Shown here one piece after another: positions 1 to 64,000 of a stretch of 64,000 bases of DNA. This DNA is from Minisyncoccota bacterium. GTDB lineage: Bacteria; Patescibacteriota; Minisyncoccia; Phycocordibacterales; JBAYGS01. How positions within the stretch are numbered: position 1 is the first letter of the stretch; each line of letters begins with the position of its first letter. The position numbers were made by a program, and so were the translations under genes. The DNA lies in the NCBI GenBank assembly GCA_041666545.1, contig JBAYGS010000004.1, positions 8,610 to 72,609 on the forward strand. Direction: 5' to 3'. Under the pieces are notes generated by a model that saw only the letters and a program-made list of their open reading frames with translations, was not told the origin of the DNA and did no database searches.

Positions 1-275
1 TGAATGATGTCCGGTTTCTCGCTGTGGATCAGTCGCCAGAATGTTATAAATGATAGGGCGTCTTGAGTTGTACTTATGTCTCGAGAAAGTGAGTCGACAG
101 AGATTGAGCGAATCCCGGTTTCCTTCAGTTTGTCATGCAGTGGGCCACTGCCACCGGCGGCCACAACAGCTTCGAATTTAGTTTTAGGCAAATTGGTGGC
201 TAAATCGAAAACATGCCTTTGGGCGCCACCCCAATTGCTTTTGGTAATGAAGTAAAGAATTTTCTTTTTAACCAT
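1..275 (-). CDS. Glycosyltransferase family 4 (group 1), N-terminal part; gene continues beyond window start
   Basis: Reverse-strand translation begins MVKKKILYFITKSNWGGAQRHVFDLATNLPKTKFEAVVAAGGSGPLHDKL..., a GT4 N-terminal Rossmann-like domain with GGAQ motif. Start codon ATG (complement of cat at 273-275). Open at the window edge, so not in the ORF track. Confidence 0.5.
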   Translation of the reverse strand, partial: MVKKKILYFITKSNWGGAQRHVFDLATNLPKTKFEAVVAAGGSGPLHDKLKETGIRSISVDSLSRDISTTQDALSFITFWRLIHSEKPDII

Positions 276-406
276 AGTCATTGATTAATTATAGCGCAGA
301 ACCCAAAACCCGGGGCATAAAGCATGGTGCGCAAAGCTTCAAAGAATTGGCGGTGAAAATCCTGTTGCTTTTTGGGGGAAAATTTGTATAATAATTTAAT
401 TATCAT

Positions 407-1756
407 ATGCGAATCTTTAATAAGCGCGAACCGCTAATTTTATTTCTGGGTGACTTGGTAGCTTTTGCGCTAGCTCTTTGGTTTACTCTTTTTTTGCGTT
501 ACGGCTCGTCTTTGGACGCGGTACGTTTGTCTGACCACTTTCAGGCTTTTTCCATAATTTTTTTGATTTGGACTTTGGCATTTTATATTGCCGGTCTCTA
601 TGGTAAGCAAACTCTGGTCTTTAAAAACCGCCTGCCGAGTAGAATTTTAAAGGCCCAAATTGTAAACAGTTTCTTGGCAATCGCTTTTTTCTATCTAGTC
701 CCGTCTTTTGGTATAACACCAAAAACCAACTTGTTTATTCAGCTGTCCCTTTCTTTCTTTTTGGTTTTGATTTGGCGTCTGTACGGTGGAGGTTTTCGGG
801 AGTCCAAAGAGAAACAGTCGGCAATTTTAATCGGGGAAGGGGAAGAGATGAAAGAGTTGGCCGATGAAATCAACCATAACAATCGTTATGCGGTTGGCTT
901 CGATTCGGTTTTAGATTTGAGTCAAATCTCCGGGGCAGAAGCCGTCTCAAACATCGACCGCCAGCTCAAAGATGGCAGGATCAGTTTGGTTGTTGCCGAC
1001 TTAAGCCATGAGAAAATTCAGCCAATTTTACCGGAGTTTTATAAATTGTTGTTTTCTCGGGTCAAGTTTCTTGATGCTGGTAAGCTCTACGAAGAAATCT
1101 TTGATCGGGTGCCACTATCGCTCATCCGCTATGGCTGGCTATTGCAGAATGTTTCAAATTCACCCAAGAAAACTTACGATAGTCTAAAACGCCTGATGGA
1201 CTTAATCTTGGGAGTTATCGGGGGTCTAGTTTCTTTGGTTTTTTACCCATTCGTCTATCTGGCGATTAAACTTGATGACGGTGGCCCAGTCTTTATTTCA
1301 CAGGAGCGAATCGGTCAGAATAATAAAATTTTTAAGATTTTGAAATTCCGAACTATGACCAAAGATGATGCCGGCTATGCTGTTGCCAAACAAACCAATC
1401 GGACCACTCGGGTTGGTGGTTTCTTGAGGCGGACAAGAATTGATGAATTGCCTCAACTTTGGAATGTTTTGCGTGGCGACCTGTCATTAATTGGCCCACG
1501 GCCGGAGTTGCCAATTTTGGCTTCGGCTTACGACAAAGATATTTCTTATTACCGGGCCAGACATCTGATCAAGCCGGGCCTTTCTGGCTGGGCCCAATTG
1601 AATCAGCAAAATCCTCCAAAACGGGATTTGAATTTTAACGATACCAAAGTGAAATTGTCCTACGACTTATTTTACCTGAAGAATCGTTCACTCTTTCTGG
1701 ATATCAAGATTGCCCTAAGAACGATTGCTGACCTGCTTTCAAGAAGTGGGCTGTAG
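407..1756 (+). CDS. Polyprenyl-phosphate sugar phosphotransferase (bacterial sugar transferase family, WbaP/WcaJ-like initiating enzyme)
   Basis: 449 aa. N-terminal TM helices. C-terminal bacterial sugar transferase domain motifs (KFRTM, PGLSGWAQ, DIKIALRT-like end). Divergent from the GT4 gene at the window start. Confidence 0.85.
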   Translation: MRIFNKREPLILFLGDLVAFALALWFTLFLRYGSSLDAVRLSDHFQAFSIIFLIWTLAFYIAGLYGKQTLVFKNRLPSRILKAQIVNSFLAIAFFYLVPSFGITPKTNLFIQLSLSFFLVLIWRLYGGGFRESKEKQSAILIGEGEEMKELADEINHNNRYAVGFDSVLDLSQISGAEAVSNIDRQLKDGRISLVVADLSHEKIQPILPEFYKLLFSRVKFLDAGKLYEEIFDRVPLSLIRYGWLLQNVSNSPKKTYDSLKRLMDLILGVIGGLVSLVFYPFVYLAIKLDDGGPVFISQERIGQNNKIFKILKFRTMTKDDAGYAVAKQTNRTTRVGGFLRRTRIDELPQLWNVLRGDLSLIGPRPELPILASAYDKDISYYRARHLIKPGLSGWAQLNQQNPPKRDLNFNDTKVKLSYDLFYLKNRSLFLDIKIALRTIADLLSRSGL

Positions 1757-1834
1757 ACCAAGCTGATAATAAGTAATTAGATTGACAACATTTTTCTTGG
1801 GTGTAGTCTTTCAATAGAATAGAAAGACTGATTT

Positions 1835-2047
1835 ATGGAAATAATAGTACCTCTGGTCATTGTTGTTTTGTTGTTTGTGGCGCCAGAAATTGTCGGGGTG
1901 ATGATTACGCTAGGTGTCTCGGTTGTTGCTCTCATGTGTTGGGTTCTCGTGCTACCTTTTGCGGGAGTCTATCGACTCTGGTTGTATTGTCGTCGCTGGT
2001 ACTCGTCAATCAGGGGAACTAAAGTTATCTGTCAGAAGGTAAAATAG
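1835..2047 (+). CDS. Small hydrophobic hypothetical protein (70 aa)
   Basis: ORF only. Very hydrophobic two-helix peptide. No recognisable motif. Confidence 0.2.
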   Translation: MEIIVPLVIVVLLFVAPEIVGVMITLGVSVVALMCWVLVLPFAGVYRLWLYCRRWYSSIRGTKVICQKVK

Positions 2048-2055
2048 GTCGCTTT

Positions 2056-2080
2056 GCTAGCCTGAGAGGCTAGCTTTTTA
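2056..2080 (+). terminator. Rho-independent terminator-like hairpin
   Basis: gctagcctgagaggctagc stem-loop followed by ttttta. Confidence 0.45.
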
Positions 2081-2130
2081 AATTGTAAAAAGATTTGCAG
2101 TTTTAAATCAAATCGGCTAAGATACGCCCT

Positions 2131-3456
2131 ATGTTAAAACATCGGATTTGGGCCGTTATTCTATTAGTCACAGCCGTTTTAATCGGTTATTTTGTCTATT
2201 CGTCTCAAGTTAAGTCAGACTCGAACTTTCCTTTTAAATTAGGCCTGGATCTTTCGGGTGGCACCCATTTGGTCTATGAAGCCGATGTTTCCTCGCTGGC
2301 AGCTTCTGATGTCGACAGCTCAATGAATACCTTAAGAGATGTCATCGAGCGCCGTGTCAATGTTTTTGGTGTTTCAGAGCCGATTGTTCAGGTTGAAAAT
2401 GGTAATGTTTTCGGCTCGATTAAAAGTCGCTTGATTGTGGAATTGCCAGGCGTTACTAATGTTAATGATGCTGTGGCGGCAATCGGCCAAACTCCAATTT
2501 TGGAATTTCGCCTCGTCGCGGCGGGAGTTAAAAATCTGAATGAAGTCAAGGACAAGCCGATGGATCAAGTTTTTATTCCAACAGGCCTCACCGGTCGACT
2601 TTTGGAGCATTCGCAACTGGAATTTGATCAGCAAACCGGTGAGGGAATTGTCGTCTTGTCTTTCAATAAAGAGGGCGGTGATTTGTTTGAAAAAATTACC
2701 AAAGAAAATGTTGGTCGCAGTTTGGCGATTTTCCTCGATGGTGATTTGAAATCGACGCCAGTTATCCGTGAAGTTATTGCCGGTGGTAAAGCTACCATTT
2801 CCGGCGGTTTTACTGGTCAGACCGGTCTTACTGAAGCTCGGGACTTGGTGAGAAATTTAAATCTCGGTGCTTTACCGGTCCCAATTAAACTGGTTTCGAC
2901 TCAAACTATCGGCGCTACTCTGGGTGAGGCGGCTGTTGACGCGAGCGTGAAGGCCGGCATCTTGGCTTTTATAATTGTCGCGCTTTTCTTAATCATTTGG
3001 TACCGCTTGCCTGGCCTGATTGCCGTCATCTCGCTTGCAGTTTATGTAGCTTTGAACTTGGCGATTTTTAAATTAATCCCGGTGACTTTGACGGCCGCGG
3101 GCATTGCCGGCTTCATTCTATCCATCGGTATGGCGGTGGATGCTAATATTTTGATTTTCGAACGAATGAAGGAAGAACTCAAGCGTGGCCGAGTCCTTTC
3201 CGATGCTGTCTATGAGGGCTTCGCCAGAGCTTGGCTATCGATTCGTGATTCCAACCTTTCAAGTATCATCACTGCCGTTATTCTTTACTCCTTTGCCTCG
3301 ACGGCTCTGGTCAAAGGTTTTGCGCTGGTATTCTTTATCGGGGTGATTGTCAGTATGTTTACCGCGATTACGGTTTCTCGAACTTTGCTTTTGTCGATTA
3401 TGCCTAAAGTCGGAGGCAAAATTTCCCATTTCCTTTTTGGCAATGGCCTGAATTAA
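2131..3456 (+). CDS. secD: Protein translocase subunit SecD
   Basis: 441 aa. N-terminal TM, periplasmic domain, C-terminal 6-TM SecD/SecF fold (ILIFERMKEE..., GVIVSMFTAITVSRTLL). Confidence 0.9.
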   Translation: MLKHRIWAVILLVTAVLIGYFVYSSQVKSDSNFPFKLGLDLSGGTHLVYEADVSSLAASDVDSSMNTLRDVIERRVNVFGVSEPIVQVENGNVFGSIKSRLIVELPGVTNVNDAVAAIGQTPILEFRLVAAGVKNLNEVKDKPMDQVFIPTGLTGRLLEHSQLEFDQQTGEGIVVLSFNKEGGDLFEKITKENVGRSLAIFLDGDLKSTPVIREVIAGGKATISGGFTGQTGLTEARDLVRNLNLGALPVPIKLVSTQTIGATLGEAAVDASVKAGILAFIIVALFLIIWYRLPGLIAVISLAVYVALNLAIFKLIPVTLTAAGIAGFILSIGMAVDANILIFERMKEELKRGRVLSDAVYEGFARAWLSIRDSNLSSIITAVILYSFASTALVKGFALVFFIGVIVSMFTAITVSRTLLLSIMPKVGGKISHFLFGNGLN

Positions 3457-3474
3457 TCTCGATTAAAATCTATT

Positions 3475-4380
3475 ATGAAAATCGTTAAATACAGAAAAAT
3501 ATTCTACATCATCTCCGGCATTCTGGTTTTGGCCTCAATCGCTTCAATTTCAATCTGGGGCCTAAATTTAGGAATCGATTTCAAAGGGGGTTCTCTTCTG
3601 GAGATTTCTTATACCGGCACTCGACCAGAGATCGGCGTTATCAAAGATGCCTTGAAAAATCTGAATCTTGGGGATTTCTCGGTGCGAACTACCAGAGATA
3701 CCGGCTACATTGTACGAGCTAGGGAGATTTCTCAACCAGAAAAGGTCCAAGTCTTAAACGCGCTCGCTATTGGTGGTCAGAAGATTACCGAGGAGCGTTT
3801 CGACTCGATTGGTCCGGTTTTGGGTAAAGAGGCGGCCAGCAAATCTGTCACCTCAATTATTTTGGTGATGTTGGCTATTGTCTTGTTCATCACCTTCGCT
3901 TTTCGAAAAGTTTCCGAGCCGGTTTCATCTTGGAAGTATGGCTTGGTGGCGGTCTTGGCCTTGGTCCACGATGTTTTAATCCCGACCGGAGTTTTCGCCA
4001 TCCTTGGACATTTCAAGGGAGTAGAAGTTGACACTCTGTTCGTGACAGCAATCTTGGTGGTCTTAGGCTTTTCGGTTCACGACACGATTGTCGTGTTTGA
4101 TCGAGTTAGAGAAAATTTGCGTCGACTGAAAGAATCAAATGGCCGAAAAGATTTTGAAACTGTAGTGGGGGAGAGTGTCAGTCAAACTTTTACCCGCTCA
4201 ATCAATACCTCGCTTACTACTCTTTTGGCTCTAATTGTCCTTTATTTTGTCGGTGGGGAAGCCACCAAGCTGTTCTCTTTGGCCCTAATTATCGGCGTTG
4301 TGGTTGGTACCTATTCTTCAATTTTCATCGGTTCGCCTCTCTTGGTTACCTTGGAAAGGTTGAAAAACCGCAGAAAATAG
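3475..4380 (+). CDS. secF: Protein translocase subunit SecF
   Basis: 301 aa. Immediately downstream of secD. Typical SecF TM bundle (HDVLIPTGVFAILG..., FDRVRENL...). Confidence 0.9.
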   Translation: MKIVKYRKIFYIISGILVLASIASISIWGLNLGIDFKGGSLLEISYTGTRPEIGVIKDALKNLNLGDFSVRTTRDTGYIVRAREISQPEKVQVLNALAIGGQKITEERFDSIGPVLGKEAASKSVTSIILVMLAIVLFITFAFRKVSEPVSSWKYGLVAVLALVHDVLIPTGVFAILGHFKGVEVDTLFVTAILVVLGFSVHDTIVVFDRVRENLRRLKESNGRKDFETVVGESVSQTFTRSINTSLTTLLALIVLYFVGGEATKLFSLALIIGVVVGTYSSIFIGSPLLVTLERLKNRRK

Positions 4381-4397
4381 GGATAGTATTTAAATCC

Positions 4398-4425
4398 TTG
4401 ACTCCAAAATGTCCCCGTGTATAAT
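4398..4425 (+). promoter_or_regulatory. Sigma70-like promoter upstream of the 16S rRNA gene (TTGACT-16-TATAAT)
   Basis: ttgact at 4398-4403 and tataat at 4420-4425, ~245 nt upstream of the 16S 5' end. Confidence 0.5.
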
Positions 4426-4735
4426 AGACCCCACGCTCTAAGTAGGGCGGGGGTCTTTGACAATTTGAAGTAATAAGAAGATATGAGAATCGCCCAAGTA
4501 AAGTCTTGGGCTAATGCAAGTCTCATAATGTAATTTTAAAGTGATTGCTAGGATAGATGAACAATTTAACTTTTAGCAGGTTAAGTAGAAACATTCTTTG
4601 TTTTGTTCCGTTCTAAACTTAAAAAAATTAATCAAAACTTTCGCAAGAGAGTTTTTCTAATTTTTATTAAGAGTTTGATCCTAGCTCAGGATGAACGCTG
4701 GCGGCGTGGATAAGGCATGCAAGTCTAGGGGGTCC

Positions 4736-4872
4736 GGCACTTTGCGCGGAAGTGGCAAAGCGAATGACCAATAACCAAGAGACAAATTCCAAACTAGAGA
4801 GTGTTTGGTTATTGTTTATTGGAATTTGGAATTTCACTTTGTTTGCTTATGAGCAAAGTGCTGGATCACCGG
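4736..4872 (+). repeat. Hairpin-ended expansion element (IVS) within the 16S V1-V2 region, copy 1
   Basis: Starts ggcactttgcgcggaagtggcaaagcg (self-complementary hairpin) and ends cactttgtttgcttatgagcaaagtgctgg (hairpin). Same termini as the element at 6497-6642. Confidence 0.55.
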
Positions 4873-5525
4873 CAGACGAGGTAGTAATAAATAGGTACGA
4901 ACCTTCGAGTCAAGAATAGTCCGTCGAAAGACGGGGTAATCCTTGATAGTCCCTTCGGGGTAAAGATTTATCGCTCGATGATCGGCCTATTCAGTATCAG
5001 CTAGTTGGTAGGGTAATGGCCTACCAAGGCAATGACGCTTAGGGGGGGTGAGAGCCTGTTCCCCACCGATGGAACTGAGATACGGTCCATACACCTACGG
5101 GTGGCCGCAGCCGAGAATATTCGACAATGGGCGAAAGCTTGATCGAGCGACGCCGCGTGATTGATGAAGTCCTTCGGGACGTAAAGATCTTTTATGAGGG
5201 AGGAAGTTTATTGACGTTACCTCATGAATAAGGGGTTGCTAAACTCGTGCCAGCAGCAGCGGTAATACGAGTGCCCCAAGCGTTATCCGGAATCACTGGG
5301 CGTAAAGGGTGTGTAGGCGGTAGTGTTAGTCTTGTGTCAAATTCTTCGGCTTAACCGGGGTACGCACGGGAAACGGCACTGCTAGAGGATGCGAGGGGTC
5401 TCTGGAACTCATGGTGTAGCGGTGAAATGCGTTGATATCATGGGGAACACCAAAAGCGAAGGCAAGAGACTGGAGCACTCCTGACGCTGAAACACGAAAG
5501 CGTGGGTAGCGAATGGGATTAGATA

Positions 5526-6138
5526 AACGCTCGCCTTAGCTTTTTAAAAACGCGCATAAAGTCCTGGTGGACTTTTGCTATACTCGGCCTCACGGCCTGC
5601 GCTGTTTTTAAAAAGCTAAGGCTCGCTCCTGTGAAAAGGAGAAGAGAAAGAGCAAATGTCTCATCTACTAGTGATAGTAGAAAGCAAATTTGGCTATATG
5701 CTGGAAACTCCGTTGTATCCGACAATACCGAAAGGTAAAAATTTGTCGGTGCGGACAATCAGCAGGAAACTTGTATGTGTTGAGAAGGGGATTCGGATTG
5801 TAATCTTTGGGAAGGCAACAGCGTAAGCCTCTGTATGTGGACAGAGAAACTGCGCACTACCCCAAGGCTCTTACCTTCTGGGACAGCGTGTTAAAGCGCA
5901 CTCCCTGTGTGACCAGTCAGTGTGATTGGTCACACCTCCTTCCCAGCACATATTAAGGATCCTCAGAGACTAAACGCCAGACCCCTGAATTTCAGGGTGA
6001 AGATATAGTCCGTTCTGCATAGCGATATGTAGAGACAAGCAGAAATGACTTGTCCTAGTAATTTTTAATTTTAAATTGTAATTTTTCATTTTGAGATTTA
6101 CATTTTAATTTTTAATCGTTACTTCGTAACAATTAAGA
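5526..6138 (+). mobile_element. ORF-less ~610 bp insertion (putative self-splicing intron/IVS) in the 16S between GGATTAGATA and CCCCAGTAGTCC (E. coli ~position 790)
   Basis: The conserved block ATTAGATACCCTGGTAGTCC is split by 613 bp. No protein-like ORF. Contains an AT-rich tract at 6061-6120. Confidence 0.5.
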
Positions 6139-6233
6139 CCCCAGTAGTCCACGCCCTAAACGATCTTCTCTGGTTTTTCGGAGTATCGACCCTCTGAGAG
6201 ACGAAGCTAACGCGTTAAGAGAAGCGCCTGGGT

Positions 6234-6265
<32 letters not shown>

Positions 6266-6496
6266 AGACGGGGACTTGCACAAGCGGTGGATCATGTGGT
6301 TCAATTCGACGGTAAACGAAAAACCTTACCAGGGTTAGAAATCTAATCGAAGGCTAGCAGAAACGTTAGTCGTCTCACAAGGACGGTTAGACAGGTGTTG
6401 CATGGCCGTCGTCAGTTCGTGGTTTGAACTGTTCCCTTCAGTGGGGTAACGAACGCAACCCTCGTTGCCTGTTATATTTGTCAGGCGAGACTGCCC

Positions 6497-6642
6497 AGCA
6501 CTTTGCGCGGAAGCGCAAAGTGAGTTGAAAGTGAAAAGTTTATAAAGTCTGTAAAGTAAAGCAAAGAGCTCTGCTTTATGAACTTTCAACTTTATAACTT
6601 TATAAACTCACTTTGTTTGTTTGCGAACAAAGTGCTGGGAGG
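6497..6642 (+). repeat. Hairpin-ended expansion element (IVS) within the 16S (~E. coli 1130 region), copy 2
   Basis: Starts cagcactttgcgcggaagcgcaaagtg and ends cactttgtttgtttgcgaacaaagtgctggg. Inserted between gactgccc and ggaggaaggcgaggatgacg. Confidence 0.55.
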
Positions 6643-6863
6643 AAGGCGAGGATGACGCCAGGTCAGCATGGCCCTTTGATACCCTGGGCCACACACGTGA
6701 TACAATGCCGATTACAACGGGATGCGACGGGGAAACCCTGAGCCAACCCTAAGAAAAATCGGCCAAGTTCGGATTGAGGTCTGCAACTCGACCTCATGAA
6801 GCTGGAATCGCTAGTAATCACAGGTCAGCTATACTGTGGTGAATACGTTCTCAAGTCTTGTAC

Positions 6864-8151
6864 TCGGGTCGCCATGCGATCGAGTACGCTAGTTGGTGCT
6901 CCAGTTGTAATTTTTGGGAAGTTAAAAAACCCGCCGATAAGCGGGATGTGTACGGGCTTGGAATAAATTATCCCAGCCGTCTGTTCACGGCAGGTTGAAG
7001 AAAGCTCTCGCAGAGATAGTTTGGCAGGGAAATGAGACATATCACGGCCACCGGAACAGCGATACAGATGATGGTCAGAACGAGGAAAAAGGTTTCAGTT
7101 TTCGTAGTCCTCATAAGAATCCTCTCTGTCGCGATGGTATCTAATTTTAATAGAATTGTCAAGCAAGGCTTGACCCCAAAAATTACAACTGGAAAATCCA
7201 ACCAAGACAATTCACAGTGTCTTGAAGCGAAATACTAGTCCCGACGCCGTGAGGGGTCGGGATGAAGGAGTAAAGTAGCATTTCTTAGCTTGAATGCCAG
7301 TTATGGCGCATAACAGAGGTTATCCTGCGAGTACATGGAGAAGCCTACTGTGTTTTAAAAACTGTTATGCGTATCGTGGCATCGAGATGAGAAGAAACAG
7401 TGTATTCGGTCACCGTGGGAGGTCTTGCATTTTCCTCGTTGTGTTATACACACCGAGAAATTGTATTAGTAATGATACAATCATGAGATGCAAGAAGTCA
7501 GCAGAGTTCGTAGTACCAAAAGGAAAGATGCTCGGTTTAACCCCAAGCTAGAACTTCCTCTTGGGAAGGAACAAATTCAAAGGAAAAAGTTACATCCTCA
7601 ATATGTTGCAGGATTTATTGATGGAGAAGGATCTTTTTCGATTAGTATTGGAAAGCACAAAACTTTGCGTAGAGGTTTCGAAATTCGTCCGGAATTTGAA
7701 ATAGAATTACGGAAGGACGATCAAGAAATCTTGGAGCGAATACTTGTGACTATCGGAATTGGAAAAATTTACGATTGCTCATACGAGCGATACGGATGGT
7801 ATCCACATGCGAAGTACAAAATTATGAGCATCTGGGACCTGAAAGAATATTTATTTCCATTTCTCGATAAAAATCCATTACAAGCGAAAAAGAAAAAATC
7901 CTATCTACTTTTTAGGCAAATAGTTTTGATGATTTGCGCTAAGAAACATTTGTCTGATAGGGGATTTAACAAAATCGTAAAACTTCGCGACGAGCTTCGC
8001 GCTCTAGGGAAGAAAGCTAAAACTTATCATGGCAAGGTAAGTGAATTCGAGAAAAAAATCGAATAAGCAACCTTTGAAAAACGCGAGGGTGCGGGAAAAC
8101 CGCTTGCCCCGTGTTGAAGAGAAGTGTAATGGCAACATTATACAACATCAA
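6864..8151 (+). mobile_element. Group I-type intron in the 16S (near E. coli position ~1390, between CTTGTAC and ACCGCCCGTCA) carrying a homing endonuclease gene
   Basis: ~1.29 kb inserted into the universally conserved GTACACACCGCCCGTC block. Contains the LAGLIDADG ORF at 7488-8066. Confidence 0.7.
7488..8066 (+). CDS. LAGLIDADG-family homing endonuclease (intron-encoded)
   Basis: 192 aa. Canonical motif LHPQYVAGFIDGEGSFSISI. Basic C-terminus. Located inside the rRNA intron. Confidence 0.8.
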   Translation: MQEVSRVRSTKRKDARFNPKLELPLGKEQIQRKKLHPQYVAGFIDGEGSFSISIGKHKTLRRGFEIRPEFEIELRKDDQEILERILVTIGIGKIYDCSYERYGWYPHAKYKIMSIWDLKEYLFPFLDKNPLQAKKKKSYLLFRQIVLMICAKKHLSDRGFNKIVKLRDELRALGKKAKTYHGKVSEFEKKIE

Positions 8152-8493
8152 ATACCGCCCGTCAACTCAAGGGAGTTGGGAGCGCCCGAAATCTCACGCA
8201 AGTGGGCCTAAGGCGAGCTCAATGACAGGGAGTAAGTCGTAACAAGGCACGGGTAGCGGAAGCTGCTCGTGGATTATTTCAAATTGAACAACGTTGAATG
8301 CCTATTTATTTATGCATCTCAACTTAATCGGTCGTTATCGCGTATTCCATATGGATACACGATGTCCGCCTGAGGGGCTAATTTCAGGGGATAGTGATTC
8401 GATATCCTAAAAGTGAATCTGACATCGGGAAAGACTGGACGCGACACGAAAGTGTCTCGAGGAACGGAACAAAATAAAGCATGTTTCAAAAGC

Positions 8494-8521
8494 AAAAACC
8501 GCCCAAAAGGGCGGTTTTTGC
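8494..8521 (+). terminator. Rho-independent terminator downstream of the 16S
   Basis: aaaaccgcccaaaagggcggtttttgc stem-loop plus T-run. Confidence 0.6.
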
Positions 8522-8536
8522 TTGCCTTAATCTAGA

Positions 8537-8565
8537 TTGACTTTTTAATCAAAATATGATATAAT
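8537..8565 (+). promoter_or_regulatory. Sigma70-like promoter (TTGACT-17-TATAAT)
   Basis: ttgact 8537-8542, tataat 8560-8565. 47 bp upstream of the CDS 8612; an AGGAG Shine-Dalgarno precedes the ATG. Confidence 0.5.
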
Positions 8566-8611
8566 AGCCCGAGATTTAAAAAAGTTCCCGAACAATCAAA
8601 AAAGGAGACTT

Positions 8612-9271
8612 ATGTCAAAAGAAGACAAGAAGCTGTTCGGGGATTTCCTGTTCTGGCTTCAGTTTGCGATGGCTTGGGTCTTCACTGTACCCCAAGTTAT
8701 TCGGTCGTTCTACAGCACGAAGGGTATGACCATCACTTGGTCAATGTTTTGTGCGCTATTCGTCCTAGTCAATCTCTTTTTGGCGCTCGGCGCCTATCGA
8801 GATTCTCGAAGTCGCAAGGCCGGGCAGGTGGTGTTCGTTTATGCCAACTGGCTCCTGCTTTGGTCGGTCATGTTTGTCGTCGCCAGTCTCAAAGGAGTCT
8901 GGACTACAACCGACAGCTTACTTAGCATAATCATTGTGATTGGCGTCGCGATTCTCTTGTTGGCTCGCAAGAGGGAATCGTTGTTTGCAACCATCACTGA
9001 GCCGATCACTCGCGGAATTGTTTCGCTGATCGTTAAAAGTGTCCCGCAGCTCTACATCGGGTATTGCATCGTGAGGGACGGCAACAATTCCGGATTGGTT
9101 GGGACGACTCTCCTGATCGGCCATGTCACGGTGCTCATCCGGATCTTCGAGATCTGTTTGGCCGCTAGACAGGATGGCTGGAGCCGGAAAAACCAAGGTC
9201 TGTTCATCAGCGAGGCTGGCAACGAGTCAACCTGGCTAGTCACAACAGTCATCTGGCTGGCCTACTGGTAG
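8612..9271 (+). CDS. Integral membrane protein (multi-TM, possible PQ-loop-like), hypothetical
   Basis: 219 aa, ~6 predicted hydrophobic helices. TVPQVIRSF motif. No confident family assignment. Confidence 0.5.
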   Translation: MSKEDKKLFGDFLFWLQFAMAWVFTVPQVIRSFYSTKGMTITWSMFCALFVLVNLFLALGAYRDSRSRKAGQVVFVYANWLLLWSVMFVVASLKGVWTTTDSLLSIIIVIGVAILLLARKRESLFATITEPITRGIVSLIVKSVPQLYIGYCIVRDGNNSGLVGTTLLIGHVTVLIRIFEICLAARQDGWSRKNQGLFISEAGNESTWLVTTVIWLAYW

Positions 9272-9303
9272 TTCTTTCAATCACCCCCGTACTTTGTATG
9301 GGG

Positions 9304-9331
9304 GTTGACTTTTTTCTAGGGTTTGGTATAA
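9304..9331 (+). promoter_or_regulatory. Sigma70-like promoter (TTGACT-16-TATAAT)
   Basis: ttgact 9304-9309, tataat 9326-9331. Confidence 0.4.
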
Positions 9332-9375
9332 TACAACACAGAACAGAAAAGTCAACTGAATAAAGGAAAAAGACC

Positions 9376-9534
9376 ATGAGAGCGAAAAACCTCTACAGAA
9401 TCGCCCCGCCGACCATGCAAGAAGTCCTCATTGGGGCCGGGTGGAAAAAGATCGTCATGTTCGCCTTGGCCGCGCCGTTCATTGCGACCGGGCTTTGGAC
9501 CTTGGCCGGTATGATTCTTAGCCAGGCCCCGTAG
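9376..9534 (+). CDS. Small membrane protein (52 aa), hypothetical
   Basis: MRAKNLYRIAPPTMQEVLIGAGWKKIVMFALAAPFIATGLWTLAGMILSQAP. Flanked by a promoter and a perfect terminator hairpin. Below the ORF-track size cutoff. Confidence 0.3.
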   Translation: MRAKNLYRIAPPTMQEVLIGAGWKKIVMFALAAPFIATGLWTLAGMILSQAP

Positions 9535-9539
9535 TTTCA

Positions 9540-9582
9540 GCGCCGGCAACTCCTCCGAGGAGTTGCCGGCGCTAATTGTTTG
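9540..9582 (+). terminator. Rho-independent terminator (perfect 14-16 bp stem)
   Basis: gcgccggcaactcctccgaggagttgccggcgc followed by taattgttt. Confidence 0.55.
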
Positions 9583-9680
9583 CCAGAATGACTTTTTTCT
9601 GCTAAATTCTCTAGGTATTTAGGGAGTCCGAATCGATCAGGTGGCTGTTCACCAAAAATTAATGATATAGTTAACAGAGT

Positions 9681-9762
9681 GCGCGTATAGCCCCGACGCC
9701 TGCCTTGGTAAGGTCGGGATCCCGACTTCGCCGGGCGAACGTCGGGGCTCAGGTGGGCGTAC
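9681..9762 (+). repeat. tRNA-Ile 5'-half-like fragment split by a 55-bp GC-rich hairpin
   Basis: gcgcgtatagc + ccccgacgcc...cgtcgggg (inverted repeat) + ctcaggtgggcgtaca. Mirrors the first 19 nt of the tRNA at 9795-9868 (gcgcgtatagctcaggtgg). Confidence 0.4.
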
Positions 9763-9794
9763 ATTCAAAAACAAACCAATCATGTTGACAATGT

Positions 9795-9868
9795 GCGCGT
9801 ATAGCTCAGGTGGTTAGAGCGCGTCACTGATAATGACGAGGTCCCACGTTCAACTCGTGGTACGCGCA
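9795..9868 (+). tRNA. tRNA-Ile (anticodon GAT)
   Basis: 74 nt. Acceptor gcgcgta/tacgcgc. D-arm gctc-aggtggtta-gagc. Anticodon arm cgtca-CTGATAA-tgacg. T-arm ccacg-ttcaact-cgtgg. Discriminator A. No encoded CCA. Confidence 0.8.
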
Positions 9869-9936
9869 CATTGTCCGGATGAGGGATTTTGCTTCTTGAA
9901 TGTAGAGCGGTAAAATCATCTCCCAGATGGTTTTAC

Positions 9937-9977
9937 CTGATAATGACGAGGTCCCACGTTCAACTCGTGGTACGCGC
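9937..9977 (+). repeat. Exact 41-nt duplicate of the 3' part of tRNA-Ile (anticodon loop to acceptor 3' strand)
   Basis: ctgataatgacgaggtcccacgttcaactcgtggtacgcgc is identical to tRNA positions 33-73. Lies 68 bp downstream of the intact gene. Confidence 0.6.
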
Positions 9978-10008
9978 CCAGTTTTAATTTTTAAAATTTA
10001 TTTCATAA

Positions 10009-11436
10009 ATGCACACTTTACCCCCAAAGAAGACGAAGATTGTTTGTACTGTTGGTCCGGCGACTGAATCACAGGAGTCTCTGGAGAAGCTTTTAAAAGC
10101 CGGCATGAATGTCATGCGACTAAACTTTTCTCACGGCGATTTCGAGGAACATGGTCGTAGAATCCATAACCTACGAGCCGCAATGATTGAGACCGGTATC
10201 CCAGCCGCCGTCCTCCAAGACCTGGGCGGGCCGAAAATTCGCATCGGTACCTTTACGACCGAAGTCGTCACTCTTAAAGAAGGGCAGACCTTTACTTTGA
10301 CTACCCGAGAGATTGTCGGCGACGAAAATATTGTTCATGTCAATTATCCGCTTTTACCGAAAGAGGTTGAAAAGGGTCACCACATTTTTCTTTTCGATGG
10401 CCGATTAAAACTGGAGGTGTTGAAAATCAAGGATGCCGATATTACCTGCAAAGTCTTGGTTGGCGGAGAGATCAAGGGCAAGCGGGGAGTCAATTTGCCT
10501 CACAGCAACATCTCCATCAGCTCGCTCACACCGAAAGACAAAAAAGATTTGGCATTCGGTTTTGAGCACAATGTTGATTATGTTGCCCTATCTTTTGTCC
10601 GCAAACCGTCCGACATTACCGAGCTCCGAAAAATTTTGGATAAGAAAAAATCTCAAGCCGGCATTATTGCCAAAATCGAGACTCCGCAAGCGGTGGCCAA
10701 TATCGATGAAATCATCAAACTTTCGGATGGCATCATGGTGGCGCGAGGTGACTTGGCAATTGAAATCCCGGCCGAGCATGTGCCGATGGTTCAAAAAGCG
10801 ATCATCAAAAAATGCAATGAGGCCGGCAAGCCGGTGATTACTGCCACGCAAATGCTCGAATCAATGATCAAGACTTCAATCCCGACTCGCGCCGAAGTTT
10901 CCGATATTGCGAATGCGATTATCGACGGCACTGATGCGATTATGCTTTCTGAAGAGACCACCTTGGGCAAATACCCAGTTGAAGCGGTTTCCGTGATGAG
11001 TCGAGTGGCGCATCGGGTGGAGACCGATTTCTTGCATAAACAACTTTTGGGTACTGGTGATGCAGTCGAACCGCGCACTGTCGGTGAAGCCATCAACGCT
11101 TCGGCGGTCCGAACTGCGGAAAGAGTCAAGGCTAGATTGATTGTCTCCTTGACGCACTCCGGTTACAGCGCCCGAATGATTTCTCGTCACAAGCCGACTC
11201 ATCCAATTTTGGTAATGACTCCGCATCAGAAAACTTTTAACAAAGCTCTACTTTATTTTGCCGCCTACCCGGTTTTAATCAAGCAATTCAAAACTTTGAG
11301 TGAAGTCTTGGTGGTGATTAGAAAATTCTGTCTGGAAAACAATTTGGCGCAAAAAGGGGACAAAGTGGTGGTAGCTTGCGGTATGCCTTTTGGCAAAGTG
11401 ATTGAGACGAATATGATGTTGGTGGAGACAATCTAA
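10009..11436 (+). CDS. pyk: Pyruvate kinase
   Basis: 475 aa. KTKIVCTVGPATES, MNVMRLNFSHGD, IAKIETPQAVANIDEI, MVARGDLAIEIP motifs. Confidence 0.9.
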   Translation: MHTLPPKKTKIVCTVGPATESQESLEKLLKAGMNVMRLNFSHGDFEEHGRRIHNLRAAMIETGIPAAVLQDLGGPKIRIGTFTTEVVTLKEGQTFTLTTREIVGDENIVHVNYPLLPKEVEKGHHIFLFDGRLKLEVLKIKDADITCKVLVGGEIKGKRGVNLPHSNISISSLTPKDKKDLAFGFEHNVDYVALSFVRKPSDITELRKILDKKKSQAGIIAKIETPQAVANIDEIIKLSDGIMVARGDLAIEIPAEHVPMVQKAIIKKCNEAGKPVITATQMLESMIKTSIPTRAEVSDIANAIIDGTDAIMLSEETTLGKYPVEAVSVMSRVAHRVETDFLHKQLLGTGDAVEPRTVGEAINASAVRTAERVKARLIVSLTHSGYSARMISRHKPTHPILVMTPHQKTFNKALLYFAAYPVLIKQFKTLSEVLVVIRKFCLENNLAQKGDKVVVACGMPFGKVIETNMMLVETI

Positions 11437-11484
11437 CACGACACGAATACACGAATTAGCGCGAATGATACGAATGGGAAGGCC

Positions 11485-11512
11485 AAATCCGCCGAAGAGG
11501 GCGGATTTTGCC
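11485..11512 (+). terminator. Rho-independent terminator after pyk
   Basis: aaatccgccgaagagggcggattttg. Confidence 0.55.
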
Positions 11513-11684
11513 TATAAGGTGAGGCCCCTTGGCGGGCTTGCTTTTTTTCTCAAGATATGCTATAATTCATAACAGAACGGTACCTTGTAATTGCAAGGAA
11601 ATCCTGCAGAAGACACGCCCTAAACCGCTTGTTGCGGTCGGGTAAAACCACGGGGTTATAGCCCCACAGAAAGAAAGGAAGACA

Positions 11685-13121
11685 GTGAAAACTGAAACAG
11701 TTGCGAAGACTCCGATCCCCGTTGACGAGATTCTCACTCACGCTCGCGCCCACTGGGACGAGTTGGTGGCGTGGAAACTGTTGATATGGTACGGGGAGAA
11801 GTTTTTCCCCGGAATCAGTAAGGCGAAGCTTTTCTTCGCCGGAGCCACGACTGAAGGGACGGACGCGATGTTCGACCAGCGGAAGATTCTTCGGATTGCG
11901 TGTGGCGGGCGTTTCGATGAGCACCGCAACGGTGGCAGTGGCCGGATTCCGGGCAAGTGCTCGACCATCCTGGTCGCGGATTACATTGAGTTGGCGGATG
12001 CCCCGTATCTCCGACGCCTCTTTAAAGAGACCCTGGAGTGCGACGAGCGGAATGTCTCAGCGACTCGGTTCCCGCAGATTATGAAAGCCGCCTATCGGGC
12101 TTTTCCGAATGACCCGGCCTTCATCTTCAGGAAATCGCAGTGTGTCGTCGCGGCCATCATCAAGGCGGAGATGTGCCAGTTCGCCCCCAAAGCGAACGAG
12201 CCGACCCTGACCTCACTCTTTGAGGAGGTGCTCAAGGAACGGGCGGAGCACTTCACCGACGAGAAGGCGATTGAGCACATCAAGCGCCTCTACGCCGAGA
12301 GCGACCGCGCGGGTGAAGAGTTCGTCACCGAGCTCTCCTTCATCGTGAAGGCGATGTTCCGGCGGGATGACCCGATCAAGGACATCTCGGACTGGGTGTG
12401 GTTTGTGAGTGGTATTCTCTACGCCGACCAAGTGGCCTTTCGCACAGCGAGGGACTTCTGCAAAGCCAACGCGGTTGAACACCGTGTGGTAATGCAAAAC
12501 GGTCGGCACCTCCGCCTCGGTGTGGTCCAGACCGACCTCGAGTCGGCCTTGCAGGTGATGTTGTACTTCAAGTACGACATCGTGATTATCAAGAACGGCA
12601 AGGGTCAGGTGCAAGTCTGCACCGCGAAGTCGGCTCGGGAACGCCATGGGGTGAATCTCGGCAACTTTGTCCGCATGTGGCGGTGGCTCGAGTTGCCGGT
12701 TCAGGATAAGGAGACCTACACCTGGCAGCAGTTGGGTGTCGCCGGGAATCACGAAGGGGTAGATACGGTCTACTACCATCGCGGTTCGCAGGAGGCGTCG
12801 GTCGAGAACGCCTACAATGGAACGACCACTCACCCGAATGTCCCGCCGACGCGAGTCGCGCTCGACATGTTGGTGAACTGTATCCAACACGCCTTCACTG
12901 TGGACGGTGTGGCGCAGTGGATGCGGGGTCGGGCGGTCCGGATGGAGAAGCGGGTGAAGGTGGTGGTGCCGAAGGCGACGACCCCGAAGCCTCAGCCGGC
13001 AGTGGAAGCGGTAGCTCCCCAGGCGCCGGTAGTGGCATCGAGTGAGCCGAAAGGTCCGGTGACGGATGTGGAGGCTGCCTTCGCGAAGGCTGCGGTGGTC
13101 GACGAAGGTGAAGGGAAGTAG
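11685..13121 (+). CDS. Hypothetical protein in the high-GC island (478 aa), with low-complexity P/A/V/K-rich C-terminal tail
   Basis: GTG start preceded by AAGGAAG Shine-Dalgarno. GC ~60%+. No recognised domain. The antisense strand carries only R/H/P-rich nonsense ORFs. Confidence 0.5.
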   Translation: MKTETVAKTPIPVDEILTHARAHWDELVAWKLLIWYGEKFFPGISKAKLFFAGATTEGTDAMFDQRKILRIACGGRFDEHRNGGSGRIPGKCSTILVADYIELADAPYLRRLFKETLECDERNVSATRFPQIMKAAYRAFPNDPAFIFRKSQCVVAAIIKAEMCQFAPKANEPTLTSLFEEVLKERAEHFTDEKAIEHIKRLYAESDRAGEEFVTELSFIVKAMFRRDDPIKDISDWVWFVSGILYADQVAFRTARDFCKANAVEHRVVMQNGRHLRLGVVQTDLESALQVMLYFKYDIVIIKNGKGQVQVCTAKSARERHGVNLGNFVRMWRWLELPVQDKETYTWQQLGVAGNHEGVDTVYYHRGSQEASVENAYNGTTTHPNVPPTRVALDMLVNCIQHAFTVDGVAQWMRGRAVRMEKRVKVVVPKATTPKPQPAVEAVAPQAPVVASSEPKGPVTDVEAAFAKAAVVDEGEGK

Positions 13122-13145
13122 GCAGGGACTTGCAAGCAGGACAGT

Positions 13146-13183
13146 GGCCCGGGAACGCGCAGCGCGTTTCCGGGCCTTTTTAT
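13146..13183 (+). terminator. Rho-independent terminator
   Basis: ggcccgggaacgcgcagcgcgtttccgggcc + ttttt. Confidence 0.6.
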
Positions 13184-13303
13184 TACAAATATTTACAAAT
13201 AGCGGCCTTGTGCTCCAATGTACACAGGACTCCCCTGTGTAAACGGTGGAGGTGGCTAAAATAAGCCATTTTTTGGGAAATATCAATGATTTGTCAAAAA
13301 TGC

Positions 13304-13332
13304 TTGACAAACGACTTCAAATTTGCTATAAT
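13304..13332 (+). promoter_or_regulatory. Strong sigma70-like promoter (TTGACA-17-TATAAT) with overlapping TTGTCAA/TTGACAA palindrome
   Basis: ttgaca 13304-13309, tataat 13327-13332. AT-rich promoter embedded in GC-rich DNA. The inverted repeat ttgtcaaaaatgcttgacaa overlaps the -35. Confidence 0.55.
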
Positions 13333-13437
13333 ATGCACAGAAAACCTGAAAGAAAGATCTCGACTGGGTCTCGGCACTTCGCCGGATAAGGGGCACCTGT
13401 CCCACCAAAGTTGAGATGCAGAAACGAAAGAAGCGAT

Positions 13438-14448
13438 ATGAAAACAAACAAAATGCTGGAAGCTGGCAACCAAACCATCAAGGCGCGTCGCGGCGTGGTG
13501 AAGTTTGTGTCCCGCACCAAGGGATACGGTTTCGTCACCGGCGTCGAAGGCGTGGGTGGCCAGGATGTCTGGTTCCCGATTGACGACATCGGCAACATCA
13601 TCGCTGGCGATAACCATCCCAGGATCCTGCGCGACAACCGTGTGCAGCTCTTCCCGGGAACCGTGGTCATGATTCTCGCGCCGTTCGACGGCAGGGGGAG
13701 TCTGGCGACCGATGGGGTCGGACGGCTCATGGATTACGTCGACGCCGAGCGCGAAATCGCGAAGCGGCCGTACTTCCGGGTCATGCATCTGGACACGCGT
13801 TTCAACGGTCAGAAGATGACCGCGGGCGCGCGCGAGGTGCAGTACGCTGAAGGCACACTGGCCCAGCTGGAACGGGAGTTTCCGATCGGCACGCCGAACG
13901 ATCCGTTGGCGAAGGGCTATAAGACGGCGGTGGTGACGGTTCCGGCGGTTCGCTGGGATCGGCGCCAGGCCGACGGGAGCTGGAAGGTGCAAAGCACCGA
14001 TCCTCGGCGTTGGGCGCAAGCTCCGGAGCCGAAGGTTCCGGCGGTCATGCTCCAGCCGATTGCGAAGCCGACCGGGACTCCAGCGCCTCTGATGGTTCGG
14101 GTGCTCAAGGTCGGTGCCGGTGGCGGCACGCAGGTCTGGGCCGGTCCCATCGTCGAGTTGAGCAAGTCCACGGAGTTCACCGGGGCTGGCTACACCGTCG
14201 AGAAGGTCGACGGCACGGTCAATGGCGAAGTCGCCTGGACCGAGATCGCTGACCCGCGCGCGAAGGTCGCTCCGAGCGTGCCGACTCCGGCCCGCCAAAA
14301 GGCCGCCAAGCCGGCTCAACCCGTCAAGGGTTCCGGCCAGACCGCCCCCACTGGCGTGTCGGTCGCCCCGGCCAAGAAGGCGAAGTCGGTGCAGACGGTC
14401 AAGGGCCTCGACGCCCTGTCCATCGCCCCGGCTCCGGCTGGCAAGTAG
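13438..14448 (+). CDS. Cold-shock-domain-like N-terminus protein with K/A/P-rich histone-H1-like C-terminal tail; hypothetical
   Basis: GVVKFVSRTKGYGFVTGVEGVGGQDVWFPIDDI resembles a CSD (GxVKWFNxxKGFGFI...DVFxH). The C-terminus ARQKAAKPAQPVKGSGQTAPTGVSVAPAKKAKSVQTVK is low-complexity. ATG at 13438 (the track's TTG start at 13411 is also possible). GC ~63%. Confidence 0.5.
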   Translation: MKTNKMLEAGNQTIKARRGVVKFVSRTKGYGFVTGVEGVGGQDVWFPIDDIGNIIAGDNHPRILRDNRVQLFPGTVVMILAPFDGRGSLATDGVGRLMDYVDAEREIAKRPYFRVMHLDTRFNGQKMTAGAREVQYAEGTLAQLEREFPIGTPNDPLAKGYKTAVVTVPAVRWDRRQADGSWKVQSTDPRRWAQAPEPKVPAVMLQPIAKPTGTPAPLMVRVLKVGAGGGTQVWAGPIVELSKSTEFTGAGYTVEKVDGTVNGEVAWTEIADPRAKVAPSVPTPARQKAAKPAQPVKGSGQTAPTGVSVAPAKKAKSVQTVKGLDALSIAPAPAGK

Positions 14449-14471
14449 CTTGAGTCCTCACGGACTCGCAA

Positions 14472-14506
14472 CCCCCGCAACACGCAAGTGTCTGCGGGGG
14501 CTTTTT
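14472..14506 (+). terminator. Rho-independent terminator
   Basis: cccccgcaacacgcaagtgtctgcggggg + cttttt. Confidence 0.6.
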
Positions 14507-14541
14507 GTTAAGAACCCTTACGAATAGGGCACACGAATAAG
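14507..14541 (-). repeat. 35-bp repeat family, copy A (reverse orientation)
   Basis: gttaagaacccttacgaatagggcacacgaataag is the reverse complement of the consensus yTTATTCGTGTGCCCTATTyGTAAGGGTTCTCAAC. Confidence 0.7.
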
Positions 14542-14603
14542 CAGAATGCTTTACAAATTTTCTATGCCGTGATACAGTTCTAAAGGAAAGGTGGTGATAA
14601 AAA

Positions 14604-15191
14604 GTGCGTTGTTATACAGCCTATTTCCCAAGGCCCGAGGAGCTCCCTGATAATCTCAAGGATGCTGACTTCAAATTGGGTGACCTAAAGCTGGTTGACG
14701 GTATTAAGGTTGAGGGTGAGAATGACGCGATCATTCTGGGGCAGGTCCCTGGTGATCGAGTTGGCTTGCCTTTGAGCAAGTCTCGTCCACCCGAGGTGAG
14801 TGATGGCCACATCTTTTCCGGTGATCTAATTGATGAAGATGGCGAGCAGGTGCTTGCGCTTTCAGCAACAACCCCGCCGAGACATGTGACCGAAAAAGCT
14901 GTGCCGATTTTACTTTGCGTTCGGTTGTTTTGTTCGGGTGATTCCAAGATCGACGGTTTCTTTCGAGTCTTGGCAGAACCAGCTTCAACTGTTCTTGCGG
15001 TTGGGGGGGTTGCTAAGGTTGGCAGTCATCAAGGGGCTTTTTACCAGGATGTTTTGGTTCTTTTGGAACAGGGTGGCGTTATTCAGGTTAGGCCGGCGGC
15101 GGTCCATCCACCCAAAGATTTCGTTATCCGCTACACGGGCACCGGAATCAATTATTTGACGATGCAGGACTATTTGTCTCTGCCTCCGTGA
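14604..15191 (+). CDS. Hypothetical protein (195 aa)
   Basis: GTG start with AAGGAAAGGTGG SD. TTTACA-17-TACAGT promoter at ~14553-14581. Own terminator. GC ~52%. Confidence 0.45.
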   Translation: MRCYTAYFPRPEELPDNLKDADFKLGDLKLVDGIKVEGENDAIILGQVPGDRVGLPLSKSRPPEVSDGHIFSGDLIDEDGEQVLALSATTPPRHVTEKAVPILLCVRLFCSGDSKIDGFFRVLAEPASTVLAVGGVAKVGSHQGAFYQDVLVLLEQGGVIQVRPAAVHPPKDFVIRYTGTGINYLTMQDYLSLPP

Positions 15192-15197
15192 AATCTT

Positions 15198-15229
15198 CCG
15201 CCCCTCGCGTCGCGCGAGGGGCTTTTCTT
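15198..15229 (+). terminator. Rho-independent terminator
   Basis: ccgcccctcgcgtcgcgcgaggggc + ttttctt. Confidence 0.6.
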
Positions 15230-15256
15230 ATTTGTGTAAAGTTTTCCGACTCCTTC

Positions 15257-15304
15257 TTTTGGTTATTGTTTCTTGGTTATTGATTATTGTTCGAGGGTTC
15301 TTAA
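15257..15304 (+). repeat. 'ggttattg'-rich spacer plus partial 3' end of the 35-bp repeat
   Basis: ttttggttattgtttcttggttattgattattgtt followed by cgagggttcttaac (matches the repeat 3' end aagggttctcaac). Confidence 0.5.
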
Positions 15305-15311
15305 CTATCTT

Positions 15312-15346
15312 CATATTCGTGTGCCCTATTTGTAAGGGTTCTCAAC
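15312..15346 (+). repeat. 35-bp repeat family, copy B (forward)
   Basis: catattcgtgtgccctatttgtaagggttctcaac. Confidence 0.7.
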
Positions 15347-15405
15347 TGTTTTCTTTTCCCAGTTATCCTGCTATTCTTGAGCAGAAAGTTCTTCCCAAGG
15401 TTTTT

Positions 15406-16032
15406 ATGAAAGCTTTTGAATTCCGATTCGGTCCGAATGGTAAGGCTGTCTGGACTATTGGTATCGGTCGCGAGGTTTTCAAATTTCGCGACAAGACTTG
15501 TCACGGCTTGTCGCTGGGACAGGAAGGTTGTCGGCATCTTGGCCGCAACGGCAACGAAAAAATCCTGTTCGATCGATCTCAACCGCCGATTGTTGATGCC
15601 AGTTGCGCTCGGGTCCTGGAGTGCTCGATTACGGCAGTTTCTACCAGGAAAAAGGACCGTCGGCCGGCTTACCGTTCGCACCACTTTATCTTATCAGCTC
15701 CTCGTGATAACGACTCCAGAATTCTGGTCAGGGTTGTCTCGAGGTCGTTGCTCAACAGGTATCGTTCGAGCGCTGATGGTAAAGTGAGCTTTCTTAAAGA
15801 CCCTACTCGACAGCCGATCGCGCTCGGTTTTGGTCATAATGTCTTCAATGATCTAAACAGTGGTGTCTGGACCGACGAGCTCTTGATTATGAATCTCGGC
15901 GACGCCGTGAATGTTCATCCGGCCGGAATCCAGACCGTATTCTTCGATCAAGTTTTATATTATGATGACCCTGCCAGTCTTCCTATGTGTGTGGCTGGCT
16001 ATGGCTATAAGCGCGATCGGCATTTGGACTGA
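15406..16032 (+). CDS. Hypothetical protein (209 aa from ATG 15406; track ORF starts TTG 15232)
   Basis: MKAFEFRFGPNGKAVWTIGIGREVFKF... Preferred start is downstream of repeat copy B. Own terminator. Confidence 0.4.
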   Translation: MKAFEFRFGPNGKAVWTIGIGREVFKFRDKTCHGLSLGQEGCRHLGRNGNEKILFDRSQPPIVDASCARVLECSITAVSTRKKDRRPAYRSHHFILSAPRDNDSRILVRVVSRSLLNRYRSSADGKVSFLKDPTRQPIALGFGHNVFNDLNSGVWTDELLIMNLGDAVNVHPAGIQTVFFDQVLYYDDPASLPMCVAGYGYKRDRHLD

Positions 16033-16043
16033 TTTTTCACTTC

Positions 16044-16072
16044 CGCCGCCCCAACCTTTCTGGGGCGGTTTT
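16044..16072 (+). terminator. Rho-independent terminator
   Basis: gccgccccaacctttctggggcgg + tttt. Confidence 0.6.
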
Positions 16073-16107
16073 CATATTCGTGTGCCCTATTTGTAGGGGT
16101 TCTCAGC
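16073..16107 (+). repeat. 35-bp repeat family, copy C (forward)
   Basis: catattcgtgtgccctatttgtaggggttctcagc, immediately after the terminator and ~37 bp before murD. Confidence 0.7.
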
Positions 16108-16143
16108 CGTTTTTTAATGCTATGGTCGTGCTATGATGGCGTC

Positions 16144-17487
16144 ATGAAAATTCCAGATGGCTATTTCAAGGGTAAAAAAATAACGGTAATGGGACTGGGT
16201 CTTTTGGGTCGGGGGGTGGGGGATATCAAATTTCTGGCCGAAGCCGGGGCTGATTTGATTGTGACTGATTTGAAATCTGAGGATGTTCTTAGTCCATCTT
16301 TGAAACAACTTCAAAATCTTAGAACTTCAAAACCAATAAACTTTGTCCTGGGCGAGCACCGTCTAGAAGATTTTAGAAATCGAGATTTTATTCTGAAAGC
16401 GGCCGGTGTTCCGTTGGATTCAGTTTATATTACTGAAGCAAAAAAATGCTGGATTCCAATAAAGATGAGTGCCTCCTGGTTTGCGGAATTGGCCGAAGGA
16501 GTAAAAATTGTCGGAGTGACCGGCACGCGCGGGAAATCAACCACCACAGTTTTAATTTACGAAATTCTCAAAAAGGCCGGCCGGCAAGTTTTTCTGGGTG
16601 GTAATATTCGAGGGGTTTCGACTCTGGCATTTCTTAACGAGGCTAAGCCTGGAGATATTGCAGTTTTGGAATTGGATTCCTGGCAACTCCAAGGTTTTGG
16701 CGAGGCCGAATTTTCACCTCAAGTGGCAGTATTTACGACTTTTCTCGATGACCATCTGAATTATTATAAAGGCGATAGAGATATGTATTTTGAAGACAAA
16801 GCCAATATTTTTAAATACCAGAAAAAAGGCGACGTTTTGGTGGTTAGCGAGATGGTCACGGAAGATGCAAGATTCAGGATTCATGATTCAAGAATGAAAA
16901 TAGCAAAGAAGGAAGAGGTGCCAAAAGATTGGAAGATACAAATTCCCGGCGAGCACAATCTTTCAAATATCGCCTGCGCTTTTGAGGCGGTGAAGGTGCT
17001 CGGGGTGCCCTTGGCAACAATCAAGGAGGCGGTCGAGGAGTTTAAAGGAGTCGAGGGACGCCTGCAAGATCTCGGAATTTTCGACGGGGTGAGGATTTAT
17101 AATGACAATAATGCCACTACACCCGACGCGACAGTCGCCGCCCTAAAAGCTTTGAATAAAAATATAATTTTAATTTGTGGCGGGTCGGACAAGGGTTTAG
17201 ATATGACGGCCTTAGTTACGGAAATTCCTAAACATTGTAAAGCGATCGTTTTGCTTTCCGGCTCTGGTTCTCTTTCACTACTCACTACTCACTACTCACT
17301 ACCAACTAAAGTGGAAATGAAAGAGGTCGCAAATTTAGGCCAAGCACTGGACGCATCACTCAGGTTGGCCGCTAAAGGAGACATTATTATTTTCAGTCCT
17401 GCTTTTGCCTCATTCGGTTTGTTCAAAAATGAGTATGACCGCAATGATCAGTTTTTGGAATTGGTTGAGAAATTAAAAAACCGATAA
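16144..17487 (+). CDS. murD: UDP-N-acetylmuramoyl-L-alanine--D-glutamate ligase MurD
   Basis: KKITVMGLGLLGRG N-terminal Rossmann, GVTGTRGKSTTT P-loop, C-terminal SPAFASFGLF. Start preferred at ATG 16144 (MKIPDG...); the track start at 16117 is in-frame. Confidence 0.85.
   Translation: MKIPDGYFKGKKITVMGLGLLGRGVGDIKFLAEAGADLIVTDLKSEDVLSPSLKQLQNLRTSKPINFVLGEHRLEDFRNRDFILKAAGVPLDSVYITEAKKCWIPIKMSASWFAELAEGVKIVGVTGTRGKSTTTVLIYEILKKAGRQVFLGGNIRGVSTLAFLNEAKPGDIAVLELDSWQLQGFGEAEFSPQVAVFTTFLDDHLNYYKGDRDMYFEDKANIFKYQKKGDVLVVSEMVTEDARFRIHDSRMKIAKKEEVPKDWKIQIPGEHNLSNIACAFEAVKVLGVPLATIKEAVEEFKGVEGRLQDLGIFDGVRIYNDNNATTPDATVAALKALNKNIILICGGSDKGLDMTALVTEIPKHCKAIVLLSGSGSLSLLTTHYSLPTKVEMKEVANLGQALDASLRLAAKGDIIIFSPAFASFGLFKNEYDRNDQFLELVEKLKNR
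17270..17305 (+). repeat. (CACTACT)n heptamer tandem repeat segment, in-frame inside murD
   Basis: ctctttcactactcactactcactactcactaccaact encodes SLSLLTTHYSLPTK. Near-identical to 28814-28852. Confidence 0.7.
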
Positions 17488-17519
17488 CCTTGCGGTCATC
17501 GGTGAAGTTTAATCAGAAA

Positions 17520-18416
17520 CTAGAATCGGTTTACCACGACCAGATTCCGTTTTTTGCTGTCGGGTCCGTTGCCAGCCCGCCTGCAAGACCAGAGAGCAAA
17601 GTCACCGCTTGAATCCTTGTCGCCAAAGGTGTCGAGACCGTCATGAAACGGGACAGTCGGTTCGACTTTACCGAAGGACCTGAACTGTCTTGCAATCAGT
17701 AGCTCCAAGTCGAGACAGCCCAGGTCGGGGCTTCCTAAAAATACCTCATGACCAAAATGTTTGGTCAGGTAGCGAATCATTGACCGGTTACGTTCGCCGT
17801 ATGTCACCTCGTGGACACTGTGGCAGAAATTACGGCCGGCAATTCCGCAGGTGATGAAGAAGCGTAAGTTTTTCGGACGCTCACCTTGGAAACTCTTGAG
17901 AGCATTTCGGACCACTGATTGGTACAAATGAGTCCCAAAACCTTGGCCGATGGCCACACGGTCGATAACTGATTCTCGGCCAGCGTGAAAGACAACGGTT
18001 TTGTCGGTTTCAGTGCTCCAGAGGATTACCGTCGGGCAATCGGCCGAGGAGATCATGAAACTGTGCCAAGCCGGCAACTCAATTCCGTCAGCTTCGCCGT
18101 TTACCATGGGTGTTTTTTCGACTGGGCCGCTGACTTCCGTCCCGCGCAGAATATTTGAGGAATCGACATGAAAACAGGTGTCGAATTCGTTGAGGCGGGC
18201 GATTCGCCGGTTGAACTTTGAGGCGTTGGGCGCATAGAAAGTTCGGACGGCAAAACTTGAACAGACTCGGGCAATCATCGGACGGAAATTGCTTGCAATC
18301 GGCTTTCTCAATTGTTCCAGATTCCAATCAATTATCTGATCTTGGATTTTTCGGCCGAAGACAGAGACAACCAAGCGATCATGCAGGGCTTTCGACCATA
18401 AAGGGGCGGGTTTCAT
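17520..18416 (-). CDS. Laccase-domain / YfiH (PgeF) family protein, putative peptidoglycan editing factor
   Basis: 298 aa. ADCPTVILW...VVFHAGRESV matches the ADCVPVLL...HAGWRG signature of DUF152/PgeF. Confidence 0.55.
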   Translation of the reverse strand: MKPAPLWSKALHDRLVVSVFGRKIQDQIIDWNLEQLRKPIASNFRPMIARVCSSFAVRTFYAPNASKFNRRIARLNEFDTCFHVDSSNILRGTEVSGPVEKTPMVNGEADGIELPAWHSFMISSADCPTVILWSTETDKTVVFHAGRESVIDRVAIGQGFGTHLYQSVVRNALKSFQGERPKNLRFFITCGIAGRNFCHSVHEVTYGERNRSMIRYLTKHFGHEVFLGSPDLGCLDLELLIARQFRSFGKVEPTVPFHDGLDTFGDKDSSGDFALWSCRRAGNGPDSKKRNLVVVNRF

Positions 18417-18519
18417 TTGTCCTTTCTTTTGATGAGCTATTCTTGGGTGATTCTACCCGCTTGGCCAAAAGTGTCAATTGATTGCTTTTGTTTTGGTATT
18501 TTTTTGCTAAGATGACCCT

Positions 18520-19848
18520 ATGGCTTTAAATTTGAATGAGGTCCGGAAAGTTTATTTTCTAGGCATTGGTGGGATCGGTATTTCGGCGATTGCCCGGATG
18601 TTTTTGGCTCGAGGTGTCAAGGTGTCCGGTTCCGATATCGGCGAAAGCGAGATAACTAAAGAGCTGGTTAGGCTTGGAGCAAAAATTATTTTTGGCCAAG
18701 ATTTGAATTTGATTCCCAAGGATTCAGATCTGATCATATATACCAAAGCCCTTGAGGTTTCAGCTCCGGATTTTTTGAAGCAAGTTAAATCTTTGAACAT
18801 TCCCGTTTTGTCTTATCCGGAAACTTTGTCTTTGATTTCGAAAGGTAAATTTACTATCGCGATTGCCGGGACACACGGTAAGACCACGACGACCGCGATG
18901 ATCGGGAAAATTATGATGGACGGAAAGTGTGATCCCACCCTGATTGTCGGCTCTTTGATTCAAGGTCCGACCTTGGATCGGGAAGAAGGTCGGACCTTTG
19001 CTACGAATTTTGTAAGCGGCAAAAGCGATTACTTTGTGATTGAGGCTGATGAATATCGGCGGGCCTTTCTCAATCTTTACCCGAAGATTTTAGTGATTAC
19101 CAATATTGATGCTGATCATTTGGACTATTATAAAGATTTGGAAGATGTTCAAAATGCTTTTGTCGAGTTGGTCGCCAAAGTGCCCAAAGATGGCATTTTG
19201 ATTTGTAATCCCAATTTGCCAAATTTGGCGCCGGTTTTGGATTGCGCCGCCTGCGCGATTTTGGACTACAGCTCGACTGATATTTCCGAGCTCAAACTTA
19301 AAGTGCCAGGTCGTCACAATCGCGAGAACGCACAGGCGGCGCTAACTCTCGCCGGAGTTCTGGGAATTGATCAAAAAGTGGCCCGAAAATCTCTCGAAAA
19401 TTTCTCTGGTACTTGGCGCCGTTTTGAATACAAAGGGGAGACCAAGTCTGGGGCTTTGGTTTATGACGATTATGCCCATAACCCGCACAAAATACGGGCG
19501 GCGCTTCAGGGTGCACGAGAGTTGTATCCAAAATCCAAAATTTTTGCTGTCTTTCAGCCACATCTTTTTAGTCGGACTAAAACCCTACTTTCAGAATTTG
19601 GTCAGAGTTTCGAGGATGCCAATGAAGTTTTGCTTTTGCCGATCTATCCCGCCCGCGAGGTCTTTGATGCTTCTATTAATTCTGAAATGCTGGGTGAGAA
19701 AATAAAATCAAATGGGCAGACAGTAAGAAATTTCCATGATTTTAATTCTGCTGCAAACTATTTAAAAACTCACTCCCAAAAAGGTGATATTGTCATGATT
19801 ATTGGAGCAGGGGATATAAATAATCTAACCCGACAGATTCTGAAATGA
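18520..19848 (+). CDS. murC: UDP-N-acetylmuramate--L-alanine ligase MurC
   Basis: YFLGIGGIGISAIARMF..., GTHGKTTTTAMIG P-loop, Mur ligase central and C-terminal domains. Confidence 0.9.
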   Translation: MALNLNEVRKVYFLGIGGIGISAIARMFLARGVKVSGSDIGESEITKELVRLGAKIIFGQDLNLIPKDSDLIIYTKALEVSAPDFLKQVKSLNIPVLSYPETLSLISKGKFTIAIAGTHGKTTTTAMIGKIMMDGKCDPTLIVGSLIQGPTLDREEGRTFATNFVSGKSDYFVIEADEYRRAFLNLYPKILVITNIDADHLDYYKDLEDVQNAFVELVAKVPKDGILICNPNLPNLAPVLDCAACAILDYSSTDISELKLKVPGRHNRENAQAALTLAGVLGIDQKVARKSLENFSGTWRRFEYKGETKSGALVYDDYAHNPHKIRAALQGARELYPKSKIFAVFQPHLFSRTKTLLSEFGQSFEDANEVLLLPIYPAREVFDASINSEMLGEKIKSNGQTVRNFHDFNSAANYLKTHSQKGDIVMIIGAGDINNLTRQILK

Positions 19849-19879
19849 CTTTTAACTAAGTCGCTGGTAATTAAAAGTA

Positions 19880-19909
19880 TATTCTGATATTCTTGAGAAC
19901 ATCAGAATA
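19880..19909 (+). promoter_or_regulatory. 30-nt palindromic operator-like motif upstream of the ArsR-family gene (copy 1)
   Basis: tattctgatattcttgagaacatcagaata contains the inverted repeat ATTCTGAT...ATCAGAAT. A second copy is at 20190-20219. Confidence 0.4.
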
Positions 19910-19935
19910 GTCAGTCGATTCTTTAACTTGGGTAA

Positions 19936-20220
19936 ATGGCAAAATTGGATCATAAAACTTATCGGGCTCTAGAGCGATTGGTGCGCGGGTTTTCTAATCA
20001 CCGACGAATTGAAATGCTTAATCTTGTAGAAAATAATCCGGAGCTATCTGTTGAGGAAATTTCTAGAAAATTGAATATTAATTATAAAACTACCGCGGAT
20101 CACCTGCGACGCCTGACAATTGCCGGGCTATTATTGAAGAGATCGGATTCAGTTTCGATTAGACACAAACTGACTTCGCGTGCTAACCATGTTCTGAAGT
20201 TCTTGAGAACATTAGAATAA
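19936..20220 (+). CDS. ArsR/SmtB-family winged-helix transcriptional regulator
   Basis: 94 aa. HRRIEMLNLVENNPELSVEEISRKLNINYKTTADHLRRLTIAGLL is an HTH_5-type motif. Confidence 0.6.
   Translation: MAKLDHKTYRALERLVRGFSNHRRIEMLNLVENNPELSVEEISRKLNINYKTTADHLRRLTIAGLLLKRSDSVSIRHKLTSRANHVLKFLRTLE
20190..20219 (+). promoter_or_regulatory. Second copy of the 30-nt operator-like motif, overlapping the arsR 3' end and just upstream of rsmI
   Basis: tgttctgaagttcttgagaacattagaata, 25/30 identical to copy 1. Shares the core TTCTTGAGAACAT. Confidence 0.35.
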
Positions 20221-20229
20221 TAAAAAATT

Positions 20230-20904
20230 ATGGGGACACTTTTTGTTATAGGGACACCAATTGGTAATCTGGAGGATATCACTTTACGGGCTTTGAGAAT
20301 TTTCAAAGAGGTTGATGTGATTTTGTGTGAGGATACTCGCACGACTCAAAATTTGCTCAAGCATTATCAGATTATCGACAAGAGGCTTTCGGCTTACAAC
20401 GACCAGAAGAGTGGCATTTCGGCCGAGAAGGCGATTGCATGGCTTGAGGAGGGGATGAATCTGGCTTTGGTGACGGATGCCGGGACACCGGGAATTTCCG
20501 ATCCTGGCTCAATGCTGGTCAAAGCTGTCAGGGAAAAAATGCCGGAAGTAAAAATTGAGTCGGTGCCGGGACCGAGCGCGCTTACCTCGGCGTTATCAAT
20601 CTCAGGTCTTTTGATCAATGATTTTGTTTTTCTCGGATTTCTTCCGCACAAGAAGGGGAGAGAGACTTTGTTCAAAGAAATCGCTGGCATGGAAAGAGCG
20701 GCCATTTTCTACGAATCGCCACATCGGATTTTGAAAACCTTGGAATCACTTCAGAAATTTTCTCCGGAGAAAAAAATTACGATTGTTAAAGAATTGACCA
20801 AAATCCACGAAGAAGTCATTTCTGGCACCGCTTCCGAAGCCCTAGAATTTTTTGCTAAAAATAAGGACAAAGTAAGAGGGGAGTTTGTTGTAATTGTAAA
20901 CTAA
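20230..20904 (+). CDS. rsmI: 16S rRNA (cytidine1402-2'-O)-methyltransferase RsmI
   Basis: MGTLFVIGTPIGNLEDITLRALRIFKEVDVILCEDTRTTQNLL. Tetrapyrrole-methylase fold. Confidence 0.85.
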   Translation: MGTLFVIGTPIGNLEDITLRALRIFKEVDVILCEDTRTTQNLLKHYQIIDKRLSAYNDQKSGISAEKAIAWLEEGMNLALVTDAGTPGISDPGSMLVKAVREKMPEVKIESVPGPSALTSALSISGLLINDFVFLGFLPHKKGRETLFKEIAGMERAAIFYESPHRILKTLESLQKFSPEKKITIVKELTKIHEEVISGTASEALEFFAKNKDKVRGEFVVIVN

Positions 20905-20925
20905 ATACATAGGCCAGACCTATGT

Positions 20926-20954
20926 ATTGACAGAAGTTGTAATTTATGTATAGT
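20926..20954 (+). promoter_or_regulatory. Sigma70-like promoter (TTGACA-16-TATAGT) for the second island
   Basis: ttgacagaagttgtaatttatgtatagt. Preceded by the palindrome tacataggccagacctatgta. Confidence 0.45.
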
Positions 20955-21087
20955 TAGAAGTGGAAGGTTCTTTGAGTTAAACGGGTTTTAGACCCAAAAG
21001 AGCTAAAACGAGACAAGTTGGTCTTTGGCGAACACGTCTCAAACAAGGGCCTAAAGCACCAAGTGCTCGGCCAGAGAAGGACAAGTT

Positions 21088-21789
21088 ATGTGTGATAACA
21101 AGTCTGCAATCATGACGACTCGGCAGGCGGCCGAGTTGGACCATGCGTTCGGGAGAAACGGTTGGACCTCGGAGGATGTGAAGAAATTGTCGGCGGGGAA
21201 TACCTTGGTGCAAGTTCTAAGAGTTATTCGCAATCAAGCCGAAATCGTCCCTAAGCCGAAATCCCAACCCGCACTCCCAAAAATACCAGCCCCTCTTATC
21301 ATCGACCGCACCACTCCATTCAACCCTGTAGCTTTTATTGGCCAGGGTTCGACCATCTGGCGTGGGCCCAAAGATGGTGACGGTCTCATCGGCGAGGAAG
21401 AGCAGGACAAACGCTCTCTCGCTCTTACGGTATTTGATGCGTCCAAGATCACCGCCGCCAACTTCCAAACCGGTTTTTACCCTGGTGAGACGGTAATCAC
21501 CGGTGAGGTCAAATTGGTTCGGCTCACCACCCAAATGATCCAAGCCGATGCCAAGATTGCCGAGGTGCTCTACCGGGAGGAGGGTCAAAAAACCCTCCGC
21601 CACCTCTACGACACCTTCGGTGTTACCTGGTTGGAGTTTATGGGCACAGTTCTGCGCAATTATCCGTATGGCAGTCGCGGCGTCCTCCTCCTCCGCCGCA
21701 AATTCAGTGGTTTGTGGATCTGGAACCATAGCCTGATTAGTGGTCGTGATTTTGTCGCTAGTAATTGGGCTCTTGGTTTAGCAGGTTAG
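21088..21789 (+). CDS. Hypothetical protein (233 aa), GC-elevated, SD-bearing
   Basis: GAGAAGGA SD 8 nt upstream. No known domain. The antisense ORF 21217-21729 is judged spurious. Confidence 0.4.
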   Translation: MCDNKSAIMTTRQAAELDHAFGRNGWTSEDVKKLSAGNTLVQVLRVIRNQAEIVPKPKSQPALPKIPAPLIIDRTTPFNPVAFIGQGSTIWRGPKDGDGLIGEEEQDKRSLALTVFDASKITAANFQTGFYPGETVITGEVKLVRLTTQMIQADAKIAEVLYREEGQKTLRHLYDTFGVTWLEFMGTVLRNYPYGSRGVLLLRRKFSGLWIWNHSLISGRDFVASNWALGLAG

Positions 21790-21793
21790 TTAT

Positions 21794-21829
21794 CCGGCCG
21801 GAAACGCTTTGCGTTTCCGGCCTCTTTTT
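21794..21829 (+). terminator. Rho-independent terminator
   Basis: ccggccggaaacgctttgcgtttccggcc + tcttttt. Confidence 0.55.
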
Positions 21830-21935
21830 ATGCTTTTCTTCTGTTCTTATACTTATACCTATACTTCATACCTACACTATCTCCCTGTTCCACTCGTGTC
21901 TCTTTTGTGGTATAGTCGCGCCAGAAAGGATTCCT

Positions 21936-22304
21936 ATGAGCACACCGACGACGTTCCGTGCTCATCTGGAAATCGATGGGCACTTGAAAAATGGAGAGAT
22001 CCACAAGGCCCTGAAGGCAATTGATGGTTTTCCTAAACCCGAAAGAGTTGCCCAGTTGCTTAAGGTCTTGGCCAAAGTCAAAACCTACGAGCGGACTGGC
22101 AATTGGAAAGAGTGGGTGGAAACTAATTTGCACGCGCTGGCTGCCAAGTTTCTCGAGTTGGGCGAACTTACCAAGGCCGAGGAGGTGATTGCGATGATGT
22201 CTATATCCAACAAGAGACGAGGGGAGGCCGAAGCGCTTCTCAAGCAAACAGTCGCTAATATGCAGGAAGCTTCTCGGGGAGCTGATCAGATTTCGGAAGA
22301 GTAG
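21936..22304 (+). CDS. Hypothetical protein (~122 aa from ATG 21936)
   Basis: MSTPTTFRAHLEIDGHLKNGEIHKALKAIDGF... AAGGA SD. The in-frame upstream extension to 21765 is hydrophobic and low-complexity, likely not translated. Confidence 0.4.
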   Translation: MSTPTTFRAHLEIDGHLKNGEIHKALKAIDGFPKPERVAQLLKVLAKVKTYERTGNWKEWVETNLHALAAKFLELGELTKAEEVIAMMSISNKRRGEAEALLKQTVANMQEASRGADQISEE

Positions 22305-22309
22305 ACGAT

Positions 22310-22345
22310 GGCCCAAGTTTTGCTCGGCAAAACTTGGGCCTTTTA
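22310..22345 (+). terminator. Rho-independent terminator
   Basis: gcccaagttttgctcggcaaaacttgggcc + tttt. Confidence 0.6.
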
Positions 22346-22346
22346 A

Positions 22347-22483
22347 GTTGAGAACCCTTACGAATAGGGCATGCGAATAAGGATTCAATTAGGAACCGTT
22401 GGTTATTGTTTTTTGGCCATCGGTTATTTTTGCCGGTTCCAAACCCTTTATATTCGTGTGCCCTATTCGTAAGGGTTCCCAAC
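22347..22483. repeat. Complete composite unit of the 35-bp repeat family: reverse copy D (22347-22381) + 'ggttattg' hairpin spacer + forward copy E (22449-22483)
   Basis: gttgagaacccttacgaatagggcatgcgaataag ... ggaaccgttggttattgttttttggccatcggttatttttgccggttcc ... tatattcgtgtgccctattcgtaagggttcccaac. Confidence 0.7.
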
Positions 22484-22543
22484 AATTTTTACACTCCTTC
22501 CAATCTAGAGTACAATAGCTAAAGCAGTTAATTTTTAAATTTC

Positions 22544-22777
22544 ATGTCAAAAATTTCCTACATTATTTTTTTGGGTGTTCTAGTTTTTCTCGCACCATTC
22601 ACCGCTTTTCCTTCGGCTTGGAAAACTGTTTTCTATGTAGTGGCCGGATTTTTAATCGCGGTTATCGGTTCGCTCTGTCGAAAAGAAAATCGCGCCAAGG
22701 CTTTGCCAAAAGATTTCCAAGCACCAGCCGTGAGCAGTTCTTTTGTGGAAAATAATCACTCGATTCAAAATAATTGA
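22544..22777 (+). CDS. Small two-TM membrane protein, hypothetical
   Basis: 77 aa. Overlaps the start of the next gene by 4 nt. Confidence 0.35.
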   Translation: MSKISYIIFLGVLVFLAPFTAFPSAWKTVFYVVAGFLIAVIGSLCRKENRAKALPKDFQAPAVSSSFVENNHSIQNN

Positions 22778-24018
22778 TTATGCCTTGGCTTCGGTCCACA
22801 ATTAAAACTAACACTGGCCGAGCCGTTATTTTTGGCGGTATTTTGGTGGCAATAATTGTGGCGGTCGGCTATTTTCTGATTCCCAGCTTTTTGTTGCAGA
22901 CTTACTCAAGCGGTAGTGTGAACCAAGCTTTGAAGATTTTGGCCACCAGCACGCCATTTGTGGTGACACACGTGGCAACCCCGGTGCCGGTCAAGGGTAT
23001 TTATATGACCTCCTGTGTGGTTGGCTCGAAATCTTTGCGTGAAGGTCTTAAAAAAATTGCCAATGAGACCGATGTCAATTCAATAGTTATCGACATCAAA
23101 GATTTTTCAGGAAAAATTTCTTTTGAGACTGATAACCCAAAATTGAAAGGAGCGATTTCGGAACGATGTCTGGCGCGCGACATGAAGGAATTTGTCGGTG
23201 AATTGCATCAAGCAGGGATTTATGTCATCGGCCGAATCACGGTTTTTCAAGATCCTTATTATACGGCCATCCGGCCTGATTTGGCGATAAAAAAATCCAG
23301 TGACCATGAAGCGGTTTGGAAAGATTTTAAGGGTTTAAGTTTTATCGAGGCCGGAGCCAAAGATTTTTGGAGTTATATTGCCGAGCTTTCGGTTGAATCA
23401 TACAAAATTGGTTTTGATGAGTTGAACTACGACTATATCCGCTTTCCCTCGGACGGTAACATGAAAGATATTTATTATCCTTTCAGCGAGGAAACTGTCA
23501 AAGCAGATCCGGAACTCGGGATGGCCAAGGTGCTAAAATCTTTTTTTGCTTTTCTTTCGGGTGAAGTTCGGTCCAAAACCAAAGCCAAAATTTCTGCCGA
23601 CCTTTTTGGCATGACGACTACCAATCCGGATGATTTAAATATCGGCCAACTGCTGGAGTATACTTTGCCGTATTTCGATTATGTGAGCCCGATGGTTTAC
23701 CCGTCGCATTACCCGAAGGATTTTAATGGCTGGCTTGATCCGAACAAGCATCCTTATGGTGTGGTTAAATATTCGATGGACAAAGCGGTGGTGCGGGTAA
23801 AACTTTTCAATGATACGGTGGCCTCGACCAGTGTCGATGTTTTGCGACCTTGGCTTCAAGATTTTAATTACGGCGGAACTTACGGCGTGCCGGAAGTTCA
23901 GGCTCAAATGTCGGCGACTTACGATTCCGGTCTTGACTCGTGGCTTTTGTGGTCGCCGTCTAATCGCTACACAATCAAAGCACTTGGGCCAATCGCTTCA
24001 ACCACTCCGAAAGACTGA
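22774..24018 (+). CDS. Putative glycoside hydrolase-like protein (DUF4015/GHL10-like TIM-barrel), N-terminal TM anchor
   Basis: 414 aa. Motifs VIDIKDFSGKISFETD, GIYVIGRITVFQDPYY, FDELNYDYIRFPSDG are typical of the putative glycosyl hydrolase-like 10 family. Confidence 0.45.
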   Translation: MIMPWLRSTIKTNTGRAVIFGGILVAIIVAVGYFLIPSFLLQTYSSGSVNQALKILATSTPFVVTHVATPVPVKGIYMTSCVVGSKSLREGLKKIANETDVNSIVIDIKDFSGKISFETDNPKLKGAISERCLARDMKEFVGELHQAGIYVIGRITVFQDPYYTAIRPDLAIKKSSDHEAVWKDFKGLSFIEAGAKDFWSYIAELSVESYKIGFDELNYDYIRFPSDGNMKDIYYPFSEETVKADPELGMAKVLKSFFAFLSGEVRSKTKAKISADLFGMTTTNPDDLNIGQLLEYTLPYFDYVSPMVYPSHYPKDFNGWLDPNKHPYGVVKYSMDKAVVRVKLFNDTVASTSVDVLRPWLQDFNYGGTYGVPEVQAQMSATYDSGLDSWLLWSPSNRYTIKALGPIASTTPKD

Positions 24019-24023
24019 CCTCA

Positions 24024-24086
24024 TCTTATATTCATGTGCCTCGGTTATTGTTTCTTGATTATTGGTTATTGCCTCAAGGCTCCTAA
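24024..24086 (+). repeat. Degenerate/scrambled copy F of the 35-bp repeat (5' half + 'ggttattg' spacer + 3' half)
   Basis: atcttatattcatgtgcc + tcggttattgtttcttgattattggttattg + cctcaaggctcctaac. Confidence 0.4.
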
Positions 24087-24447
24087 CTGTGTATAACTCA
24101 TTGACAGCCGAAAAAACGAGGCGTAGACTTGAAAATGGATAGTTAAACGGTAGACGTGGGGTGTGAGGACGCCCCGTGCGTACCAACGTCGTTTACCATA
24201 GGAACAAAGTCAGTCGTGGAAAGTAAAGTTATGGCAAAACAAGTGAATGGCGCTCCTGTAGCGTCTGGCAAACCCAACGGTCAGTCATCTACCTGTCGGT
24301 CTCGCGCCACATCGGCGGATATTCTCGGACGTCCCTTGTCCAAGGAGCCACCGGCGGTTCGGATGACCAGTCGTTTGGGAGTGGCGGTGAGCATGGAAAT
24401 GCTCGGTGTTCCGGTTGCCGCCAGGTAATCAGTTTTGCTCAAATCAA

Positions 24448-24485
24448 CACCCCGCGGAGATTTTTCTCCGCGGGGCTTTCGTTTG
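24448..24485 (+). terminator. Rho-independent terminator
   Basis: caccccgcggagatttttctccgcggggc + tttcgttt. Confidence 0.55.
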
Positions 24486-24514
24486 CCCGTTTTTTAAACT
24501 ATAATTATTCGGTA

Positions 24515-26611
24515 ATGGCTACTCCTGAACAAGTCACATATTTTGCGCAGACTGATTATCGCAATAAACGCACACCTTTTGGCATCAAAGCCAAAGATCG
24601 AACCCGCCATGTCTATGTGATCGGTAAGACTGGTATGGGCAAGTCCACACTTCTCGAAAACATGGCCATTCAGGATATCAAGAATGGCGAAGGTTTTGCT
24701 TTTATTGACCCACACGGCAAAACGGCGGAACTTCTGCTTGATTATGTGCCGGAGAATCGGATTAAAGACGTTTTATATTTTGCGCCCTTCGATATGGATT
24801 ACCCAGTGGCTTTTAACGTGATGGAAGATGTCGGGGCAGATAAGCGACACTTGGTGGCGTCTGGTCTCATGAGTACCTTCAAAAAGATTTGGGTGGATGC
24901 TTGGTCGGCGAGAATGGAATACATTTTGAATAATACAATTTTGGCACTTTTGGAATATCCGGGTGCGACCCTGCTCGATGTGAACCGAATGCTGGCGCAG
25001 AAAGACTTTCGCAAGAAAGTCGTCGAGAATATTAAAGATGTCTCGGTCAAATCATTTTGGGTTGACGAATTTGCCAAATACACCGACAAGTTTGCGGCCG
25101 AAGCGACACCGGCGATTCAAAACAAAGTTGGTCAGTTTACTTCGAACCCACTGATTCGTAACATCATCGGTCAGCCGAAATCGACTTTTGATATCCGGCA
25201 AATGATGGATACCAAAAAAATTCTGATTATCAACCTCTCCAAAGGCAAGGTTGGCGAGACCAATGCCAACTTGTTGGGTAGTATGATGATTACCAAGATT
25301 TATCTTGGCGCCATGAGTCGTGCCGATGTGCCGGAAAAAGTTTTGAAAACTTTGCCGAACTTTTATCTCTATGTCGATGAATTTCAATCTTTTGCCAACG
25401 AGTCGTTTGCCAACATTCTCTCGGAGGCCAGAAAGTATCAATTAAACCTGACAATTGCGCACCAGTACGTCGAACAAATGTCCGAAGAAGTCCGGGCGGC
25501 GGTTTTCGGCAACGTCGGTACCATGATTTCTTTCCGAGTCGGCGCTTTCGATGCCGAGCTTTTGGAAAAGGAGTACGCGCCGCAGTTTACTGCGGAAGAT
25601 ATGGTGAACCTTGGCTTCGCGCAAATTTATCTGAAACTGATGATTGACGGTGTCAGCTCCTCGCCATTTTCGGCTCTAACTTTGCCACCAATTGCTCCGG
25701 CCGGAGTTAAGTTTACCAATGAAATTATTAAGTCTTCTCGTGAGCAATTCGCTAAGCCCCGCGTGACGGTGGAGGAGGAAATTGCCAAGGTCCAAGATGT
25801 TGGTGGTATGGGCGGGAAAATTGCCACTGCCCCGAGCGCTTCTTCCAGCACTCCTTCGGCCTATCCACCACGAGTACCAAGTCAGTCATCTCGAGATTTT
25901 TCTCGACCAGCCGGCCCGTCGGCGTCAGCAACTCCGTCAGCTCCAAGAAGTGATTTTAGAAGTCAGTCGGCGCCAAGACCGCCGGAAGCTAGAGCCGAGA
26001 GCCGTCCGTTCGAAAGCCGACCGGCTGAACCGAAAAATGAAAGACCGCCTCTTGAAGGCGCCAAAAGCTTCAAAGAAGCTCTCACTCCGCATTTGGCTAA
26101 AATTCAGGCCGAATCGGTTAAACCTGTCGAAACCCCAAAACCAATCAGCCTCAATCAGCTTAAAAAAGAGCCGGTAAGTGGACTGCCAAAGACCGAACAT
26201 AAACTTGGAGAAGGAGAGGCCTCAGATTTGAAAAAGGCTTTGGCCGATCTGATTAAGACTTCAGCTGGACCGACTGCAACTCCAACTCCGACCTCGGCCG
26301 TTCCGATCGCGACCCAAAGTGAAAAACCAAAAGTTGTGCCCGTGCCGAAAGTAGAAATTAAGCCCGCTCAAAATTCCAGTCCTCGAATTCATGAAAAGGC
26401 TTATCAAAATTCACCTAAACCGGCACCTCAAACTGCTCCAACACACCAATCTAATCAAACAAAACCGATACAGCCGGCTCGGCCGTTGCAGTCGGCCGCC
26501 CTACCTCACTCGGCTCATCAAAATCAGCCAAATAATTTTCCGCCCAAACCAAAAGGCGTGCCGGACGAGCTTTTGAAAAAAGTTCTCCAGGTTGATAAGC
26601 CGGGTCAATGA
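24515..26611 (+). CDS. TraD/TraG (VirD4)-family coupling-protein-like P-loop ATPase, soluble, with ~300-aa disordered P/S/A/K-rich C-terminal tail
   Basis: 698 aa. Walker A VIGKTGMGKST. Walker B-like LYVDEFQSF. TIAHQYVEQM. Architecture of the T4SS DNA-binding-domain/AAA-like (DUF87-related) proteins. No N-terminal TM. Confidence 0.5.
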   Translation: MATPEQVTYFAQTDYRNKRTPFGIKAKDRTRHVYVIGKTGMGKSTLLENMAIQDIKNGEGFAFIDPHGKTAELLLDYVPENRIKDVLYFAPFDMDYPVAFNVMEDVGADKRHLVASGLMSTFKKIWVDAWSARMEYILNNTILALLEYPGATLLDVNRMLAQKDFRKKVVENIKDVSVKSFWVDEFAKYTDKFAAEATPAIQNKVGQFTSNPLIRNIIGQPKSTFDIRQMMDTKKILIINLSKGKVGETNANLLGSMMITKIYLGAMSRADVPEKVLKTLPNFYLYVDEFQSFANESFANILSEARKYQLNLTIAHQYVEQMSEEVRAAVFGNVGTMISFRVGAFDAELLEKEYAPQFTAEDMVNLGFAQIYLKLMIDGVSSSPFSALTLPPIAPAGVKFTNEIIKSSREQFAKPRVTVEEEIAKVQDVGGMGGKIATAPSASSSTPSAYPPRVPSQSSRDFSRPAGPSASATPSAPRSDFRSQSAPRPPEARAESRPFESRPAEPKNERPPLEGAKSFKEALTPHLAKIQAESVKPVETPKPISLNQLKKEPVSGLPKTEHKLGEGEASDLKKALADLIKTSAGPTATPTPTSAVPIATQSEKPKVVPVPKVEIKPAQNSSPRIHEKAYQNSPKPAPQTAPTHQSNQTKPIQPARPLQSAALPHSAHQNQPNNFPPKPKGVPDELLKKVLQVDKPGQ

Positions 26612-28041
26612 AAAAGCCGTTTCTAATTTGTTTAGTCGCGATGGCCATTTGTTGGCCGGCTTTTGTTTTGGCGGCGCCAGTCATTTCGGAAATTATGTAT
26701 GATGTTGAAGGTACCGATACCGGCAGGGAATGGATGGAGGTATCAAACAACAGTAGCACCGCCATCAATTTGTCGGACTGGAAACTTTTTGAAGCCAGTA
26801 CCAATCACAAGCTGACTTTTGTGCGGGGCAGTGAGAGCGTTCCTGCTGGTGGTTATGCAATCGTGGCTGACGATCCGCAAAAATTTTTGGCGGATTGGCC
26901 AAATTTTTCCGGGACACTTTTTGACAGCACTTTTTCACTTTCGAATACCGGAGAGACCTTAATCTTAAGGTCGCCTGATTTGGTCGATGTTGATACGGTT
27001 TCCTACACGAATAATAATGGGGGAGCCGGCGACGGTAAATCACTCCAGAGGACTAATGACGATTGGTCAGCTGCGCTACCGACTCCCGGCTTAGCTTCGG
27101 CCCTGTCCGCCCCGACTCCACTGGCAGATAACAATAGTGGGAGCACGACAGTCGCCACCCTGGCCAATAATTCAGTTGGCTCGCACCGAATTGAGCCCTC
27201 AATTTATGCAGATGCGGGTGATGATCGCACAGTCGCCGCCGGTTCGGTTGGACTTTTTACCGCTCTTGCTTCGGGTTTAAAAAATGAGCCCTTGGAGGCC
27301 GAAAGATATTTCTGGACTTTTGGTGATGGCTCTTTCGCTGAAGGTAAAAAAATTTTTCACGCTTATGCCTCGCCTGGTACTTATCTCGCTATGCTTGAAA
27401 TCACTTCGGGTGCATATGTAGCCAGTGCAAGAGTGAAGGTGACAGTTGTGCCGGCTACGCTTTCGATTTTAAGTGTTTCCGGTGGCCCGCAAGGCGGTAT
27501 CACTCTTAAAAACGAAAGCATCTATGAGCTGGATTTATCATGGTGGCAGTTGGTTTCCGGTTCTAACAAATTTGTTTTTCCTAAAAATACGATTGTTTTG
27601 CCCAAAGCGACGGTCACTTTTCCGGTCTCGATAACCAGTCTCTCTGACATTAATCAGGGAGTTTCCTTGTTTTATCCTAATGGTGAACTGGCCAGCCGTT
27701 TTAGTTATGAGGCCGGTGTTTCTAAGTCGGCTGTCATAAATCCCACTCCGGTCGTGTCGGTGGCTAAAAAGTCTCCTCCGGTGACTGTTCCCAAAATGCA
27801 GATAGCCGAGCCGGTAATTGAAACTCAGGGTTTTGAACAGGCCGCTGCAGTTGGTTTAGTCACCAAAGATTTGGGCCAAAACCGGGGAGATAAATTTTCT
27901 TGGCCGTGGCTCTGGGGAGTCTTGGGTTTAGCCGTTTTGGCGGTTTCGGGAGTGTGGTATGTTAATAGAGCGAATAGTGACTCGGCTGGCATTGATACCG
28001 GCGGAGTTGCGCCGGGTGAATTTGATTTAATTGAAGAATGA
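26608..28041 (+). CDS. Secreted/cell-surface protein with lamin-tail domains and a PKD domain; signal peptide and C-terminal TM anchor
   Basis: 477 aa. The N-terminus MKKPFLICLVAMAICWPAFVLA is a signal peptide. ISEIMYDVEGTDTGREWMEV...NTGETLIL is an LTD. FWTFGDGSFAEGKKIFHAYASPGTY is a PKD. The C-terminus WPWLWGVLGLAVLAVSGVWYV is a TM. Confidence 0.6.
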   Translation: MKKPFLICLVAMAICWPAFVLAAPVISEIMYDVEGTDTGREWMEVSNNSSTAINLSDWKLFEASTNHKLTFVRGSESVPAGGYAIVADDPQKFLADWPNFSGTLFDSTFSLSNTGETLILRSPDLVDVDTVSYTNNNGGAGDGKSLQRTNDDWSAALPTPGLASALSAPTPLADNNSGSTTVATLANNSVGSHRIEPSIYADAGDDRTVAAGSVGLFTALASGLKNEPLEAERYFWTFGDGSFAEGKKIFHAYASPGTYLAMLEITSGAYVASARVKVTVVPATLSILSVSGGPQGGITLKNESIYELDLSWWQLVSGSNKFVFPKNTIVLPKATVTFPVSITSLSDINQGVSLFYPNGELASRFSYEAGVSKSAVINPTPVVSVAKKSPPVTVPKMQIAEPVIETQGFEQAAAVGLVTKDLGQNRGDKFSWPWLWGVLGLAVLAVSGVWYVNRANSDSAGIDTGGVAPGEFDLIEE

Positions 28042-28074
28042 GGGGCAGTATAAAGTATAAGTATAGATATAAGT

Positions 28075-29223
28075 ATGGAGAAAGAGAAAAAAAGAATTTT
28101 AATATTTTCTGTCGCTTATTTGCCTTTTGTTGGCGGGGCGGAAGTAGCGGTTAAAGAACTTACGGATCGGCTGACCGATTGTTATTTCGATTTGGTCACG
28201 GTCAATTTGGATGGTCGACAAAAAAAGTTGGAAACAATCGGCCGGGTAAATGTTCATCGAGTTGGAATCAGTAAAATCTGCAAATACACTTTTCCAATTA
28301 GCGGCTTTTTAAAAGCTTGGTCTTTGCAAAAAAAGAATTCTTACGATGCGACCTGGGCGATTATGGCTAACTACGCCGGCTTGGCGGGACTATTTTTTAA
28401 ATATAAATTCCCTAAGATTCCTCTCGTCCTGACTTTGCAGGAAGGCGACCCTTTGCCACACGTCAAAAAGCGAATGCTCTTGCTTTACCCGCTTTTTAAA
28501 TCACTTTTCAGAAAAGCTGATAAAATTACCGCGATTTCAAACTATTTAGCGAACTGGGCAAGAGAGATGGGGGCGACTTCACCTGTCGCCGTTGTGTCCA
28601 ACGGTGTCGAGGTGAAGAAGTTTCAAGTTTCAAGTTTCAAGTTTCAAGTTGCAGAAAAAAGACATGAGCTCGGATTTAAAGAGGAAGATGTGGTCTTGGT
28701 GACGACTTCCAGACTAGTTAAAAAAAATGCAGTTGGGGATATTATTGAATCGCTCAGATTTTTGCCCGAGAATGTGAAGTTGCTTGTTGTGGGTTCCGGT
28801 CCTCTTTTTAAATCTCTTCAACTACTCACTACTCACTACTCACTACAAACTCGCATTAAATTCGTCGGTCATGTAGTGCCAGACAAAATTCGCGAATATT
28901 TGTGGGCATCAGACATTTTCATCCGCCCCTCTCTTTCCGAAGGCTTCGGCAATTCATTTATTGAAGCCATGGCCGCTGGCCTGCCAGTGATCGCTACGCC
29001 AGTTGGTGGTATTGTCGATTTTCTTAAAGATGGAGAGACCGGCTTATTTTGCAAAGTTAATGATTCGAAGAGTATTTCTGAAGCAGTATTGAGACTCGTT
29101 AACGATCCGGCATTAAAGAATAAAATCATTGAGAATGCTTCAAAAATGGTCACAGATAAATACGATTGGCATATTGTTGCCACAGAAATGCGATCAGAAG
29201 TGTTTAATCGTTTAATTAAATAA
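28075..29223 (+). CDS. Glycosyltransferase family 4
   Basis: 382 aa. GGAEVAVKELTDRL N-terminus. C-terminal EGFGNSFIEAMAAGLPVIATPVGG motif. Contains the heptamer-repeat insert. Confidence 0.8.
   Translation: MEKEKKRILIFSVAYLPFVGGAEVAVKELTDRLTDCYFDLVTVNLDGRQKKLETIGRVNVHRVGISKICKYTFPISGFLKAWSLQKKNSYDATWAIMANYAGLAGLFFKYKFPKIPLVLTLQEGDPLPHVKKRMLLLYPLFKSLFRKADKITAISNYLANWAREMGATSPVAVVSNGVEVKKFQVSSFKFQVAEKRHELGFKEEDVVLVTTSRLVKKNAVGDIIESLRFLPENVKLLVVGSGPLFKSLQLLTTHYSLQTRIKFVGHVVPDKIREYLWASDIFIRPSLSEGFGNSFIEAMAAGLPVIATPVGGIVDFLKDGETGLFCKVNDSKSISEAVLRLVNDPALKNKIIENASKMVTDKYDWHIVATEMRSEVFNRLIK
28814..28852 (+). repeat. (CACTACT)n heptamer tandem repeat segment, in-frame inside the GT4 gene
   Basis: ctcttcaactactcactactcactactcactacaaact encodes SLQLLTTHYSLQTR. 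36/38 identical to 17270-17305 in murD. Confidence 0.7.
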
Positions 29224-29305
29224 TCAAGGGTTTGACTTCCGATCATTTAAGAGTAGGATCTTGGATAGAAATGAGTCTTTTACATTCAAATGAGAAAGGC
29301 AACCA

Positions 29306-30187
29306 ATGAGAGATCTATCGACACGCGATTATCGGTTCGGATTTATAGAGCCGATCGGAGGAGTTTTGGGCGAAATACCGTTCATCCTTGTCCACAGAAG
29401 TGAGGAGATGCCGCCAATCGACAAGGTTTTTGTGCTGTACGTCAACTGTTACAGTCGGCATAGTTTGGTACAAAGCGATCTGGTGCTTGTCTGGCTTATG
29501 GAGGAAACTGGGATAGTGATCAAGTCGTACTGTAGGGCGGATGATCCCAGACTGAGAGCTCAATACAAAAACTGTTCTGAGTTTGCCGAAAAGGTCATGG
29601 CCATGTTGCTTTTGTCTGAAGAACGCGGACGGCCGTCTGAAATTTATCGTCGTACGGAAATCGGAGCTAAGCTGAAAAAAGACGAACTGCCTGGATATCT
29701 GAGGCCTATCATTGTCCGGGTGGAGGGATGGAAAGTCTTCTTTGGGCGTCCGGAGGTACGGCAGATTCGAGGTGGTTATTACGCCCGCATTTCGGAAGAT
29801 GGCTATTATGTTGCTCCAATCGGTCGAGCTTGGCTTAGGCTGGGTGAAAGGGTGCTCAAAGACGGTTTGCCATTTGATGAAGAGTATACCATTCTGGATG
29901 ATGAATTAGGATTTCATTTTGATCCCAATGATCAGTCGCCTATTGTTGTGAGTGATGCGATTTACTGGCAACTGGAGGGCTCCAGGGTTTTGGTTGTCTT
30001 GCCACATGCCTCAGCAAACGAAAAAGTTGCAACATACTACGGTTACCTTAAACAATTCAATGAGTTCAACGCCGCTGTCAATGAAGCGAGGGAAAGAATA
30101 AAGGTGGCAGCGAAGGCAAATGCGGCCAGAGAAGAGGAAGTGATCAATGCCCGGGCTCTGGATCTAAGAAAAGCTTTGCTTGAGTGA
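29306..30187 (+). CDS. Hypothetical protein (293 aa), stand-alone transcription unit inserted within the glycosyltransferase cluster
   Basis: No recognisable domain. GC ~49%. Upstream TTGACT (29232) and SD-like GAAAGG. Strong terminator at 30206-30240. Confidence 0.4.
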   Translation: MRDLSTRDYRFGFIEPIGGVLGEIPFILVHRSEEMPPIDKVFVLYVNCYSRHSLVQSDLVLVWLMEETGIVIKSYCRADDPRLRAQYKNCSEFAEKVMAMLLLSEERGRPSEIYRRTEIGAKLKKDELPGYLRPIIVRVEGWKVFFGRPEVRQIRGGYYARISEDGYYVAPIGRAWLRLGERVLKDGLPFDEEYTILDDELGFHFDPNDQSPIVVSDAIYWQLEGSRVLVVLPHASANEKVATYYGYLKQFNEFNAAVNEARERIKVAAKANAAREEEVINARALDLRKALLE

Positions 30188-30205
30188 ATTGATCAATGTT
30201 CGTTC

Positions 30206-30240
30206 AGCCGGAGGTACAGAAGTGTGCCTCCGGTTTTTTA
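30206..30240 (+). terminator. Rho-independent terminator
   Basis: agccggaggtacagaagtgtgcctccgg + tttttt. Confidence 0.6.
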
Positions 30241-30278
30241 TGTTCTATATTTAGGCCTAAATGTGTTATAAATAAGCT

Positions 30279-31286
30279 GTGAAAATAGTCATTACCACCG
30301 GAATCTATCCACCAGCTATCGGAGGGCCGGCGCAATATGCCAAGAATTTGGCGGAGACTTTTCGTGCCAAAGGTCATGCAGTTAAGGTTTTGACTTACCG
30401 GCTTGAAAAATATCTGCCGACTGGGGTTAGGCACTTCTGGTTTTATTTGAGGTGTCTATTTGGTTTTGCCGGAGTGGATTTGATTATTACTCTCGATACT
30501 TTTAGCGTTGGTTGGCCATCGGTTTGTGCCGCCAAGCACTTGAATAAAAAAATTATTATCCGGACCGGCGGTGATTTTCTCTGGGAAGGTTATGTGGAAA
30601 GAACAGGGGATTTGGTTTTGCTCCGTGAGTTTTATCAAACTCGAATGGGCAAGCTATCTTTTAAGGAAAGGCAGATTTTTAGAATTACTAAAGATATTTT
30701 AGCCAAGGCCGACAAAATCGCTTTCAATACTTATTGGCAGAGAGTCATTTGGGCCGCGCCTTATGGTTTGGATTTGGACAAGACGACGGTTGTCGAAAAT
30801 TTTTATGGCCCAAAAGAGGAGTCAAATTATGAAAATTTTCCGGCCCGGAAGGTTTTGGTTGGTGGTACGAGGCAATTGAAATGGAAAAATCTGGCGGTTT
30901 TGAGGCGCGCTTTTGCTCTGGCGAAAGCGCGCCTGCCGGATTTAGAGCTTGATCTTATGACTGCCGATTATGATGCCTTCCAGGACAAAATTCGTCATTC
31001 GTACGCTGTGATTCTGGTCTCTTTGGGCGATATCGGTCCCAACTTGATTATGGACGCGATTCGTCTCAATAAGCCTTTTATCTGCACGAAAGAAACCGGT
31101 CTTTATGATAAAATTAAGGATATCGGCCTTTTTGTTAATCCGCAGAATGAAAACGAAATTGCCGAGCAGATAATTTTTCTGTCCCAAAAGGTAAATTACG
31201 AGGCGGCCATTTCTCGGCTCCAAGCTTTCGATTTTATTCATACTTGGGAGGAAATTGCTGAGGAGTTTTTAAATCTTGCCCAATGA
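30279..31286 (+). CDS. Glycosyltransferase (GT4-like, GT-B fold)
   Basis: 335 aa. GTG start. MKIVITTGIYPPAIGGPAQYAKNLAETF N-terminus is typical of GT4. Confidence 0.55.
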   Translation: MKIVITTGIYPPAIGGPAQYAKNLAETFRAKGHAVKVLTYRLEKYLPTGVRHFWFYLRCLFGFAGVDLIITLDTFSVGWPSVCAAKHLNKKIIIRTGGDFLWEGYVERTGDLVLLREFYQTRMGKLSFKERQIFRITKDILAKADKIAFNTYWQRVIWAAPYGLDLDKTTVVENFYGPKEESNYENFPARKVLVGGTRQLKWKNLAVLRRAFALAKARLPDLELDLMTADYDAFQDKIRHSYAVILVSLGDIGPNLIMDAIRLNKPFICTKETGLYDKIKDIGLFVNPQNENEIAEQIIFLSQKVNYEAAISRLQAFDFIHTWEEIAEEFLNLAQ

Positions 31287-32431
31287 CCAGAGTCTTGATG
31301 ATTTCAACCGACCGAAAAATATTTGATAACAATTCTCTGGTGCGCGAGAGGATGATTGAGTATGGCTCGATTTTTGATGAATTAAATATTGTGGTTTTGA
31401 CCAAGAGGGGTGAGGCGATTGGGCAGTTGCCGGTTCACCTCTCACCCAAAGTCAGAGTTTTCGCCACCGAATCGGCCGGTAGGCTCTCGGCCATCAAGGA
31501 TGCTTTTAAAGTTGGGATGCAAATTCTCGATTCTGCCACCGATTTAAATTTTTGGGTGATTACCACTCAAGATCCTTTTGAGACTGGTCTCGTTGGCCGC
31601 AAGCTTAAAAGAGTTTTTAAATTGCCATTACAAATTCAGGTTCATACCGACCTTTTAAATATTCACTTTGCTCACGATCCGCTGAACAATCTCCGTTTTA
31701 TTGTTGCTCGGCAAGTTTTGAAATCGGCCGACAGTCTCAGGGTGGTTTCAGAGAGAATCAAGCGGTCTTTGGTCAATGATTATCGCTTTGCCATTCCGGC
31801 CGAGAAAATTTCGGTTTTGCCGATTTTTATTGATTTGGAGAAAATCAGAAGTCTGCCGGTCTCGGTAGATTTGCACAAAAAGTATCCACAATTCGGCAAA
31901 ATTGTCTTAATCGCTTCTCGTCTGACCAAAGAAAAAAATTTGTTTTTTGCTCTCAAGGTTTTCAGAAGGCTTTTGAAAGAAACACCGGAGGCGGGTTTGG
32001 TGATTGTCGGTGATGGGCCAAAGAGATTGAAATTGGAAAAGAAGGCCAAGAGTTGGGGAATCGCCGACCGAGTTAAGTTTGAGGGTTGGCAAGATAATTT
32101 GGTCTCTTATTACAAGACTGCCGATACTTTTCTGAGCACTTCGTTTTACGAAGGCTTTGGCTTAACCATTGTCGAAGCAATTGCTCTCGGCTTGCCGGTT
32201 GTCTCTTCCAATGTTGGCATCGCTTCGCAAGCCTTAACCAGTGTGAATGGTTCGGTTTGCGAGTATCCGGACATCGATTGTTTTGTCCATCGACTCTGGC
32301 ACTTTTTGGCCGAAGGTCGGTTTGAGCCGGGGAGCGGTGATATCAATTTTTCCCAGATTATGACCACTGACAAGGCCGATTATCTTCGCAAGTACCAGCA
32401 AGCTATCGAGATTATTGCTCGCGCACGTTAA
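31283..32431 (+). CDS. Glycosyltransferase family 4
   Basis: EGFGLTIVEAIALGLPVVSSNVG motif. Start overlaps the upstream stop. Confidence 0.8.
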   Translation: MTRVLMISTDRKIFDNNSLVRERMIEYGSIFDELNIVVLTKRGEAIGQLPVHLSPKVRVFATESAGRLSAIKDAFKVGMQILDSATDLNFWVITTQDPFETGLVGRKLKRVFKLPLQIQVHTDLLNIHFAHDPLNNLRFIVARQVLKSADSLRVVSERIKRSLVNDYRFAIPAEKISVLPIFIDLEKIRSLPVSVDLHKKYPQFGKIVLIASRLTKEKNLFFALKVFRRLLKETPEAGLVIVGDGPKRLKLEKKAKSWGIADRVKFEGWQDNLVSYYKTADTFLSTSFYEGFGLTIVEAIALGLPVVSSNVGIASQALTSVNGSVCEYPDIDCFVHRLWHFLAEGRFEPGSGDINFSQIMTTDKADYLRKYQQAIEIIARAR

Positions 32432-32465
32432 TTAAAATCATCCGCGGTTTTCCCGGATTTGAAAA

Positions 32466-33497
32466 ATGAAAATTTTATTTATAACTCAAAAGGTTGATAA
32501 GAATGACGCCGTGCTCGGGTTTATCCACGGTTGGCTTTTGGCTTTGTCGAAACAGTTTGCCGAGCTCCAAGTGATTTGTCTTGAGAGGGGTGAAGTCAAT
32601 TTGCCGGCGAACGTAAAAATTTTCTCTCTGGGCAAGGAGAGTGGCCGATCACGGCTCAAGTACATCTCTAATTTTTATCGAACAGCTTTCGGCCGCCAGG
32701 CCGATTATGAGGCTGTTTTTGTCCATATGAACCCCGAGTATGTCATTCTGGGCGGCTTATTCTGGCGTTTTAAGGGTAAAAAGGTGGTTATGTGGTACAA
32801 CCACACCTACGGCGATTGGCGGGCCAAATTAGCCATGTTTTTGGCCAATATTCTTTGTCACACTTCACCCTACGCCTTTACGGCCAAGACTAAAAAATCA
32901 GTTCGGATGCCGGCAGGGATTGATACGGGAATTTTCCAGCCGACTGGTGTAGATAAAAAGAAAAACTCAATTTTATATTTGGGCCGGATCTCGCCAATTA
33001 AAGATCTCGGCACTTTGCTTGAAGCTGTGAAGATTTTGGATCAAAACAGTTTCCCTTTTGTTTTGGATGTTTACGGCGAGGCCTTGGTGGGGGATCTTGG
33101 CTATTTGAAGCAACTACAACAAAAATTTGAGAGTTTAATCCGAGCGGGCAAAATCGATTTTTTTGGTTCTGTTGCCAATTTCAAAACCCCGGAAATTTTT
33201 TCTAGTCATGAGGTTTCGGTCAACCTGACTCCCGCCGGCAATTATGATAAAACGGTATTGGAGACCATGGCTTGCGGATCTCTGCCACTGGTTTCTTCGC
33301 CGGCTTTTAAAGATGCCCTGCCAACGGAATTCTTTTTCAAAGAAAAGGATCCGGTTTCCTTGGCTGAGACACTCAAACGAGTTTTATTTTTCGATCAGGA
33401 TAAGAAAAATTCTCTCGCCGTGGATTTACGAAAATATGCTGTTGCCAATCATGGTTTGGATAAATTAGTATCTGCCATTACAAAACTCTATGAATAA
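32466..33497 (+). CDS. Glycosyltransferase (GT4-like)
   Basis: 343 aa GT-B fold. ETMACGSLPLVSSPAF C-terminal motif. Confidence 0.6.
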   Translation: MKILFITQKVDKNDAVLGFIHGWLLALSKQFAELQVICLERGEVNLPANVKIFSLGKESGRSRLKYISNFYRTAFGRQADYEAVFVHMNPEYVILGGLFWRFKGKKVVMWYNHTYGDWRAKLAMFLANILCHTSPYAFTAKTKKSVRMPAGIDTGIFQPTGVDKKKNSILYLGRISPIKDLGTLLEAVKILDQNSFPFVLDVYGEALVGDLGYLKQLQQKFESLIRAGKIDFFGSVANFKTPEIFSSHEVSVNLTPAGNYDKTVLETMACGSLPLVSSPAFKDALPTEFFFKEKDPVSLAETLKRVLFFDQDKKNSLAVDLRKYAVANHGLDKLVSAITKLYE

Positions 33498-34635
33498 AAA
33501 AATTTATTACATTGCCCACTGCCGTTTCCCGTCTGAAAGGGCTCATGCGATCCAAGTTGCGAAAATGATTGAAGCCATGAGCCTTAATGGTTTTGAAGTT
33601 GAGCTGATTGTGCCGGATCGGGAGAATGCCATTTCGCAAAGCCCGAAGAATTTCTACGGTCTCCAGACCGATATTTTGGTTAAGTATCTGAAAATTTGTG
33701 ATCTCTATCGTTTCGGCAAACTTGGTTATCGGTTAAGTGGCCTGTCATTTATTCTGGCCTACCGTCGATTTATTAAGGAAAGGCAAAAGGCCGGAGAAAA
33801 GTTCTTGCTCTACACTATCGACATGGATCAGTTCTCGCTCATCGGTGTCAGTTTTTTGCACACGCCTTTTGTGGTTGAGGTCCACGATGCCAAAAAATAC
33901 AGCTGGATTTTTAATCGAATGTTTAAAAGAGCCACCGCTATTTTGACGATTAATAATTTGATTAAAAACGAGATTGTGAAAACTTTTTCTCTGTCGTCTG
34001 AGAAGGTTTTGGTTCAACCGAACGGTATCGACCTCCAAATGTTTTCCAAACCGGCCGATAAGGCGGCTTGGCGGGGGAAGTGGAGTATTCTTCTTAATCG
34101 GCCATTCGTACTTTATGTCGGCAAATGTTATGACTGGAAGGGTTTGGAAATATTCGATCAGGCCCTGAAGGCTTTGCCGGAAATTAATTTTGGTTTCGTT
34201 GGTTGTAGTAAAGGCGAGGTTGAAAAGATGACCGGCCAGAAATATGATTTGCCGAACGTTTTATTTTTCAGTCAGCGGCCGTATACCGAGATGGTTGATT
34301 GGATGAGGAGTGCGGACATTCTGCTTGTTATCGGCACCAAGAAGAATGAGTATTCTTACTATCACACTTCGCCAATGAAATTGTTCGAGTATTTGGCGAC
34401 CGGAGTGCCGATTTTGGTTGCCGATACCCCGGCCATCAAAGATATGGTGAGCGAAAAGGAAGTCTTTTTCTATCAGGCTGATAATTCCGAAAGTTTCGTC
34501 TCGTCGATTCGAAAAATTATCAGTGATCAAAAAACTGCCGGTTTAAGATCGGCCGAGGCTTTAAATTTGGCCGGTAAATTGTCTTGGTCAAGCCGAGTTT
34601 TGCTGGTGCTTAATTTTGTGAAGAATAAGTTATGA
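33490..34635 (+). CDS. Glycosyltransferase family 4
   Basis: PMKLFEYLATGVPILVADTPAIKDMV motif. Confidence 0.7.
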   Translation: MNKKIYYIAHCRFPSERAHAIQVAKMIEAMSLNGFEVELIVPDRENAISQSPKNFYGLQTDILVKYLKICDLYRFGKLGYRLSGLSFILAYRRFIKERQKAGEKFLLYTIDMDQFSLIGVSFLHTPFVVEVHDAKKYSWIFNRMFKRATAILTINNLIKNEIVKTFSLSSEKVLVQPNGIDLQMFSKPADKAAWRGKWSILLNRPFVLYVGKCYDWKGLEIFDQALKALPEINFGFVGCSKGEVEKMTGQKYDLPNVLFFSQRPYTEMVDWMRSADILLVIGTKKNEYSYYHTSPMKLFEYLATGVPILVADTPAIKDMVSEKEVFFYQADNSESFVSSIRKIISDQKTAGLRSAEALNLAGKLSWSSRVLLVLNFVKNKL

Positions 34636-35705
34636 AAATTGGCATAGTCCTCCATCCATTTGATGAGAAGAGGCCTGCCGGACTTGGCCGGTATATTTTT
34701 GAGCTGACCAAGGAAATTATCGAGAGAGATCCGGAAAGTCAATTTATTATTTATCTAAAACAAACGCCGAAGGAAAAATTGAATATTGGAAGCAATAATT
34801 GGCAAACGGTGGTTCTTGGCGACGGTTATTTCTGGCTCGAAGGCTTAGCCGGAACCCCGAAGGCCGATCTTTATATTTTTAATACTCCGATTATGCCTTT
34901 TTTCTTCCGGCCGAAGCGGTCTCTGGTGATCGCTCTCGACTTTGCTTATCTTGATTTTGCTTCGTTTTGGCAGTGGCCAAAGATGTGGCCTTTAAAACTG
35001 TATCATCGTTTCTCTCTGAGGCGGGCGACCAAAATTATAGCGATTTCTGAAACTACCAAACAAGAGGTGATGACTCGTTTTGGAATTGACCGGAATAAAA
35101 TCGAGGTCATTTATCCGGGTTTTAACCCAATCTGTAATTTGCCGTCCCAAGCGGTAGCGACGCCGGAAAAATATTTTCTTTATGTCGGTGTGATCAAGGC
35201 CCGAAAAAATCTTTTGAGGGTTGTTGAGGCCTTTGCACTTTTTTTGAAAGACTTTCCGAAGTATCAACTGCTGATAGTTGGGAAGGGACAAGGGAGGTAT
35301 TACGACCGGGTTAAAAGCCTGATCATAAAAAGCGGGATTTCTGAACAAGTTAAATTTGTCGGCTATGTCTCAGATCAGGAATTATCATCTCTTTATCAAA
35401 AAGCTGAGGCTCTGGTCTTTCCCAGTCTGGCTGAAGGTTTCGGTTTTCCGGTTTTGGAGGCCATGGCTTGCGGTCTGCCGGTCATTACTTCCAATCAAAC
35501 TTCGACCAAAGAAATTGGGGAAGCGGGCTCGGCTTGCCTCGTCGATCCTAAAAATTCGAAGGAAATTAGCGGGGCGATGGTTAAAATTGCTTCCAATCAG
35601 GATTTTCGCCGGCTACTGGTTGAAAATGGCCAAAAGCGGTCACAAGAATTTTCTTGGCGAAAATGCGCGGAACAATTTATCAAGCTTATTAATGATTTAA
35701 AATGA
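34632..35705 (+). CDS. Glycosyltransferase family 4
   Basis: EGFGFPVLEAMACGLPVITSNQTSTKEI motif. Confidence 0.85.
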   Translation: MKIGIVLHPFDEKRPAGLGRYIFELTKEIIERDPESQFIIYLKQTPKEKLNIGSNNWQTVVLGDGYFWLEGLAGTPKADLYIFNTPIMPFFFRPKRSLVIALDFAYLDFASFWQWPKMWPLKLYHRFSLRRATKIIAISETTKQEVMTRFGIDRNKIEVIYPGFNPICNLPSQAVATPEKYFLYVGVIKARKNLLRVVEAFALFLKDFPKYQLLIVGKGQGRYYDRVKSLIIKSGISEQVKFVGYVSDQELSSLYQKAEALVFPSLAEGFGFPVLEAMACGLPVITSNQTSTKEIGEAGSACLVDPKNSKEISGAMVKIASNQDFRRLLVENGQKRSQEFSWRKCAEQFIKLINDLK

Positions 35706-36799
35706 AAATTGGCTTTTTGGCTCACAATTTAGGTCATGACAATGGTGCCGGAGTTTTTGCCAATCGCATTGTCGAAGGGGTTAAAAAAGCCGGTTTTGAG
35801 GTTGTGGTTTTAACCTCGATTGCTTCCGGCAAAACTTACGAGAAGGCTCTGATTTCTCCGAACCGTTTCCAACTGCTTAGAAATTTTTTAAAAATTCGAT
35901 GTGAGCTCGAGGATTGTGACCTGATTCACGCACTCGATCTCTTTCCATATGGTTTTGTCGCTTTTTTCTGCTCACTGGGTTTGCATAAGAAGATGGTTCT
36001 GACTTTGGTTGGCAGTGGCTCGATTATCCCGCTTTATAATTTTTGGCAAAAGTGGCCGGCGCAGCTGGTAATTAAAAAGGCTCGGCACTTAACGGCGATC
36101 AGCAGTTTTGTGGCCAAGGAAGTTTTGAAAAAATTACCCGCCAAACTCGATGTCTCCGTGATTACACCGGGAATCGATTTTGCCAAATTTCAAAATCCTA
36201 AGCCGGAACTGGTGGCGAAATTTTCCGGTCTCTATTCACCCTATCTCATCGGTGTAGGATCATTACGCTGGCGCAAGGGGTACAAGTACACCATCTCGGG
36301 CTTCGCTAAGTTGGCTAAGCAGTTGCCGACCTTGAAGTATGTGATAGTCGGGAAGAAGTACAGCGACAAGCAATACAATAAGATCGTCGATTTGATCCGA
36401 GAATTGAATCTGGAGAATAGGGTAGTATTGCTTACCGATGTCGACGATTTGGAAGTGCTCAAAGCTTTGTATGCCGGAGCCGAGGTGTTCGGCCTGCTTT
36501 CTCAGAATATTGGTCACGATGTTGAAGGTTTTGGCATGGTATTTTTGGAGGCGGCGGCGCTAGGTTTGCCGATTGTGGGCAGTAAGGATTGCGGGGTTGA
36601 GGAGGCCTCACTTAGCGGTCAGAATGGATATTTGGTAGACTCCACAGATGTCGACGGGTTTGTCTTCGCGGTTGGAAAGATAATCGCTAGTCCGAATTTA
36701 AGGCGGGCGATGTCAGAGAAGTCGGTCGAGTTTGCAAAGAGTCAAGGTTGGGATGATAAAATTAAGGCCTATTTGAAGATTTATGAATCAATCATTTAA
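35702..36799 (+). CDS. Glycosyltransferase family 4
   Basis: FGMVFLEAAALGLPIVGSKDCGVEEA motif. Confidence 0.8.
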   Translation: MKIGFLAHNLGHDNGAGVFANRIVEGVKKAGFEVVVLTSIASGKTYEKALISPNRFQLLRNFLKIRCELEDCDLIHALDLFPYGFVAFFCSLGLHKKMVLTLVGSGSIIPLYNFWQKWPAQLVIKKARHLTAISSFVAKEVLKKLPAKLDVSVITPGIDFAKFQNPKPELVAKFSGLYSPYLIGVGSLRWRKGYKYTISGFAKLAKQLPTLKYVIVGKKYSDKQYNKIVDLIRELNLENRVVLLTDVDDLEVLKALYAGAEVFGLLSQNIGHDVEGFGMVFLEAAALGLPIVGSKDCGVEEASLSGQNGYLVDSTDVDGFVFAVGKIIASPNLRRAMSEKSVEFAKSQGWDDKIKAYLKIYESII

Positions 36800-37334
36800 A
36801 AGACTTAATCTTGGTTGTGGCCACGACATTAAATCGGGTTGGATCAACGTTGACTCGATAAATTTGCCAGGCGTTGATATCGTTCATGATTTAAACCAAC
36901 TGCCACTGCCTTTTAAAAACAATCAATTTGAAGAGATCCTTTGTCAGGATGTTTTGGAGCATTTGGAGTATATTCCGGTCTTGAAGGAGATTCATCGGAT
37001 TTTAGATGTGGGCGGCCAAATTAAGATTCGAGTTCCGCACTTCACTTCTCGGGTCAATTTTATGGATCCGACTCACAAGAAAATGTTTTCGATCAGAACT
37101 TTTGATTTTTTTACCAAAACTTCTTTCAAAAATCGAGCCTACTATTTCGATTTTCATTTTACTAAAGTTGTCGAAGCTAAAATTATTTTCGAACATAGCT
37201 TGAAGTGGTTTGCTTTCAATCACTTGGTAAGTTTCTTGGTCAATCACAGTCGGAAAGCTCAGGACTGGTATGAAGCTACCGGCTTCTCCAGACTTTTTCC
37301 GGCCCAAAACATCATTGTCACACTGCTAAAATGA
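36783..37334 (+). CDS. Class I SAM-dependent methyltransferase
   Basis: LNLGCGHDIKSGWINVD (motif I). DVLEHLEY...LDVGGQIKIRVPH (motif II/III). Confidence 0.75.
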   Translation: MNQSFKRLNLGCGHDIKSGWINVDSINLPGVDIVHDLNQLPLPFKNNQFEEILCQDVLEHLEYIPVLKEIHRILDVGGQIKIRVPHFTSRVNFMDPTHKKMFSIRTFDFFTKTSFKNRAYYFDFHFTKVVEAKIIFEHSLKWFAFNHLVSFLVNHSRKAQDWYEATGFSRLFPAQNIIVTLLK

Positions 37335-38521
37335 AAATTGCGATTATTGTCAGGCGATTAAATGTGCGAGGTGGCACTCAACGGCAGGCCATTGAGTTGG
37401 CTCTGCGCCTGCAAAGTTCCGGCAATTCAGTGACTCTGTACACTTTTAAATATGAGCCGAAAATTTGTTTTGTGAGCGCTCTTCACAATCTCAAGGTGAT
37501 TGAACTTAAAACTGAAAGCCGTCAGCCGGCTGGTTATTTAAAAAATCTCTGCTTGGAACAGAAAAAGGCCAAAGAATTGGCCAAGTTGATTGATCAAGAT
37601 ACCGAAATTTTGAATCCGCACGATCAGTTGAGTTATAAAGTGGCCTATTACTTTAAGAAGCAAGTCAAAAATATTCCCTCAATCTGGATGATGAATGATA
37701 TGCCGACCAAGTGGCCGTCATTTCTTAGGGAGAGGGAGGTAAATCCGAATTTGAAAATCGGTTTACTTAAACACCTGGCCTACAAACTTTTTGACTATTA
37801 TGATACGCACAAATTTATCAAAGCCCAGAATAGGATTGTAGTGCTCGACAATCGCGATCGAGATTGGGTCCGCCAATTTTTTGGCCAAACGGCGGAAGTG
37901 GTGAGGAGTGGTTTGGATATTAGCGGCTTTATTTTCAAAGCTCGAACGGTCGTTCGTGGCGAACAGATTAAAATTCTGACGACCAGTATCTTTTTTCCTC
38001 ATCGTCGCTTTGAAGACACGATTGAGGCAATTTCGATTTTGAAGTCTAAAGGTTTTAATTTAAAATTTCAGATTGTCGGTGATTTTGATTCTGATAAAGT
38101 TTACGCTGACTTTACCAGACGACGAATCGTGGAACTCGGCCTTGAGCACGAGGTTGAAATTATGGGCCGAGTCAGTGATGAAGAGCTTAGGTTCTTGTAC
38201 CAGAGCGCCCACCTGTTTGCTTTTGTGAGTCACATGCAAAGCTGGGGTTTGGCGGTTTTTGAAGCGATGGCTACGGGTTTGCCCATTATCGTTTCCGAAA
38301 CTACCGGGGCGGCTGAAGTCTTGATCGATAAAAAGCGGGCGCTTTTCGTGCCGCCAAAGTCACCAAAAGCGATTGCCGGGGCGATTGAGCTTTTAGTCGG
38401 CGATCCGAAGCTTTATCACGACTTGGCGTCTAATGGCCGGCAATTTGTCGAACAGAATATTTCTTGGGAAAAGTACACGGCCAAAATGCTCGAGATTTTT
38501 CGTAGTGAGCTTAAGCGTTAA
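37331..38521 (+). CDS. Glycosyltransferase family 4
   Basis: WGLAVFEAMATGLPIIVSETTGAAEV motif. Confidence 0.8.
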   Translation: MKIAIIVRRLNVRGGTQRQAIELALRLQSSGNSVTLYTFKYEPKICFVSALHNLKVIELKTESRQPAGYLKNLCLEQKKAKELAKLIDQDTEILNPHDQLSYKVAYYFKKQVKNIPSIWMMNDMPTKWPSFLREREVNPNLKIGLLKHLAYKLFDYYDTHKFIKAQNRIVVLDNRDRDWVRQFFGQTAEVVRSGLDISGFIFKARTVVRGEQIKILTTSIFFPHRRFEDTIEAISILKSKGFNLKFQIVGDFDSDKVYADFTRRRIVELGLEHEVEIMGRVSDEELRFLYQSAHLFAFVSHMQSWGLAVFEAMATGLPIIVSETTGAAEVLIDKKRALFVPPKSPKAIAGAIELLVGDPKLYHDLASNGRQFVEQNISWEKYTAKMLEIFRSELKR

Positions 38522-38540
38522 ATGGTTATAATGTTTTAAT

Positions 38541-39893
38541 ATGAGGCCCAAAACAATTTTTATCAGCAGCTTCCATCCGATGATTTCACGCAATATTTTG
38601 GCGACTGATTTTTTTTCATACCTGAAAGCTCAAAAAAATATAAGGATTGTCATTCTGGTTCCAAGATATAAGGCCGAATATTTTAAGCAAATGTTTGGCT
38701 CGACCAATGTGATCATTGAAGGGGTTGGCCCCTATCAAGCTTCGCGGACTTTTCTCGGTCTGTTGTTTAAGAAATTAGGGGTGATGCTTTTTAACACAAG
38801 AACGGCACGGAATCGAAAAAGATATGAATACCTTTATCACAAAAAGTACGGCCTGTACTCGGCTTCAATGGTCCTGGGCTCAATTGGCCGTTTTGCTTTT
38901 GTAAGGGCAATTGTTCGCGTCTTGGACTTAAGTTTTTGTCCACAAGGCTATTTTCTCGACTTGTTTGAGAAGTATCAGCCGGATTTGGTTTTCTCGACCG
39001 ACTTGCAGAATGAGAATGATGTTAGCTTGTTGCAAGATGCTAAACATCGGAAGGTCAGGATTGTCGGCATGGTCAGGTCTTGGGACAACCCAACTCAAAG
39101 GATTTTTCGGATTTTGCCGGATCGGCTGGTGGTCGGCTCCCAGGAGTTATTTTCTGAAATTTTGGAGTTATATAAGTATCCGGCCAAACTAATCAGCGTT
39201 ATAGGTAATCCTCACTACGATCGGTATCTTGTGGGCCCGACACAATCGAGAGGCGATTTCTTCAAGTCTTTTGGAATATCACCAGATCGTAAATTAATTG
39301 TTTATGCGCCGGTGAGCGACGCCCTGATAAAATTTAACGATATCGATCAGTACGTGATGTCTTTACTGGGTAAAGTCGAGGCTTCCGTGATTGTGCGGTT
39401 TCCGGCGGAAAAAGGTGTACGTCTGGATAACTTTGTAAAACCTGACAATATGGTTTTCCATCGGACGGGCAAGTCCTTTAACGATAGGGAGCAAGGCGAT
39501 CGAGAGATTACGCCGGCCGACGATGAGAGTCTGATCAACGAGCTATTTTATGCCGATCTGGTGATTACTGGACCGACGAGTATCGCTGTCGATGCGCCAT
39601 TTATGGATCGGCCGACAATCGCCGTGAATTTTTATCCCACACCCAGAAATTTCTTTGAGACAGTTTACTCATATAAGTGTGATCACATTCAAAAAGTTCT
39701 GGAAACCGGCGGCGTGCATTACAGTGACAGTGTCGAAGATTTTTTTCAGGCGATTGCGGCTTATCTCAAAGATCCGGCCAAAGATCGAGCTGGAAGGCTT
39801 AAGATTAAGCAGAAATGGTTTTCAAAAGCTGACGGCCTGGCGGGCCAGAGGCTAGCCAAAGTTGTCATAGATGAATTAGCTCTCAAATCATGA
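38541..39893 (+). CDS. CDP-glycerol glycerophosphotransferase (TagB/TagF)-family protein, paralog 1
   Basis: 450 aa. KLIVYAPV (cf. TagF VLYAPTWR). C-terminal GPTSIAVDAPFMDRPTIAVNFYP (cf. TagF DYSSVIFDYLLLDKPIIFY). Confidence 0.5.
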   Translation: MRPKTIFISSFHPMISRNILATDFFSYLKAQKNIRIVILVPRYKAEYFKQMFGSTNVIIEGVGPYQASRTFLGLLFKKLGVMLFNTRTARNRKRYEYLYHKKYGLYSASMVLGSIGRFAFVRAIVRVLDLSFCPQGYFLDLFEKYQPDLVFSTDLQNENDVSLLQDAKHRKVRIVGMVRSWDNPTQRIFRILPDRLVVGSQELFSEILELYKYPAKLISVIGNPHYDRYLVGPTQSRGDFFKSFGISPDRKLIVYAPVSDALIKFNDIDQYVMSLLGKVEASVIVRFPAEKGVRLDNFVKPDNMVFHRTGKSFNDREQGDREITPADDESLINELFYADLVITGPTSIAVDAPFMDRPTIAVNFYPTPRNFFETVYSYKCDHIQKVLETGGVHYSDSVEDFFQAIAAYLKDPAKDRAGRLKIKQKWFSKADGLAGQRLAKVVIDELALKS

Positions 39894-41305
39894 AGACGAT
39901 AATTATTCCGGTTACCACCAATTTTTTTACCAGGAATTATCTTCATTCCGGCTTTATCAGCAAGATCGCTAAGACGCCGGAAGTGCAGATTGTTCTTGTG
40001 GTACCGGGACGCTTGAGGTCTGATTATGAAAAAATTTTCGCCGAACTCGATAATATCCGGTTGGTTGAATTTCCACATAATGGTCATCGACTGGCCGATA
40101 AGATTTTTAAGTTTATTGAGACTTCAAGTATCAGTACTCACACTCGATACATGCAGATGATGTCGGAATTTTTCCGACTCCAGGCCAAACATAATTTCTT
40201 GGTGAGATGGTCGATCTTGTTCACTCGGCTTGGTTTTTTCGCCTTAGGTAAATTTAGGTTCTGGCGAGTTTTTATAAGGTGGAGCTATGGAGTAATCCCG
40301 AGCCGGACTTTTGCCGAAATACTCAATGAGTATCAGCCGGATTTGGTTTTCTCTCCGACCATGCTTTATGACGATTATCGGATTCTAAAAGAGGCCAAGC
40401 AGAGGGGGATTAAAACTGCCGGCATAATCCTAAGCTGGGATAATCTTTACAGTAAATCATTGTTGCGTGTTCATCCGGATCAACTTTTTGTGCACACCGA
40501 GGTGTTAAAACAACAAGCCGCGAGTCTTGGTGATTATCCGGCTTCGCATATCTTGGTCACCGGAGTCTTGCAGTATGATCGGTATTTCAATCGGGATCAG
40601 ACTAAAACCGACTGCCAAGCTTTTCGAGAATCGGTCGGCTTTAAAAAAGATGAAGCGATGATCTTGTACGCCTTGTCGGGAAAGGCCGGTCTTGATATAG
40701 ACTTTGTTATTCTTAAACTGATCAGAAAAATTATCGATAGCGGACAACTAGAAAGGAAAGCCAATGTTTTGATTAGGCCGTATCCCAAGGTTGATTTTTC
40801 CGTAGAAAAGCTGGAAAGACTGCAAGCCGAACTCGGCTTTGTTGGCCAGTCATCAGTGGCCCATTTTGCCGAACGAGATGATTGGGAGTTTGATGAACAA
40901 TCTTTAAATTTGCTCGAAATGCAACTCCAGTGCACTGACATCGTCATTACCATGTATTCAACTTTCTTTATCGAGGGGGCGATTTTTGACAAGCCGCTTA
41001 TCGGTATAGCTTTCGATGGTGACTTAAAGCGTGATTATTGGAATTCGGCCAAACGATTTTTTGATTGGGATCATTTAAGAGATATTAAAACTACCAATGG
41101 CATTGATTTGGTGAGGACCGAGAATGAATTGAAGGAGTCACTTAACCTGGCCATTAAAAATCCGGGGCAACTTCAGTTGGGTCGAGAAAGTATTGTTAAG
41201 ATGCAATGCGAGTTTACCGACGGTAAAGCGAGTTGGCGGCTGGCTTCCGCGATCAGTAAATTGTTAAGCCAGGAGACCGACAAAACCATTCATGCTAATA
41301 TTTAA
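39890..41305 (+). CDS. TagB/TagF-family glycerophosphotransferase-like protein, paralog 2
   Basis: 471 aa. Same architecture. MYSTFFIEGAIFDKPLIGIAFDG. Confidence 0.5.
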   Translation: MKTIIIPVTTNFFTRNYLHSGFISKIAKTPEVQIVLVVPGRLRSDYEKIFAELDNIRLVEFPHNGHRLADKIFKFIETSSISTHTRYMQMMSEFFRLQAKHNFLVRWSILFTRLGFFALGKFRFWRVFIRWSYGVIPSRTFAEILNEYQPDLVFSPTMLYDDYRILKEAKQRGIKTAGIILSWDNLYSKSLLRVHPDQLFVHTEVLKQQAASLGDYPASHILVTGVLQYDRYFNRDQTKTDCQAFRESVGFKKDEAMILYALSGKAGLDIDFVILKLIRKIIDSGQLERKANVLIRPYPKVDFSVEKLERLQAELGFVGQSSVAHFAERDDWEFDEQSLNLLEMQLQCTDIVITMYSTFFIEGAIFDKPLIGIAFDGDLKRDYWNSAKRFFDWDHLRDIKTTNGIDLVRTENELKESLNLAIKNPGQLQLGRESIVKMQCEFTDGKASWRLASAISKLLSQETDKTIHANI

Positions 41306-41310
41306 CCTTA

Positions 41311-42717
41311 ATGAAAAAAACTGAAACAATTTTAATTAGCATCGCTTCTTCAGCCGCCTTTCGAAACCTGTTTTTATTTCCAGGGAGTTTCCTTGATTAT
41401 TTGAAACAAGCGATGCGGTCGGGTGATTTATCTGTCGTCTTCGTTGTGACAAAGCAATATGACGCTAAATATCGCGAATTTTTAAATCAGGCGTTGGCTG
41501 AAGTCAAAGATTACTGGACGATCGAAGTCATTAAAGTGCCGACCCCTAGAGGATTTCTCCAAAGATTTTTCTATTTCTGTTACTCGTACCTGATCTTTAC
41601 CGGCACCACGATGATTATGGCCACGATTGGTACCCGGCCGGATGAACCGCCGGCTGGCGGGCGAGGATACCTTTCGCCGATTAAAGGATTCATCAGTTTG
41701 AGTCTTGGGAAATCAGCTTATGTGAAGCAAAAACTGGTACCGGCTCTGTTTCAGTCTATTTTCAAAAACATTCGATCTTTTGCCCCAGTTTTCGATAAGT
41801 ACCAACCGGTCAAAATTTTTGCCACCCACATTTATGGTTGGTTCGACATGATTTTGATTTCTGAGGCGAAGCGGCGAAATATCAAGACAGTCGGCATGCC
41901 GGCCGGTTGGGATCATTTGGATAAATATTTCTTGCCGCTCAAAGTTGATCGACTGGTTGTGCAGAGTCAGCAAATTAAAGATATGGCCGTCGATTACCAA
42001 GGTTATAATCCTGAGTCGATTGAAATTGTCGGCTATCCGCACTTTGATTTTATTTGGAAGCGAGAATTTTTGCAGCCGAGGGAGAAAATTTTGGAAACTC
42101 TTAATTTTCCGACCAACGCCAAGTTTATTCTGTATATCTCGGGCAGTGCCTATTGTCCTGATGAGCCGGAAATAATTGAGACCATGATCAAGTGGGCCGA
42201 CGAAAATAAATTTGGCACTGATGTGCGTTTTGTGATCCGCCCTTACCTTGGCGGTCGCAGCAAAGATCGAGAGTTCGATGAAGAAAAGTTTAATCGTTTT
42301 GAGAATAATCCGAGGGTTTATTTTTACCGGCGAGAGTTTTGGGGAGATATCCCAAAAACCGAGCATTTTTTGAACATCATCAATTCTGCCGATGCCGTGA
42401 TTTCGGTTTACAGCACCGCCGTGCTTGAGGCGGCCGTGCTCGATCGCCCGATTGTGGCCCCGCTTTTTGACGGCTATCAAATTCGTCCTTTCAGGCGTTC
42501 GATTACTCGTTTTGCCAAATTCGATCACTTTAAGAGTGTTCTTGAGACCGGCGCCTTAAGAACCCCGAAGAGCTTTAAAGAATTATTTGCCGATCTGGAT
42601 AAATATTTGCGCGACCCTGCAGCCGATTCCGATAAGCGCCGACTTTTGAGAGAAAACGTCTGCGGCCCGCTTGATGGTCATTCATCTGAAAGGGTTTTTA
42701 GGGCTCTGTCTAAGTGA
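41311..42717 (+). CDS. TagB/TagF-family glycerophosphotransferase-like protein, paralog 3
   Basis: 468 aa. KFILYISGSAY. VYSTAVLEAAVLDRPIVAPLFDG. Confidence 0.5.
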   Translation: MKKTETILISIASSAAFRNLFLFPGSFLDYLKQAMRSGDLSVVFVVTKQYDAKYREFLNQALAEVKDYWTIEVIKVPTPRGFLQRFFYFCYSYLIFTGTTMIMATIGTRPDEPPAGGRGYLSPIKGFISLSLGKSAYVKQKLVPALFQSIFKNIRSFAPVFDKYQPVKIFATHIYGWFDMILISEAKRRNIKTVGMPAGWDHLDKYFLPLKVDRLVVQSQQIKDMAVDYQGYNPESIEIVGYPHFDFIWKREFLQPREKILETLNFPTNAKFILYISGSAYCPDEPEIIETMIKWADENKFGTDVRFVIRPYLGGRSKDREFDEEKFNRFENNPRVYFYRREFWGDIPKTEHFLNIINSADAVISVYSTAVLEAAVLDRPIVAPLFDGYQIRPFRRSITRFAKFDHFKSVLETGALRTPKSFKELFADLDKYLRDPAADSDKRRLLRENVCGPLDGHSSERVFRALSK

Positions 42718-42863
42718 AAAGCCGAGTCGGTTTCGCTTAAATTTCTTGACTCGAATTTACAAGCTAGAATGATATAATTATCCGGCTAGTCCTCAATAAA
42801 GTGGAGGAGAGGGATTGAGTTTCAGGTTGTCTATAATTACCAGATCACATTAATTAATATTCA

Positions 42864-43499
42864 ATGAGTGTTTACGATATACCTTTCTGGTCAAAGGATT
42901 TTTATGACCACAAAGCTAGGTGGATCCATTACTATAACCAGATTAGGGCAGTGGCGAATGAGATCAAATTTCGCGGTAAAGATCTCAAGTCTTTCCGTGT
43001 TCTCGAGGTTGGTCCATCGCACGGCCAGGTGACCTCTTATTTGAAAAAATTTGGCGTTGATACCACCACGATTGATAATAAAAAAGAGTATAGTCCGGAT
43101 GTCCTGGGTTCGGTTTACGAGATGCCTTTTCCAGATAATTCGTTCGATATGATTTTGATCTGTGAGGTGTTGGAGCATATGCCATACGAACAGTTTCCGG
43201 TTGCCCTCAAGGAGCTTTACCGAGTGACCAAGAAAACTGTGTTTTTCTCGGCCCCGGATACCAGGAGGACCTTTTCGGGTCTTTACCTGAAATTGCCTTT
43301 TTTGAAAGCGGTTGAATTTATCCTCAAACTTTCGACTCGCCAAAATGAAATCATGGACGGTCATTTTTGGGAAATTGGTAAACGCGATTTTTCCGTCTCA
43401 AGAGTCAAAGCCGATATTGAAAAAGCTGGCTTCAAAATTCTTGAAGATAAGGTTTACTACGATACTCCCAAAAATCACTATTTTTGGCTGGAGAAGTAA
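42864..43499 (+). CDS. Class I SAM-dependent methyltransferase
   Basis: FRVLEVGPSHGQVTSYL. FDMILICEVLEHMPYEQ. Extended -10 promoter tgatataat at ~42770. Confidence 0.7.
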   Translation: MSVYDIPFWSKDFYDHKARWIHYYNQIRAVANEIKFRGKDLKSFRVLEVGPSHGQVTSYLKKFGVDTTTIDNKKEYSPDVLGSVYEMPFPDNSFDMILICEVLEHMPYEQFPVALKELYRVTKKTVFFSAPDTRRTFSGLYLKLPFLKAVEFILKLSTRQNEIMDGHFWEIGKRDFSVSRVKADIEKAGFKILEDKVYYDTPKNHYFWLEK

Positions 43500-43510
43500 T
43501 TTGATGATTC

Positions 43511-45100
43511 ATGTTTGCTAAGTTAATAAAAAATAAAGAAGCTTGGTTTAGGGTCTCACTCGTGACAACAATTTTGCTGGCGATTGCCGAGATCGCTTTG
43601 CTTTTAATGTACAGGGAGACTTGGGTTGATGAGCAAATTTATCTTTTCAAAAGCCTGGTAATATTAAGGGGCGATTTTGTTCCCTTTGGCGATATTTTGG
43701 TTGAATACCCGCCGGCTTTTATCTTGATTTACGGATTGCCCCAGCTAATCTTTGGTGCCGGTTTCTATGTCGGCAGGCTGACCGCCGTTCTTGTTTTGGT
43801 CATCTGTCTAATATTGTTTTTTAAATTAGCTGAAAAACTCAGTAGCCGATGGTTGGCTCTCGGTTCGGTAATTTTTCTTCTCAGCAATGTTCTACTGATC
43901 GGCAATTATATTTCGGTCTCTCTCTACGCTCCGAGTTTGCTTGTAATGCTGGTAATGGTTTATACGGAAACCTTGTCAATCAAGTCTCGATCTAAAATAA
44001 TAATTGCGGGCATTTGCGGGGCGCTGCTGATCCTGATCAGGATTAATTTGGTGCCGGTCGTAATCGTCTATCTGGCTTATCTGATCTGGCAGAAGACTTC
44101 TCTGAAGCAGGTATCCTTATTTGTGGGGGTTTTCGCGGCCGTTGTAATTCTCGGCTATCTGCCAATCGTTCTCAGTAATCCAACTCTGGCGATTAGCTAC
44201 ATCCTGTCTCCTTTCCATGTCTTAGGACCCCTTAAGGCCTTGCCGACTAACGGTGTTTCGAGTCCTGGTCTAAGTAGCATGCTTCTGGTTTTGGCCGAAT
44301 TTATCAAAGAGTATCTTATCTACCTGGCCTTATTTTTGGCTGTGGCCTTTGCTTTCGTCAAAGGACTTTCTAAAGAAGTGGCGATTCGGCAGTTTTTAAT
44401 TCAAGAAAAGATTTATGTTTTCGTGACGGTTTTGGGCGTCGCCCTGATAGCGACACATTATTTTTATTGGCGGATTGCCGGCAACTTGTACTACGCTAAC
44501 TATTTTATCCCAATCTTGGTGTTGTCGGCGATAATCGGGACTTTCAAATTTACGGACGATAAGTCACCTTGGGTTTTAGTTTTAATTGTCGGGATAATTC
44601 TGAACTTTGGCGCTAATATTTTGAGGACTGATGTGGTCTCCAGCCCAAATTCAGAGTCCGATCTCACCAGAGTCGAAAGGGGGGCAGCTTTTGTCAAAGC
44701 TAACACCCAACCGACTGATACCGTTGTTGCGTTTGACAACTCTATTTTTCAAGTTTATCTGGCAGGACGGAAGACTTACCCGCAATTGATTAACCGCGAC
44801 TTTTATTATCTGGGAGGGGAATCTAAGGAAGTCGCCTCATCGTTATTGATGTACAATTTTGACATGCTGACTGATTGGATCAAAAATAGTGACTACCTGG
44901 TTCTTCATGAAGAAAGTTGGCCGGTAATGTTTAGGCGAGCCTTCTGGAAGGACAATGTGAAAGTGGATGGTCGGCTGGAAATCGAAAAGTTGCTGAAGGA
45001 TCGATTCACGCTTGTCGGAACCGAAAAAAATGTGTATCCTCGAAAGTATACCGAGGGTAACGATGGTGGCACCCTCTTACTATATAAGAGAATCAAATGA
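43511..45100 (+). CDS. GT-C superfamily membrane glycosyltransferase (ArnT/PMT-like, GT39/GT83-type)
   Basis: 529 aa. ~11 TM helices. DE motif in the first extracytoplasmic loop (ETWVDEQIYLFKS). Soluble C-terminal domain. Adjacent to a GtrB-like GT2. Confidence 0.5.
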   Translation: MFAKLIKNKEAWFRVSLVTTILLAIAEIALLLMYRETWVDEQIYLFKSLVILRGDFVPFGDILVEYPPAFILIYGLPQLIFGAGFYVGRLTAVLVLVICLILFFKLAEKLSSRWLALGSVIFLLSNVLLIGNYISVSLYAPSLLVMLVMVYTETLSIKSRSKIIIAGICGALLILIRINLVPVVIVYLAYLIWQKTSLKQVSLFVGVFAAVVILGYLPIVLSNPTLAISYILSPFHVLGPLKALPTNGVSSPGLSSMLLVLAEFIKEYLIYLALFLAVAFAFVKGLSKEVAIRQFLIQEKIYVFVTVLGVALIATHYFYWRIAGNLYYANYFIPILVLSAIIGTFKFTDDKSPWVLVLIVGIILNFGANILRTDVVSSPNSESDLTRVERGAAFVKANTQPTDTVVAFDNSIFQVYLAGRKTYPQLINRDFYYLGGESKEVASSLLMYNFDMLTDWIKNSDYLVLHEESWPVMFRRAFWKDNVKVDGRLEIEKLLKDRFTLVGTEKNVYPRKYTEGNDGGTLLLYKRIK

Positions 45101-46038
45101 TCTCAGTTATTGTGCCGGTCTACAACGAGAAGGATAATGTCGGACCTCTGGTTAAAGAGCTGGTTTCAGTTGTCGGTAAAGAAACAAAGGATTTTGACAT
45201 CATCATTGTCGATGATGGTTCAGCTGACAGCACTTACAATGAGTTAAAAAAGCTGGCGGAGACCGAGAAGCATTTGAAGGTTATAAAATTTAGCCGCAAC
45301 TTCGGTCAAACCTCCGCTTTTGCGGCCGGCATCGAGGCGTCGAAGGGGGACATCATTATCACAATTGACGGCGATCTCGAGAATGACCCCAACGACATCC
45401 CTAAGATGCTCCGAATGATTGAAAGCGGAGTTGATCTGGTTTCCGGCTGGCGCAAGAACCGTTGGCAAGGTCAACTGTTTACCCGCAGATTGCCTTCACT
45501 TTGCGCCAATAAGTTGATTTCCGCCATTAGCGGGGTCAAGCTCCACGACTATGGCTGCATGCTTAAAGTGTATCGGCGTGAAGTGATCAAAGATGTCTCG
45601 CTTTATGGTGAGATGCACCGTTTTATCCCGGCTTATGTTAAATATAATGGCGCCAATATCGCCGAAGTTGAGGTTAATTATCGGCCGAGGCGATTTGGGG
45701 TCAGTAAGTATGGTTTGGGAAGGGTTTCCAAAGTTATTTTGGATCTTCTATTTATCAGGTATATGATGAATTATATGAATAAGCCGATCAGATTTTTTGG
45801 CGGGATTGGCATGTTCTCTTTGCTTCTGGGGCTTGTTTCCGGTTTGGCGGCGATAATTTTAAAAATTATGGGCCTCAGAAATCTGGTTGCGACGCCTTTG
45901 CCAATCTTCTCGGCAATCTTTGTAATTGTGGGAATTCAGCTTTTGGTGATGGGTATTTTGGCGGAAATGATCATGAGAACTTACTACGAGTCTCAACACA
46001 AGACGCCGTACAAAGTTAAAAATCGAATCAATTTTTAA
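45097..46038 (+). CDS. Polyprenyl-phosphate glycosyltransferase (GT2; GtrB/ArnC/DPM1-like)
   Basis: ISVIVPVYNEKDNV...DIIIVDDGSADST...ITIDGDLENDP. Two C-terminal TM helices. Confidence 0.85.
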   Translation: MISVIVPVYNEKDNVGPLVKELVSVVGKETKDFDIIIVDDGSADSTYNELKKLAETEKHLKVIKFSRNFGQTSAFAAGIEASKGDIIITIDGDLENDPNDIPKMLRMIESGVDLVSGWRKNRWQGQLFTRRLPSLCANKLISAISGVKLHDYGCMLKVYRREVIKDVSLYGEMHRFIPAYVKYNGANIAEVEVNYRPRRFGVSKYGLGRVSKVILDLLFIRYMMNYMNKPIRFFGGIGMFSLLLGLVSGLAAIILKIMGLRNLVATPLPIFSAIFVIVGIQLLVMGILAEMIMRTYYESQHKTPYKVKNRINF

Positions 46039-46039
46039 G

Positions 46040-47245
46040 TTGTCTCGGCCAAGTATGATTAAAAAAAAGATACTAATGATTGCGCCAACTCCGTTTTATT
46101 CCAATCGGGGCTGTCACATGAGAATTTTTGAAGAGGCCAGGTGGTTATCAAAGGATCATTATTTGGTCAAAATTGTCACTTACCAGGTTGGCGACAATCC
46201 GGAAGGTTTTGATGTTGAGCGGATTCCCGACTGGTTTTTTTGGAGTCGGGTCGGTCTTAAGGCTAACCAGCCGACTTGGCATAAAATTTATTTAGATTTT
46301 TTTCTTTTGCTTAAGACCTTTGTCGTGGCGATCAAATTTCGTCCGGCGGTCCTGCATTGTCACCTGCATGAAGGCGCGCTAATCGGCCTTCTCGTCGGTC
46401 CTTTATTGGGAGCCAAAGTGATTTTTGATAGCCAGGGCGGTTTGACTGACGAATTGTCGAGATTCAAGATGATTGAAAAAGGTTCCCTCCTTTATGGCAT
46501 TTTTCTATTGATCGAAAAAGCGATTTACCGCCTCGTGCCAACTATCGTGGCGAGTAATGAGAGTAACTATGCGATGTTGCGTGATTTGTTCAAGGTTCCG
46601 GAGACCAAATTAAGACTGGTGCCTGACGCCATTAGTTTCGATATCAAGACAGATCCAAAAGTGACCGAAACCTTAAGGAAGGAAATGAAAATCCCGTCTG
46701 ATCGAAAAGTTATCGTCTATCTCGGCAGTTATACCGAAGTACAAAATGTTGAAGCGGTTTTGAAACTGGCGGAAGTTATGAAAAGTAAACGACAAGATAT
46801 TTTTTGGGTCTTGCGAGGTAATGGCGATGTGGCCCATTATCAAAATTTGGTTCAAACGCTAAAATTGTCCGACCGGGTGTACTTAGGTGACGTGATTCCT
46901 TATTTGGATTCACAAAGCTACTTGGCTTTGGGTGACTTTGCTATTACTTTGAAACTCCGCACCACCGAAAGTAATGGCAAGTTACTAAGTTATGCTTTGG
47001 CCAGGTTGCCGATAATTGCTCTAGATCATCAGTCCAATCGATCTTTAATTGGCGATTCGGCCTGTTATCTGGGAGGGGACGGTGACTATGAGGCCTGGTC
47101 AAGTAAGTTATCAAAGTATCTGGATTTGCCGAAATCGACGCACGAGGAAACGGCTCGGCAATTAGAAAAAAAGATCAAGGCCTGTTATGCTTGGGAAAGC
47201 ATTATTAAAAAATTAGAATCGATTTATGACGGAGACAATATCTAA
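46040..47245 (+). CDS. Glycosyltransferase (GT4-like)
   Basis: 401 aa GT-B fold. MIAPTPFYSNRGCHMRIFEEARWL N-terminus. Confidence 0.55.
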   Translation: MSRPSMIKKKILMIAPTPFYSNRGCHMRIFEEARWLSKDHYLVKIVTYQVGDNPEGFDVERIPDWFFWSRVGLKANQPTWHKIYLDFFLLLKTFVVAIKFRPAVLHCHLHEGALIGLLVGPLLGAKVIFDSQGGLTDELSRFKMIEKGSLLYGIFLLIEKAIYRLVPTIVASNESNYAMLRDLFKVPETKLRLVPDAISFDIKTDPKVTETLRKEMKIPSDRKVIVYLGSYTEVQNVEAVLKLAEVMKSKRQDIFWVLRGNGDVAHYQNLVQTLKLSDRVYLGDVIPYLDSQSYLALGDFAITLKLRTTESNGKLLSYALARLPIIALDHQSNRSLIGDSACYLGGDGDYEAWSSKLSKYLDLPKSTHEETARQLEKKIKACYAWESIIKKLESIYDGDNI

Positions 47246-48140
47246 CTGTCCGCTTTGCAACAGTGTGAATTATCGGGAGGTTATTAGTTTGCCTGAAATC
47301 GGCGGTTCTGGACCGGAAGTTTTTACTTTCAGACGCTGTCTTAATTGTGGTGTGATGTTTCTGGCGGTGCGACCGCCGGCCTCTGAAATGGCGAGATATT
47401 ACCGAGACGATTATGAGCCGTATCAAAACACTTACCATCCGATTGCCGAGGCTTTTGTCGGTTGGCGAACCAAAAAAGAGGGGAAGATGCTTCTAAAATA
47501 TTGTCCGTCGGCCAAAGACTTGCTCGATGTTGGAGCCTCTTGGGGCAAATACATTAAGGCGATGCGCGACCGCCTCAATTTTAAGGTGGTTGGAGTTGAA
47601 CCTAATTCGGCCATGTGTGCCGAGGGGAAGCGCCGGGGATTGGATCTGCGAGCAGGTGAACTGCTGGCTCAAAAATTTCCCGATCAGTCGTTTGATATTT
47701 TGGTGATGAATCACGTAATTGAACACCTTTCCAGCCCGAGAAAAGAAGTCAGAGAAATTTTTAGAATCTTGAGGCCGGGCGGTCTGGCGTTGCTAAGAAC
47801 GCCAAATGAAGATACTCCCGAAAGGCATTTTTTTGGCCGAGCTTGGTTGGCTTATGAATTTCCACGCCATCTGATCTTGTTTAATCGCGAGACCCTGAGT
47901 CGACTTTTGGAAAAGGAGGGCTTTGAGGTGATAAAAGTCTGGTTTGAAAAAACACCCAACGATATTATTCTCTCGATAAAAAATTTCGGTCAACTCAAAA
48001 AGTGGCCACTAAAACTGACCAAGTTTTTTGACATCAATAATCTCTTTCTGCTTTGCCTGTTCCAGCCGATTGCACTTTTGTCTGGGCTATTTTCTAAAAC
48101 CGGTCGCATGGTTATTTTGGCTAAAAAAAAGAGCCGATGA
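47226..48140 (+). CDS. Class I SAM-dependent methyltransferase with N-terminal Cys4 zinc-ribbon
   Basis: CPLCNS...CLNCG. LLDVGASWGKYIKAM. FDILVMNHVIEHLSSP. Confidence 0.7.
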   Translation: MTETISNCPLCNSVNYREVISLPEIGGSGPEVFTFRRCLNCGVMFLAVRPPASEMARYYRDDYEPYQNTYHPIAEAFVGWRTKKEGKMLLKYCPSAKDLLDVGASWGKYIKAMRDRLNFKVVGVEPNSAMCAEGKRRGLDLRAGELLAQKFPDQSFDILVMNHVIEHLSSPRKEVREIFRILRPGGLALLRTPNEDTPERHFFGRAWLAYEFPRHLILFNRETLSRLLEKEGFEVIKVWFEKTPNDIILSIKNFGQLKKWPLKLTKFFDINNLFLLCLFQPIALLSGLFSKTGRMVILAKKKSR

Positions 48141-49132
48141 AACAAAAACTAAAACAAAATTTAATCTTTCTGGCAAAATTTGCTGCTAGTATTTTGTTGA
48201 TCAATTTTCTACTGACCAAAATCGATTACCAGTCGGTTCTGGCGGTTCTTGGCGAACTTAAATGGGGTTACTTTGCAGTTGCGGTCCTGATTTCATTTGT
48301 GGCGCTCTTTATCAATGCCTACAAATGGCGGATTTTGCTTACGCCAATCATTAGCACCGTGTCGGTTATAAAATTATTCGAGCTCAACCTCATTGGACTA
48401 TTTTACGGTAATTTCTTGCCGGGTGGACAATTGACCGGGGAAGTGGTTAAGACTTACCGGGTTTTGCCTTTGTTATCGGAAAAATACAAAATTGTCTTTT
48501 CGGTTTTCTTTGATCGAGTCACCGGTTTTATCGCACTCTCAATTCTTGGCGCGGTGGTATTTCTGGTTGCCGGTCCAAATTTAGCGCGACCCAACGCAAT
48601 CGAATGGTCTTTTGCTATCTTGTTTTTGATCTCGGTAGTCTCAGTCCTGCTTTTTAACAAGAAATTTTTCAGCCTAATGGTTAAGGTCGGCTCGCTTTTG
48701 ATTCCGGCTCAAGGTTGGCCTGACCGGATTTTCAAAAATTTGGTCAGTGGTTTTAATCTTTATCTTGGCGACTATAGGCTCATCGGGAAGTCGATCATGG
48801 TCGGCGTTGTCTTTCAATTTGTAAACTTTCTATCACTTTATTTTGTTTCCTTGGCTTTAAACCTGCCGATTGGTCTCACTAATATTATTTGGGTCTATGC
48901 TCTAGTCAGTGTCATCTTGTTTATCCCGATTAGTATTATGGGGCTTGGTCAAAGGGAAATCAGCTTCGTCTATCTGCTAGGGCTTATCGGTGTTTCTGAG
49001 ACGCACGCGGTCAGCTTGTCACTTGGTGTTTTTGTGAGTATCTTGGCCGGTGCGTTAGTTGGCGGTTTGCTTGAATTGGCTTATTTTCTTAGAAATCGCC
49101 AGAGAGGGTCTCAGGATAAAAGCGTTGTTTAA
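48137..49132 (+). CDS. Flippase-like membrane protein (lysylphosphatidylglycerol-synthase TM-region family, UPF0104)
   Basis: 331 aa, ~8 TM. N-terminal KIDYQSVLAVLGELKWGYFAVAVLISFVALFINAYKWRILL is typical of PF03706. Confidence 0.5.
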   Translation: MKQKLKQNLIFLAKFAASILLINFLLTKIDYQSVLAVLGELKWGYFAVAVLISFVALFINAYKWRILLTPIISTVSVIKLFELNLIGLFYGNFLPGGQLTGEVVKTYRVLPLLSEKYKIVFSVFFDRVTGFIALSILGAVVFLVAGPNLARPNAIEWSFAILFLISVVSVLLFNKKFFSLMVKVGSLLIPAQGWPDRIFKNLVSGFNLYLGDYRLIGKSIMVGVVFQFVNFLSLYFVSLALNLPIGLTNIIWVYALVSVILFIPISIMGLGQREISFVYLLGLIGVSETHAVSLSLGVFVSILAGALVGGLLELAYFLRNRQRGSQDKSVV

Positions 49133-49171
49133 AGGAACTTTTAGTTGAGATATAATTCTAAATTAATAATT

Positions 49172-51052
49172 ATGTGCGGCATAACTGGCTTCTATGGACA
49201 AGGTTCAAAGGCTGATCTTCAGGCGATGAATGACACGCTTATTCATCGTGGTCCGGACTCGGAAGGACTGTATTTCGAAAATGGCAAAATCGGTCTCGGT
49301 TTCAGACGGTTGGCCATTATTGACGTCCGCGGTGGCAATCAGCCGATTTGGAACGAGACGAAAGATGTAGCGGTTATTTTTAATGGTGAAATTTATAATT
49401 TCCAAGATTTACGCAACGACTTGGAGAAGCGTCATCGCTTTGTGACCAAAACTGACACGGAAGTTATCATCCACCTTTATGAGGAAGTCGGGGAAAAGTG
49501 TTTTGAGAGGCTAAATGGCATGTTTGCCATTGCCGTCTATGATTTAAAGAAAAATAAGTTGGTGATCGCCCGTGATCGATTCGGCAAAAAACCGCTTTAT
49601 TATGCCGAACGAGAGGGGACGGTAATTTTCGGTTCTGAGCTCAAGGCTCTTCTCAAGCACCCACTGATCAGAAATCCCAAACTCGACGCCACTTCGCTTA
49701 ATCTGTATTTGACGCACGAGTTTGTGCCGTCGCCGAGAACCATCTATCAGAATATTTTTAAAGTTGAGCCCGGAACGGCGATTTCCTTCGACCGATCAGG
49801 TAAATGGGAATTGCAATTTTATTTTTTAAAGTACAATAAAGATGAGCCGCGTTTGAGCGAAACGGAATATTTGGAAAAGTTGGATTTTTTGCTCGGTGAT
49901 GCGGTCAAAAAGCGTTTAGTTTCGGATGTGTCGCTCGGAATATTTTTAAGCGGTGGACTTGATTCTGGCGCTGTAGCGCATTATGCGATGAAGTTTGGCA
50001 GCCAGCAGGCGCGAACTTTTTCGATCGGTTTTGATGATAAATCTTTCGACGAATCGGAGTGGAGTAGCCTGACCGCCGATTATCTCGGAACTTTGCATCA
50101 GAACAAAAATTTTTCGGCCAAGGAGATGCAGGACCTGATTCCGCAGGTTGCCAAATTGATTGATGAACCGGTCTCCGATGCGGCGCTCTTTCCCAATTAT
50201 CTCTTGTCGAAATTTGCCAGAGAAAATGTGACAGTTGCTCTCGCCGGTGACGGGGGTGATGAAATATTTTTCGGTTACCCGACTTTTCAATCGGCCAAGA
50301 TTTCTGATTGGTTTAGAAAGATTCCGGAGAGTTTAAGGCGGTCGCTTTTGGAACCGACGGTCGGCCTGCTTCCGACTTCCTTCAATAATATTACTTTAGA
50401 CTATAAACTGAAGCGTTTTTTCACGGGTCTTCATTACCCAAAAAAGTATGAGCAGCTGATTTGGGTCGGTTCGTTTACACCCGAAGAGAAGCGGGGATTG
50501 TTGCACGAAGATTTTCTGAGTCAAATCGAACCCGGCTCAGAGTTTTCCTTCGTCGATAAGTATCGAGATCCGATTAAAGGAGCCGGTGAACTCGATCAGG
50601 TTGGAGATTTTTATTTGAGGACTTATTTGGCTGATGGGGTTTTGGCGATTAAAGATCGGGCGAGCATGATGGCATCTCTCGAGCTTCGCGCGCCGTTCCT
50701 CGACTACCGGCTGGTTGATTTTGCCGCTTCGCTACCGACAGATTTGAAAATGAAGGGTTTCAATACTAAGTATCTCTTGAAGAAACTGATGGAAGGTAAG
50801 TTGCCCGATGAGGTGGTTTATCGACCCAAAAAAGGCTTTGGCATCCCGATTGCCAAATGGCTTCGAGGCGAGCTGAAAGATTTTATGCTCGAGACTTTGA
50901 GTGAGGAGTCAATTAACGAAGGAAAAATTTTCAACTATAGTTTCATAAAAAAACTAATAGACGATCATTTATCCGGCAAGAAAGATAACCGTAAATTACT
51001 TTGGACACTGTTGGTTTTTGAGTTGTGGCGTAAAGAGTGGCTCAAAGCTTAA
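49172..51052 (+). CDS. asnB: Asparagine synthase (glutamine-hydrolysing)-family amidotransferase
   Basis: MCGITGFYGQ (N-terminal nucleophile Cys2). SGGLDSGAVAHY PP-loop. Start at ATG 49172. Confidence 0.85.
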   Translation: MCGITGFYGQGSKADLQAMNDTLIHRGPDSEGLYFENGKIGLGFRRLAIIDVRGGNQPIWNETKDVAVIFNGEIYNFQDLRNDLEKRHRFVTKTDTEVIIHLYEEVGEKCFERLNGMFAIAVYDLKKNKLVIARDRFGKKPLYYAEREGTVIFGSELKALLKHPLIRNPKLDATSLNLYLTHEFVPSPRTIYQNIFKVEPGTAISFDRSGKWELQFYFLKYNKDEPRLSETEYLEKLDFLLGDAVKKRLVSDVSLGIFLSGGLDSGAVAHYAMKFGSQQARTFSIGFDDKSFDESEWSSLTADYLGTLHQNKNFSAKEMQDLIPQVAKLIDEPVSDAALFPNYLLSKFARENVTVALAGDGGDEIFFGYPTFQSAKISDWFRKIPESLRRSLLEPTVGLLPTSFNNITLDYKLKRFFTGLHYPKKYEQLIWVGSFTPEEKRGLLHEDFLSQIEPGSEFSFVDKYRDPIKGAGELDQVGDFYLRTYLADGVLAIKDRASMMASLELRAPFLDYRLVDFAASLPTDLKMKGFNTKYLLKKLMEGKLPDEVVYRPKKGFGIPIAKWLRGELKDFMLETLSEESINEGKIFNYSFIKKLIDDHLSGKKDNRKLLWTLLVFELWRKEWLKA

Positions 51053-53043
51053 TTGCTTTGCTCCAGTTGGTAGATCTGAATGCCGTCTGCGTCGTAAACT
51101 ATCTTTAGGCTGAGCCGTTTATCCAGGCTTACTGATAGAGCCTTTTCCCGTGGCCCGAGATAGAGATAATCGACTCGGTATGATTTGGCCTGTCGCATAA
51201 TCACGTCCGGGTTATAATCCTGATCGATTTTATCGATGTCATTGGTCGGGATAGTAATGGCGTTAAATCCTCCGTTGGTGAAAATTGATCCGCCTTCAGT
51301 CGCCCTGTATTTGTCACCAAAAAGATAAGAGATGCCGGCTTCGTCATATTTTGTTGGTTGATGATCGGGGAAATAATTCGCTCTAAGCTGACTTTTCGAA
51401 ATTCCAAAGAGAGCATTGGTCAAGTAAAATCTGTCCAAGATTTCTTTAATCGGGGACGTCGTGAGCAGGCAGTTTGGTTGCAAGATTTTGTTCGTCCCGA
51501 AGTTCATGATATAGGTGTTGGTCATAAAAGACGGTGAAGCGACTACGGCCGAACGGTCGGTATTTTTAGAAAGCCAGTCGATGGCTTTTATCTCTGAAGT
51601 TGCAACATCGGTCGTAAGATTGTCCAAGTAAAATTGTCTTTGAATTAAGGAGGCCTTTAGAAAAATCGCCAGAGTCGCCACAATCAAAAACCAGCCGACG
51701 ATTTTGTCGAGAGAGACCCCAAAATATTTTCGGAGGAGATACAGGGCGATTGTTAATACCGGCAAGCCGATGGCAATCACGAAGGCCTGAATCTTGACTC
51801 CTAGGTCAGAAGTGCCGCTAGCTTTCCAGATCAAGATGGTGGCAATTATGATTGCGGTGCCTAAAATTTTAGTGAAACTGAAGACCGGATTCCAAATGAA
51901 AGATCTGTATTTGCGAGCGAATAAAATGGAAAGGGACAGTAGAGTAATCGAGATTATTACCTGTTCCGGTTTGATCCAGTGGTCCGGTTGAGGATTGAAG
52001 CCTGTAATTATTTGAATGTTGTAAACTATAAAGACCGGCAAAAGCAAACTGGCGAAAAAAATTCCGGTTTTAAAACTGCCGCCGATTTTTTTCCAACTGA
52101 AGTAAGAGATGAGTGCCAGCAAGCCCTGCTGAGCATAGAAAAACAAAACTCGCGGGTAAAGGAAGAATTCTTTAGAGTGTTCCGGACCCAGCCTTGAGAC
52201 GACATCTTGATATGTTGGTAGCCTTGTAAGTCGCCAAAAGTTTAGCCAGTAGAATATTGAGATGATTGTGCCGGTTGTGGCGGCGTAAAAAAGTTTTTTG
52301 GCTAAAGCGAACTCCTTCTTGGCTAAAAGAATTACTAAGGCAAAAAATATTCCTAGCGCTGCGTAGACGTAATAGTAAAAGTAGACATAAAACAAAAGAC
52401 CGAAGGTGATACCAAGCAGAACCACTATTAGTTTTTCGCCGTTTCTCTTCAGAAATCTGACGAAAAAATATAGAAAAGCTGAAAAGAATGGCAAGGTTAA
52501 TTGCGGGTCTTCAAATCTATCAAGAGGCAAGCGGCCGGGGATATTGGAGATTTGATTCCAAAACCAAGACAAGTAGTATTCGTTATAGGGTGGGAAAAAG
52601 GCCAGATATCGAGGTAAAACGCACATGATGGCGGCGCCGAATATTGAATATAGTTTCGATTTTGTAATCTCAAAAAGTATCACATAGAATATGAAAAAGA
52701 TAATCGCCGGGAAGATAAAATCACTGGCGGTAAATCCGAAATCAATTCGGTTGAATAATTTAGAAATGTAGCCGACAATGATGTGTGGCAAGGGCGGCAT
52801 AAAAGTCGGCGAATCGGTATGTTCGTAAGTCGCCGCATCGCCGGTTGGATAGCCGTTAAAAAAGACTTCGCGCACCCTTGGGGTCGTGAAGTGCCTTTCA
52901 TCAAGATTGATGGTGGTTGGTATGTACCGGCTACCTGAAGTTGCGTAGTCGCGGTATAAAACTAGATTAGGTAAGACTTGGATTACACCAAGCGCGATGG
53001 CCAGAATTATCGCTATCCGGTGTCTTTTTAAGTATGCGCGCAT
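51049..53043 (-). CDS. Large polytopic membrane protein (664 aa), possible GT-C-like glycosyltransferase; hypothetical
   Basis: >12 predicted TM helices with a C-terminal soluble domain. Convergent with asnB, sharing overlapping stop codons. Confidence 0.35.
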   Translation of the reverse strand: MRAYLKRHRIAIILAIALGVIQVLPNLVLYRDYATSGSRYIPTTINLDERHFTTPRVREVFFNGYPTGDAATYEHTDSPTFMPPLPHIIVGYISKLFNRIDFGFTASDFIFPAIIFFIFYVILFEITKSKLYSIFGAAIMCVLPRYLAFFPPYNEYYLSWFWNQISNIPGRLPLDRFEDPQLTLPFFSAFLYFFVRFLKRNGEKLIVVLLGITFGLLFYVYFYYYVYAALGIFFALVILLAKKEFALAKKLFYAATTGTIISIFYWLNFWRLTRLPTYQDVVSRLGPEHSKEFFLYPRVLFFYAQQGLLALISYFSWKKIGGSFKTGIFFASLLLPVFIVYNIQIITGFNPQPDHWIKPEQVIISITLLSLSILFARKYRSFIWNPVFSFTKILGTAIIIATILIWKASGTSDLGVKIQAFVIAIGLPVLTIALYLLRKYFGVSLDKIVGWFLIVATLAIFLKASLIQRQFYLDNLTTDVATSEIKAIDWLSKNTDRSAVVASPSFMTNTYIMNFGTNKILQPNCLLTTSPIKEILDRFYLTNALFGISKSQLRANYFPDHQPTKYDEAGISYLFGDKYRATEGGSIFTNGGFNAITIPTNDIDKIDQDYNPDVIMRQAKSYRVDYLYLGPREKALSVSLDKRLSLKIVYDADGIQIYQLEQSN

Positions 53044-53264
53044 GGCTTTCGGTCTTTAATTAAACAATGCAAAGTATATCAGGGTTTAAAGGTAATGGTA
53101 ATGGTAGACGGGTACTCGGCCGAGCGGTCGTTTTTGGTCGATACTTAACTAAATGGATTTGGAGTTTGGTGCATGCTACACTATTACATCAAAGAGCGGA
53201 CTGTTTTATCTTAAGTGTTTAGATTTTTTACTAATTTAGCTTAGCTCGTAAGTGTGAATCCCAA

Positions 53265-54008
53265 ATGGATATAGGCCTATACCGAGAATTTGATAAAATT
53301 GGCAATGACAATTGGTGGTATGCCGGCCGGAGAAAAATTATTTCCACGATTCTTCACCCTTTTTTAATTCCAGGAGATCTGTCCAAAAAGCGAGTCTTGT
53401 CTGTCGGCTGCGGGACCGGCCAAGAGTTGGATTTTCTCGGTCGCTATGGTTCAGTCGCGGGAGTCGATAAGAGCGAGGAGGCAATTTATTTTTGCCGGAA
53501 AAATAATCCCAAAAGTTTGGTGGCAGTCGCCGATGCCGAAAAGCTGCCTTTTCCAGATAAAGTTTTCGCCCTGGTTTTCATCTTAGATGTAATTGAACAC
53601 GTCGATAACCCCAACGCGGTTTTAAATGAGATTGACCGAGTCCTCAAAGATGATGGTACGGTTGTTTTGACTGTGCCGGCTTATAATTTTCTCTGGAGCA
53701 AAAGCGATGAAAGGTCACATCATAAATGTCGATTCACTGCAGGGCGGTTGCGAGATTTGGTCAGTCAACGGTTTGAGGTTAAAAGACTGACTTATTTTAA
53801 TACCATATTTTTCCCGGCAATTGCATTGATTAAAATTGCTTTAGGAGTATTTGAGCCCAAGGGCCTTTCCCAATACGAAGTTTCGAACCCACCAAAGCTG
53901 CTCAATGAGATCTTGAAAAAGGTGTTCTTGTCCGAAGCTTTTCTCTTGAGGTATTTCCGACTGCCTTTCGGGGTTTCGATCGGTACCGTCCTGGTTAAGA
54001 AAAGATAG
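53265..54008 (+). CDS. Class I SAM-dependent methyltransferase
   Basis: RVLSVGCGTGQELDFL. FALVFILDVIEHVDNP. Confidence 0.8.
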   Translation: MDIGLYREFDKIGNDNWWYAGRRKIISTILHPFLIPGDLSKKRVLSVGCGTGQELDFLGRYGSVAGVDKSEEAIYFCRKNNPKSLVAVADAEKLPFPDKVFALVFILDVIEHVDNPNAVLNEIDRVLKDDGTVVLTVPAYNFLWSKSDERSHHKCRFTAGRLRDLVSQRFEVKRLTYFNTIFFPAIALIKIALGVFEPKGLSQYEVSNPPKLLNEILKKVFLSEAFLLRYFRLPFGVSIGTVLVKKR

Positions 54009-54143
54009 GTCAATTAGTCCCGGTGTAATATCCAACAAGAGATGCTTGTTATCATTTTAACCACGTGAGCTGCCAATTTAGGCGGTTACTATAATTGTTG
54101 CTATAATTTGTTCTCAAACGGGAGTTTAAGTTAAACCGATTAA

Positions 54144-55535
54144 ATGGCCAATCCTTCAGTGCCAGATAACATCAGTATTCCAAAAGCCTTTGTGACCGGC
54201 GAGGTTCAGATGGGCTTTTGGAGTTATGTCAAAAAAGGGGTAAGTGCCGCCGATTCTTTTTTTGTACTCCGGGCGTTGTCGATTTATCAGTACGGCGTTT
54301 ATCAGTTGCTTTTGACTTCCTACGCGATACTTTCCGATGTCTTTCTAGATTTGTTCGCCACAGTTTCCGGCAACGATGTCATCCTTTTGGTTGGACAAGG
54401 TAAGGAGGCTCAAGCTAAGAAACTTTATTTTGAGTATGCCAGATTCCGTCTCTTGATGGCGCTTATCCCTTTTCTCGGCATCTTTTTCTTTGCGCCAATC
54501 TTCTTTACCCGCTATGGGCCGGAAGCCATAGTTTGGATCAGGATTCTCTCTTTGCTTTTTATCGTCGACGCCGCTTCAAATTTATTCCGACTGGCCCTAA
54601 ATTTGCGATTGGATTTTAAAACTTTGGCGATTATGCCGACTACGCAAAAGTCGATACAGCTTGTATTTCTGGTTTATTTTTACTTTTTCTCAAACCTATC
54701 TCTTACCAATGTGATTTTTTCGCTAGTGGCGGCCCCGATCATATCTATTTTGGTATTTTCACCGGCTTTGCGCCGAGCGTTTGCACCGTGGCGCCACTTA
54801 ACTCCTGATCCGGGACAAATGTTTGTACCAGTCATCCGGACCTACGGTTTCTGGGAAGTTCCACAGCTGCTTTTTAAAGGTTTGACCGGCAAAGTAAGCC
54901 CATTTGTCATTAAGCTCTTCTTGAACACTGAGGCAGTCGGCATCTTCGGTGTTGCCAATACGGCTATTTCGATTCTCAAGGACTTGCTGCCAATCAGAAC
55001 TTTGACGACTCTCATTCCGCGCAAGGCGGCCGATCGGAAGTATTCTGATTATTTGTTTCGGCATGGGACCAAGCACTACACTCTGATGTCGCTCGTCGTC
55101 AGTGTGGCGGGACTGATTTTTTATCCCGTCGCAATTTATTTGTTTTTCCCAAAATTCAGCGCCTCAATTCCGATTTTCTCAGTTTTGATTTTGGGCGTGC
55201 CAATTTTTGCTTTCGTTAAACTCTTGGCCGTTTTCCTGGTGGCAAAACGCCGACAGCGCTTCATTTTCTATCAGATGATTTTTGACAATGTCGTCGGAAT
55301 CAGCTTGATGCTCCTCTTCCTGCCTTTTTGGGGGCTTATGGGCATGGCGGTAGCTTCAGTCTCGGCCGACTTTATCACCGATGCTGGCCGGTTCATCTAT
55401 CTGGTTAAAACCGGTTTTGTCAGACCATTTTCTTTTCGTACCCTGTTCCGTTGGACCGAGGAGGACAGTAAAATTTATCAAAATGTGTGGCGGCACTTTC
55501 GACAGGCTTTCCTCGACAAGATTTCCGGGGTTTGA
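54144..55535 (+). CDS. Polysaccharide/oligosaccharide flippase (Wzx-like, MOP superfamily)
   Basis: 463 aa, ~12-14 TM. Positioned in the glycan cluster. Confidence 0.5.
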   Translation: MANPSVPDNISIPKAFVTGEVQMGFWSYVKKGVSAADSFFVLRALSIYQYGVYQLLLTSYAILSDVFLDLFATVSGNDVILLVGQGKEAQAKKLYFEYARFRLLMALIPFLGIFFFAPIFFTRYGPEAIVWIRILSLLFIVDAASNLFRLALNLRLDFKTLAIMPTTQKSIQLVFLVYFYFFSNLSLTNVIFSLVAAPIISILVFSPALRRAFAPWRHLTPDPGQMFVPVIRTYGFWEVPQLLFKGLTGKVSPFVIKLFLNTEAVGIFGVANTAISILKDLLPIRTLTTLIPRKAADRKYSDYLFRHGTKHYTLMSLVVSVAGLIFYPVAIYLFFPKFSASIPIFSVLILGVPIFAFVKLLAVFLVAKRRQRFIFYQMIFDNVVGISLMLLFLPFWGLMGMAVASVSADFITDAGRFIYLVKTGFVRPFSFRTLFRWTEEDSKIYQNVWRHFRQAFLDKISGV

Positions 55536-55621
55536 GGCCACTTGTAGTCGGGACCGTAAAATCGTATAGTGTAGCTTCGTTATATAATAATCATCACAAT
55601 TATAATTAGTACATAATTAAT

Positions 55622-56407
55622 ATGGCCAGAACGAATTCCAAATTAAAAAATTTTTACGACAAGGTCTACTTGAAAGGCGAGAAGAAACACTACAGCAAAC
55701 TGCTTTTGGGAGACAAGATTACCGAGGAGAAAAAGGCAATCCTTGGCGAGGTGTCTTGGTCAGGCAAGAAAGTGCTCGATGTTGGTTGCGGCACAGGGGA
55801 GCTGGCGTTTCTGGTTGCTAAGGAAGGGGCAGAGAAAGTAGTAGCGATCGATTATTCGGCATCGGCGATTGAAGTTGCCAACGCGAATTACCATTCTGAC
55901 AATTTAGCCTATCGTTGCGAGGATATTAATAAGATTTCCGGTTCTTTTGATGTCATAACAGTGGTTGGAGTCCTGGAGCACATTGATGATCCCTTGAAGC
56001 TCCTTAAAAAGCTCAAGAAGATGTTGGCACCGAAAGGCTCGATTATTGTCACTTGCCCGAACTGGTCAAATCCGAGGGGATATATTCTGCTCGCGCTCAA
56101 GGACCTTTTTGATGCCGAAATCACTCTGGCCGATATCCATTATTTTACTCCCGTTGAATTTGAGAAGTGGTCTAAGCTGCTTAAGATGTTTTTAAGCTGG
56201 AAGACCTTGGAGCATGACTGGGGTCATGGAAAAAAACTCATCAAAGATTTTACTCGGCGCCTGCCAAACGTGCTCAAACCTTTAAAAGGCGCCTCCAAAA
56301 CCGGCATTGATACATTTATCAAATGGTTGGATAGTCATGTGTCAGAACTCGAGGGTGAGTTGAAGCACAATGGAGCTACCGGCTTTTATCATTTCCGTCT
56401 GGACTAG
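55622..56407 (+). CDS. Class I SAM-dependent methyltransferase
   Basis: KVLDVGCGTGELAFLVAKEG. FDVITVVGVLEHIDDP. Confidence 0.8.
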   Translation: MARTNSKLKNFYDKVYLKGEKKHYSKLLLGDKITEEKKAILGEVSWSGKKVLDVGCGTGELAFLVAKEGAEKVVAIDYSASAIEVANANYHSDNLAYRCEDINKISGSFDVITVVGVLEHIDDPLKLLKKLKKMLAPKGSIIVTCPNWSNPRGYILLALKDLFDAEITLADIHYFTPVEFEKWSKLLKMFLSWKTLEHDWGHGKKLIKDFTRRLPNVLKPLKGASKTGIDTFIKWLDSHVSELEGELKHNGATGFYHFRLD

Positions 56408-56502
56408 TTTCTGTCAGAATGGCCGTATCGGAACGCTCGGCTGTGACAATTTGGGTGGAAATGCTGTTGTACAGATTGAACTAAGCTAACGCTAATTTAA
56501 CG

Positions 56503-57912
56503 ATGCATCAGAGAGTCGTATTTTTAACTCTATTTGAAGGGATCGAGGGGAAAAATCTGCTGCGGTCTCCCTTTGTTAGTCATTTGCTGTCCGGCCAGGA
56601 TATTAAAATTGTCTGTTTTGTTAAAAATGACGAGAGGAAGATTGGCTATGAAAAGCTCTTCAAACATCCGAGGCTGTTTTTTGAGGCCGTCGATTTTCCT
56701 AAAACAGTTTGGCCGGAAAAAATTTTTGCGACTCTGAAGTTTTATCAGATTTGGACTGAAACTACGGATTTGCGAGCTAAGATGGTCAAAGAGCGCGACG
56801 GTCAATTTTTTGCCTATTATTTTAAGCTTTTGCTTCATCGAGTATTGGCACGGCGACTCATGAGAGTCGTCATCCGTTTCCTCGATAGCCGGCTAATAAA
56901 AGATCGGACTTTTAAAAAGTATTTTAAAAAATACCAGCCGAGTTTGATTATTTGCGCCCAGTTGTTTGAAGAGATTGAGGTCCATTTGGTCAAGCGGGCC
57001 AAAGCTGAAGGCGTGAAGACTGTTTGCTTCATTAATACTTGGGACAAAGTCACAGCCAGAAACGCTTTCCGTGTTCTAGTCGATAAGTTTATAACTTACA
57101 ATGAGATCGTTAAGACTGAGCTCATCGAAAATGATGATGTGAAGGCTCAAGACGTTTACGTATCCGGAATCCCTCAATACGATTATTTCTTTGATGACTC
57201 GGCTCTTGAAATAATCAAAGAGACTTTCAAGATTGAGGTGCCAAAGCTCCGGACTCGAGAGGAGTTTTTGAATAGTATCGGTCTTACCAAAGATGAGAGG
57301 TTTATTTTCTACGCTCCGGTTGGCAGTGTCTATAGTAATGACGATTGGGCGATTATTGATCTTTTGACGGAATCAATAAAGCAAGGACAGTTTGGCTCCG
57401 GTCTCGAGCTCTTTGTCCGGTTTCCACCAAATGATTTTGTAAACAAAGCTGAGTCTGACAAGAGAAAAGATCTTCATTTTTATGCTCCGGGAATCCGTTT
57501 CTCTTCGAAGCGGGGGAGCGACTGGGATATGAGTTTTGCAGATATCATGTCGCTCAAGGAAACTCTCAAATACTCAGAGTTGGTAATTTGCTATGCCTCC
57601 AGTATCTCAATTGATGCCAGTATCTTTGAAAAACCCATCATTAATATAAATTTCATAACTCGGGCCTCGAGTTTGATGATTAAAACACCTACAGCGTTTT
57701 ATCCCATGACCCATTATCAAAAGGCGCTCAAGACAGGGGCGATTGATTTGGCAAGCTCAAAGGAGGAAATGATTGAGCTCATAAAGGGTTATATTAAGAG
57801 TCCAGATGAAAATCGGGGTAATCGTGATAATCTGGTGGCTCGGCAGTGCCAATTTAAGGATGGCTTGGCTGGCAAGCGAATGGCCGATTTTGTGAAGTCC
57901 TGCTTGACATAA
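56503..57912 (+). CDS. TagB/TagF-family glycerophosphotransferase-like protein, paralog 4
   Basis: 469 aa. RFIFYAPVGSVY. CYASSISIDASIFEKPIININFI. Confidence 0.5.
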   Translation: MHQRVVFLTLFEGIEGKNLLRSPFVSHLLSGQDIKIVCFVKNDERKIGYEKLFKHPRLFFEAVDFPKTVWPEKIFATLKFYQIWTETTDLRAKMVKERDGQFFAYYFKLLLHRVLARRLMRVVIRFLDSRLIKDRTFKKYFKKYQPSLIICAQLFEEIEVHLVKRAKAEGVKTVCFINTWDKVTARNAFRVLVDKFITYNEIVKTELIENDDVKAQDVYVSGIPQYDYFFDDSALEIIKETFKIEVPKLRTREEFLNSIGLTKDERFIFYAPVGSVYSNDDWAIIDLLTESIKQGQFGSGLELFVRFPPNDFVNKAESDKRKDLHFYAPGIRFSSKRGSDWDMSFADIMSLKETLKYSELVICYASSISIDASIFEKPIININFITRASSLMIKTPTAFYPMTHYQKALKTGAIDLASSKEEMIELIKGYIKSPDENRGNRDNLVARQCQFKDGLAGKRMADFVKSCLT

Positions 57913-57938
57913 TAGCCTTTTTGCATTCTAATATTTAG

Positions 57939-59048
57939 ATGCCCTCAAAAACCGGTAAATCGTCGTCAAAAATTGTACCGAAGCCTGGCCGAAGCGGCGC
58001 TTTTGTCATTGCTGAAATTGGCAAAAATTTTATAATTTCTGAACAGGATGAGTCTCCAGAGACTTATCTTAAGCGGGCCAAAGATTTGATCCGAGAGTCT
58101 TATGAGGCCGGTGCCGATGCGGTTAAATTTCAGACCCACCATTTTGAAGATGAGCAGATACCGGAGAAGATTTTTTCGCCACATTTCAACGGTGCGGATC
58201 GTTACAATTGGGTCCTGAGGAATAGTCGGCTTACTCCGATAGAATTTTGGCGGGAAATCAAAAACTATGCCGATCATCTGGGAATTCAGTTTTTTATCAC
58301 TCCGATGTCGCGTGGGGCAGTGCGGAAGGTTGCAGACCTCAGTCTGCCTTTTTGGAAGATCGGATCCGGCGATGTGACTGATTTTTTGATGATCGACGAA
58401 TTGGCCAAGTTTAATAAGCCGATTATTATTTCGACCGGTATGGTCAGTTTGAAAGAGTTGGATAAGGTGGTAAGTTATATCAGGGCTAAGGGAGTTAGGC
58501 CTGTAATCATGTACTGTGTCAGCAAATATCCGGCGCCAAAAGAAGCTTTCAATCTTGGCACGATTGAATTTTTGAAGGAAAAATACCCAGACTTGCAGAT
58601 TGGCTTTTCGGATCATTCGGTTGATAATCATGACATCGCTCTTTCTGCGGTCGCACTAGGTGCTAGTTTAATTGAAAAGCATGTCTCGTATTCCAGAGAC
58701 CATTGGGGACCGGACCACAAGGCCTCTTTAACCTTTGCTGAGTTACGCGAACTGGTTGAAGAGATCCGTAGCGGAACGAAGAAGCTCGAGGTCGGAGATT
58801 TTTACGGTTCCAAAGGCAAAGAGTTGGCTGGCGCGACCAGCGAATTCCGTCCATTTTTTCGAAAAGCTTTTGTCGCGGCGCGTGATATCAAAAAAGGTGA
58901 AGTGATTACTTTGGATAATATTTTGGCCATGAGACCGGCGCTTTTGCTGGGAGGAATTCCGTCAGAAGATTTGACCAAAGTTGTCGGCAAGAAAGCTAAC
59001 TGCGGAATTAAAAAACTTAATCCGATTAAAGCTGAAAATTTAAATTAA
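57939..59048 (+). CDS. neuB: N-acetylneuraminate (nonulosonic acid) synthase, NeuB/PseI/LegI family
   Basis: FVIAEIGKNF, AVKFQTH, IISTGM, MYCVSKYPAP, GFSDHS. C-terminal SAF domain (ARDIKKGEVITLDNILAMRP). Confidence 0.85.
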   Translation: MPSKTGKSSSKIVPKPGRSGAFVIAEIGKNFIISEQDESPETYLKRAKDLIRESYEAGADAVKFQTHHFEDEQIPEKIFSPHFNGADRYNWVLRNSRLTPIEFWREIKNYADHLGIQFFITPMSRGAVRKVADLSLPFWKIGSGDVTDFLMIDELAKFNKPIIISTGMVSLKELDKVVSYIRAKGVRPVIMYCVSKYPAPKEAFNLGTIEFLKEKYPDLQIGFSDHSVDNHDIALSAVALGASLIEKHVSYSRDHWGPDHKASLTFAELRELVEEIRSGTKKLEVGDFYGSKGKELAGATSEFRPFFRKAFVAARDIKKGEVITLDNILAMRPALLLGGIPSEDLTKVVGKKANCGIKKLNPIKAENLN

Positions 59049-59053
59049 AAACA

Positions 59054-60226
59054 ATGAAGAAGACCATAACTCCTAAAAGAAAAGTTTGTTTCGTCATTAC
59101 GAGCTTTATTCATTATTCCAGAAGCATCCTGATTTTGGAGGAGCTCCGAACTCGTAAAGATGTGGAACTTTACATAATTGTCGGTGGCACTGCCATCTTG
59201 AGCAAATATTCTGCGAGCTCGGCTTATGTTCGGAAAATCTTGGAACAGGACGGCTATAAAAACATTTATGAGCTTCACTTTAATTTGGAGGGCGATGATG
59301 CGATTGTTAAAACAAAAACAATCGGTCTTGGGGTAATCGAATTTGCCAGCATTTACAACCATATCAAACCGGACATGGTTGTAATTAGGGGTGATCGGTT
59401 CGAGATTTTCGCCGCCGCAATCGCGGCAGCCAATATGAATATTCCAATCGCTCACATCGAAGGTGGAGATGTGTCGGGCACGATTGATGAGAGCTTGAGG
59501 CACGCGATTACCAAGCTGTCTCATATCCATTTCACCACCAACGATGAGGCCAAGGAGCGCGTTATCAGGATGGGCGAGAATAAGGATTACGTTTTCAACT
59601 TCGGCAGTCCGGAGGTTGAAGTGGTGAGTAAAATGCCCCTCAAGGCTGACCGAGTTAATTTGGAGGAGACCGGTAGCGGAGCCAAGCTTGATCCGAGCAA
59701 AGAATTTCTGATGGTGATGTATCATCCGGTCACGACCGAACTTGATAAAATCGGAGAGAATGTCAGGACTCTTCTAAATGCCGTTCATAAAACCAAGATG
59801 CCGACGATTTGGTTTTGGCCCAATTTTGACGCCGGTGCGGAACAGATCTCTCATGAACTCAGAGTCTTCAAAGAGCATGTTAAAGATCATCGAATCAGAT
59901 TTATGCGTTACCTGCCACCTAAAGACTTTATCTGGCTACTGAGACGAACCAGTTGTCTGGTTGGCAATTCTTCCGCCGGCATCAAAGAAACATCTTTTTT
60001 GGGTGTGCCGGTAATTGATGTTGGCACCAGGCAGAATGGACGCTTGAGTTCAAGTAATGTCGTGAAGGTTGGTTATAATGAAGCGAAGATTGTTGAGGCT
60101 ATAAAAAACCAGGTAAAAAATGGCCGTTACCCAGTTTCCGATATCTACAAGGGTGAAGATACCGCTAAAAAAATTGCGGAAAAAATTGCTACAGCTAAGC
60201 TATATGTTCAAAAGAAATTTGAGTAG
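59054..60226 (+). CDS. neuC: UDP-N-acetylglucosamine 2-epimerase (hydrolysing), NeuC family
   Basis: KVCFVITSFIHYSR...HIEGGDVSGTIDESLRHAITKLSHIHFTT. Confidence 0.85.
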   Translation: MKKTITPKRKVCFVITSFIHYSRSILILEELRTRKDVELYIIVGGTAILSKYSASSAYVRKILEQDGYKNIYELHFNLEGDDAIVKTKTIGLGVIEFASIYNHIKPDMVVIRGDRFEIFAAAIAAANMNIPIAHIEGGDVSGTIDESLRHAITKLSHIHFTTNDEAKERVIRMGENKDYVFNFGSPEVEVVSKMPLKADRVNLEETGSGAKLDPSKEFLMVMYHPVTTELDKIGENVRTLLNAVHKTKMPTIWFWPNFDAGAEQISHELRVFKEHVKDHRIRFMRYLPPKDFIWLLRRTSCLVGNSSAGIKETSFLGVPVIDVGTRQNGRLSSSNVVKVGYNEAKIVEAIKNQVKNGRYPVSDIYKGEDTAKKIAEKIATAKLYVQKKFE

Positions 60227-60232
60227 ATTAAA

Positions 60233-60964
60233 ATGAATCAAGACAGGAAAAAATACAATATTCTCGGTGTTATTCCGGCTAGGGGCCAGTCTAAAGGTTT
60301 GCCTGGGAAAAATATTAAAAAATTGGCCGGTAAGCCGATGATTGCTTATACTATCGAGGCGGCTAAGAAAAGCCAGTTGATCAGTCATCTGATTGTTTCT
60401 ACTGATGATAAAAAAATTGCCGCCATCTCTAAAAAATATGGAGTCGAGGTGCCATTTTTACGTCCGGCCGAATTGGCCAAAGATGACACGCCACAGTTGC
60501 CGGTTATGCAGCACGCTATCAACTTTATGGAGCAGCGCGAAGGACTTAAGTTTGATTACATTGTCATTTTGCAACCAACCTCACCTTTGAAAACTGTCGA
60601 GATAATTGATGGCACTCTCGATGAGCTGATTAAGTCAGGCGCCGACAGCGCAGTTTCAATTGCCGAAGTCCGATCTAATCATCCGATTAAAATTAAAAAA
60701 TTTGAAAATGGCAAAGTGATTCCTTTTTGTCTGCCGGAGCCGGAAGGTTTGAGGCGCCAAGATTTCCCCAAAGCCTACAAACGAAGCAGTGATGCTTACG
60801 CGATGAAGCGTGACACGATTATGGTTAAGAACCGCTTGTACGGCGATAATATTGCCGGTTTTGTGGTTGATTCGGAATTTGTCGTTGATATCGATTCCCA
60901 GGAAGATTTTCTGGTGGCGGAGTATAAGCTCAAAAAGTTTCAAGGAGAGCGCCTCAGGACTTAA
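60233..60964 (+). CDS. neuA: Acylneuraminate cytidylyltransferase (CMP-nonulosonic acid synthetase), NeuA family
   Basis: ILGVIPARGQSKGLPGKNIKKLAGKPMIAYTIEAA...LQPTSPL. Confidence 0.85.
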   Translation: MNQDRKKYNILGVIPARGQSKGLPGKNIKKLAGKPMIAYTIEAAKKSQLISHLIVSTDDKKIAAISKKYGVEVPFLRPAELAKDDTPQLPVMQHAINFMEQREGLKFDYIVILQPTSPLKTVEIIDGTLDELIKSGADSAVSIAEVRSNHPIKIKKFENGKVIPFCLPEPEGLRRQDFPKAYKRSSDAYAMKRDTIMVKNRLYGDNIAGFVVDSEFVVDIDSQEDFLVAEYKLKKFQGERLRT

Positions 60965-60992
60965 TCTAAAATTTCTGCTAAAATCGATTTCT

Positions 60993-61718
60993 ATGAAAGA
61001 TAACCTTGTTGTCGGAGGGGGCGAAGTCGGGTCGGCTATCAATAGCATCTTAAAAGGATCGGAAATTTTTGATATCGATCCGACTAAGAATTCGGTCAGC
61101 CAAAAGAGATACCTAAATTTGCACATCTGCTTTCCTTACAATAGGGATTTTGTGAAAAGCGTACAGAAGTATCAAAAACAGTTTAAACCGAGTCTGACAA
61201 TTATCCACTCAACAGTTCCACTGGGGACGTCGGATAAACTTAAAGCCGTCCACTCTCCAGTGAGGGGTATCCATCCCCATTTGGCTAAGAGTTTGAAAAT
61301 TTTTCCCAAGTTTTTCGGCGGACCCAAAGCGAGATTGGCCGCAGAAATTTTCGATCGCGTCGGAGTAAAAATTCTCTGCACCCCGAAGGCCGAGACGACT
61401 GAAGCGATGAAGCTTTGGGATACCACGATCTACGGTCTCAACATCATTTTGGAAAAAGAAATCCATAAATTTTGCGAAGACAATTCGGTTGATTTTGATG
61501 TTGTCTATACTAAGGCCAATCAAAGCTATAACGCCGGCTATCGAATCTTGGGTCGGCCGGAGTATCAAAAGTATGTTTTGTCGCATGTGCCGGGGGGAGT
61601 GGGCGGTCACTGTGTCATCGCCAATGCTGAGTTGCTAAAATCTACCTCTGCCAAGCGATTGGTCAAAGAAAATGCCGAGTTTGTCAAAGCTAAATCACGT
61701 AGATCTAAGTCCAAGTAG
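60993..61718 (+). CDS. Short NAD(P)-binding Rossmann-fold protein, possibly nucleotide-sugar dehydrogenase-like; hypothetical
   Basis: ~241 aa from ATG 60993. N-terminal VVGGGEVGSAI. PGGVGGHCVIAN resembles the GGxC catalytic-Cys motif of UDP-glucose/GDP-mannose dehydrogenases. The track ORF start at 60810 overlaps neuA and is rejected. Confidence 0.4.
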   Translation: MKDNLVVGGGEVGSAINSILKGSEIFDIDPTKNSVSQKRYLNLHICFPYNRDFVKSVQKYQKQFKPSLTIIHSTVPLGTSDKLKAVHSPVRGIHPHLAKSLKIFPKFFGGPKARLAAEIFDRVGVKILCTPKAETTEAMKLWDTTIYGLNIILEKEIHKFCEDNSVDFDVVYTKANQSYNAGYRILGRPEYQKYVLSHVPGGVGGHCVIANAELLKSTSAKRLVKENAEFVKAKSRRSKSK

Positions 61719-61757
61719 GCTTACCTGCAGCCGGTTGGTTTAGAGTTAAAATTTATT

Positions 61758-62723
61758 ATGTCTCTTTCGACAGACGAAAATCATATCATCGTCAATTATC
61801 ATTATGTGGAGGATCCGCGAGATGATCTTTCCGGTGTTCATCCCTGCACGCCAAAAGAATTTGAGAGGCAAGTAAAATTCTTGTCCGAAAATTACAAAAT
61901 AGTCTCGGTAGGGGAGGTGCTGGAAGCTACGCGTTTGGATGTCAGTCGTGGTGCCAAGCCGACGGTTGCCGGTAATCCGAGTCGGTTCTGTGCCATAACT
62001 TTTGATGACGGTCTGCAAAACCAATTTCAATATGCGGCACCGATTTTGGAAAAGTACGGGGCGACAGCGACTTTTTTTGTTATCACCAGTACCTTTTCCG
62101 GGACGGTTCCTTCAGCCCATAAAATTCACGTGGTGCTTTCGGCTGCTTCAACCGAGAAACTGATTGATATGTTCAACGAGTTTTTGATCAGGACCTATCC
62201 TGATCTAGAGGCACAGCATTTTATTCCTAAAGATCGACGCATCACAATGCGGCGTAAATATGACAGCTTGCTTGATGCCAACTTCAAAGAGACTTTGATT
62301 GTTGTTCCGTCGGAAGTTCGTGACGCTTTTTTAATTGAGGCTTTTGACAAATTTGGGCTTGATGAGTCGACCGTTAATCAGATGCTTTTTATGAAAGAGG
62401 CGGAAATCAGCGATCTGGCCAGTCGGGGTTTTTTTATTGAAAATCATACCCATGAGCACGGTTCTCTGGAGCAGGTTTCAGTCGAAGCCCTAACGGCCGA
62501 TCTCGAAACTGCCAACTCGATCTTACATAAATTGTTGGGTCGACGGCCGACGGTGATTTCTTATCCGCATGGCCGTTTTGACGAACGGATTCGCGATGTG
62601 ATTGTTAAGGCCGGTTTAAAATACGGTGTGACAATCGAGCCACGTTCAGTTTCATCAAAAGACGATTCTTTTTTGATACCCCGTTACGATACTAACGATT
62701 TAAAGAAATATATAAACCAATGA
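61758..62723 (+). CDS. Polysaccharide deacetylase family protein (NodB homology domain)
   Basis: ITFDDGLQNQFQYAAPILEKYGATATFFV. ENHTHEHG. YPHGRFD. Confidence 0.8.
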   Translation: MSLSTDENHIIVNYHYVEDPRDDLSGVHPCTPKEFERQVKFLSENYKIVSVGEVLEATRLDVSRGAKPTVAGNPSRFCAITFDDGLQNQFQYAAPILEKYGATATFFVITSTFSGTVPSAHKIHVVLSAASTEKLIDMFNEFLIRTYPDLEAQHFIPKDRRITMRRKYDSLLDANFKETLIVVPSEVRDAFLIEAFDKFGLDESTVNQMLFMKEAEISDLASRGFFIENHTHEHGSLEQVSVEALTADLETANSILHKLLGRRPTVISYPHGRFDERIRDVIVKAGLKYGVTIEPRSVSSKDDSFLIPRYDTNDLKKYINQ

Positions 62724-63049
62724 ATATCGGCGTTGATTTGGTCGCAATCAAAAAATTCCATAAAATCAAGGCTCACGACTATAAACACTGGTCAAGAGTT
62801 TTTTCGATGTTAGAGTGGGAGTATGCTTTCAAGGATGGCTTATCTGCTTCGCACTTGGCCGGCATCTTCGCCGCCAAGGAAGCGGCGATGAAAGCTACCG
62901 GTTTGGTAGGAGTGGAGAATTATCGTAAGTTTGAGGTTCGCCATGATAAACTGGGGGCTCCGAAACTTAATTTAAAAGGTTCTAAACTGAGCCTTTCTCA
63001 TGATCAGGGGTTGGCGATTGCGTTTGTTCTAGCCTCGACTAAAAAATAG
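62720..63049 (+). CDS. 4'-phosphopantetheinyl transferase (holo-ACP synthase, AcpS-like)
   Basis: 109 aa. IGVDLVAIKKF...LAGIFAAKEAAMKATG...SLSHDQGLAIAFV. Confidence 0.55.
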   Translation: MNIGVDLVAIKKFHKIKAHDYKHWSRVFSMLEWEYAFKDGLSASHLAGIFAAKEAAMKATGLVGVENYRKFEVRHDKLGAPKLNLKGSKLSLSHDQGLAIAFVLASTKK

Positions 63050-63053
63050 GCTT

Positions 63054-64000
63054 ATGTCTTTTCGTGATTTACAAATGAAGATCGGAGAATTAATTTCCAG
63101 TCGGACTGCTACGGTGGCTGACTATTTAAAGATTTCAAAGGAGATAGTGCCCGCCGGTGAATTTCCGTTTTATTTTCGCCAGATCAAAGCCGCTTTTTTG
63201 AGCAGTTACACGATTCAAGGATTACCGGAGGTGTTTCAGGTTCGAGGTGTTTTTCATAATTTAAAGATCAGCACTTACACTGCTCCTTACGCGCAGATTA
63301 GTCAGGAAATTTTAAATCAAGCAAGCGAACTTTATAAGTTTAATCCGGACATTGTTTACATTTTGGCGGAGCAGAAAGATTTTCTCGGTGATGGCCATTT
63401 GGCTCAGCTGGTCGAAACCTTAAAGGAGAAGACTGAGGCAGAAGTAATTCTGGTTTTGGCGGGCGGGGAAAACCGGGGCAGGGAGAGGCTGCACATTTTT
63501 GACTTCGAATCTTTTTTGGACAAAATTGGTCGTGCGGGAAATTGGTATACCAAATTCAAAGACTTGGGTGATCTGCGGTTGGCGCCACAAGCGTTTCCGG
63601 TTCTTGCTGAGTCCCTCTTGGCTTACGCGGTGGCATCGGCCGGCAACAACAAGAAATGCCTGGTAGTTGATTTAGACAATACCCTCTGGACCGGCGTGGC
63701 TGGTGAGGATGGGCCGCGAAAAGTCGTGCCAAACCAAAAGCTCCAGGAACATCTGCTCGGACTCTATAAGCGGGGTGTAGTCCTGGCGATTAACAGCAAA
63801 AATAATCCGGAAGATGCTTTTGAGGTAATTGATAATCATCCAGAGATGATTTTGCGTCGGGATCATTTTGCCGCTTGGCGGATTAACTGGAATAATAAAG
63901 ATTCAAATTTAATTGAGCTTAGCGAGGAGATGTCTCTGGGAACCGCTAGTTTTGCTTTTATTGATGATGATCCACTTAATCTCGGACTAGTGAGATCGAA
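63054..64000 (+). CDS. FkbH-like HAD-superfamily (IIIC) phosphatase domain protein; 3' end beyond window
   Basis: CLVVDLDNTLWTGVAGEDG and VLAINSKNNPEDA are HAD-IIIC/FkbH signatures. Open at the window end. Confidence 0.55.
   Translation, partial: MSFRDLQMKIGELISSRTATVADYLKISKEIVPAGEFPFYFRQIKAAFLSSYTIQGLPEVFQVRGVFHNLKISTYTAPYAQISQEILNQASELYKFNPDIVYILAEQKDFLGDGHLAQLVETLKEKTEAEVILVLAGGENRGRERLHIFDFESFLDKIGRAGNWYTKFKDLGDLRLAPQAFPVLAESLLAYAVASAGNNKKCLVVDLDNTLWTGVAGEDGPRKVVPNQKLQEHLLGLYKRGVVLAINSKNNPEDAFEVIDNHPEMILRRDHFAAWRINWNNKDSNLIELSEEMSLGTASFAFIDDDPLNLGLVRS

Follow-up and report, generated by a model that had tools for sequence, protein, structure and literature searches.

A Paceibacteria 16S rRNA gene without the anti-Shine-Dalgarno sequence, its replacement tail and the start signals of neighbouring genes

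[quoted passage not shown] 2022, RNA 28:1041; PMC9297842), and the Parcubacteria lacking CCUCCU were reported to overlap the group that lacks uL1 (PMC9297842). The bacterium described here belongs to the same clade and shows the same trait, and the 64-kb stretch of its DNA that we analysed as a whole (the window) adds one more member. The earlier study gives motif detection rates only, with no replacement tail or covarying hairpin and, unlike the present analysis, no SD usage, leaderless signals or retained GAAAGG-type tracts (PMC9297842). Recurrent anti-SD loss in reduced genomes was described by Nikolaeva et al. (PMC7782861) and, as cited in PMC9297842, by Lim 2012 and Amin 2018. Those cases share with ours the degeneration of the 16S tail in small-genome bacteria with simplified ribosomes. 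However, they involve chiefly insect endosymbionts and Mollicutes and are dispersed within phyla, whereas here a large free-standing clade has lost the motif throughout, with a tail that appears still to be under selection.

Two other types of system invite comparison. In the "SD-blind" ribosomes of Bacteroidia, such as those of Flavobacterium johnsoniae, the anti-SD is kept but hidden under bS21, bS18 and bS6 (PMC13000453). The genome-wide lack of SDs, the A-rich upstream regions and the handful of genes in which a strong SD-like site is retained for a particular role (rpsU in Bacteroidia) are shared with the clade studied here (PMC13000453). In our case, however, the anti-SD sequence itself is gone rather than sequestered, and the retained purine tracts therefore cannot act by an unmasking of the Bacteroidia type. 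Leaderless initiation is found in mitochondria, many archaea, Actinobacteria and Deinococcus, where mRNAs begin at the start codon or close to it and the -10 box precedes that codon by about 7 nt; mitochondrial small-subunit rRNA also lacks an anti-SD. The window resembles these systems in its predicted -10 elements about 7 nt upstream of starts, but this promoter spacing is seen in only about a quarter of operon-first genes.

One protein encoded in the window matches, at 100% identity, a protein of an NCBI "Candidatus Paceibacterota" MAG, and the closest 16S relatives are labelled Parcubacteria, Taylorbacteria or Paceibacteria. The window 16S is most likely the functional, intron-bearing gene of a Paceibacteria (Parcubacteria/CPR) bacterium. 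On the 3′ side of helix 45 it reads GGAU-UAUUUCAAAUUGAA where GGAU-CACCUCCUUA is expected (in the DNA, GGAT runs up to 8274 and TATTTCAAATTGAAC comes next). An earlier sequence-only reading had proposed that the 16S tail lacks CCUCC, and both the SSU alignment and the letters after GGAU, which include no CCUCC(U), bear this out for the 16S gene within the 64-kb window; a second rRNA operon elsewhere in the genome is possible. The comparison with related 16S 3′ ends that the same reading called for was made through a tail-unbiased scan of species genomes, in which CACCUCC is missing from 93 of 120 loci and kept in 27. A neighbour-joining tree (655 nt), rooted on four anti-SD-bearing taxa, groups the anti-SD-less loci into a single clade separate from that root, and tails of the window's type recur across this monophyletic group. 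The 20-nt tail of an independent assembly (L038) is identical to that of the window, and the tail of L124 is nearly so. The absence of the anti-SD is a lineage trait, not an artefact. Taking the parts jointly, we consider it likely that the window holds a functional 16S, that its lineage lacks the anti-SD and would initiate translation without pairing, that the tail is constrained, and that an old set of purine tracts serves as something other than SDs. The features concerned are collected in Table 1.

Table 1 Features of the window, in order of position
Feature	Position	Strand	Basis or remark
-10 box TAAGAT ending 8 nt before the secD ATG (2131)	2118..2123	+	Implies a leaderless or very short-leader mRNA
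Promoter of the 16S unit, TTGACT-16 nt-TATAAT	4398..4425	+	Read from sequence
Pre-16S leader-trailer helix, leader arm TTTTGTTCCGTTC	4601..4613	+	Exact-complement search
16S rRNA gene, interrupted by insertions; exons align to E. coli 16S	4663..8288	+	Rfam RF00177; pairwise alignment to E. coli rrsH
Group I intron within 16S	5597..6032	+	Rfam RF00028, 74 bits, E=6.7e-17
1.29-kb insertion at about E. coli position 1395/1396	6865..8152	+	Alignment blocks; 16S resumes at 8153
LAGLIDADG endonuclease ORF inside the 1.29-kb insertion	7488-8066	+	Pfam PF00961, E=4e-20
3′ minor domain (decoding-centre strand and helix 44)	8153..8247	+	SSU model alignment
Helix 45, intact, 10 bp, GGAA loop, CACGGGTAGC-GGAA-GCTGCTCGTG	8248..8271	+	Folding and alignment
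Tail replacing the anti-SD, UAU-UUCA-AAU-UGAA	8275..8288	+	Sequence and related tails
Pre-16S leader-trailer helix, trailer arm	8462..8474	+	13-nt exact complement of 4601-4613
Terminator-like hairpin and T run at the end of the 16S unit, AAAAACCGCCCAAAAGGGCGGTTTTTGC	8494..8521	+	Read from the letters; absent from the hairpin scan list
Own promoter of gene 8612, TTGACT-17-TATAAT	8537-8565	+	
AAGGAG tract 4 nt before ATG 8612	8602..8607	+	
Conserved promoter and structured leader of the GC-rich 478-aa gene, ending GGGGTTATAGCCCC and CAGAAAGAAAGGAAGACA	11537..11684	+	
GC-rich four-gene cluster: DHH-like, 478 aa (11685); cold-shock-like (13438-14448); 14604-15191; 15406-16032	11685..16032	+	Syntenic in relatives
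AAAGGAAAGGTGGTGAT tract before GTG 14604	14582..14598	+	Equivalent in L127
AGAAAGGA tract before the pgeF-like gene 17520-18416(-)	18420..18427	-	
Extended -10 TGCTAAGAT ending 7 nt before the murC ATG (18520)	18505..18513	+	
AGAGAAGGA tract before ATG 21088	21073..21081	+	Downstream of leader module GGCCUAAA-GCAC..GUGC-UCGGCC
AGAAAGGA tract before ATG 21936	21923..21930	+	
Promoter TTGACA-17 nt-TCTAAT ending 7 nt before ATG 57939	57904..57932	+	Read from sequence

Start sites and the signals upstream of them

The native genes had been described as mostly free of SDs, and the counts agree. A 4-nt SD core at -20 to -3 is present in 7 of 51 window genes (14%), a rate near those of internal-ATG controls (13%) and shuffles (9%), and duplexes with the canonical anti-SD have a mean energy of -1.69 kcal/mol for window genes, -2.97 for internal ATGs and -1.53 for shuffles. 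The same holds for the ORFs of the anti-SD-less clade, whose starts were crudely taken as the first ATG of long ORFs: the core occurs in 11% (8% shuffled) as against 34% (13% shuffled) in anti-SD-bearing loci, and GGAGG is positionally enriched 1.3-fold as against 5.9-fold. The near-start 4-mers are TAAT, TTAA and AATA in the former, and GGAG, AAGG and AGGA in the latter. In the anti-SD-less clade, genes have lost the upstream enrichment of SD motifs.

Many genes have a -10 box 5-12 nt 5′ of the ATG (examples in the window are 2131, 3475, 18520, 57939 and 61758) or an ATGA overlap, and these point to leaderless and coupled initiation; in nine window genes the overlap with the end of the preceding gene is 4 or 8 nt. 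Among 230 ORFs, 58 -10-like hexamers end at -12 to -5, a 2.8-fold excess per position over -45 to -13 with a peak at -7, and in a later run 27 of the 61 ORFs carrying a -10 at that spacing (44%) had a TG extension. Such hexamers are slightly rarer upstream of operon-internal genes (18%) than of operon-first genes (23%), and -35 matches barely exceed the shuffle level. To judge by the predicted transcription start sites, genes of this kind are likely to be leaderless. Start sites would be chosen without rRNA-mRNA pairing, probably by three routes: leaderless or very short-leader mRNAs, for the quarter or so of operon-first genes whose -10, often TG-extended, ends 5-12 nt from the ATG; upstream regions rich in A/U and presumably little structured; and termination-reinitiation at ATGA overlaps within operons.

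It is improbable that the tail has itself become a new anti-SD, with UUC, UUUC or UUCC pairing with GAA, GAAA or GGAA, or AUUAAU/AUUAUU pairing with AU-rich upstream sequence, which would imply that a weaker, pairing-based start selection persists at least for GAAAGG-bearing genes. The idea draws on the UUC found at +4 to +6 (8278-8280 in the window) in 90 of 94 tails, on the 8.9-fold excess of GAAAGG ending at -14 to -4 over elsewhere in clade ORFs, on three of the four exact AGAAAGGA copies (either strand) lying just 5′ of starts, on the enrichment near starts of TAAT, TTAA and ATTA, which are complementary to AUUAAU, and on the likeness of the 3′ arm of the tail hairpin described below (UGAA/GGAA) to a GAAAGG-like purine tract. 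Nevertheless, the duplex energy of upstream regions with the actual tail (-2.84) equals that of controls (-3.19 for internal ATGs, -2.75 for shuffles), and upstream k-mers do not track the tail variant, AAATA and AATAA being rarer in UAU-tail genomes and TTAAT and ATAAT equally frequent across variants. GAAAGG and UAUUUC can form at most 4 bp, the tract is present in only about 4% of ORFs, and the TG extension on 44% of AT-rich motifs is typical of promoters. SD pairing with the actual tail was rejected on the lack of both an energy excess and covariation between tail variant and upstream k-mers.

The GC-rich genes and their purine tracts

The SD-like tracts claimed before 11685, 14604, 21088 and 21936 are all present, and they are indeed concentrated on GC-rich genes (8612, 11685, 14604, 17520 on the minus strand, 21088 and 21936). 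The further claim, that SDs mark island genes of recent arrival, finds no support in the synteny and the conserved leaders and tracts seen in relatives. The 11.5-16 kb cluster stands in the same place in L124 (pyk ... murD, pgeF-like, murC), whose 16S exons are ~95% identical to those of the window and whose proteins are 35-78% identical, and the same gene order is found in L127. In five loci the promoter, the leader hairpins and the CAGA[A/G]AGAAAGG tract are kept, with proteins 52-75% identical to those of the window, and the distant homologues in L125 and L081 also have the purine tract and raised GC3. From the shared synteny and conserved tracts it follows that the tracts are old and under selection, not decaying relics. 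The surroundings of the homologues in L124, L125 and L127 look CPR-like; the sequences of L128 and L129 comprise the gene only.

Recent acquisition of these genes as foreign DNA, with SDs left over from a donor that has the canonical anti-SD, is quite unlikely. Their composition and codon usage are atypical: the first two island genes have a GC3 of 0.77-0.80, with G-ending as well as C-ending codons raised, where neighbours lie at about 0.4-0.5 (0.42-0.53 for pyk, the murD-like gene and murC, which flank the island). The tracts also resemble the canonical extended SD AGAAAGGAGGTGAT. In addition, searches of the island ORFs on both strands against Pfam, PHROGs and NCBIfam left ten ORFs in and around the GC-rich regions with no match above threshold, the LAGLIDADG intron ORF excepted. 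But the cluster is present at the same chromosomal position and in the same order in L124, and in the same order again in L127, the GC content is raised in all orthologues, and promoter, leader and purine tract were kept while the proteins diverged to 35-67% identity. Tract and raised GC3 are also common to the distant CPR family members L125, L081 and L038, and no homologue was found beyond a small family (16 matches in 5.8 billion proteins). No integrase or other mobility gene, tRNA junction, flanking repeat (from an unsystematic look) or identifiable donor was seen.

For the 478-aa family, per-member Pfam scans gave weak ChrB_C matches, a PDB profile search found no match, and a fold search alone led to DHH/DHHA1. 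A pairing proposed by RNAalifold between the -10 box and the GGGGTTATAGCCCC hairpin in the 11685 leader was discarded as an artefact, the -10 box being untranscribed. The best explanation is that the GC-rich genes are an old conserved set with their own promoters and structured leaders, whose GAAAGG(A) tracts would be selected for something other than canonical SD pairing. The conservation of GAAAGG-type tracts indicates that some purine-rich recognition persists, for which this explanation does not account.

The replacement tail and the 3′ end of the 16S gene

The UUC of the tail would pair with a downstream GAA and, with an adjoining pair that covaries, form a hairpin of 3-5 bp (arms 8278-8281 and 8285-8288 in the window). 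Of 71 tails, 42 have A:U as the inner (fourth) pair of the stem, 24 have C:G and 3 have U:A, while 2 are unpaired there; the switch from A:U to C:G occurred four times independently on the tree (3-6 times across 100 bootstraps). The loop varies from 2 to 7 nt and the arms from 3 to 5. As MAFFT left tails with variable loops ungapped, a structural alignment was built instead, with loops padded with N; two of the four hairpin pairs are invariant in part because this alignment was anchored on TTC and GA. The hairpin is missing or broken in clade members L088, L098 and L124, and for the window sequence it is too weak to show in the minimum-free-energy fold.

The species-genome scan also gave anti-SD-bearing loci (Andersenbacteria-type, Planctomycetota) in which anti-SD and trailer pair (CUCCU-UUCUA-GGGAG), and pairing of this type is kept through double changes in L013, L050 and L105 (UUCUU-AUCUA-GAGAA). 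For the origin of the tail, substitution (CACCUCC to CAAUUCC) and deletion of CACCUCCUUUC both fit (compare L012, CACCUCCUUUCUA-UUCAAUUGAA). A search upstream of 16S for a copy of the tail palindrome able to pair with the tail found none. The replacement tail appears to be constrained, not free to drift. Its hairpin most likely descended from the anti-SD/3′-trailer pairing of anti-SD-bearing relatives and would most likely serve 3′-end maturation or protection rather than mRNA binding; the position of the mature 16S 3′ end is itself a prediction. A reason for the usual constraint on the tail beyond SD pairing is the recognition of GAUCACCUCC by Era in 30S maturation, described in Tu 2009 and 2011 (as reported in PMC10582724). 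Era binds GAUCACCUCC, and most CPR, the majority of Paceibacteria among them, lack its gene (PMC10582724; PMC12641178), which fits a relaxed constraint on the tail. In E. coli numbering, G1530, A1531, U1532 and the A at 1534 are retained here.

We think it very unlikely that the palindrome after GGAU acts as a DNA site, for instance for a dimeric regulator of rRNA transcription or termination, rather than as an RNA hairpin. Such a site would agree with the inverted repeat, perfect or nearly so, that most genomes have here (TTCAAATTGAA, TTCCAATTGGAA) and with the marginal predicted stability of the RNA, but half-sites of 3 to 5 nt spaced by 2 to 7 nt would be unusual for a dimeric DNA site, the outer pair is U:G in 6 of the 71 tails, and the position is homologous to the anti-SD-trailer pairing of relatives.

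RF00177 scores 1133.8 bits for the main part of the 16S and 78.6 bits for the 3′ part. The whole-window Rfam match (4663-6890) stops short of the true 3′ end because of the 1.29-kb insertion, and a re-scan of 8100-8420 aligned 8100-8284 to the SSU model up to position 1533 (E=8e-23), with GGAUcACCUCCUUu placed against GGAUUAUUUCAAAU. This stretch is the true 3′ end of 16S, with AAGTCGTAACAAGG at 8234-8247, just 5′ of helix 45. The 3′ minor domain of this bacterial SSU rRNA is intact in both helices 44 and 45, an A1409-U1491 pair replacing C-G, and in helix 45 99.9% of cells are paired across the 71 tails, with double changes in four pairs. The leader-trailer complement of 13 nt (300 shuffles: mean 8.0, maximum 13) comes from an exact-complement search, used in place of duplex folding, which for the whole leader and trailer did no better than shuffles. 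Given this helix, the 16S precursor extends about 200 nt beyond GGAU without any CCUCC.

A CCUCC further downstream of 16S, which the sequence-only reading had not seen within 250 nt, was found displaced neither here nor in 94 related loci. The plus strand has no CTCC at 8275-8620, and the sole CCTCC upstream of tRNA-Ile, at 9552, lies past a terminator and one gene. CACCTCCT has three occurrences in the window, one at 5933, within the group I intron, and two on the minus strand, at 12223 and 22180, which is a chance level (3 against 1.1 expected; 10 of 100 shuffles reach 3). That the anti-SD was displaced or missed (through a further intron or insertion after GGAU, mis-assembly, or a pseudogene with another functional copy) is hardly credible: several insertions in the gene, the 3′ end misplaced by the first Rfam match and the intron 8-mer might suggest it, but a displaced anti-SD or terminal intron, sought in the window and 94 relatives, was not found and is largely refuted by a CTCC-free precursor bounded by the leader-trailer helix and the terminator-like hairpin, by the lack of CACCTCC or ACCTCCT within 300 nt in all 94 related loci, by the same tail in the independent assemblies L038, L051, L054 and L124, by intact and covarying helices 44 and 45, and by the chance frequency of the intron 8-mer.

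Meaning for the clade

It is possible, though we regard it as doubtful, that the anti-SD was remodelled rather than lost, with its UUC in the covarying hairpin, and that together with the ancient GAAAGG(A) gene set it forms a specialised, non-canonical channel of initiation or regulation. If so, the tail hairpin would be an intramolecular stand-in for, or a descendant of, the SD-anti-SD or anti-SD-trailer helix. Among the GC-rich set are a phosphoesterase of the DHH type and a cold-shock-domain protein, both with structured leaders; the tracts of the set would then be read by a protein or by strand invasion into the hairpin of the tail, and the rest of the genes of this bacterium would initiate without rRNA-mRNA pairing.

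We favour loss of the anti-SD with a tail constrained for another function. The core trait is known, and the window adds one more well-documented member of the Paceibacteria without an anti-SD and with genes without SDs. From a practical perspective, gene callers and start predictors that assume an SD will place starts wrongly in this clade, and 16S primers and probes designed for the universal 3′ end will fail. From a biological perspective, the covarying tail hairpin suggests a 16S 3′ end with a function separable from mRNA binding, probably maturation, and the purine-rich tracts, placed as ribosome-binding sites and under selection without a canonical reader, make this clade a natural setting for tests of translational enhancers that work independently of SDs.

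The 16S rRNA gene and its 3' tail

The window holds one bacterial small-subunit rRNA gene, which is split by at least four insertions (see table). Interruption of the gene cuts its Rfam match short (4663-6890, 1133.8 bits); re-scanning locally with Rfam and aligning to E. coli rrsH showed that 16S resumes beyond a 1.29-kb insertion, within which an ORF encodes a LAGLIDADG endonuclease (Pfam E=4e-20). The resumed part, 8153-8274, corresponds to E. coli 1396-1532 and comprises the decoding-centre strand, helix 44, AAGUCGUAACAAGG, and helix 45. From its promoter, leader-trailer complement and hairpin with T run, the transcription unit looks complete. The 1.29-kb insert also contains an Rfam group-II-D1D4-1 match (7458-7571, 50.8 bits), and the helix 44 pair C1409-G1491, relevant to aminoglycoside binding, is A-U in the window (8165 and 8233). 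The 8-mer CACCTCCT is found at 5933-5940, inside the group I intron; its count in the window is at chance level (3 vs 1.1 expected, with 10 of 100 shuffles reaching 3). A membrane-protein gene (8612-9271) lies between 16S and tRNA-Ile(GAU) (9795-9868). No 23S rRNA was found in the 64-kb window, and the rRNA genes are therefore unlinked.

Features of the 16S rRNA gene and promoter-like elements near gene starts
Feature	Position	Strand	Detail
16S promoter	4398-4425		TTGACT/TATAAT
Leader-trailer complement	4601-4613 with 8462-8474		13 nt exact; shuffle mean 8.0
16S gene	4663-8288	+	at least 4 insertions
16S insertion	~4726-4860		
Group I intron	5597-6032		sits in larger insert of 16S gene
16S insertion	~6496-6637		
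1.29-kb LAGLIDADG-bearing 16S insert	6865-8152		at E. coli position ~1395/1396
Helix 45	8248-8271	+	intact, 10 bp, GGAA loop
Hairpin + T run	8494-8521		terminator-like, 3' of 16S
-10 box near ATG, secD	2118-2123		TAAGAT
-10 box near ATG, murC	18505-18513		TGCTAAGAT
Promoter near start of gene 57939			TTGACA-17 nt-TCTAAT

After GGAU, which ends at 8274, the tail reads UAUUUCAAAUUGAAC, and the Rfam alignment places GGAUcACCUCCUUu opposite GGAUUAUUUCAAAU. The + strand has no CTCC at 8275-8620; the next CCTCC, at 9552, lies past the terminator-like hairpin and a gene. Relatives were sampled by a scan of one genome per species, whose pattern fixed the U1491 lineage signature, the helix 45 loop and GGAU and left the tail free. 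It returned 120 loci (L-numbers denote these and loci from homologue searches), in 27 of which GGAU is followed by the anti-Shine-Dalgarno (anti-SD) as CACCUCC; the other 93 lack it. With the window counted, the anti-SD-less sequences number 94, and neither CACCTCC nor ACCTCCT occurs within 300 nt in any of them. The 20-nt tail of L038, an independent assembly, is identical to that of the window, and the tail of L124 is nearly the same. Together with the complete-looking transcription unit, these observations largely rule out a displaced anti-SD or an artefact.

One window-encoded protein matches, at 100% identity, an NCBI entry from a 'Candidatus Paceibacterota bacterium' MAG, and the closest 16S sequences carry the labels Parcubacteria, Taylorbacteria or Paceibacteria. 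The anti-SD-less loci form one clade in an NJ tree of 655 aligned 16S positions, separate from the four anti-SD-bearing taxa with which the tree was rooted, two of which (L040 and L082) bear an Andersenbacteria label. Paceibacteria-type helix 45 and tails were also seen in L007 (JAYUTB010000010.1), titled a 'Spiroplasmataceae' MAG, and in many CAY*/CAZ* records titled 'uncultured Candidatus Saccharibacteria' MAGs, a mismatch that probably stems from mis-binning or default taxonomy labels. Tsurumaki et al. (2022) found CCTCCT in just 48% of the 16S genes of Parcubacteria, with the lineages lacking it overlapping the uL1-lacking group, and suggested that those lineages form no SD helices (PMC9297842). 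Anti-SD loss is recurrent in reduced genomes according to Nikolaeva et al. (PMC7782861), with reference to Lim 2012 and Amin 2018. The sequence-only reading had described the tail exactly, and its statement that no CCUCC was seen within 250 nt downstream was confirmed; the loss it proposed as a trait is borne out by the tail and by the related 16S 3' ends, and is already published for the clade (PMC9297842). The core finding is thus known, the window being another member of the published anti-SD-less kind.

Start selection

Native genes had been read as mostly lacking an SD, and the counts agree: an AGGA, GGAG or GAGG core at -20 to -3 occurs in 7 of 51 window genes, near the controls (internal ATGs 13%, shuffles 9%). 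Pairing with the canonical anti-SD averaged -1.69 kcal/mol for window genes, -2.97 for internal ATGs and -1.53 for shuffles. Clade-wide, in measures that rest on crude ORF calls, a core was present in 11% of 290 ORFs in anti-SD-less loci (shuffle 8%) and in 34% of 77 in anti-SD-bearing loci (shuffle 13%), and positional enrichment of GGAGG was 1.3-fold in the former and 5.9-fold in the latter. The top enriched 4-mers near starts were TAAT, TTAA, AATA and ATAA without an anti-SD, compared with GGAG, AAGG, AGGT, AGGA and GAGG with one.

Among 230 operon-first ORFs of anti-SD-less loci, 58 -10-like hexamers end at -12 to -5, a 2.8-fold excess per position over -45 to -13 with peaks at -7, -9 and -10, although operon-internal genes carry such hexamers nearly as often (18% vs 23%) and -35 matches barely exceed shuffles. 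In a separate later run, a TG extension was present in 27 of 61 -10-bearing ORFs, far above chance and a share typical of real promoters. As a -10 box ending at -7 would make transcription begin at the start codon, -10-proximal genes would initiate as leaderless; secD, murC and the gene at 57939 are examples in the window (see table). In the window, an overlap of 4 or 8 nt with the preceding gene's stop is found at nine genes, as would suit termination-reinitiation. Upstream regions are A-rich, with an A content of 0.38-0.40 at -14 to -6. Initiation probably relies on leaderless -10 spacing, stop overlaps and A-rich upstream regions.

Conservation and probable origin of the tail hairpin

UUC stands at +4 to +6 after GGAU in 90 of the 94 anti-SD-less tails, with GA following after a gap of 1-7 nt in 89 of these 90. 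When 71 distinct tails were aligned on anchors set by hand, with loops padded with N, 42 had A:U next to UUC/GAA, 24 had C:G and 3 had U:A, and 2 lacked this pair; at the outer position 46 had U:A and 6 had U:G, with no pair in the other 19. In L008 the outer pair has changed from U:A to G:C (GUCA..UGAC). The A:U to C:G switch maps to four independent events on the 16S tree (3-6 over 100 bootstraps), and no shuffle or slid register approached the covariation of helix 45 and the tail hairpin taken together. The hairpin is thermodynamically weak and absent from the MFE fold; its loop varies from 2 to 7 nt, which argues for an RNA hairpin over a fixed DNA palindrome. On comparative sequence grounds, the tail is non-random.

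The hairpin probably derives from the pairing of the anti-SD with the start of the trailer, seen in anti-SD-bearing loci of the scan as CUCCU-UUCUA-GGGAG (Andersenbacteria-type) and CUCCU-UUCUA-AGGAG (Planctomycetota). In L013, L050 and L105 (tail GGAU-CACUUCUUAUCUAGAGAA; only L050, a MAG, is labelled Minisyncoccia), the core is CUUCU in place of CCUCC, and the two C-to-U changes are offset by G-to-A in the trailer arm. L050 and L105, the two in the tree, are placed near the base of the anti-SD-less clade, and this tail, which shares UUC with the clade tails CAAUUCC, UAAUUCC and UAUUUCA, may be an intermediate toward anti-SD loss. The two clear ORFs near tails of this type keep AGGAGG or AAGGAGG. 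Another suggested origin is a deletion of CACCUCCUUUC that would have brought a trailer hairpin beside GGAU, to which L012 (CACCUCCUUUCUA-UUCAAUUGAA) points.

Under either origin, the constraint looks like that of a pre-16S 3'-end maturation or protection element, not of an mRNA-binding site. GAUCACCUCC is bound by Era, and era is absent from most CPR, most Paceibacteria included (PMC10582724; PMC12641178), consistent with a relaxed constraint there. The tail is unlikely to be a new anti-SD: in the window, duplex energies of the real tail with upstream regions equal those of controls, and complementary upstream k-mers do not differ in the predicted direction between UAA-tail and UAU-tail genomes.

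GC-rich islands and their purine tracts

The GC-rich stretch at 11.5-16 kb consists of real + strand genes (GC3 0.77-0.80 in the first two) with both G- and C-ending codons elevated, each island gene having its own promoter, terminator and ~100-nt leader. SD-like tracts had been taken as a clock of recent arrival, a view not borne out. L124, whose 16S exons are ~95% identical to those of the window, has the same gene order (pyk, 491 aa, 321 aa, 195 aa, 196 aa, murD-like, pgeF-like(-), murC) with likewise GC-elevated island orthologues, and the four island genes recur in L127, all of which contradicts a recent insertion. Of the earlier interpretation, the trait of anti-SD loss therefore stands, and the island reading falls on this synteny and on the conserved tracts.

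The leader of the 478-aa gene (11685-13121) is kept in five loci, with proteins 52-75% identical to that of the window; its invariant part includes GGGGTTATAGCCCC and CAGA[A/G]AGAAAGG, a tract ending 6-8 nt before the start and unpaired in the RNAalifold prediction. GGAAAG-N-(N)-GGTGATA is retained in 14604 orthologues, the window and L124 proteins being only 38% identical, and the 45 nt before the ATG of 13438-14448 are nearly identical in L124, with proteins only 48% identical. In a distant homologue in L125, GGAGCCATAGCTCC and CAAGGAGAG precede the ATG in that order, and GC3 is raised in this gene and its two downstream neighbours. In L081 and L038, too, the tract accompanies homologues of the 478-aa and cold-shock-like proteins, and three of the four exact AGAAAGGA copies in the window (either strand) lie directly upstream of starts. 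Clade-wide, GAAAGG ending at -14 to -4 is enriched 8.9-fold over elsewhere (15 of 395 ORFs), and tract-bearing ORFs have GC3 above the locus median (p=5e-4, or p=0.017 when the window is left out), a link not found in anti-SD-bearing loci. Because they are kept in diverged homologues and RBS-placed across the clade, the purine tracts are under selection, and their reader would not be the canonical anti-SD, which is absent.

A leader module, GNCC-UAAA-[4-bp hairpin]-UCGGNC, occurs in the window (11620-11650, 21049-21073), L124, L127 and L128, in one or two copies upstream of the 478-aa gene and one upstream of 21088. Its hairpin covaries (CCGC/GCGG, UCAC/GUGA, GCAC/GUGC), it has no Rfam match, and it is a candidate cis-regulatory RNA. 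The 478-aa protein has no Pfam family; the best PDB matches of its confidently predicted fold (pLDDT 82.9) are mostly DHH/DHHA1 phosphoesterases (PPX1, RecJ, DhhP, Cdc45), with low global TM-scores, as expected for a two-domain hinge protein, which makes a nucleotide or oligonucleotide phosphoesterase its probable identity. Its HxRPHxDE and GRFDEH motifs may resemble those of MYG1/UPF0160, and its C-terminal 60 residues are disordered and A-, P- and K-rich. The 13438-14448 protein has an N-terminal cold-shock-like segment, a long A/P/K-rich tail and weak NCBIfam CspE/retron-effector matches (E ~2e-3 to 6e-3).

A limited literature search found no description of the covarying tail hairpin or the conserved GAAAGG-type tracts, and these two features lift the result somewhat above a routine re-discovery.

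Follow-up and report, generated by a model that had tools for sequence, protein, structure and literature searches.

ERIC (IRU) elements are 127-bp imperfect palindromes that lie between genes, often inside operons, at low to moderate copy number. Their sequence is highly conserved across genera while their locations differ, and length variants arise from insertions at fixed internal points. Integron cassettes are mostly promoterless and their presence varies between relatives. An Xer/pdif site consists of 28 bp, with two 11-bp partly palindromic arms around a 6-bp spacer. The genomes of CPR bacteria (Patescibacteria) are small and thought to carry few mobile elements, and our literature searches brought up no description of interspersed repeat families in these organisms.

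Here we analysed a 64,000-nt stretch of a Minisyncoccota genome, referred to as the window. An earlier note on this DNA had reported five near-identical 35-mers, and all five were recovered in place (Table 1), with none expected by chance (100 shuffles) and with 1-3 mismatches to the consensus given there. The repeat also occurs in other Parcubacteria and is uncatalogued; a novel, real family is confirmed. We propose that the 35-mer is probably the conserved core of a family of small interspersed repeats, non-coding and intergenic, which seems not to have been described before, is gained and lost independently of the surrounding genes and is not a cassette boundary; in kind the family resembles REP/BIME, ERIC and MITE elements. 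MITE spread, listed in the earlier note as one alternative, is the reading that we favour, the repeat being polymorphic at orthologous sites.

Table 1. Copies, modules and partial elements of the repeat in the window
Feature	Position	Strand	Remarks
Half arm of an ACGAAT-type palindromic element, CGACACGAATACACGAATTAGCGCGAATGATACGAAT	11439..11477	+	directly after the pyruvate kinase stop codon
Core A	14507..14541	-	adjoins the T-run of the terminator of ORF345 (stem 14472-14500); followed after 8 nt by the -35 box of the promoter of ORF195 (14550-14578)
Heptad run GGTTATT / GTTTCTT / GATTATT	15258..15291	+	loop insert of a truncated split core
Module P, GAGGGTTCTTAAC	15293..15305	+	3' half of the core; 6 nt before core B
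Core B	15312..15346	+	
Core C (16073-16107) plus CGTTTT	16073..16113	+	41-bp insertion relative to L051
Core D (22347-22381) with P-like module (22381-22397)	22347..22397	-	core D adjoins the terminator at 22310-22340
Spacer of the D-E doublet	22398..22434	+	contains TTGGTTATTGTTTTTTG
P-like module (22436-22447) plus core E (22449-22483)	22436..22483	+	core E 4 nt upstream of the promoter at 22488-22516
Copy F, split core	24023..24087	+	core halves 24023-24040 and 24074-24087 around a heptad insert (24041-24073); the promoter at 24101-24129 follows after 13 nt

The 35-mer described previously is real, but the repeat unit is longer, comprising ~52 nt: a partial 3' half termed P (GGTTCYNAAC), then 6-9 nt, then the 35-mer. 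The sixth copy, regarded before as scrambled, turned out to be a core with 33 nt of GGTTATT-type heptads in place of its loop, in the order ATCTTATATTCATGTGCC / TCGGTTATTGTTTCTTGATTATTGGTTATTGCC / TCAAGGCTCCTAAC. The same split-core architecture is found intact in contig L053 at 1405-1483, as the equivalent of the truncated split core upstream of core B. The sequence of the GGTTATT heptad run also fills expansion segments of the 16S and 23S rRNA of this organism. Every copy had been placed immediately downstream of a terminator; this holds for A, C and D, which directly abut a T-run, whereas B lies ~90 nt past its terminator, with heptads and P in between, and E follows D. D and E form an inverted pair with 33-nt arms that are 91% complementary and 71 nt apart (fold z = -10.8). 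Copies B and C are present in the independent assembly L038 too. In total, five cores plus F were found in ~81 kb of this genome, all within 10 kb, and no more cores in ~17 kb of extra flank around the window. The half arm listed in Table 1, detected by nhmmer with the full-element profile (E = 9e-5) and by a CGAAT cluster scan, falls outside the range named by the earlier note.

The two ends of the core are conserved and asymmetric (ATTCGYRTGCC(C) and TAAGGGTTCTYAAC). On their inner sides these ends pair with each other (GCCC/GGGT), enclosing a loop that is free in length: it has 7 nt in the 35-mer, and other variants have instead an 18-nt GC palindrome, a hairpin of 33 nt or a run of GGTTATT heptads (~33 nt). 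Two ATTCGT hexamers lie 13 nt apart in the core, and the arms of larger elements repeat this hexamer (ATTCGT/ACGAAT) with a period of ~10 bp. A core may stand by itself, follow a half copy P, belong to an inverted doublet or form the apex of a palindrome; D-E is the only doublet among ~40 cores. Of 16 full elements, 14 fold better on the core-forward strand (summed -688 vs -594 kcal/mol), which also has more G-U pairs.

Comparison of orthologous sites revealed what is mobile here and what is not. Between pyk and murD, the window encodes ORF195, ORF208 and two preceding high-GC genes, and the relatives compared (L039, L052/L053, L055 and L051) have the same order. This four-gene block is syntenic at 32-77% amino-acid identity, keeps its own promoters and terminators, and has a raised GC content in L039 and L052 as well as in the window. 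Gene insertion polymorphism was not seen, an outcome that the earlier note itself had named as speaking against its idea of gene cassettes; it is the repeat that varies instead. At site A the core is reversed in the window, forward in L052 and absent in L055 and L039, and the neighbouring terminator, promoter and SD-like sequence are kept across relatives. Site B holds P plus core in the window and a long-loop core in L055; L052 and L039 have no copy there. In L039 a long-loop core is found at another site, which has no copy in the window; as the long-loop variant thus occupies different sites in L039 and L055, the variants themselves propagate. In L040 the orthologous gap lacks D-E altogether (95 bp vs 239 bp), and copy F is missing as well, with 23 nt instead of 82 nt between the stop codon and TTGACA; L040 keeps the terminator, the -10 box and TTGACA at these sites. 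Copies are gained or lost as discrete units, with flanking genes, terminators and promoters conserved. At the strain level no polymorphism was seen, the only same-strain contigs available being identical.

The best resolved event is that at site C, where comparison with L051 (77% identity to the window in MurD, 76% in ORF208) gave a clean indel of 41 bp, bordered on either side by the direct repeat GTTTT; in an alternative reading, the edge repeat comprises 7/8 matches over GCGGTTTT/GCCGTTTT. Since the direct repeat is a T-run, a microhomology deletion in L051 is conceivable. T-runs also flank the site B copy of L055 and the D-E unit. In the lineage of the window, copies land at or beside the T-run of intrinsic terminators, in either orientation and with a short T-rich edge repeat, and this T-richness leaves a target duplication uncertain.

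The family is found in many groundwater Parcubacteria (Paceibacteria-type CPR bacteria). The exact 27-nt core occurred in four species-representative Parcubacteria MAGs and 32 metagenome contigs, altogether in 28 distinct contexts, and all 33 of 33 core occurrences were located between genes. In many contigs the core caps a 105-130-bp imperfect palindrome with ACGAAT-repeat arms, which are phased short repeats; 16 distinct elements of this type had fold z-scores of -6.7 to -7.7. Heptad or AACCTT arms surround the core in L014, L015 and the window, and such arms were also seen around other centres or as single halves, at a density of several per few kb. The full elements lie between cistrons of housekeeping operons (ribosomal-protein, groESL and str), and the genes downstream of cores are unrelated (rpiB, nusG, rpsL, fusA, groEL, murD). 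Outside the window, a contig of 30-210 kb usually contains one exact core; by a rough estimate from match lists, other loci contain ~1 extra core per 50 kb and ~1 arm-type element per 15 kb. As a counterpoint to our proposal, this copy number looks low for an interspersed family. The core is near-identical across genomes whose MurD proteins are only 55-64% identical, which agrees equally well with a conserved enzyme site and with purifying selection for a function in the host.

Several described families share features with this repeat. The ~105-130-bp imperfect palindromes are similar to ERIC in occurring only between genes and often in operons, apparently at low to moderate copy number, and the family combines, as ERIC does, a conserved sequence with differing locations and length variants produced by internal insertion. 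The resemblance is one of behaviour only, in a different phylum and without sequence similarity (the full element gave no blastn match in 5,426 complete E. coli genomes), and, unlike in ERIC, a 32-35-nt asymmetric core exists alone and with interchangeable short-tandem-repeat arms. As in REP/BIME/REPIN systems, short extragenic hairpin units form singlets, an inverted doublet (D-E) and BIME-like mosaics, often at gene 3' ends near terminators, and the single unit has no classical terminal inverted repeats. Unlike REPINs, which typically number in the hundreds, the repeat appears to have a far lower copy number, only one doublet was seen, and there is no RAYT (Y1 transposase) gene in the window. 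ORF195 was considered as a RAYT-like transposase of the element and rejected: it is conserved in relatives without flanking cores and gave no Pfam or PHROG match, and its AlphaFold model was unusable (pLDDT 39). With Correia/NEMIS of Neisseria, RUP/BOX of Streptococcus and RPE of Rickettsia, which are small non-coding repeats in compact genomes, the family shares presence/absence polymorphism and a position close to promoters and terminators. Inverted termini are present in D-E and the full elements. A single 35-bp core, in contrast, is not a textbook MITE: its ends are asymmetric, without terminal inverted repeats, and yet it behaves as an insertion unit at site C. No parent IS with the same ends was found in the loci examined. 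Asymmetric ends with a hairpin, strand asymmetry and insertion beside terminator stem-loops or T-runs are reminiscent of IS200/IS605-type ends, of the palindromic derivatives of these and of group IIC introns, but neither TnpA/TnpB nor an intron-encoded protein is associated with the repeat.

Some further candidates were rejected. A collapsed group II intron was considered on account of the GTGTG within the core, its final AC and the homing of IIC introns to terminators; seven conserved bases precede the GTGTG, the cores gave no intron signal, and no similarity was found to the group II intron resident in the 16S gene. A blastn-short search of the core against resident genes, rRNA and intron also found nothing. 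A phage or plasmid origin was discarded, as the core pattern is absent from IMG/VR, where seven matches to the arm pattern are chance hits and not elements, and plasmids gave no match to the repeat. Ter-like inverted sites of a replication terminus do not apply either, since GC skew rises steadily across the window. No paper describing the repeat was found in the literature by sequence or topic.

In an unlikely alternative, the core would be the putative binding site of a DNA-binding protein conserved in Parcubacteria (a regulator, nucleoid protein or insulator), which acts just upstream of promoters or between cistrons, recognises the ATTCGT/ACGAAT hexamers as units, and is kept by selection and not by transposition. 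A 27-35-nt sequence conserved near-perfectly in divergent genomes at low copy number would suit such a site, as would the spacing of the hexamers in the core and their repetition in the arms. In the lineage of the window, moreover, only 3-13 nt separate the end of a core from the -35 box downstream (A, E, F, L052 and L055), but this closeness is automatic for anything that lands in a terminator-promoter gap of 0-33 nt. In addition, one conserved promoter has the core reversed, forward or absent depending on the relative, the B, C, D-E and F sites are empty in relatives, the downstream genes are unrelated, and the core loop tolerates insertions of 18-33 nt. The shared operator suggested in the earlier note as another alternative is weakened in the same way, as orthologous promoters may lack the core or have it inverted or replaced. 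A link that had been drawn to repeats flanking an ArsR-family gene dissolved: the shared 8-mer TTGAGAAC is at chance level, with 6 occurrences vs 2.75 expected and 5 of 100 shuffles reaching 6. The ArsR-flanking repeats themselves look like a putative ArsR operator, and L039 has a palindrome in their place.

It is decidedly unlikely, in our view, that the element acts as an RNA, be it a structured small RNA, an operon processing or stability signal or a ribozyme-like motif, with a conserved GCCC/GGGU stem that is extended by a variable hairpin. Structured RNAs typically show a hairpin that varies in length between conserved flanks, the two strands of the element differ in that one gives the better fold and more G-U pairs, and full elements inside operons are necessarily transcribed through. 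The better-folding strand, though, runs antisense to the genes around it in 21 of 29 cases, and equivalent contexts contain the core in either orientation (A vs C; window vs L052 at site A). The heptad inserts do not pair with themselves, and Rfam gave no match on the repeats at the gathering score or even at E = 1. The fold z-scores, down to -10.8, are countered by the strong fold expected of any DNA palindrome. Independent hairpin variants were too few for covariation analysis.

That the repeats are recombination sites (attC-like or Xer/pdif-like) delimiting mobile cassettes of foreign genes is extremely improbable: although A and B are inverted around ORF195, the core end YYYAAC resembles an integron core site and the 137-bp D-E hairpin is within the attC size range, this reading fails because the bracketed genes are the same in five related contigs, with or without flanking repeats and each with its own conserved promoter and terminator, while the D-E order GTTGAGA...CCCAAC is the reverse of attC RYYYAAC...GTTRRRY and A, B and C are single cores and not palindromes. 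Unlike in integrons, no IntI with attI/Pc lies by the array; unlike Xer/pdif sites, the core pairs only through GCCC/GGGT around a 7-nt loop, with outer parts that are unrelated on inspection and no visible 11-6-11 symmetry. Among the 52 window ORFs of at least 90 aa, no Pfam match to an integrase or recombinase, tyrosine recombinases included, and no transposase domain was detected; a Xer gene was not found in the window. PDB sequence searches with ORF478 and ORF345 yielded no meaningful match, and no mobilising gene was recognised by eye among the ORFs adjacent to elements in seven other loci. The inverted repeats around GC-rich genes are here no evidence of gene cassettes or recent transfer.

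Returning to an interspersed, mobile intergenic repeat as the preferred explanation, the copies would be moved in trans by an enzyme encoded elsewhere. More likely than a classical DDE transposase would be an enzyme that recognises single strands or hairpins, given that the core has no terminal inverted repeats, that its ends are asymmetric and accompanied by a hairpin, and that one strand folds better. The clustering at 14.5-24 kb may reflect how few places in a compact genome have a terminator followed by a separate promoter, and the repeats would not delimit mobile gene cassettes. A further reading, which we rate as improbable, is that the core would be no decaying MITE but the recognition module of a hairpin- or single-strand-directed insertion system homing to terminator T-runs, or that its conserved ends with the variable hairpin would represent a new class of structured RNA; such an insertion system of CPR bacteria could accept nested modules in the core loop.

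The exact 27-mer makes the family easy to track across many groundwater Parcubacteria. The repeat breaks assemblies, contig L038 ending inside it, and turns over quickly at terminator-promoter gaps; it could thus serve as a marker for strain typing. It could also be an entry point to the enzyme that moves DNA in these organisms, and offers a possible explanation for short modules entering rRNA expansion segments. If the core were the recognition module of such an insertion system, the non-intron rRNA insertions typical of CPR bacteria would have been seeded by the same mobile hairpin modules.

The ~35-nt core whose five copies (A-E) and split sixth copy (F) lie in the window belongs to a modular, mosaic repeat family, in which one core is found with varied arms and the arms occur with other centres or as halves. 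Exact matches to the pattern ATTCGNNTGCCCTATTYGTARGGGTTC come from 32 metagenome contigs and from four Parcubacteria MAGs, which are species representatives of different aquifer origin; together they represent 28 distinct contexts. All 33 core occurrences, including those of the window, are intergenic. In 16 distinct elements the core forms the apex of a 105-130-bp imperfect palindrome (fold z-scores -6.7 to -7.7) with the layout CGACACTAATyTACGAAT...GACACTAATA-core-TATTCGTGTCATTCG...ATTGGTGTCG, whose arms consist of ACGAAT/ATTCGT units with a period of ~10 bp. Such full elements occupy inter-cistron gaps of housekeeping operons (rplF-rplR, groES-groEL, secE-nusG) and are also located upstream of rpsL, fusA and rpiB. 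The same core carries AACCTT or heptad-type arms in contigs L014 and L015 and GGTTATT heptads in the window; in some contigs, ACGAAT arms with other centres or as halves are present several times per few kb. The repeat matched no Rfam family and was absent from IMG/VR, E. coli genomes and plasmids, and literature searches revealed no published description of the family.

The window is part of a 115.5-kb CPR/Parcubacteria contig (ENA ERZ27249449 k141_1363904); its GC content is ~44% and nearly all genes are on the plus strand. A window scan returned the consensus 35-mer at the five places where near-identical copies had been claimed, with 1-3 mismatches each and none expected in shuffled sequence; copies B and C are confirmed by the independent assembly L038. 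The true repeated unit is ~52 nt long and consists of a half copy, P (GGTTCYNAAC), followed by 6-9 nt and the 35-mer. Copies D and E are mutually inverted, with arms of 33 nt, and the pair folds far better than shuffles (z = -10.8). The sixth copy, previously described as scrambled, turned out to be a core in which a 33-nt stretch of GGTTATT-type heptads replaces the loop. Left of B there is a second heptad-split core, represented by its right part, and an intact one with left end, heptads and right end occurs at site C of a relative, L053. No further core copies were found in the 17 kb flanking the window, and opportunity is the simplest explanation for the clustering within 14.5-24 kb, since these are the few gaps of this genome with a separate promoter behind a terminator.

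Features of the window and their counterparts in related contigs (L040 is apparently the same genome as L039; identities are relative to the window)
Feature	Window	L039/L040	L051	L052/L053	L055
16S V1 expansion segment	4763-4822
16S group I intron	5597-6032
16S group II intron	6891-8073
Group II D1-D4 matches	7243-7408, 7458-7571
LAGLIDADG ORF in group II intron	7488-8066
Final ~210 nt of 16S	8074-8284
16S 3' end	8255-8284
tRNA-Ile(GAT)	9795-9869
tRNA-Ile 3' part and duplicate	9827-9870, 9937-9980
Pyruvate kinase (pyk)	10009-11436
ACGAAT-type half arm	11439-11477
ORF478 leader	11540-11684	~3990-4181 (L039)		60-236 (L052)
Four-gene block	11685-16032
Site after ORF478	none	long-loop core, reversed (L039 5709-5774)	not covered	none	not covered
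Site A	core, reversed, 14507(-)	empty	not covered	core, forward	empty
Site B	heptads + P (15258-15305) + core, 15312(+)	empty	not covered	empty	67-nt long-loop core
Site C	core, 16073(+)	empty	empty	heptad-split core (L053 1405-1483) + core with 18-nt GC palindrome in loop	not covered
murD	16144-17487
MurD identity		64%	77%	74% (also L054)
ORF195 identity				59% (also L054)	57%
ORF208 identity			76%
CACTACT runs	17269-17307, 28813-28851
Palindrome 5' of ArsR-family gene	19880-19909	12318-12388 (L039)
20-nt half copy at ArsR gene 3' end	20196-20225
233-aa ORF	21088-21789	absent (L040)
Terminator of 233-aa ORF	21796-21822
Site D-E	doublet, 22347(-) and 22449(+)	absent	not covered	not covered	not covered
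Site F	split core, 24023-24087	absent	not covered	not covered	not covered
Leader after TTGACA promoter	24129-24200	~2860-2930 (L040)
TrwB/VirD4-like ATPase	24515-26611
GT4 glycosyltransferase ORF	28075-29223
Envelope glycosylation cluster	28-64 kb

The interval between pyk and murD holds four genes without a known function, ORF478, ORF345, ORF195 and ORF208, each with its own promoter-like site and terminator and with raised GC content (0.60-0.65 for the first two, ~0.51 for the others). The earlier note likened the repeats here to boundaries of cassettes around compositionally foreign genes. We compared five related contigs covering this block with the window: the gene order is the same in all of them, the same genes are GC-raised in the two contigs measured (L039 and L052), and the aligned gap upstream of ORF195 (window, L052, L055, L039) retains the terminator, the -35/-10 boxes and an SD-like sequence. 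Kept gene order, GC content, promoters and terminators mark the block as old and inherited rather than a set of recent cassettes. The repeats, on the other hand, differ at every site compared (see table), and this constancy of genes beside varying repeats is the outcome that the earlier note itself had named as refuting cassettes. At site C, where the flanks can be aligned, L051 differs by a clean indel of 41 bp that has GTTTT at either edge. The D-E gap measures 95 bp in L040 versus 239 bp in the window, with terminator and TACAAT kept, and at site F 23 nt versus 82 nt precede the conserved TTGACA. Such a pattern points to a repeat gained and lost. Since the long-loop variants of L039 and L055 have a common insert at different sites, the variants themselves propagate.

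As side observations on this region, at least five related contigs retain the 478-, 345-, 195- and 208-aa genes between pyk and murD, the GC excess of the first two being 0.1-0.2. None of the four has a Pfam or PHROG match, PDB sequence searches with ORF478 and ORF345 gave nothing meaningful, and ORF195 is represented by only three clusters in a large protein collection. A leader of ~150 nt 5' of ORF478 is common to three genomes, with the conserved motifs ACCTTGTAAWTGCAAG ... GGGGTTATAGCCCCA ... AGAAAGAAAGG and no Rfam match at E <= 1; it is a candidate cis-regulatory RNA. The 233-aa ORF (GC 0.53, own terminator) is a real gene-content difference from L040, but it is not bracketed by repeats. 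The gene before copy D really encodes ~123 aa (ATG near 21933) and is homologous to a 127-aa gene of L040. Downstream of the conserved TTGACA promoter, a leader, GGTAGACGTGGGG...(hairpin)...CGTCGTTT, is conserved in the window and L040; a small ORF and the TrwB/VirD4-like ATPase gene follow it.

The conserved parts of the core are two asymmetric ends, (Y)WTATTCGYRTGCC(C) and TAAGGGTTCTYAAC, which are not inverted repeats of one another. The intervening stretch varies freely, and four forms of it were seen: 7 nt, heptads, a 33-nt hairpin or a GC palindrome. In the window lineage, copies of both orientations abut the T-run of an intrinsic terminator (A, C, D, L039, L055 site B, L053 site C and L005); the earlier note had every window copy directly after a terminator, which holds only for A, C and D. 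Forward copies meet a T-run again at their downstream edge, which at site C leaves the T-rich -35 region of the murD promoter intact. T-runs at both edges are compatible with a short target duplication.

A host protein-binding site would make sense of the phased hexamers and of how strongly the core, at low copy number, is conserved across genera. Against this, conserved promoters can lack the core, carry it inverted or have it replaced, and the genes downstream of the cores are unrelated. A function as RNA would account for the strand asymmetry and the variable hairpin: the core-forward strand of full elements folds better in 14 of 16 cases, with more G-U (G-T) pairs. Yet both orientations are found in equivalent contexts, the better-folding strand is mostly antisense (in 21 of 29 cases the core runs antisense to the genes beside it) and the heptad inserts are unpaired. 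Cassette, integron and Xer readings fail on site anatomy, synteny and the absence of a recombinase: the domain scan detected no transposase or recombinase domain among window ORFs of at least 90 aa, the sole mobility-related match being the LAGLIDADG endonuclease in the 16S intron.

For a repeat that is gained and lost, we propose mobilisation in trans by an enzyme that would be encoded elsewhere; we lean towards a hairpin- or single-strand-recognising type (HUH/Y1-like or IS110-like) over a DDE enzyme. No candidate mobilising gene was found in the window or the loci examined. In another contig, L036, an ORF judged reverse-transcriptase-like by eye from its N-terminal motif (3673-4728) adjoins a full-type element (3550-3658).

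A suggested link between the core and the repeats flanking the ArsR-family gene dissolved, as the shared 8-mer is a chance match. The palindrome 5' of this gene, which has a half copy at the gene's 3' end and a counterpart (aatctattctcaaattcttaagaatttgagaatagatt) upstream of the ArsR gene of L039, is probably an autoregulatory operator unrelated to the core.

The heptad 17-mer TTGGTTATTGTTTCTTG (<=2 mismatches) also turns up in the 16S V1 expansion (4805) and in 23S expansions (976-1010 and 2774; segments 955-1080 and 2774-2790) on L042, a contig overlapping the first 6.3 kb of the window at 99.8% identity. It occurs five times in the window versus 0.03 expected and four times in L042 versus 0.01 expected. 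These occurrences hint at a shared set of small modules in the repeats and in rRNA expansion segments. The 23S expansions show the same tandem pair of heptad variants as beside copy B. Another heptad run, CACTACT (39 nt, 92% identical), lies in frame in two unrelated coding regions, murD and the GT4 ORF, and encodes LLTTHYSL; it is kept at the DNA level in L039 murD although the proteins are only 64% identical, and comparable runs lie between genes in L001 (2222) and L042 (~6696, minus strand). A group II intron with the LAGLIDADG ORF interrupts the 16S gene, which also contains a group I intron. The 3' end of the 16S reads GGAUUAUUUCAAAU versus the consensus GGAUCACCUCCUUU, so that the canonical anti-Shine-Dalgarno appears to be missing; ORF195 and ORF478 nonetheless have strong, conserved SD-like sequences (AAAGGAAAGGYGGTGATAAAAATG; four contigs aligned at site A). 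The 3' part of tRNA-Ile(GAT) is duplicated 110 bp downstream with 98% identity, which may be a scar of integration at the tRNA.

ERIC/IRU elements are ~127-bp palindromes in operons, conserved across genera at differing sites and with fixed internal insertion points. In behaviour, namely palindromes in operons, varying sites and internal insertions, they come closest to the Parcubacteria family; REP/BIME mosaics, defined by their RAYT gene partner, and Correia- or RPE-type MITEs, defined by a parent IS, are also close. By sequence, the Parcubacteria repeat belongs to none of these families.

Follow-up and report, generated by a model that had tools for sequence, protein, structure and literature searches.

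The DNA analysed here (the window) is a stretch of 64 kb from an ultrasmall, uncultured bacterium of the Patescibacteria. Two of its genes carry the same short tandem tract, made of the heptanucleotide CACTACT. One is murD, recognised by its Pfam domains (Mur_ligase_M, Mur_ligase_C and MurD-like_N), its homologues and solved MurD structures. The other encodes a GT4-family glycosyltransferase (hereafter GT4), assigned from Pfam (Glycos_transf_1 and Glyco_transf_4), from homologues and from the content of the long surface-glycan gene cluster that it opens, made of GT4, Glyphos_transf, PMT_2, GT2 and flippase-like genes. Each gene hosts two arrays:

16117..17487, + strand: murD, UDP-N-acetylmuramoylalanine--D-glutamate ligase
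16862..16893, + strand: murD site 1, a degenerate heptamer array of GATTCAR units, encoding RFRIHDSR
17269..17307, + strand: the (CACTACT)~4 tract of murD, read in frame, its flanks shared with GT4 site B, encoding SLSLLTTHYSLPT
28075..29223, + strand: GT4-family glycosyltransferase
28618..28650, + strand: GT4 site A, an (AAGTTTC)4.7 tract encoding KFQVSSFKFQV, polymorphic
28813..28851, + strand: GT4 site B, a (CACTACT)~3.7 tract with shared flanks, in frame, encoding SLQLLTTHYSLQT

The murD block reads TCTCTT-TC-ACTACTCACTACTCACTACTCACTAC-C-AACT and the GT4 block TCTCTT-CA-ACTACTCACTACTCACTACTCACTAC-A-AACT; both are of 39 nt, 36 of which are identical, with 26 nt of perfect identity. Tandem Repeats Finder gives a period of 7 with 4.0 copies in murD and 3.7 in GT4, at 100% match in either case, and both tracts are read in the same phase, as SL.LLTTHYSL.T, inside intact ORFs. 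The initial annotation had pointed to this shared segment, which is indeed present and in frame, over 39 nt (36/39 rather than 36/38) and at slightly shifted coordinates. When further copies were searched for within the 64-kb window, with the 21-nt pattern (CACTACT)3 and up to 3 mismatches allowed, only the murD and GT4 sites came out; the same pattern gave zero matches in 100 dinucleotide-preserving shuffles.

The murD tract recurs unchanged in a Logan assembly (SRR6484324, L006) and in ENA ERZ27249449 (L210), and the GT4 tract recurs unchanged in the latter. Being present in independent assemblies, the tracts are therefore neither adapter nor chimera, and the contamination against which the initial annotation had cautioned is excluded. 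Besides, they lie in frame within conserved genes, and related arrays occupy orthologous positions in many unrelated metagenomes and metagenome-assembled genomes; all this weighs against an artefact of any kind—adapter or primer, chimeric reads or assembly error—whose probability we regard as negligible. The number of CACTACT copies shows no variation among the assemblies compared, three for murD (window, L006 and L210) and two for GT4 (window and L210).

The segment had been proposed to add about 13 residues to each protein, as a small inserted element. Neither statement is borne out. The tract region of MurD exceeds that of the solved MurD 3LK7 by just 3 residues, and when 25 MurD and 35 GT4 orthologues are aligned, the CACTACT tract fills a variable stretch of similar length. 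On the DNA, the site B segment has exactly the same number of bases in L207 and in the window, and the 96-nt region read in L208 and L209 is without length difference from it. The tracts replace an ancestral segment at near-equal length. A discrete element of ~38 bp, put in frame into both genes, would account for a likeness that extends past the perfect repeat, and for the CACTACT tract that another organism (L097) has in a third gene; furthermore an array of L207 is split by a 34-nt insertion, so that arrays can serve as insertion sites. The situation also recalls very small dispersed repeats or MITEs in that one short sequence stands at dispersed positions, genes included. Unlike such mini-elements, however, the tracts make no net insertion, are pure tandem repeats without defined termini and exist in two copies only in the 64 kb; neither terminal inverted repeats nor target duplications are seen at the two window sites, and the orthologous sites hold many different units without strong common consensus. 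An inserted or mobile element is thus very improbable.

At the same sites, orthologous murD genes carry TTTCAGA and CAACCCA (L002) or ATTATCA and AAATCCG (L003 and L061), and that of L001 has a CACTACT/AAACTAC mix; related arrays lie at the position orthologous to murD site 1 in L061 and L005. For GT4 site B, the units of the orthologues are CAAGTTA (L207), CAAGTTG (L209) and GAATTAC (L208). As different heptamers occupy orthologous positions, the tract represents no conserved ancestral sequence, and no foreign element either: the comparison with orthologues dismisses the first possibility, as the initial annotation supposed, and also the insertion that it expected to confirm. CACTACT is a repeat tract turning over in place. 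The units of one array change together while orthologues hold other units at the same sites; between the GT4 arrays of L207 and L209, one base differs in most units, which indicates concerted evolution. At the protein level, self-identity at a distance of 7 residues is found in 31 of the 36 aligned GT4 (the window's included) at site A and in 26 of the 36 at site B; the conserved control regions of this test are confounded by conserved motifs, so that we kept the variable-site counts alone. At the murD site strong arrays exist in only about 5–10 of the 41 sequences compared, and positional conservation is therefore confined to a sub-lineage. L128, considered as a one-unit-shorter allele of the window GT4, was rejected for lack of protein similarity to the window.

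In AlphaFold2 models the murD tract forms a surface loop and a short helix between strands 374–380 and 400–404 (block pLDDT 78 and 68), where confidence in the C-terminal domain is lowest. Site A of GT4 falls in the lowest-confidence inter-domain linker; site B lies mostly in helix 245–254, after strand 234–239 and a GSG turn. The latter is confidently modelled as a canonical Rossmann helix, hydrophobic positions are preserved across different units, and a perfect (AAGTTTC)4.7 is common to the GT4 genes of the window and of L061, distant orthologues only 59% identical. One could thus imagine that selection maintains the tract for its function, as peptide (LLTTHYS forming a heptad helix) or as nucleic acid (a protein- or RNA-binding site), the repetitiveness being incidental and length change having no role. 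Some arrays are also at conserved non-coding positions, upstream of tRNA genes or past the stop codon of DUF4015. Yet units vary freely among orthologues and sites with no common motif, the murD tract sits where the model of its domain is least confident, and a one-unit length change is seen in GT4 itself (see below). We find this explanation improbable. A motif common to all arrays, such as a binding site, was sought and rejected: the likeness among units is only a little above that of letter-shuffled ones (summed distance 109 versus 123–133), and orthology accounts for part of the difference.

The four arrays of murD and GT4 belong to a wider class. The window contains 3 perfect period-7 arrays of at least 3 copies versus 0 in simulated sequences, and none of any other period from 5 upwards; with degenerate copies allowed, there are 8 period-7 arrays for 0.07 expected. 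In 80 Paceibacteria loci (1.22 Mb) we found 37 period-7 arrays, distributed in 18 loci, and 0 in simulations, whereas each other period from 5 to 12 gave at most 4 arrays. About two thirds of the arrays (38/57) are within stop-free stretches of 120 aa or more, so an intergenic location does not predominate, although intergenic DNA, with 33% of the arrays in about 12% of the sequence, is relatively enriched. The coding strand of arrays is G-poor and A-rich (G 11% vs 23%). Units lie at a mean distance of 2.2 of 7 from the best reference, with no strong common consensus. CACTACT itself is not peculiar to this genome: at least 120 metagenome contigs contain its arrays, their GC contents ranging from 28% to 73% among the matches listed, and on the contigs of these matches there are many further heptamer arrays, TAACTGA included. 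In viral contigs CACTACT gives 20 matches, and control heptamers of the same composition 3–46; CACTACT is therefore common, not exceptional.

As 7 is not a multiple of 3, one unit more or one unit less cuts the protein short. Changing the arrays in silico by plus or minus one unit leaves 398/399 of the 456 aa of MurD, and 206/199 or 264/263 of the 382 aa of GT4 at sites A and B respectively, while plus or minus three units keep the frame in all cases; the unit arithmetic of the initial annotation, one unit disruptive and three neutral, holds for both genes. Such a change was indeed encountered at site A. Over positions 12846–34025 of the window, L210, which is an independent assembly from the same organism, aligns along 21,173 nt without any mismatch and is interrupted by a single gap. 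This lone gap is one AAGTTTC unit fewer in L210, by which GT4 is split into ORFs of 206 and 177 aa, matching the prediction for the loss of one unit. The difference occurs in otherwise identical assemblies, and heptamer arrays therefore do slip, although this is a single event between two assemblies, which could be a fixed difference between subpopulations. The slippage first proposed for the CACTACT tracts is thus seen in the neighbouring array of GT4, but not at the CACTACT tracts themselves. From 33511 to 55100 of the window other assemblies are identical to it. The Logan contig L212 ends inside the (AAGTTTC) tract, which is at most suggestive of ON/OFF switching.

GT4, at the head of a surface-glycan cluster, thus looks like a phase-variable contingency gene. 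Glycosyltransferases are classic targets of phase switches (lgt and lic genes). Several traits recall simple-sequence-repeat (SSR) contingency loci: a tandem tract inside an ORF, with a unit length not multiple of 3; a one-unit change that in silico shifts the frame and truncates the product, for murD and for both sites of GT4; and, at site A only, near-identical genomes differing in tract length with a surface-glycan GT4 intact or split. The content of the cluster would be consistent with a role of GT4 at the cell surface. Intragenic heptanucleotide repeats are known to cause frameshifts in Haemophilus influenzae, e.g. (AATTTTG)14 in hmw1A and (AACAACC)n in a TonB-dependent receptor gene (PMC2651432). 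Compared with the Haemophilus loci, the tracts described here are short, 3.7–4.7 units versus 8–38. They further depart from SSR contingency loci in that one tract is in murD, in that arrays persist at the same positions across 55–75%-identical orthologues with turnover of the units, and in that they come from an environmental lineage of Patescibacteria instead of a pathogen adapted to a host.

The case of murD is different. Its product is a cytoplasmic ligase of peptidoglycan precursors, normally essential and not a typical target of phase variation. We found no frameshifted allele: the other orthologues, from species-representative and metagenome loci, are all read in one frame (40/40), hence no sign of a murD OFF state. 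The one truncated MurD (P0002/L005) was considered as an OFF allele and set aside as uninformative, its stop being in a decayed array 30 nt from the contig end. A switch is less likely here than a by-product that is tolerated and mildly hazardous.

According to passages of PMC4679880 and PMC4692102, which cite Mrazek 2007, heptanucleotides are the most over-represented long simple repeats (LSSRs) in bacteria, and polymerase slippage is the proposed origin. Other examples are the cyanobacterial STRR and GGGAATC in Xanthomonas (PMC4692102), or TAACTGA in Beggiatoaceae and cyanobacteria (PMC4679880). The arrays of the present study resemble them: period 7 alone is over-represented, there are few copies per array, a given unit recurs in unrelated organisms, and arrays are also found upstream of genes and after stop codons. 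By contrast, known heptanucleotide LSSRs are mainly intergenic, with usually one or few dominant units per genome, whereas about two thirds of our arrays are inside ORFs, many units coexist, and arrays stand at conserved sites within conserved enzymes.

We therefore think it likely that both CACTACT tracts are heptanucleotide simple repeats of a period-7 class of the Paceibacteria (Parcubacteria), made by slippage and present only at tolerated sites, with GT4 phase-variable and the murD tract a by-product. Replication slippage of 7-nt units would create the arrays and keep them uniform. In coding sequence they would persist only where the protein tolerates them. The tolerant places are probably the inter-domain linker of GT4 and, in the Rossmann-like C-terminal domain of either protein, the surface segment that follows a G-x-G turn. 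Three units make 21 nt, that is seven codons, and the peptide therefore has a heptad periodicity, which would fit an amphipathic helix.

The near identity of the two CACTACT tracts may come, about equally likely, from short-patch templated copying or from convergence on a recurring unit. Copying would consist in the transfer of a ~39-nt tract between loci, most likely from murD to GT4, overwriting an older array of the same length by ectopic gene conversion or microhomology-primed break repair; such a route is compatible with slippage-prone repeats. The two blocks agree not only at 36 of 39 positions but also in copy number, boundaries and reading phase. The shared 5' flank TCTCTT encodes Ser-Leu with codons that are infrequent in this genome (TCT 19% of Ser codons, CTT 18% of Leu codons), where the closest GT4 orthologues use AGTTTC (Ser-Phe), AATTTA (Asn-Leu) or AGTTTA (Ser-Leu). 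Moreover the murD relatives L001 and L005 have related units at the murD site (TCACTAC, AAACTAC), while the site B units of GT4 relatives are unrelated. Elsewhere, identical arrays are present in two genes of L209 (AATTTTC) and of L037 (TAAAAAC), and L050 has a related pair, AAATCAC in a gene and an intergenic array of consensus AAATTAC. On the other hand, pairs with the same unit are not significantly in excess within a locus (3/85 vs 19/1511, Fisher p = 0.11), CACTACT arrays are widespread among metagenome contigs of very diverse GC, as said above, and classical RecA-dependent conversion needs longer flanking homology than there is here. In addition, the tract of L097, in a distant GT4 paralogue, is 36/37 identical to that of the window GT4, and therefore convergence, or a wider exchange, clearly happens. 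All considered, copying from one gene to the other has slightly less than an even chance.

Other features go beyond what ordinary slippage explains by itself: the preference for period 7 alone, the G-poor and A-rich coding strand of the arrays, and the conservation of (AAGTTTC)4.7 between GT4 genes as divergent as those of the window and L061. A heptamer-specific process of the Paceibacteria might write 7-nt arrays at defined positions of envelope genes where the structure is permissive, homogenise them, and copy them in short patches among unrelated genes, essential murD included, and even among genomes. This is unlikely in our opinion; if true, the process would provide a distributed set of frameshift switches, and the CACTACT tracts of murD, GT4 and the distant GT4 paralogue would be footprints of patch copying.

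On the practical side, heptamer arrays are places where assemblies break or genes are mis-called. Several contigs of other assemblies break there, so assemblers struggle with these sequences. In one public assembly the annotation makes two genes out of GT4.

To our knowledge, nothing is known of stochastic gene switching in Patescibacteria (Candidate Phyla Radiation), and among the top-ranked results of a full-text literature search no paper connects this group with heptanucleotide repeats or with phase variation. Arrays of period 7 only, at conserved positions of conserved enzymes and with concerted replacement of their units, form a clean natural data set on why bacteria favour heptanucleotides. 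Patescibacteria are ultrasmall, and those cultivated so far live attached to host cells. A GT4 that a single 7-nt unit turns from intact to split may offer them, by slippage of simple repeats, a variation of the cell surface, for attachment to the host or for escape from phages.

Both heptamer segments reported by the initial annotation were found in the sequence and in frame, one in murD and the other in a GT4 glycosyltransferase gene, and each gene carries a further period-7 array:

murD, 16117-17487: Mur ligase domains
GT4 glycosyltransferase, 28075-29223: Glycos_transf_1 and Glyco_transf_4 domains
Second perfect heptamer array of GT4 (site A), 28618-28650: (AAGTTTC)4.7
Degenerate heptamer array of murD, 16862-16893

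The near identity of the two CACTACT tracts stands, the earlier figure of 36/38 being replaced by a common block of 39 nt with 36/39 positions identical and 26 nt perfect: TCTCTT TC (ACTACTC)3 ACTAC C AACT in murD (17269-17307) and TCTCTT CA (ACTACTC)3 ACTAC A AACT in GT4 (28813-28851, site B). Tandem Repeats Finder gives for both a period of 7 with 100% match, with 4.0 and 3.7 copies respectively; the reading phase is the same and both ORFs are intact. A (CACTACT)3 probe allowing up to 3 mismatches has only these two matches in the window, and none in 100 shuffles. From the source names of the closest MurD, GT4 and DUF4015 homologues, the host is a member of the Patescibacteria/Parcubacteria, class Paceibacteria.

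The tracts had been described as insertions, but orthologue alignments and solved MurD show no net insertion. Among 25 MurD orthologues, the murD tract falls within a hypervariable stretch that varies little in length and is preceded by a conserved G[ST]G[ST] turn, and its region exceeds the solved MurD 3LK7 by 3 residues only. In GT4, the base count from GSG to the next strand is exactly equal in the window and in the orthologue of locus L207, and the orthologues of L208 and L209 display no length difference from the window at site B over the 96-nt region read. Both tracts took the place of an ancestral segment at about equal length. AlphaFold2 models built with orthologue alignments accord with this absence of insertion: in GT4 (mean pLDDT 90.8) most of the tract forms helix 245-254, after strand 234-239, and in MurD (mean pLDDT 86.9) the tract is a loop plus a short helix with strands 374-380 and 400-404 on either side, where the C-terminal domain is modelled with least confidence.

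The two tracts belong to a wider class. At period 7 the window holds 3 perfect arrays with 3 copies or more, and at any other period of 5 or more it has none; with degenerate copies, 8 period-7 arrays are counted vs 0.07 expected. Our comparison set was 80 loci (1.22 Mb) of species-representative Paceibacteria genomes, anchored on the DUF4015 gene, which sits between murD and GT4 in the window. It contains 37 period-7 arrays, spread over 18 of the 80 loci, and at most 4 arrays for each other period from 5 to 12, simulated sequence giving 0: the enrichment concerns period 7 only. The majority of arrays are intragenic (murD, several GT4 paralogues, Bac_transf sugar-transferase, TrwB-like and TP_methylase-family genes), those between genes including some directly upstream of tRNA genes and others directly past the DUF4015 stop codon. 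Their coding-strand composition is G-poor and A-rich.

Individual arrays of this class deserve mention. Two degenerate T/G-rich ones of the window, at 15259-15291 and 24043-24072, both contain GGTTATTGTTTCTTG; the former is translated into LVIVSWLLIIV, the hydrophobic helix at the N-terminus of a hypothetical protein (ORF 15232-16032), and the latter lies directly past the DUF4015 stop codon, where the Campbellbacteria locus L037 likewise has an array. AAACTGT and AAACTAT arrays adjoin tRNA genes upstream, in a promoter-like region (L023 7723-7761, L029 3102-3136, L037 8102-8139), the unit AAACTGT being common to two different genomes. In L009 (4753-4784) the array GAGGTTA GAGGTTA GAGGTTC leads into a tRNA T-arm-like sequence (GGTTCGAGTCCTCTC) and resembles the outcome of a tandem duplication of the T-arm's 5' half. 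An intergenic region of L075 (2829-2905) holds two oppositely oriented heptamer arrays, a long inverted repeat with the potential to form a hairpin. Heptamer-periodic stretches also occur at 4805-4834, inside the 16S rRNA gene and close to the 5' end, and at 6056-6092, directly past the group I intron that interrupts this gene; the region reads as follows, with no match to 23S rRNA reported within the window.

16S rRNA gene, 4663-6890
Group I intron, 5597-6032
Match to group II intron domains D1-D4, 7458-7571
tRNA-Ile, 9795-9869

At orthologous sites the units turn over. Those at the murD tract site vary among relatives, and strong arrays there are restricted to about 5-10 of the 41 compared sequences, i.e. 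one sub-lineage.

Arrays at the murD tract site of relatives, and extra arrays about 40 codons upstream
L002/L018: (TTTCAGA)5; upstream (CAACCCA)4
L003, L061: (ATTATCA)4; upstream (AAATCCG)3.5
L001 (MurD 64% identical): TCACTAC TCACTAC AAACTAC TCACTAC; upstream none
L005 (MurD 77% identical): decayed AAACTAC units; upstream none

In GT4, self-identity at a spacing of 7 residues is found at site A in 31 and at site B in 26 of the 36 aligned sequences (the window's included), and the residues of these segments vary between orthologues. The DNA units of site B are CAAGTTA in L207, CAAGTTG in L209 and GAATTAC in L208. Between L207 and L209 one and the same base differs in most units, a pattern that, as read from these sequences, bears the signature of concerted evolution via repeated contraction and expansion. 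A perfect tract is conserved between the window and the distant orthologue of L061. At site A of L207 (~9100-9190), an (AAGTTCC) array is interrupted by a 34-nt in-frame insertion, CCCAGTACCAGAGCAGGGCTCGATACGGGGCGAGG.

The likeness of the murD and GT4 tracts may be due to copying between the loci. Both share the 5' flank TCTCTT, at which GT4 orthologues use AGTTTC (Ser-Phe), AATTTA (Asn-Leu) or AGTTTA (Ser-Leu), TCT and CTT each make up less than 20% of their own codon family, and the unit is common to murD relatives and absent from GT4 relatives; the within-locus excess of common units is, however, not significant. Convergence, or a wider exchange, may equally be invoked: at least 120 metagenome contigs of 28% to 73% GC carry CACTACT arrays and are rich in other heptamer arrays (TAACTGA among them), in viral contigs the CACTACT unit falls midway in the range spanned by control heptamers of equal composition, and the distant GT4 paralogue of another groundwater organism (L097) has at the equivalent site a tract 36/37 identical to that of the window GT4. 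Elsewhere, one and the same array, with matching copy number and boundaries, is found in two different genes of L209 (963-1004, 2706-2748) and of L037 (222-259, 21104-21139), and L050 has closely related arrays at two places (7743-7805, 8893-8929), one of them intergenic with a slightly different consensus unit.

Slippage and phase variation had been proposed for the CACTACT tracts themselves. Across all assemblies compared no copy-number change was found at either tract, and none of 40 other murD orthologues is frameshifted; the idea finds its support at the neighbouring AAGTTTC array of GT4, where a one-unit slip is observed. An ENA contig of the same organism (ERZ27249449:k141_1363904) covers window 12846-34025 in an alignment of 21,173 nt that has 0 mismatches and 1 gap, and this sole difference over 21 kb is one AAGTTTC unit (3.7 copies vs 4.7 in the window). 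The ENA annotation divides GT4 into two ORFs (206 and 177 aa), and removing one unit in silico predicts exactly the 206-aa product; this single-unit polymorphism toggles GT4. The public ENA assembly holds the split allele, not the intact one, and no entry in a collection of 5.8 billion protein clusters exceeds 73% identity to the intact 382-aa GT4, although its neighbours match there at 100%. A Logan contig of SRR6484324 is identical to the window and ends past the fourth AAGTTTC unit; further independent contigs equal the window over 33511-55100. Contig ends within heptamer arrays recur in several independent assemblies (L009 14263-14301, L097 start, L207 11514-11553, and the Logan contig end), thus these arrays commonly break assemblies, possibly because of length heterogeneity.

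We propose that the arrays would arise through replication slippage, a cause put forward, in PMC4679880 and PMC4692102, for the excess of heptanucleotide repeats in bacteria, and would persist in coding DNA at places where the fold tolerates them. As three units make seven codons, the encoded peptide would have a heptad periodicity, suited to an amphipathic helix. GT4 is the first gene of a cluster, some 25 kb long, that holds genes for glycosyltransferases, glycerophosphotransferases, PMT_2 and flippase-like proteins, and is thus plausibly a phase-variable surface-glycan gene, parallel to the heptanucleotide repeats described inside genes of Haemophilus influenzae (PMC2651432). The co-oriented cluster (28075-~55500) comprises many GT4, three Glyphos_transf, PMT_2, GT2, methyltransferase, LPG_synthase_TM, asparagine synthase and polysaccharide-synthesis (flippase-like) genes. 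A slip in the murD tract would, in silico, remove the conserved C-terminal 57 residues, and we read this tract as a tolerated liability rather than a switch.

The arrays can be placed among the heptanucleotide simple repeats and the SSR contingency loci, both known kinds, for which our literature search found no report in Patescibacteria among the top-ranked papers. Unusually, they are mostly intragenic, hold conserved positions within conserved enzymes, murD included, and comprise near-identical tracts in unrelated genes. Slippage alone would not account for the preference for period 7, the G-poor/A-rich composition or the conservation of perfect tracts across distant orthologues. Known biology largely explains the finding, which gives for Patescibacteria a concrete and testable example of likely phase variation.
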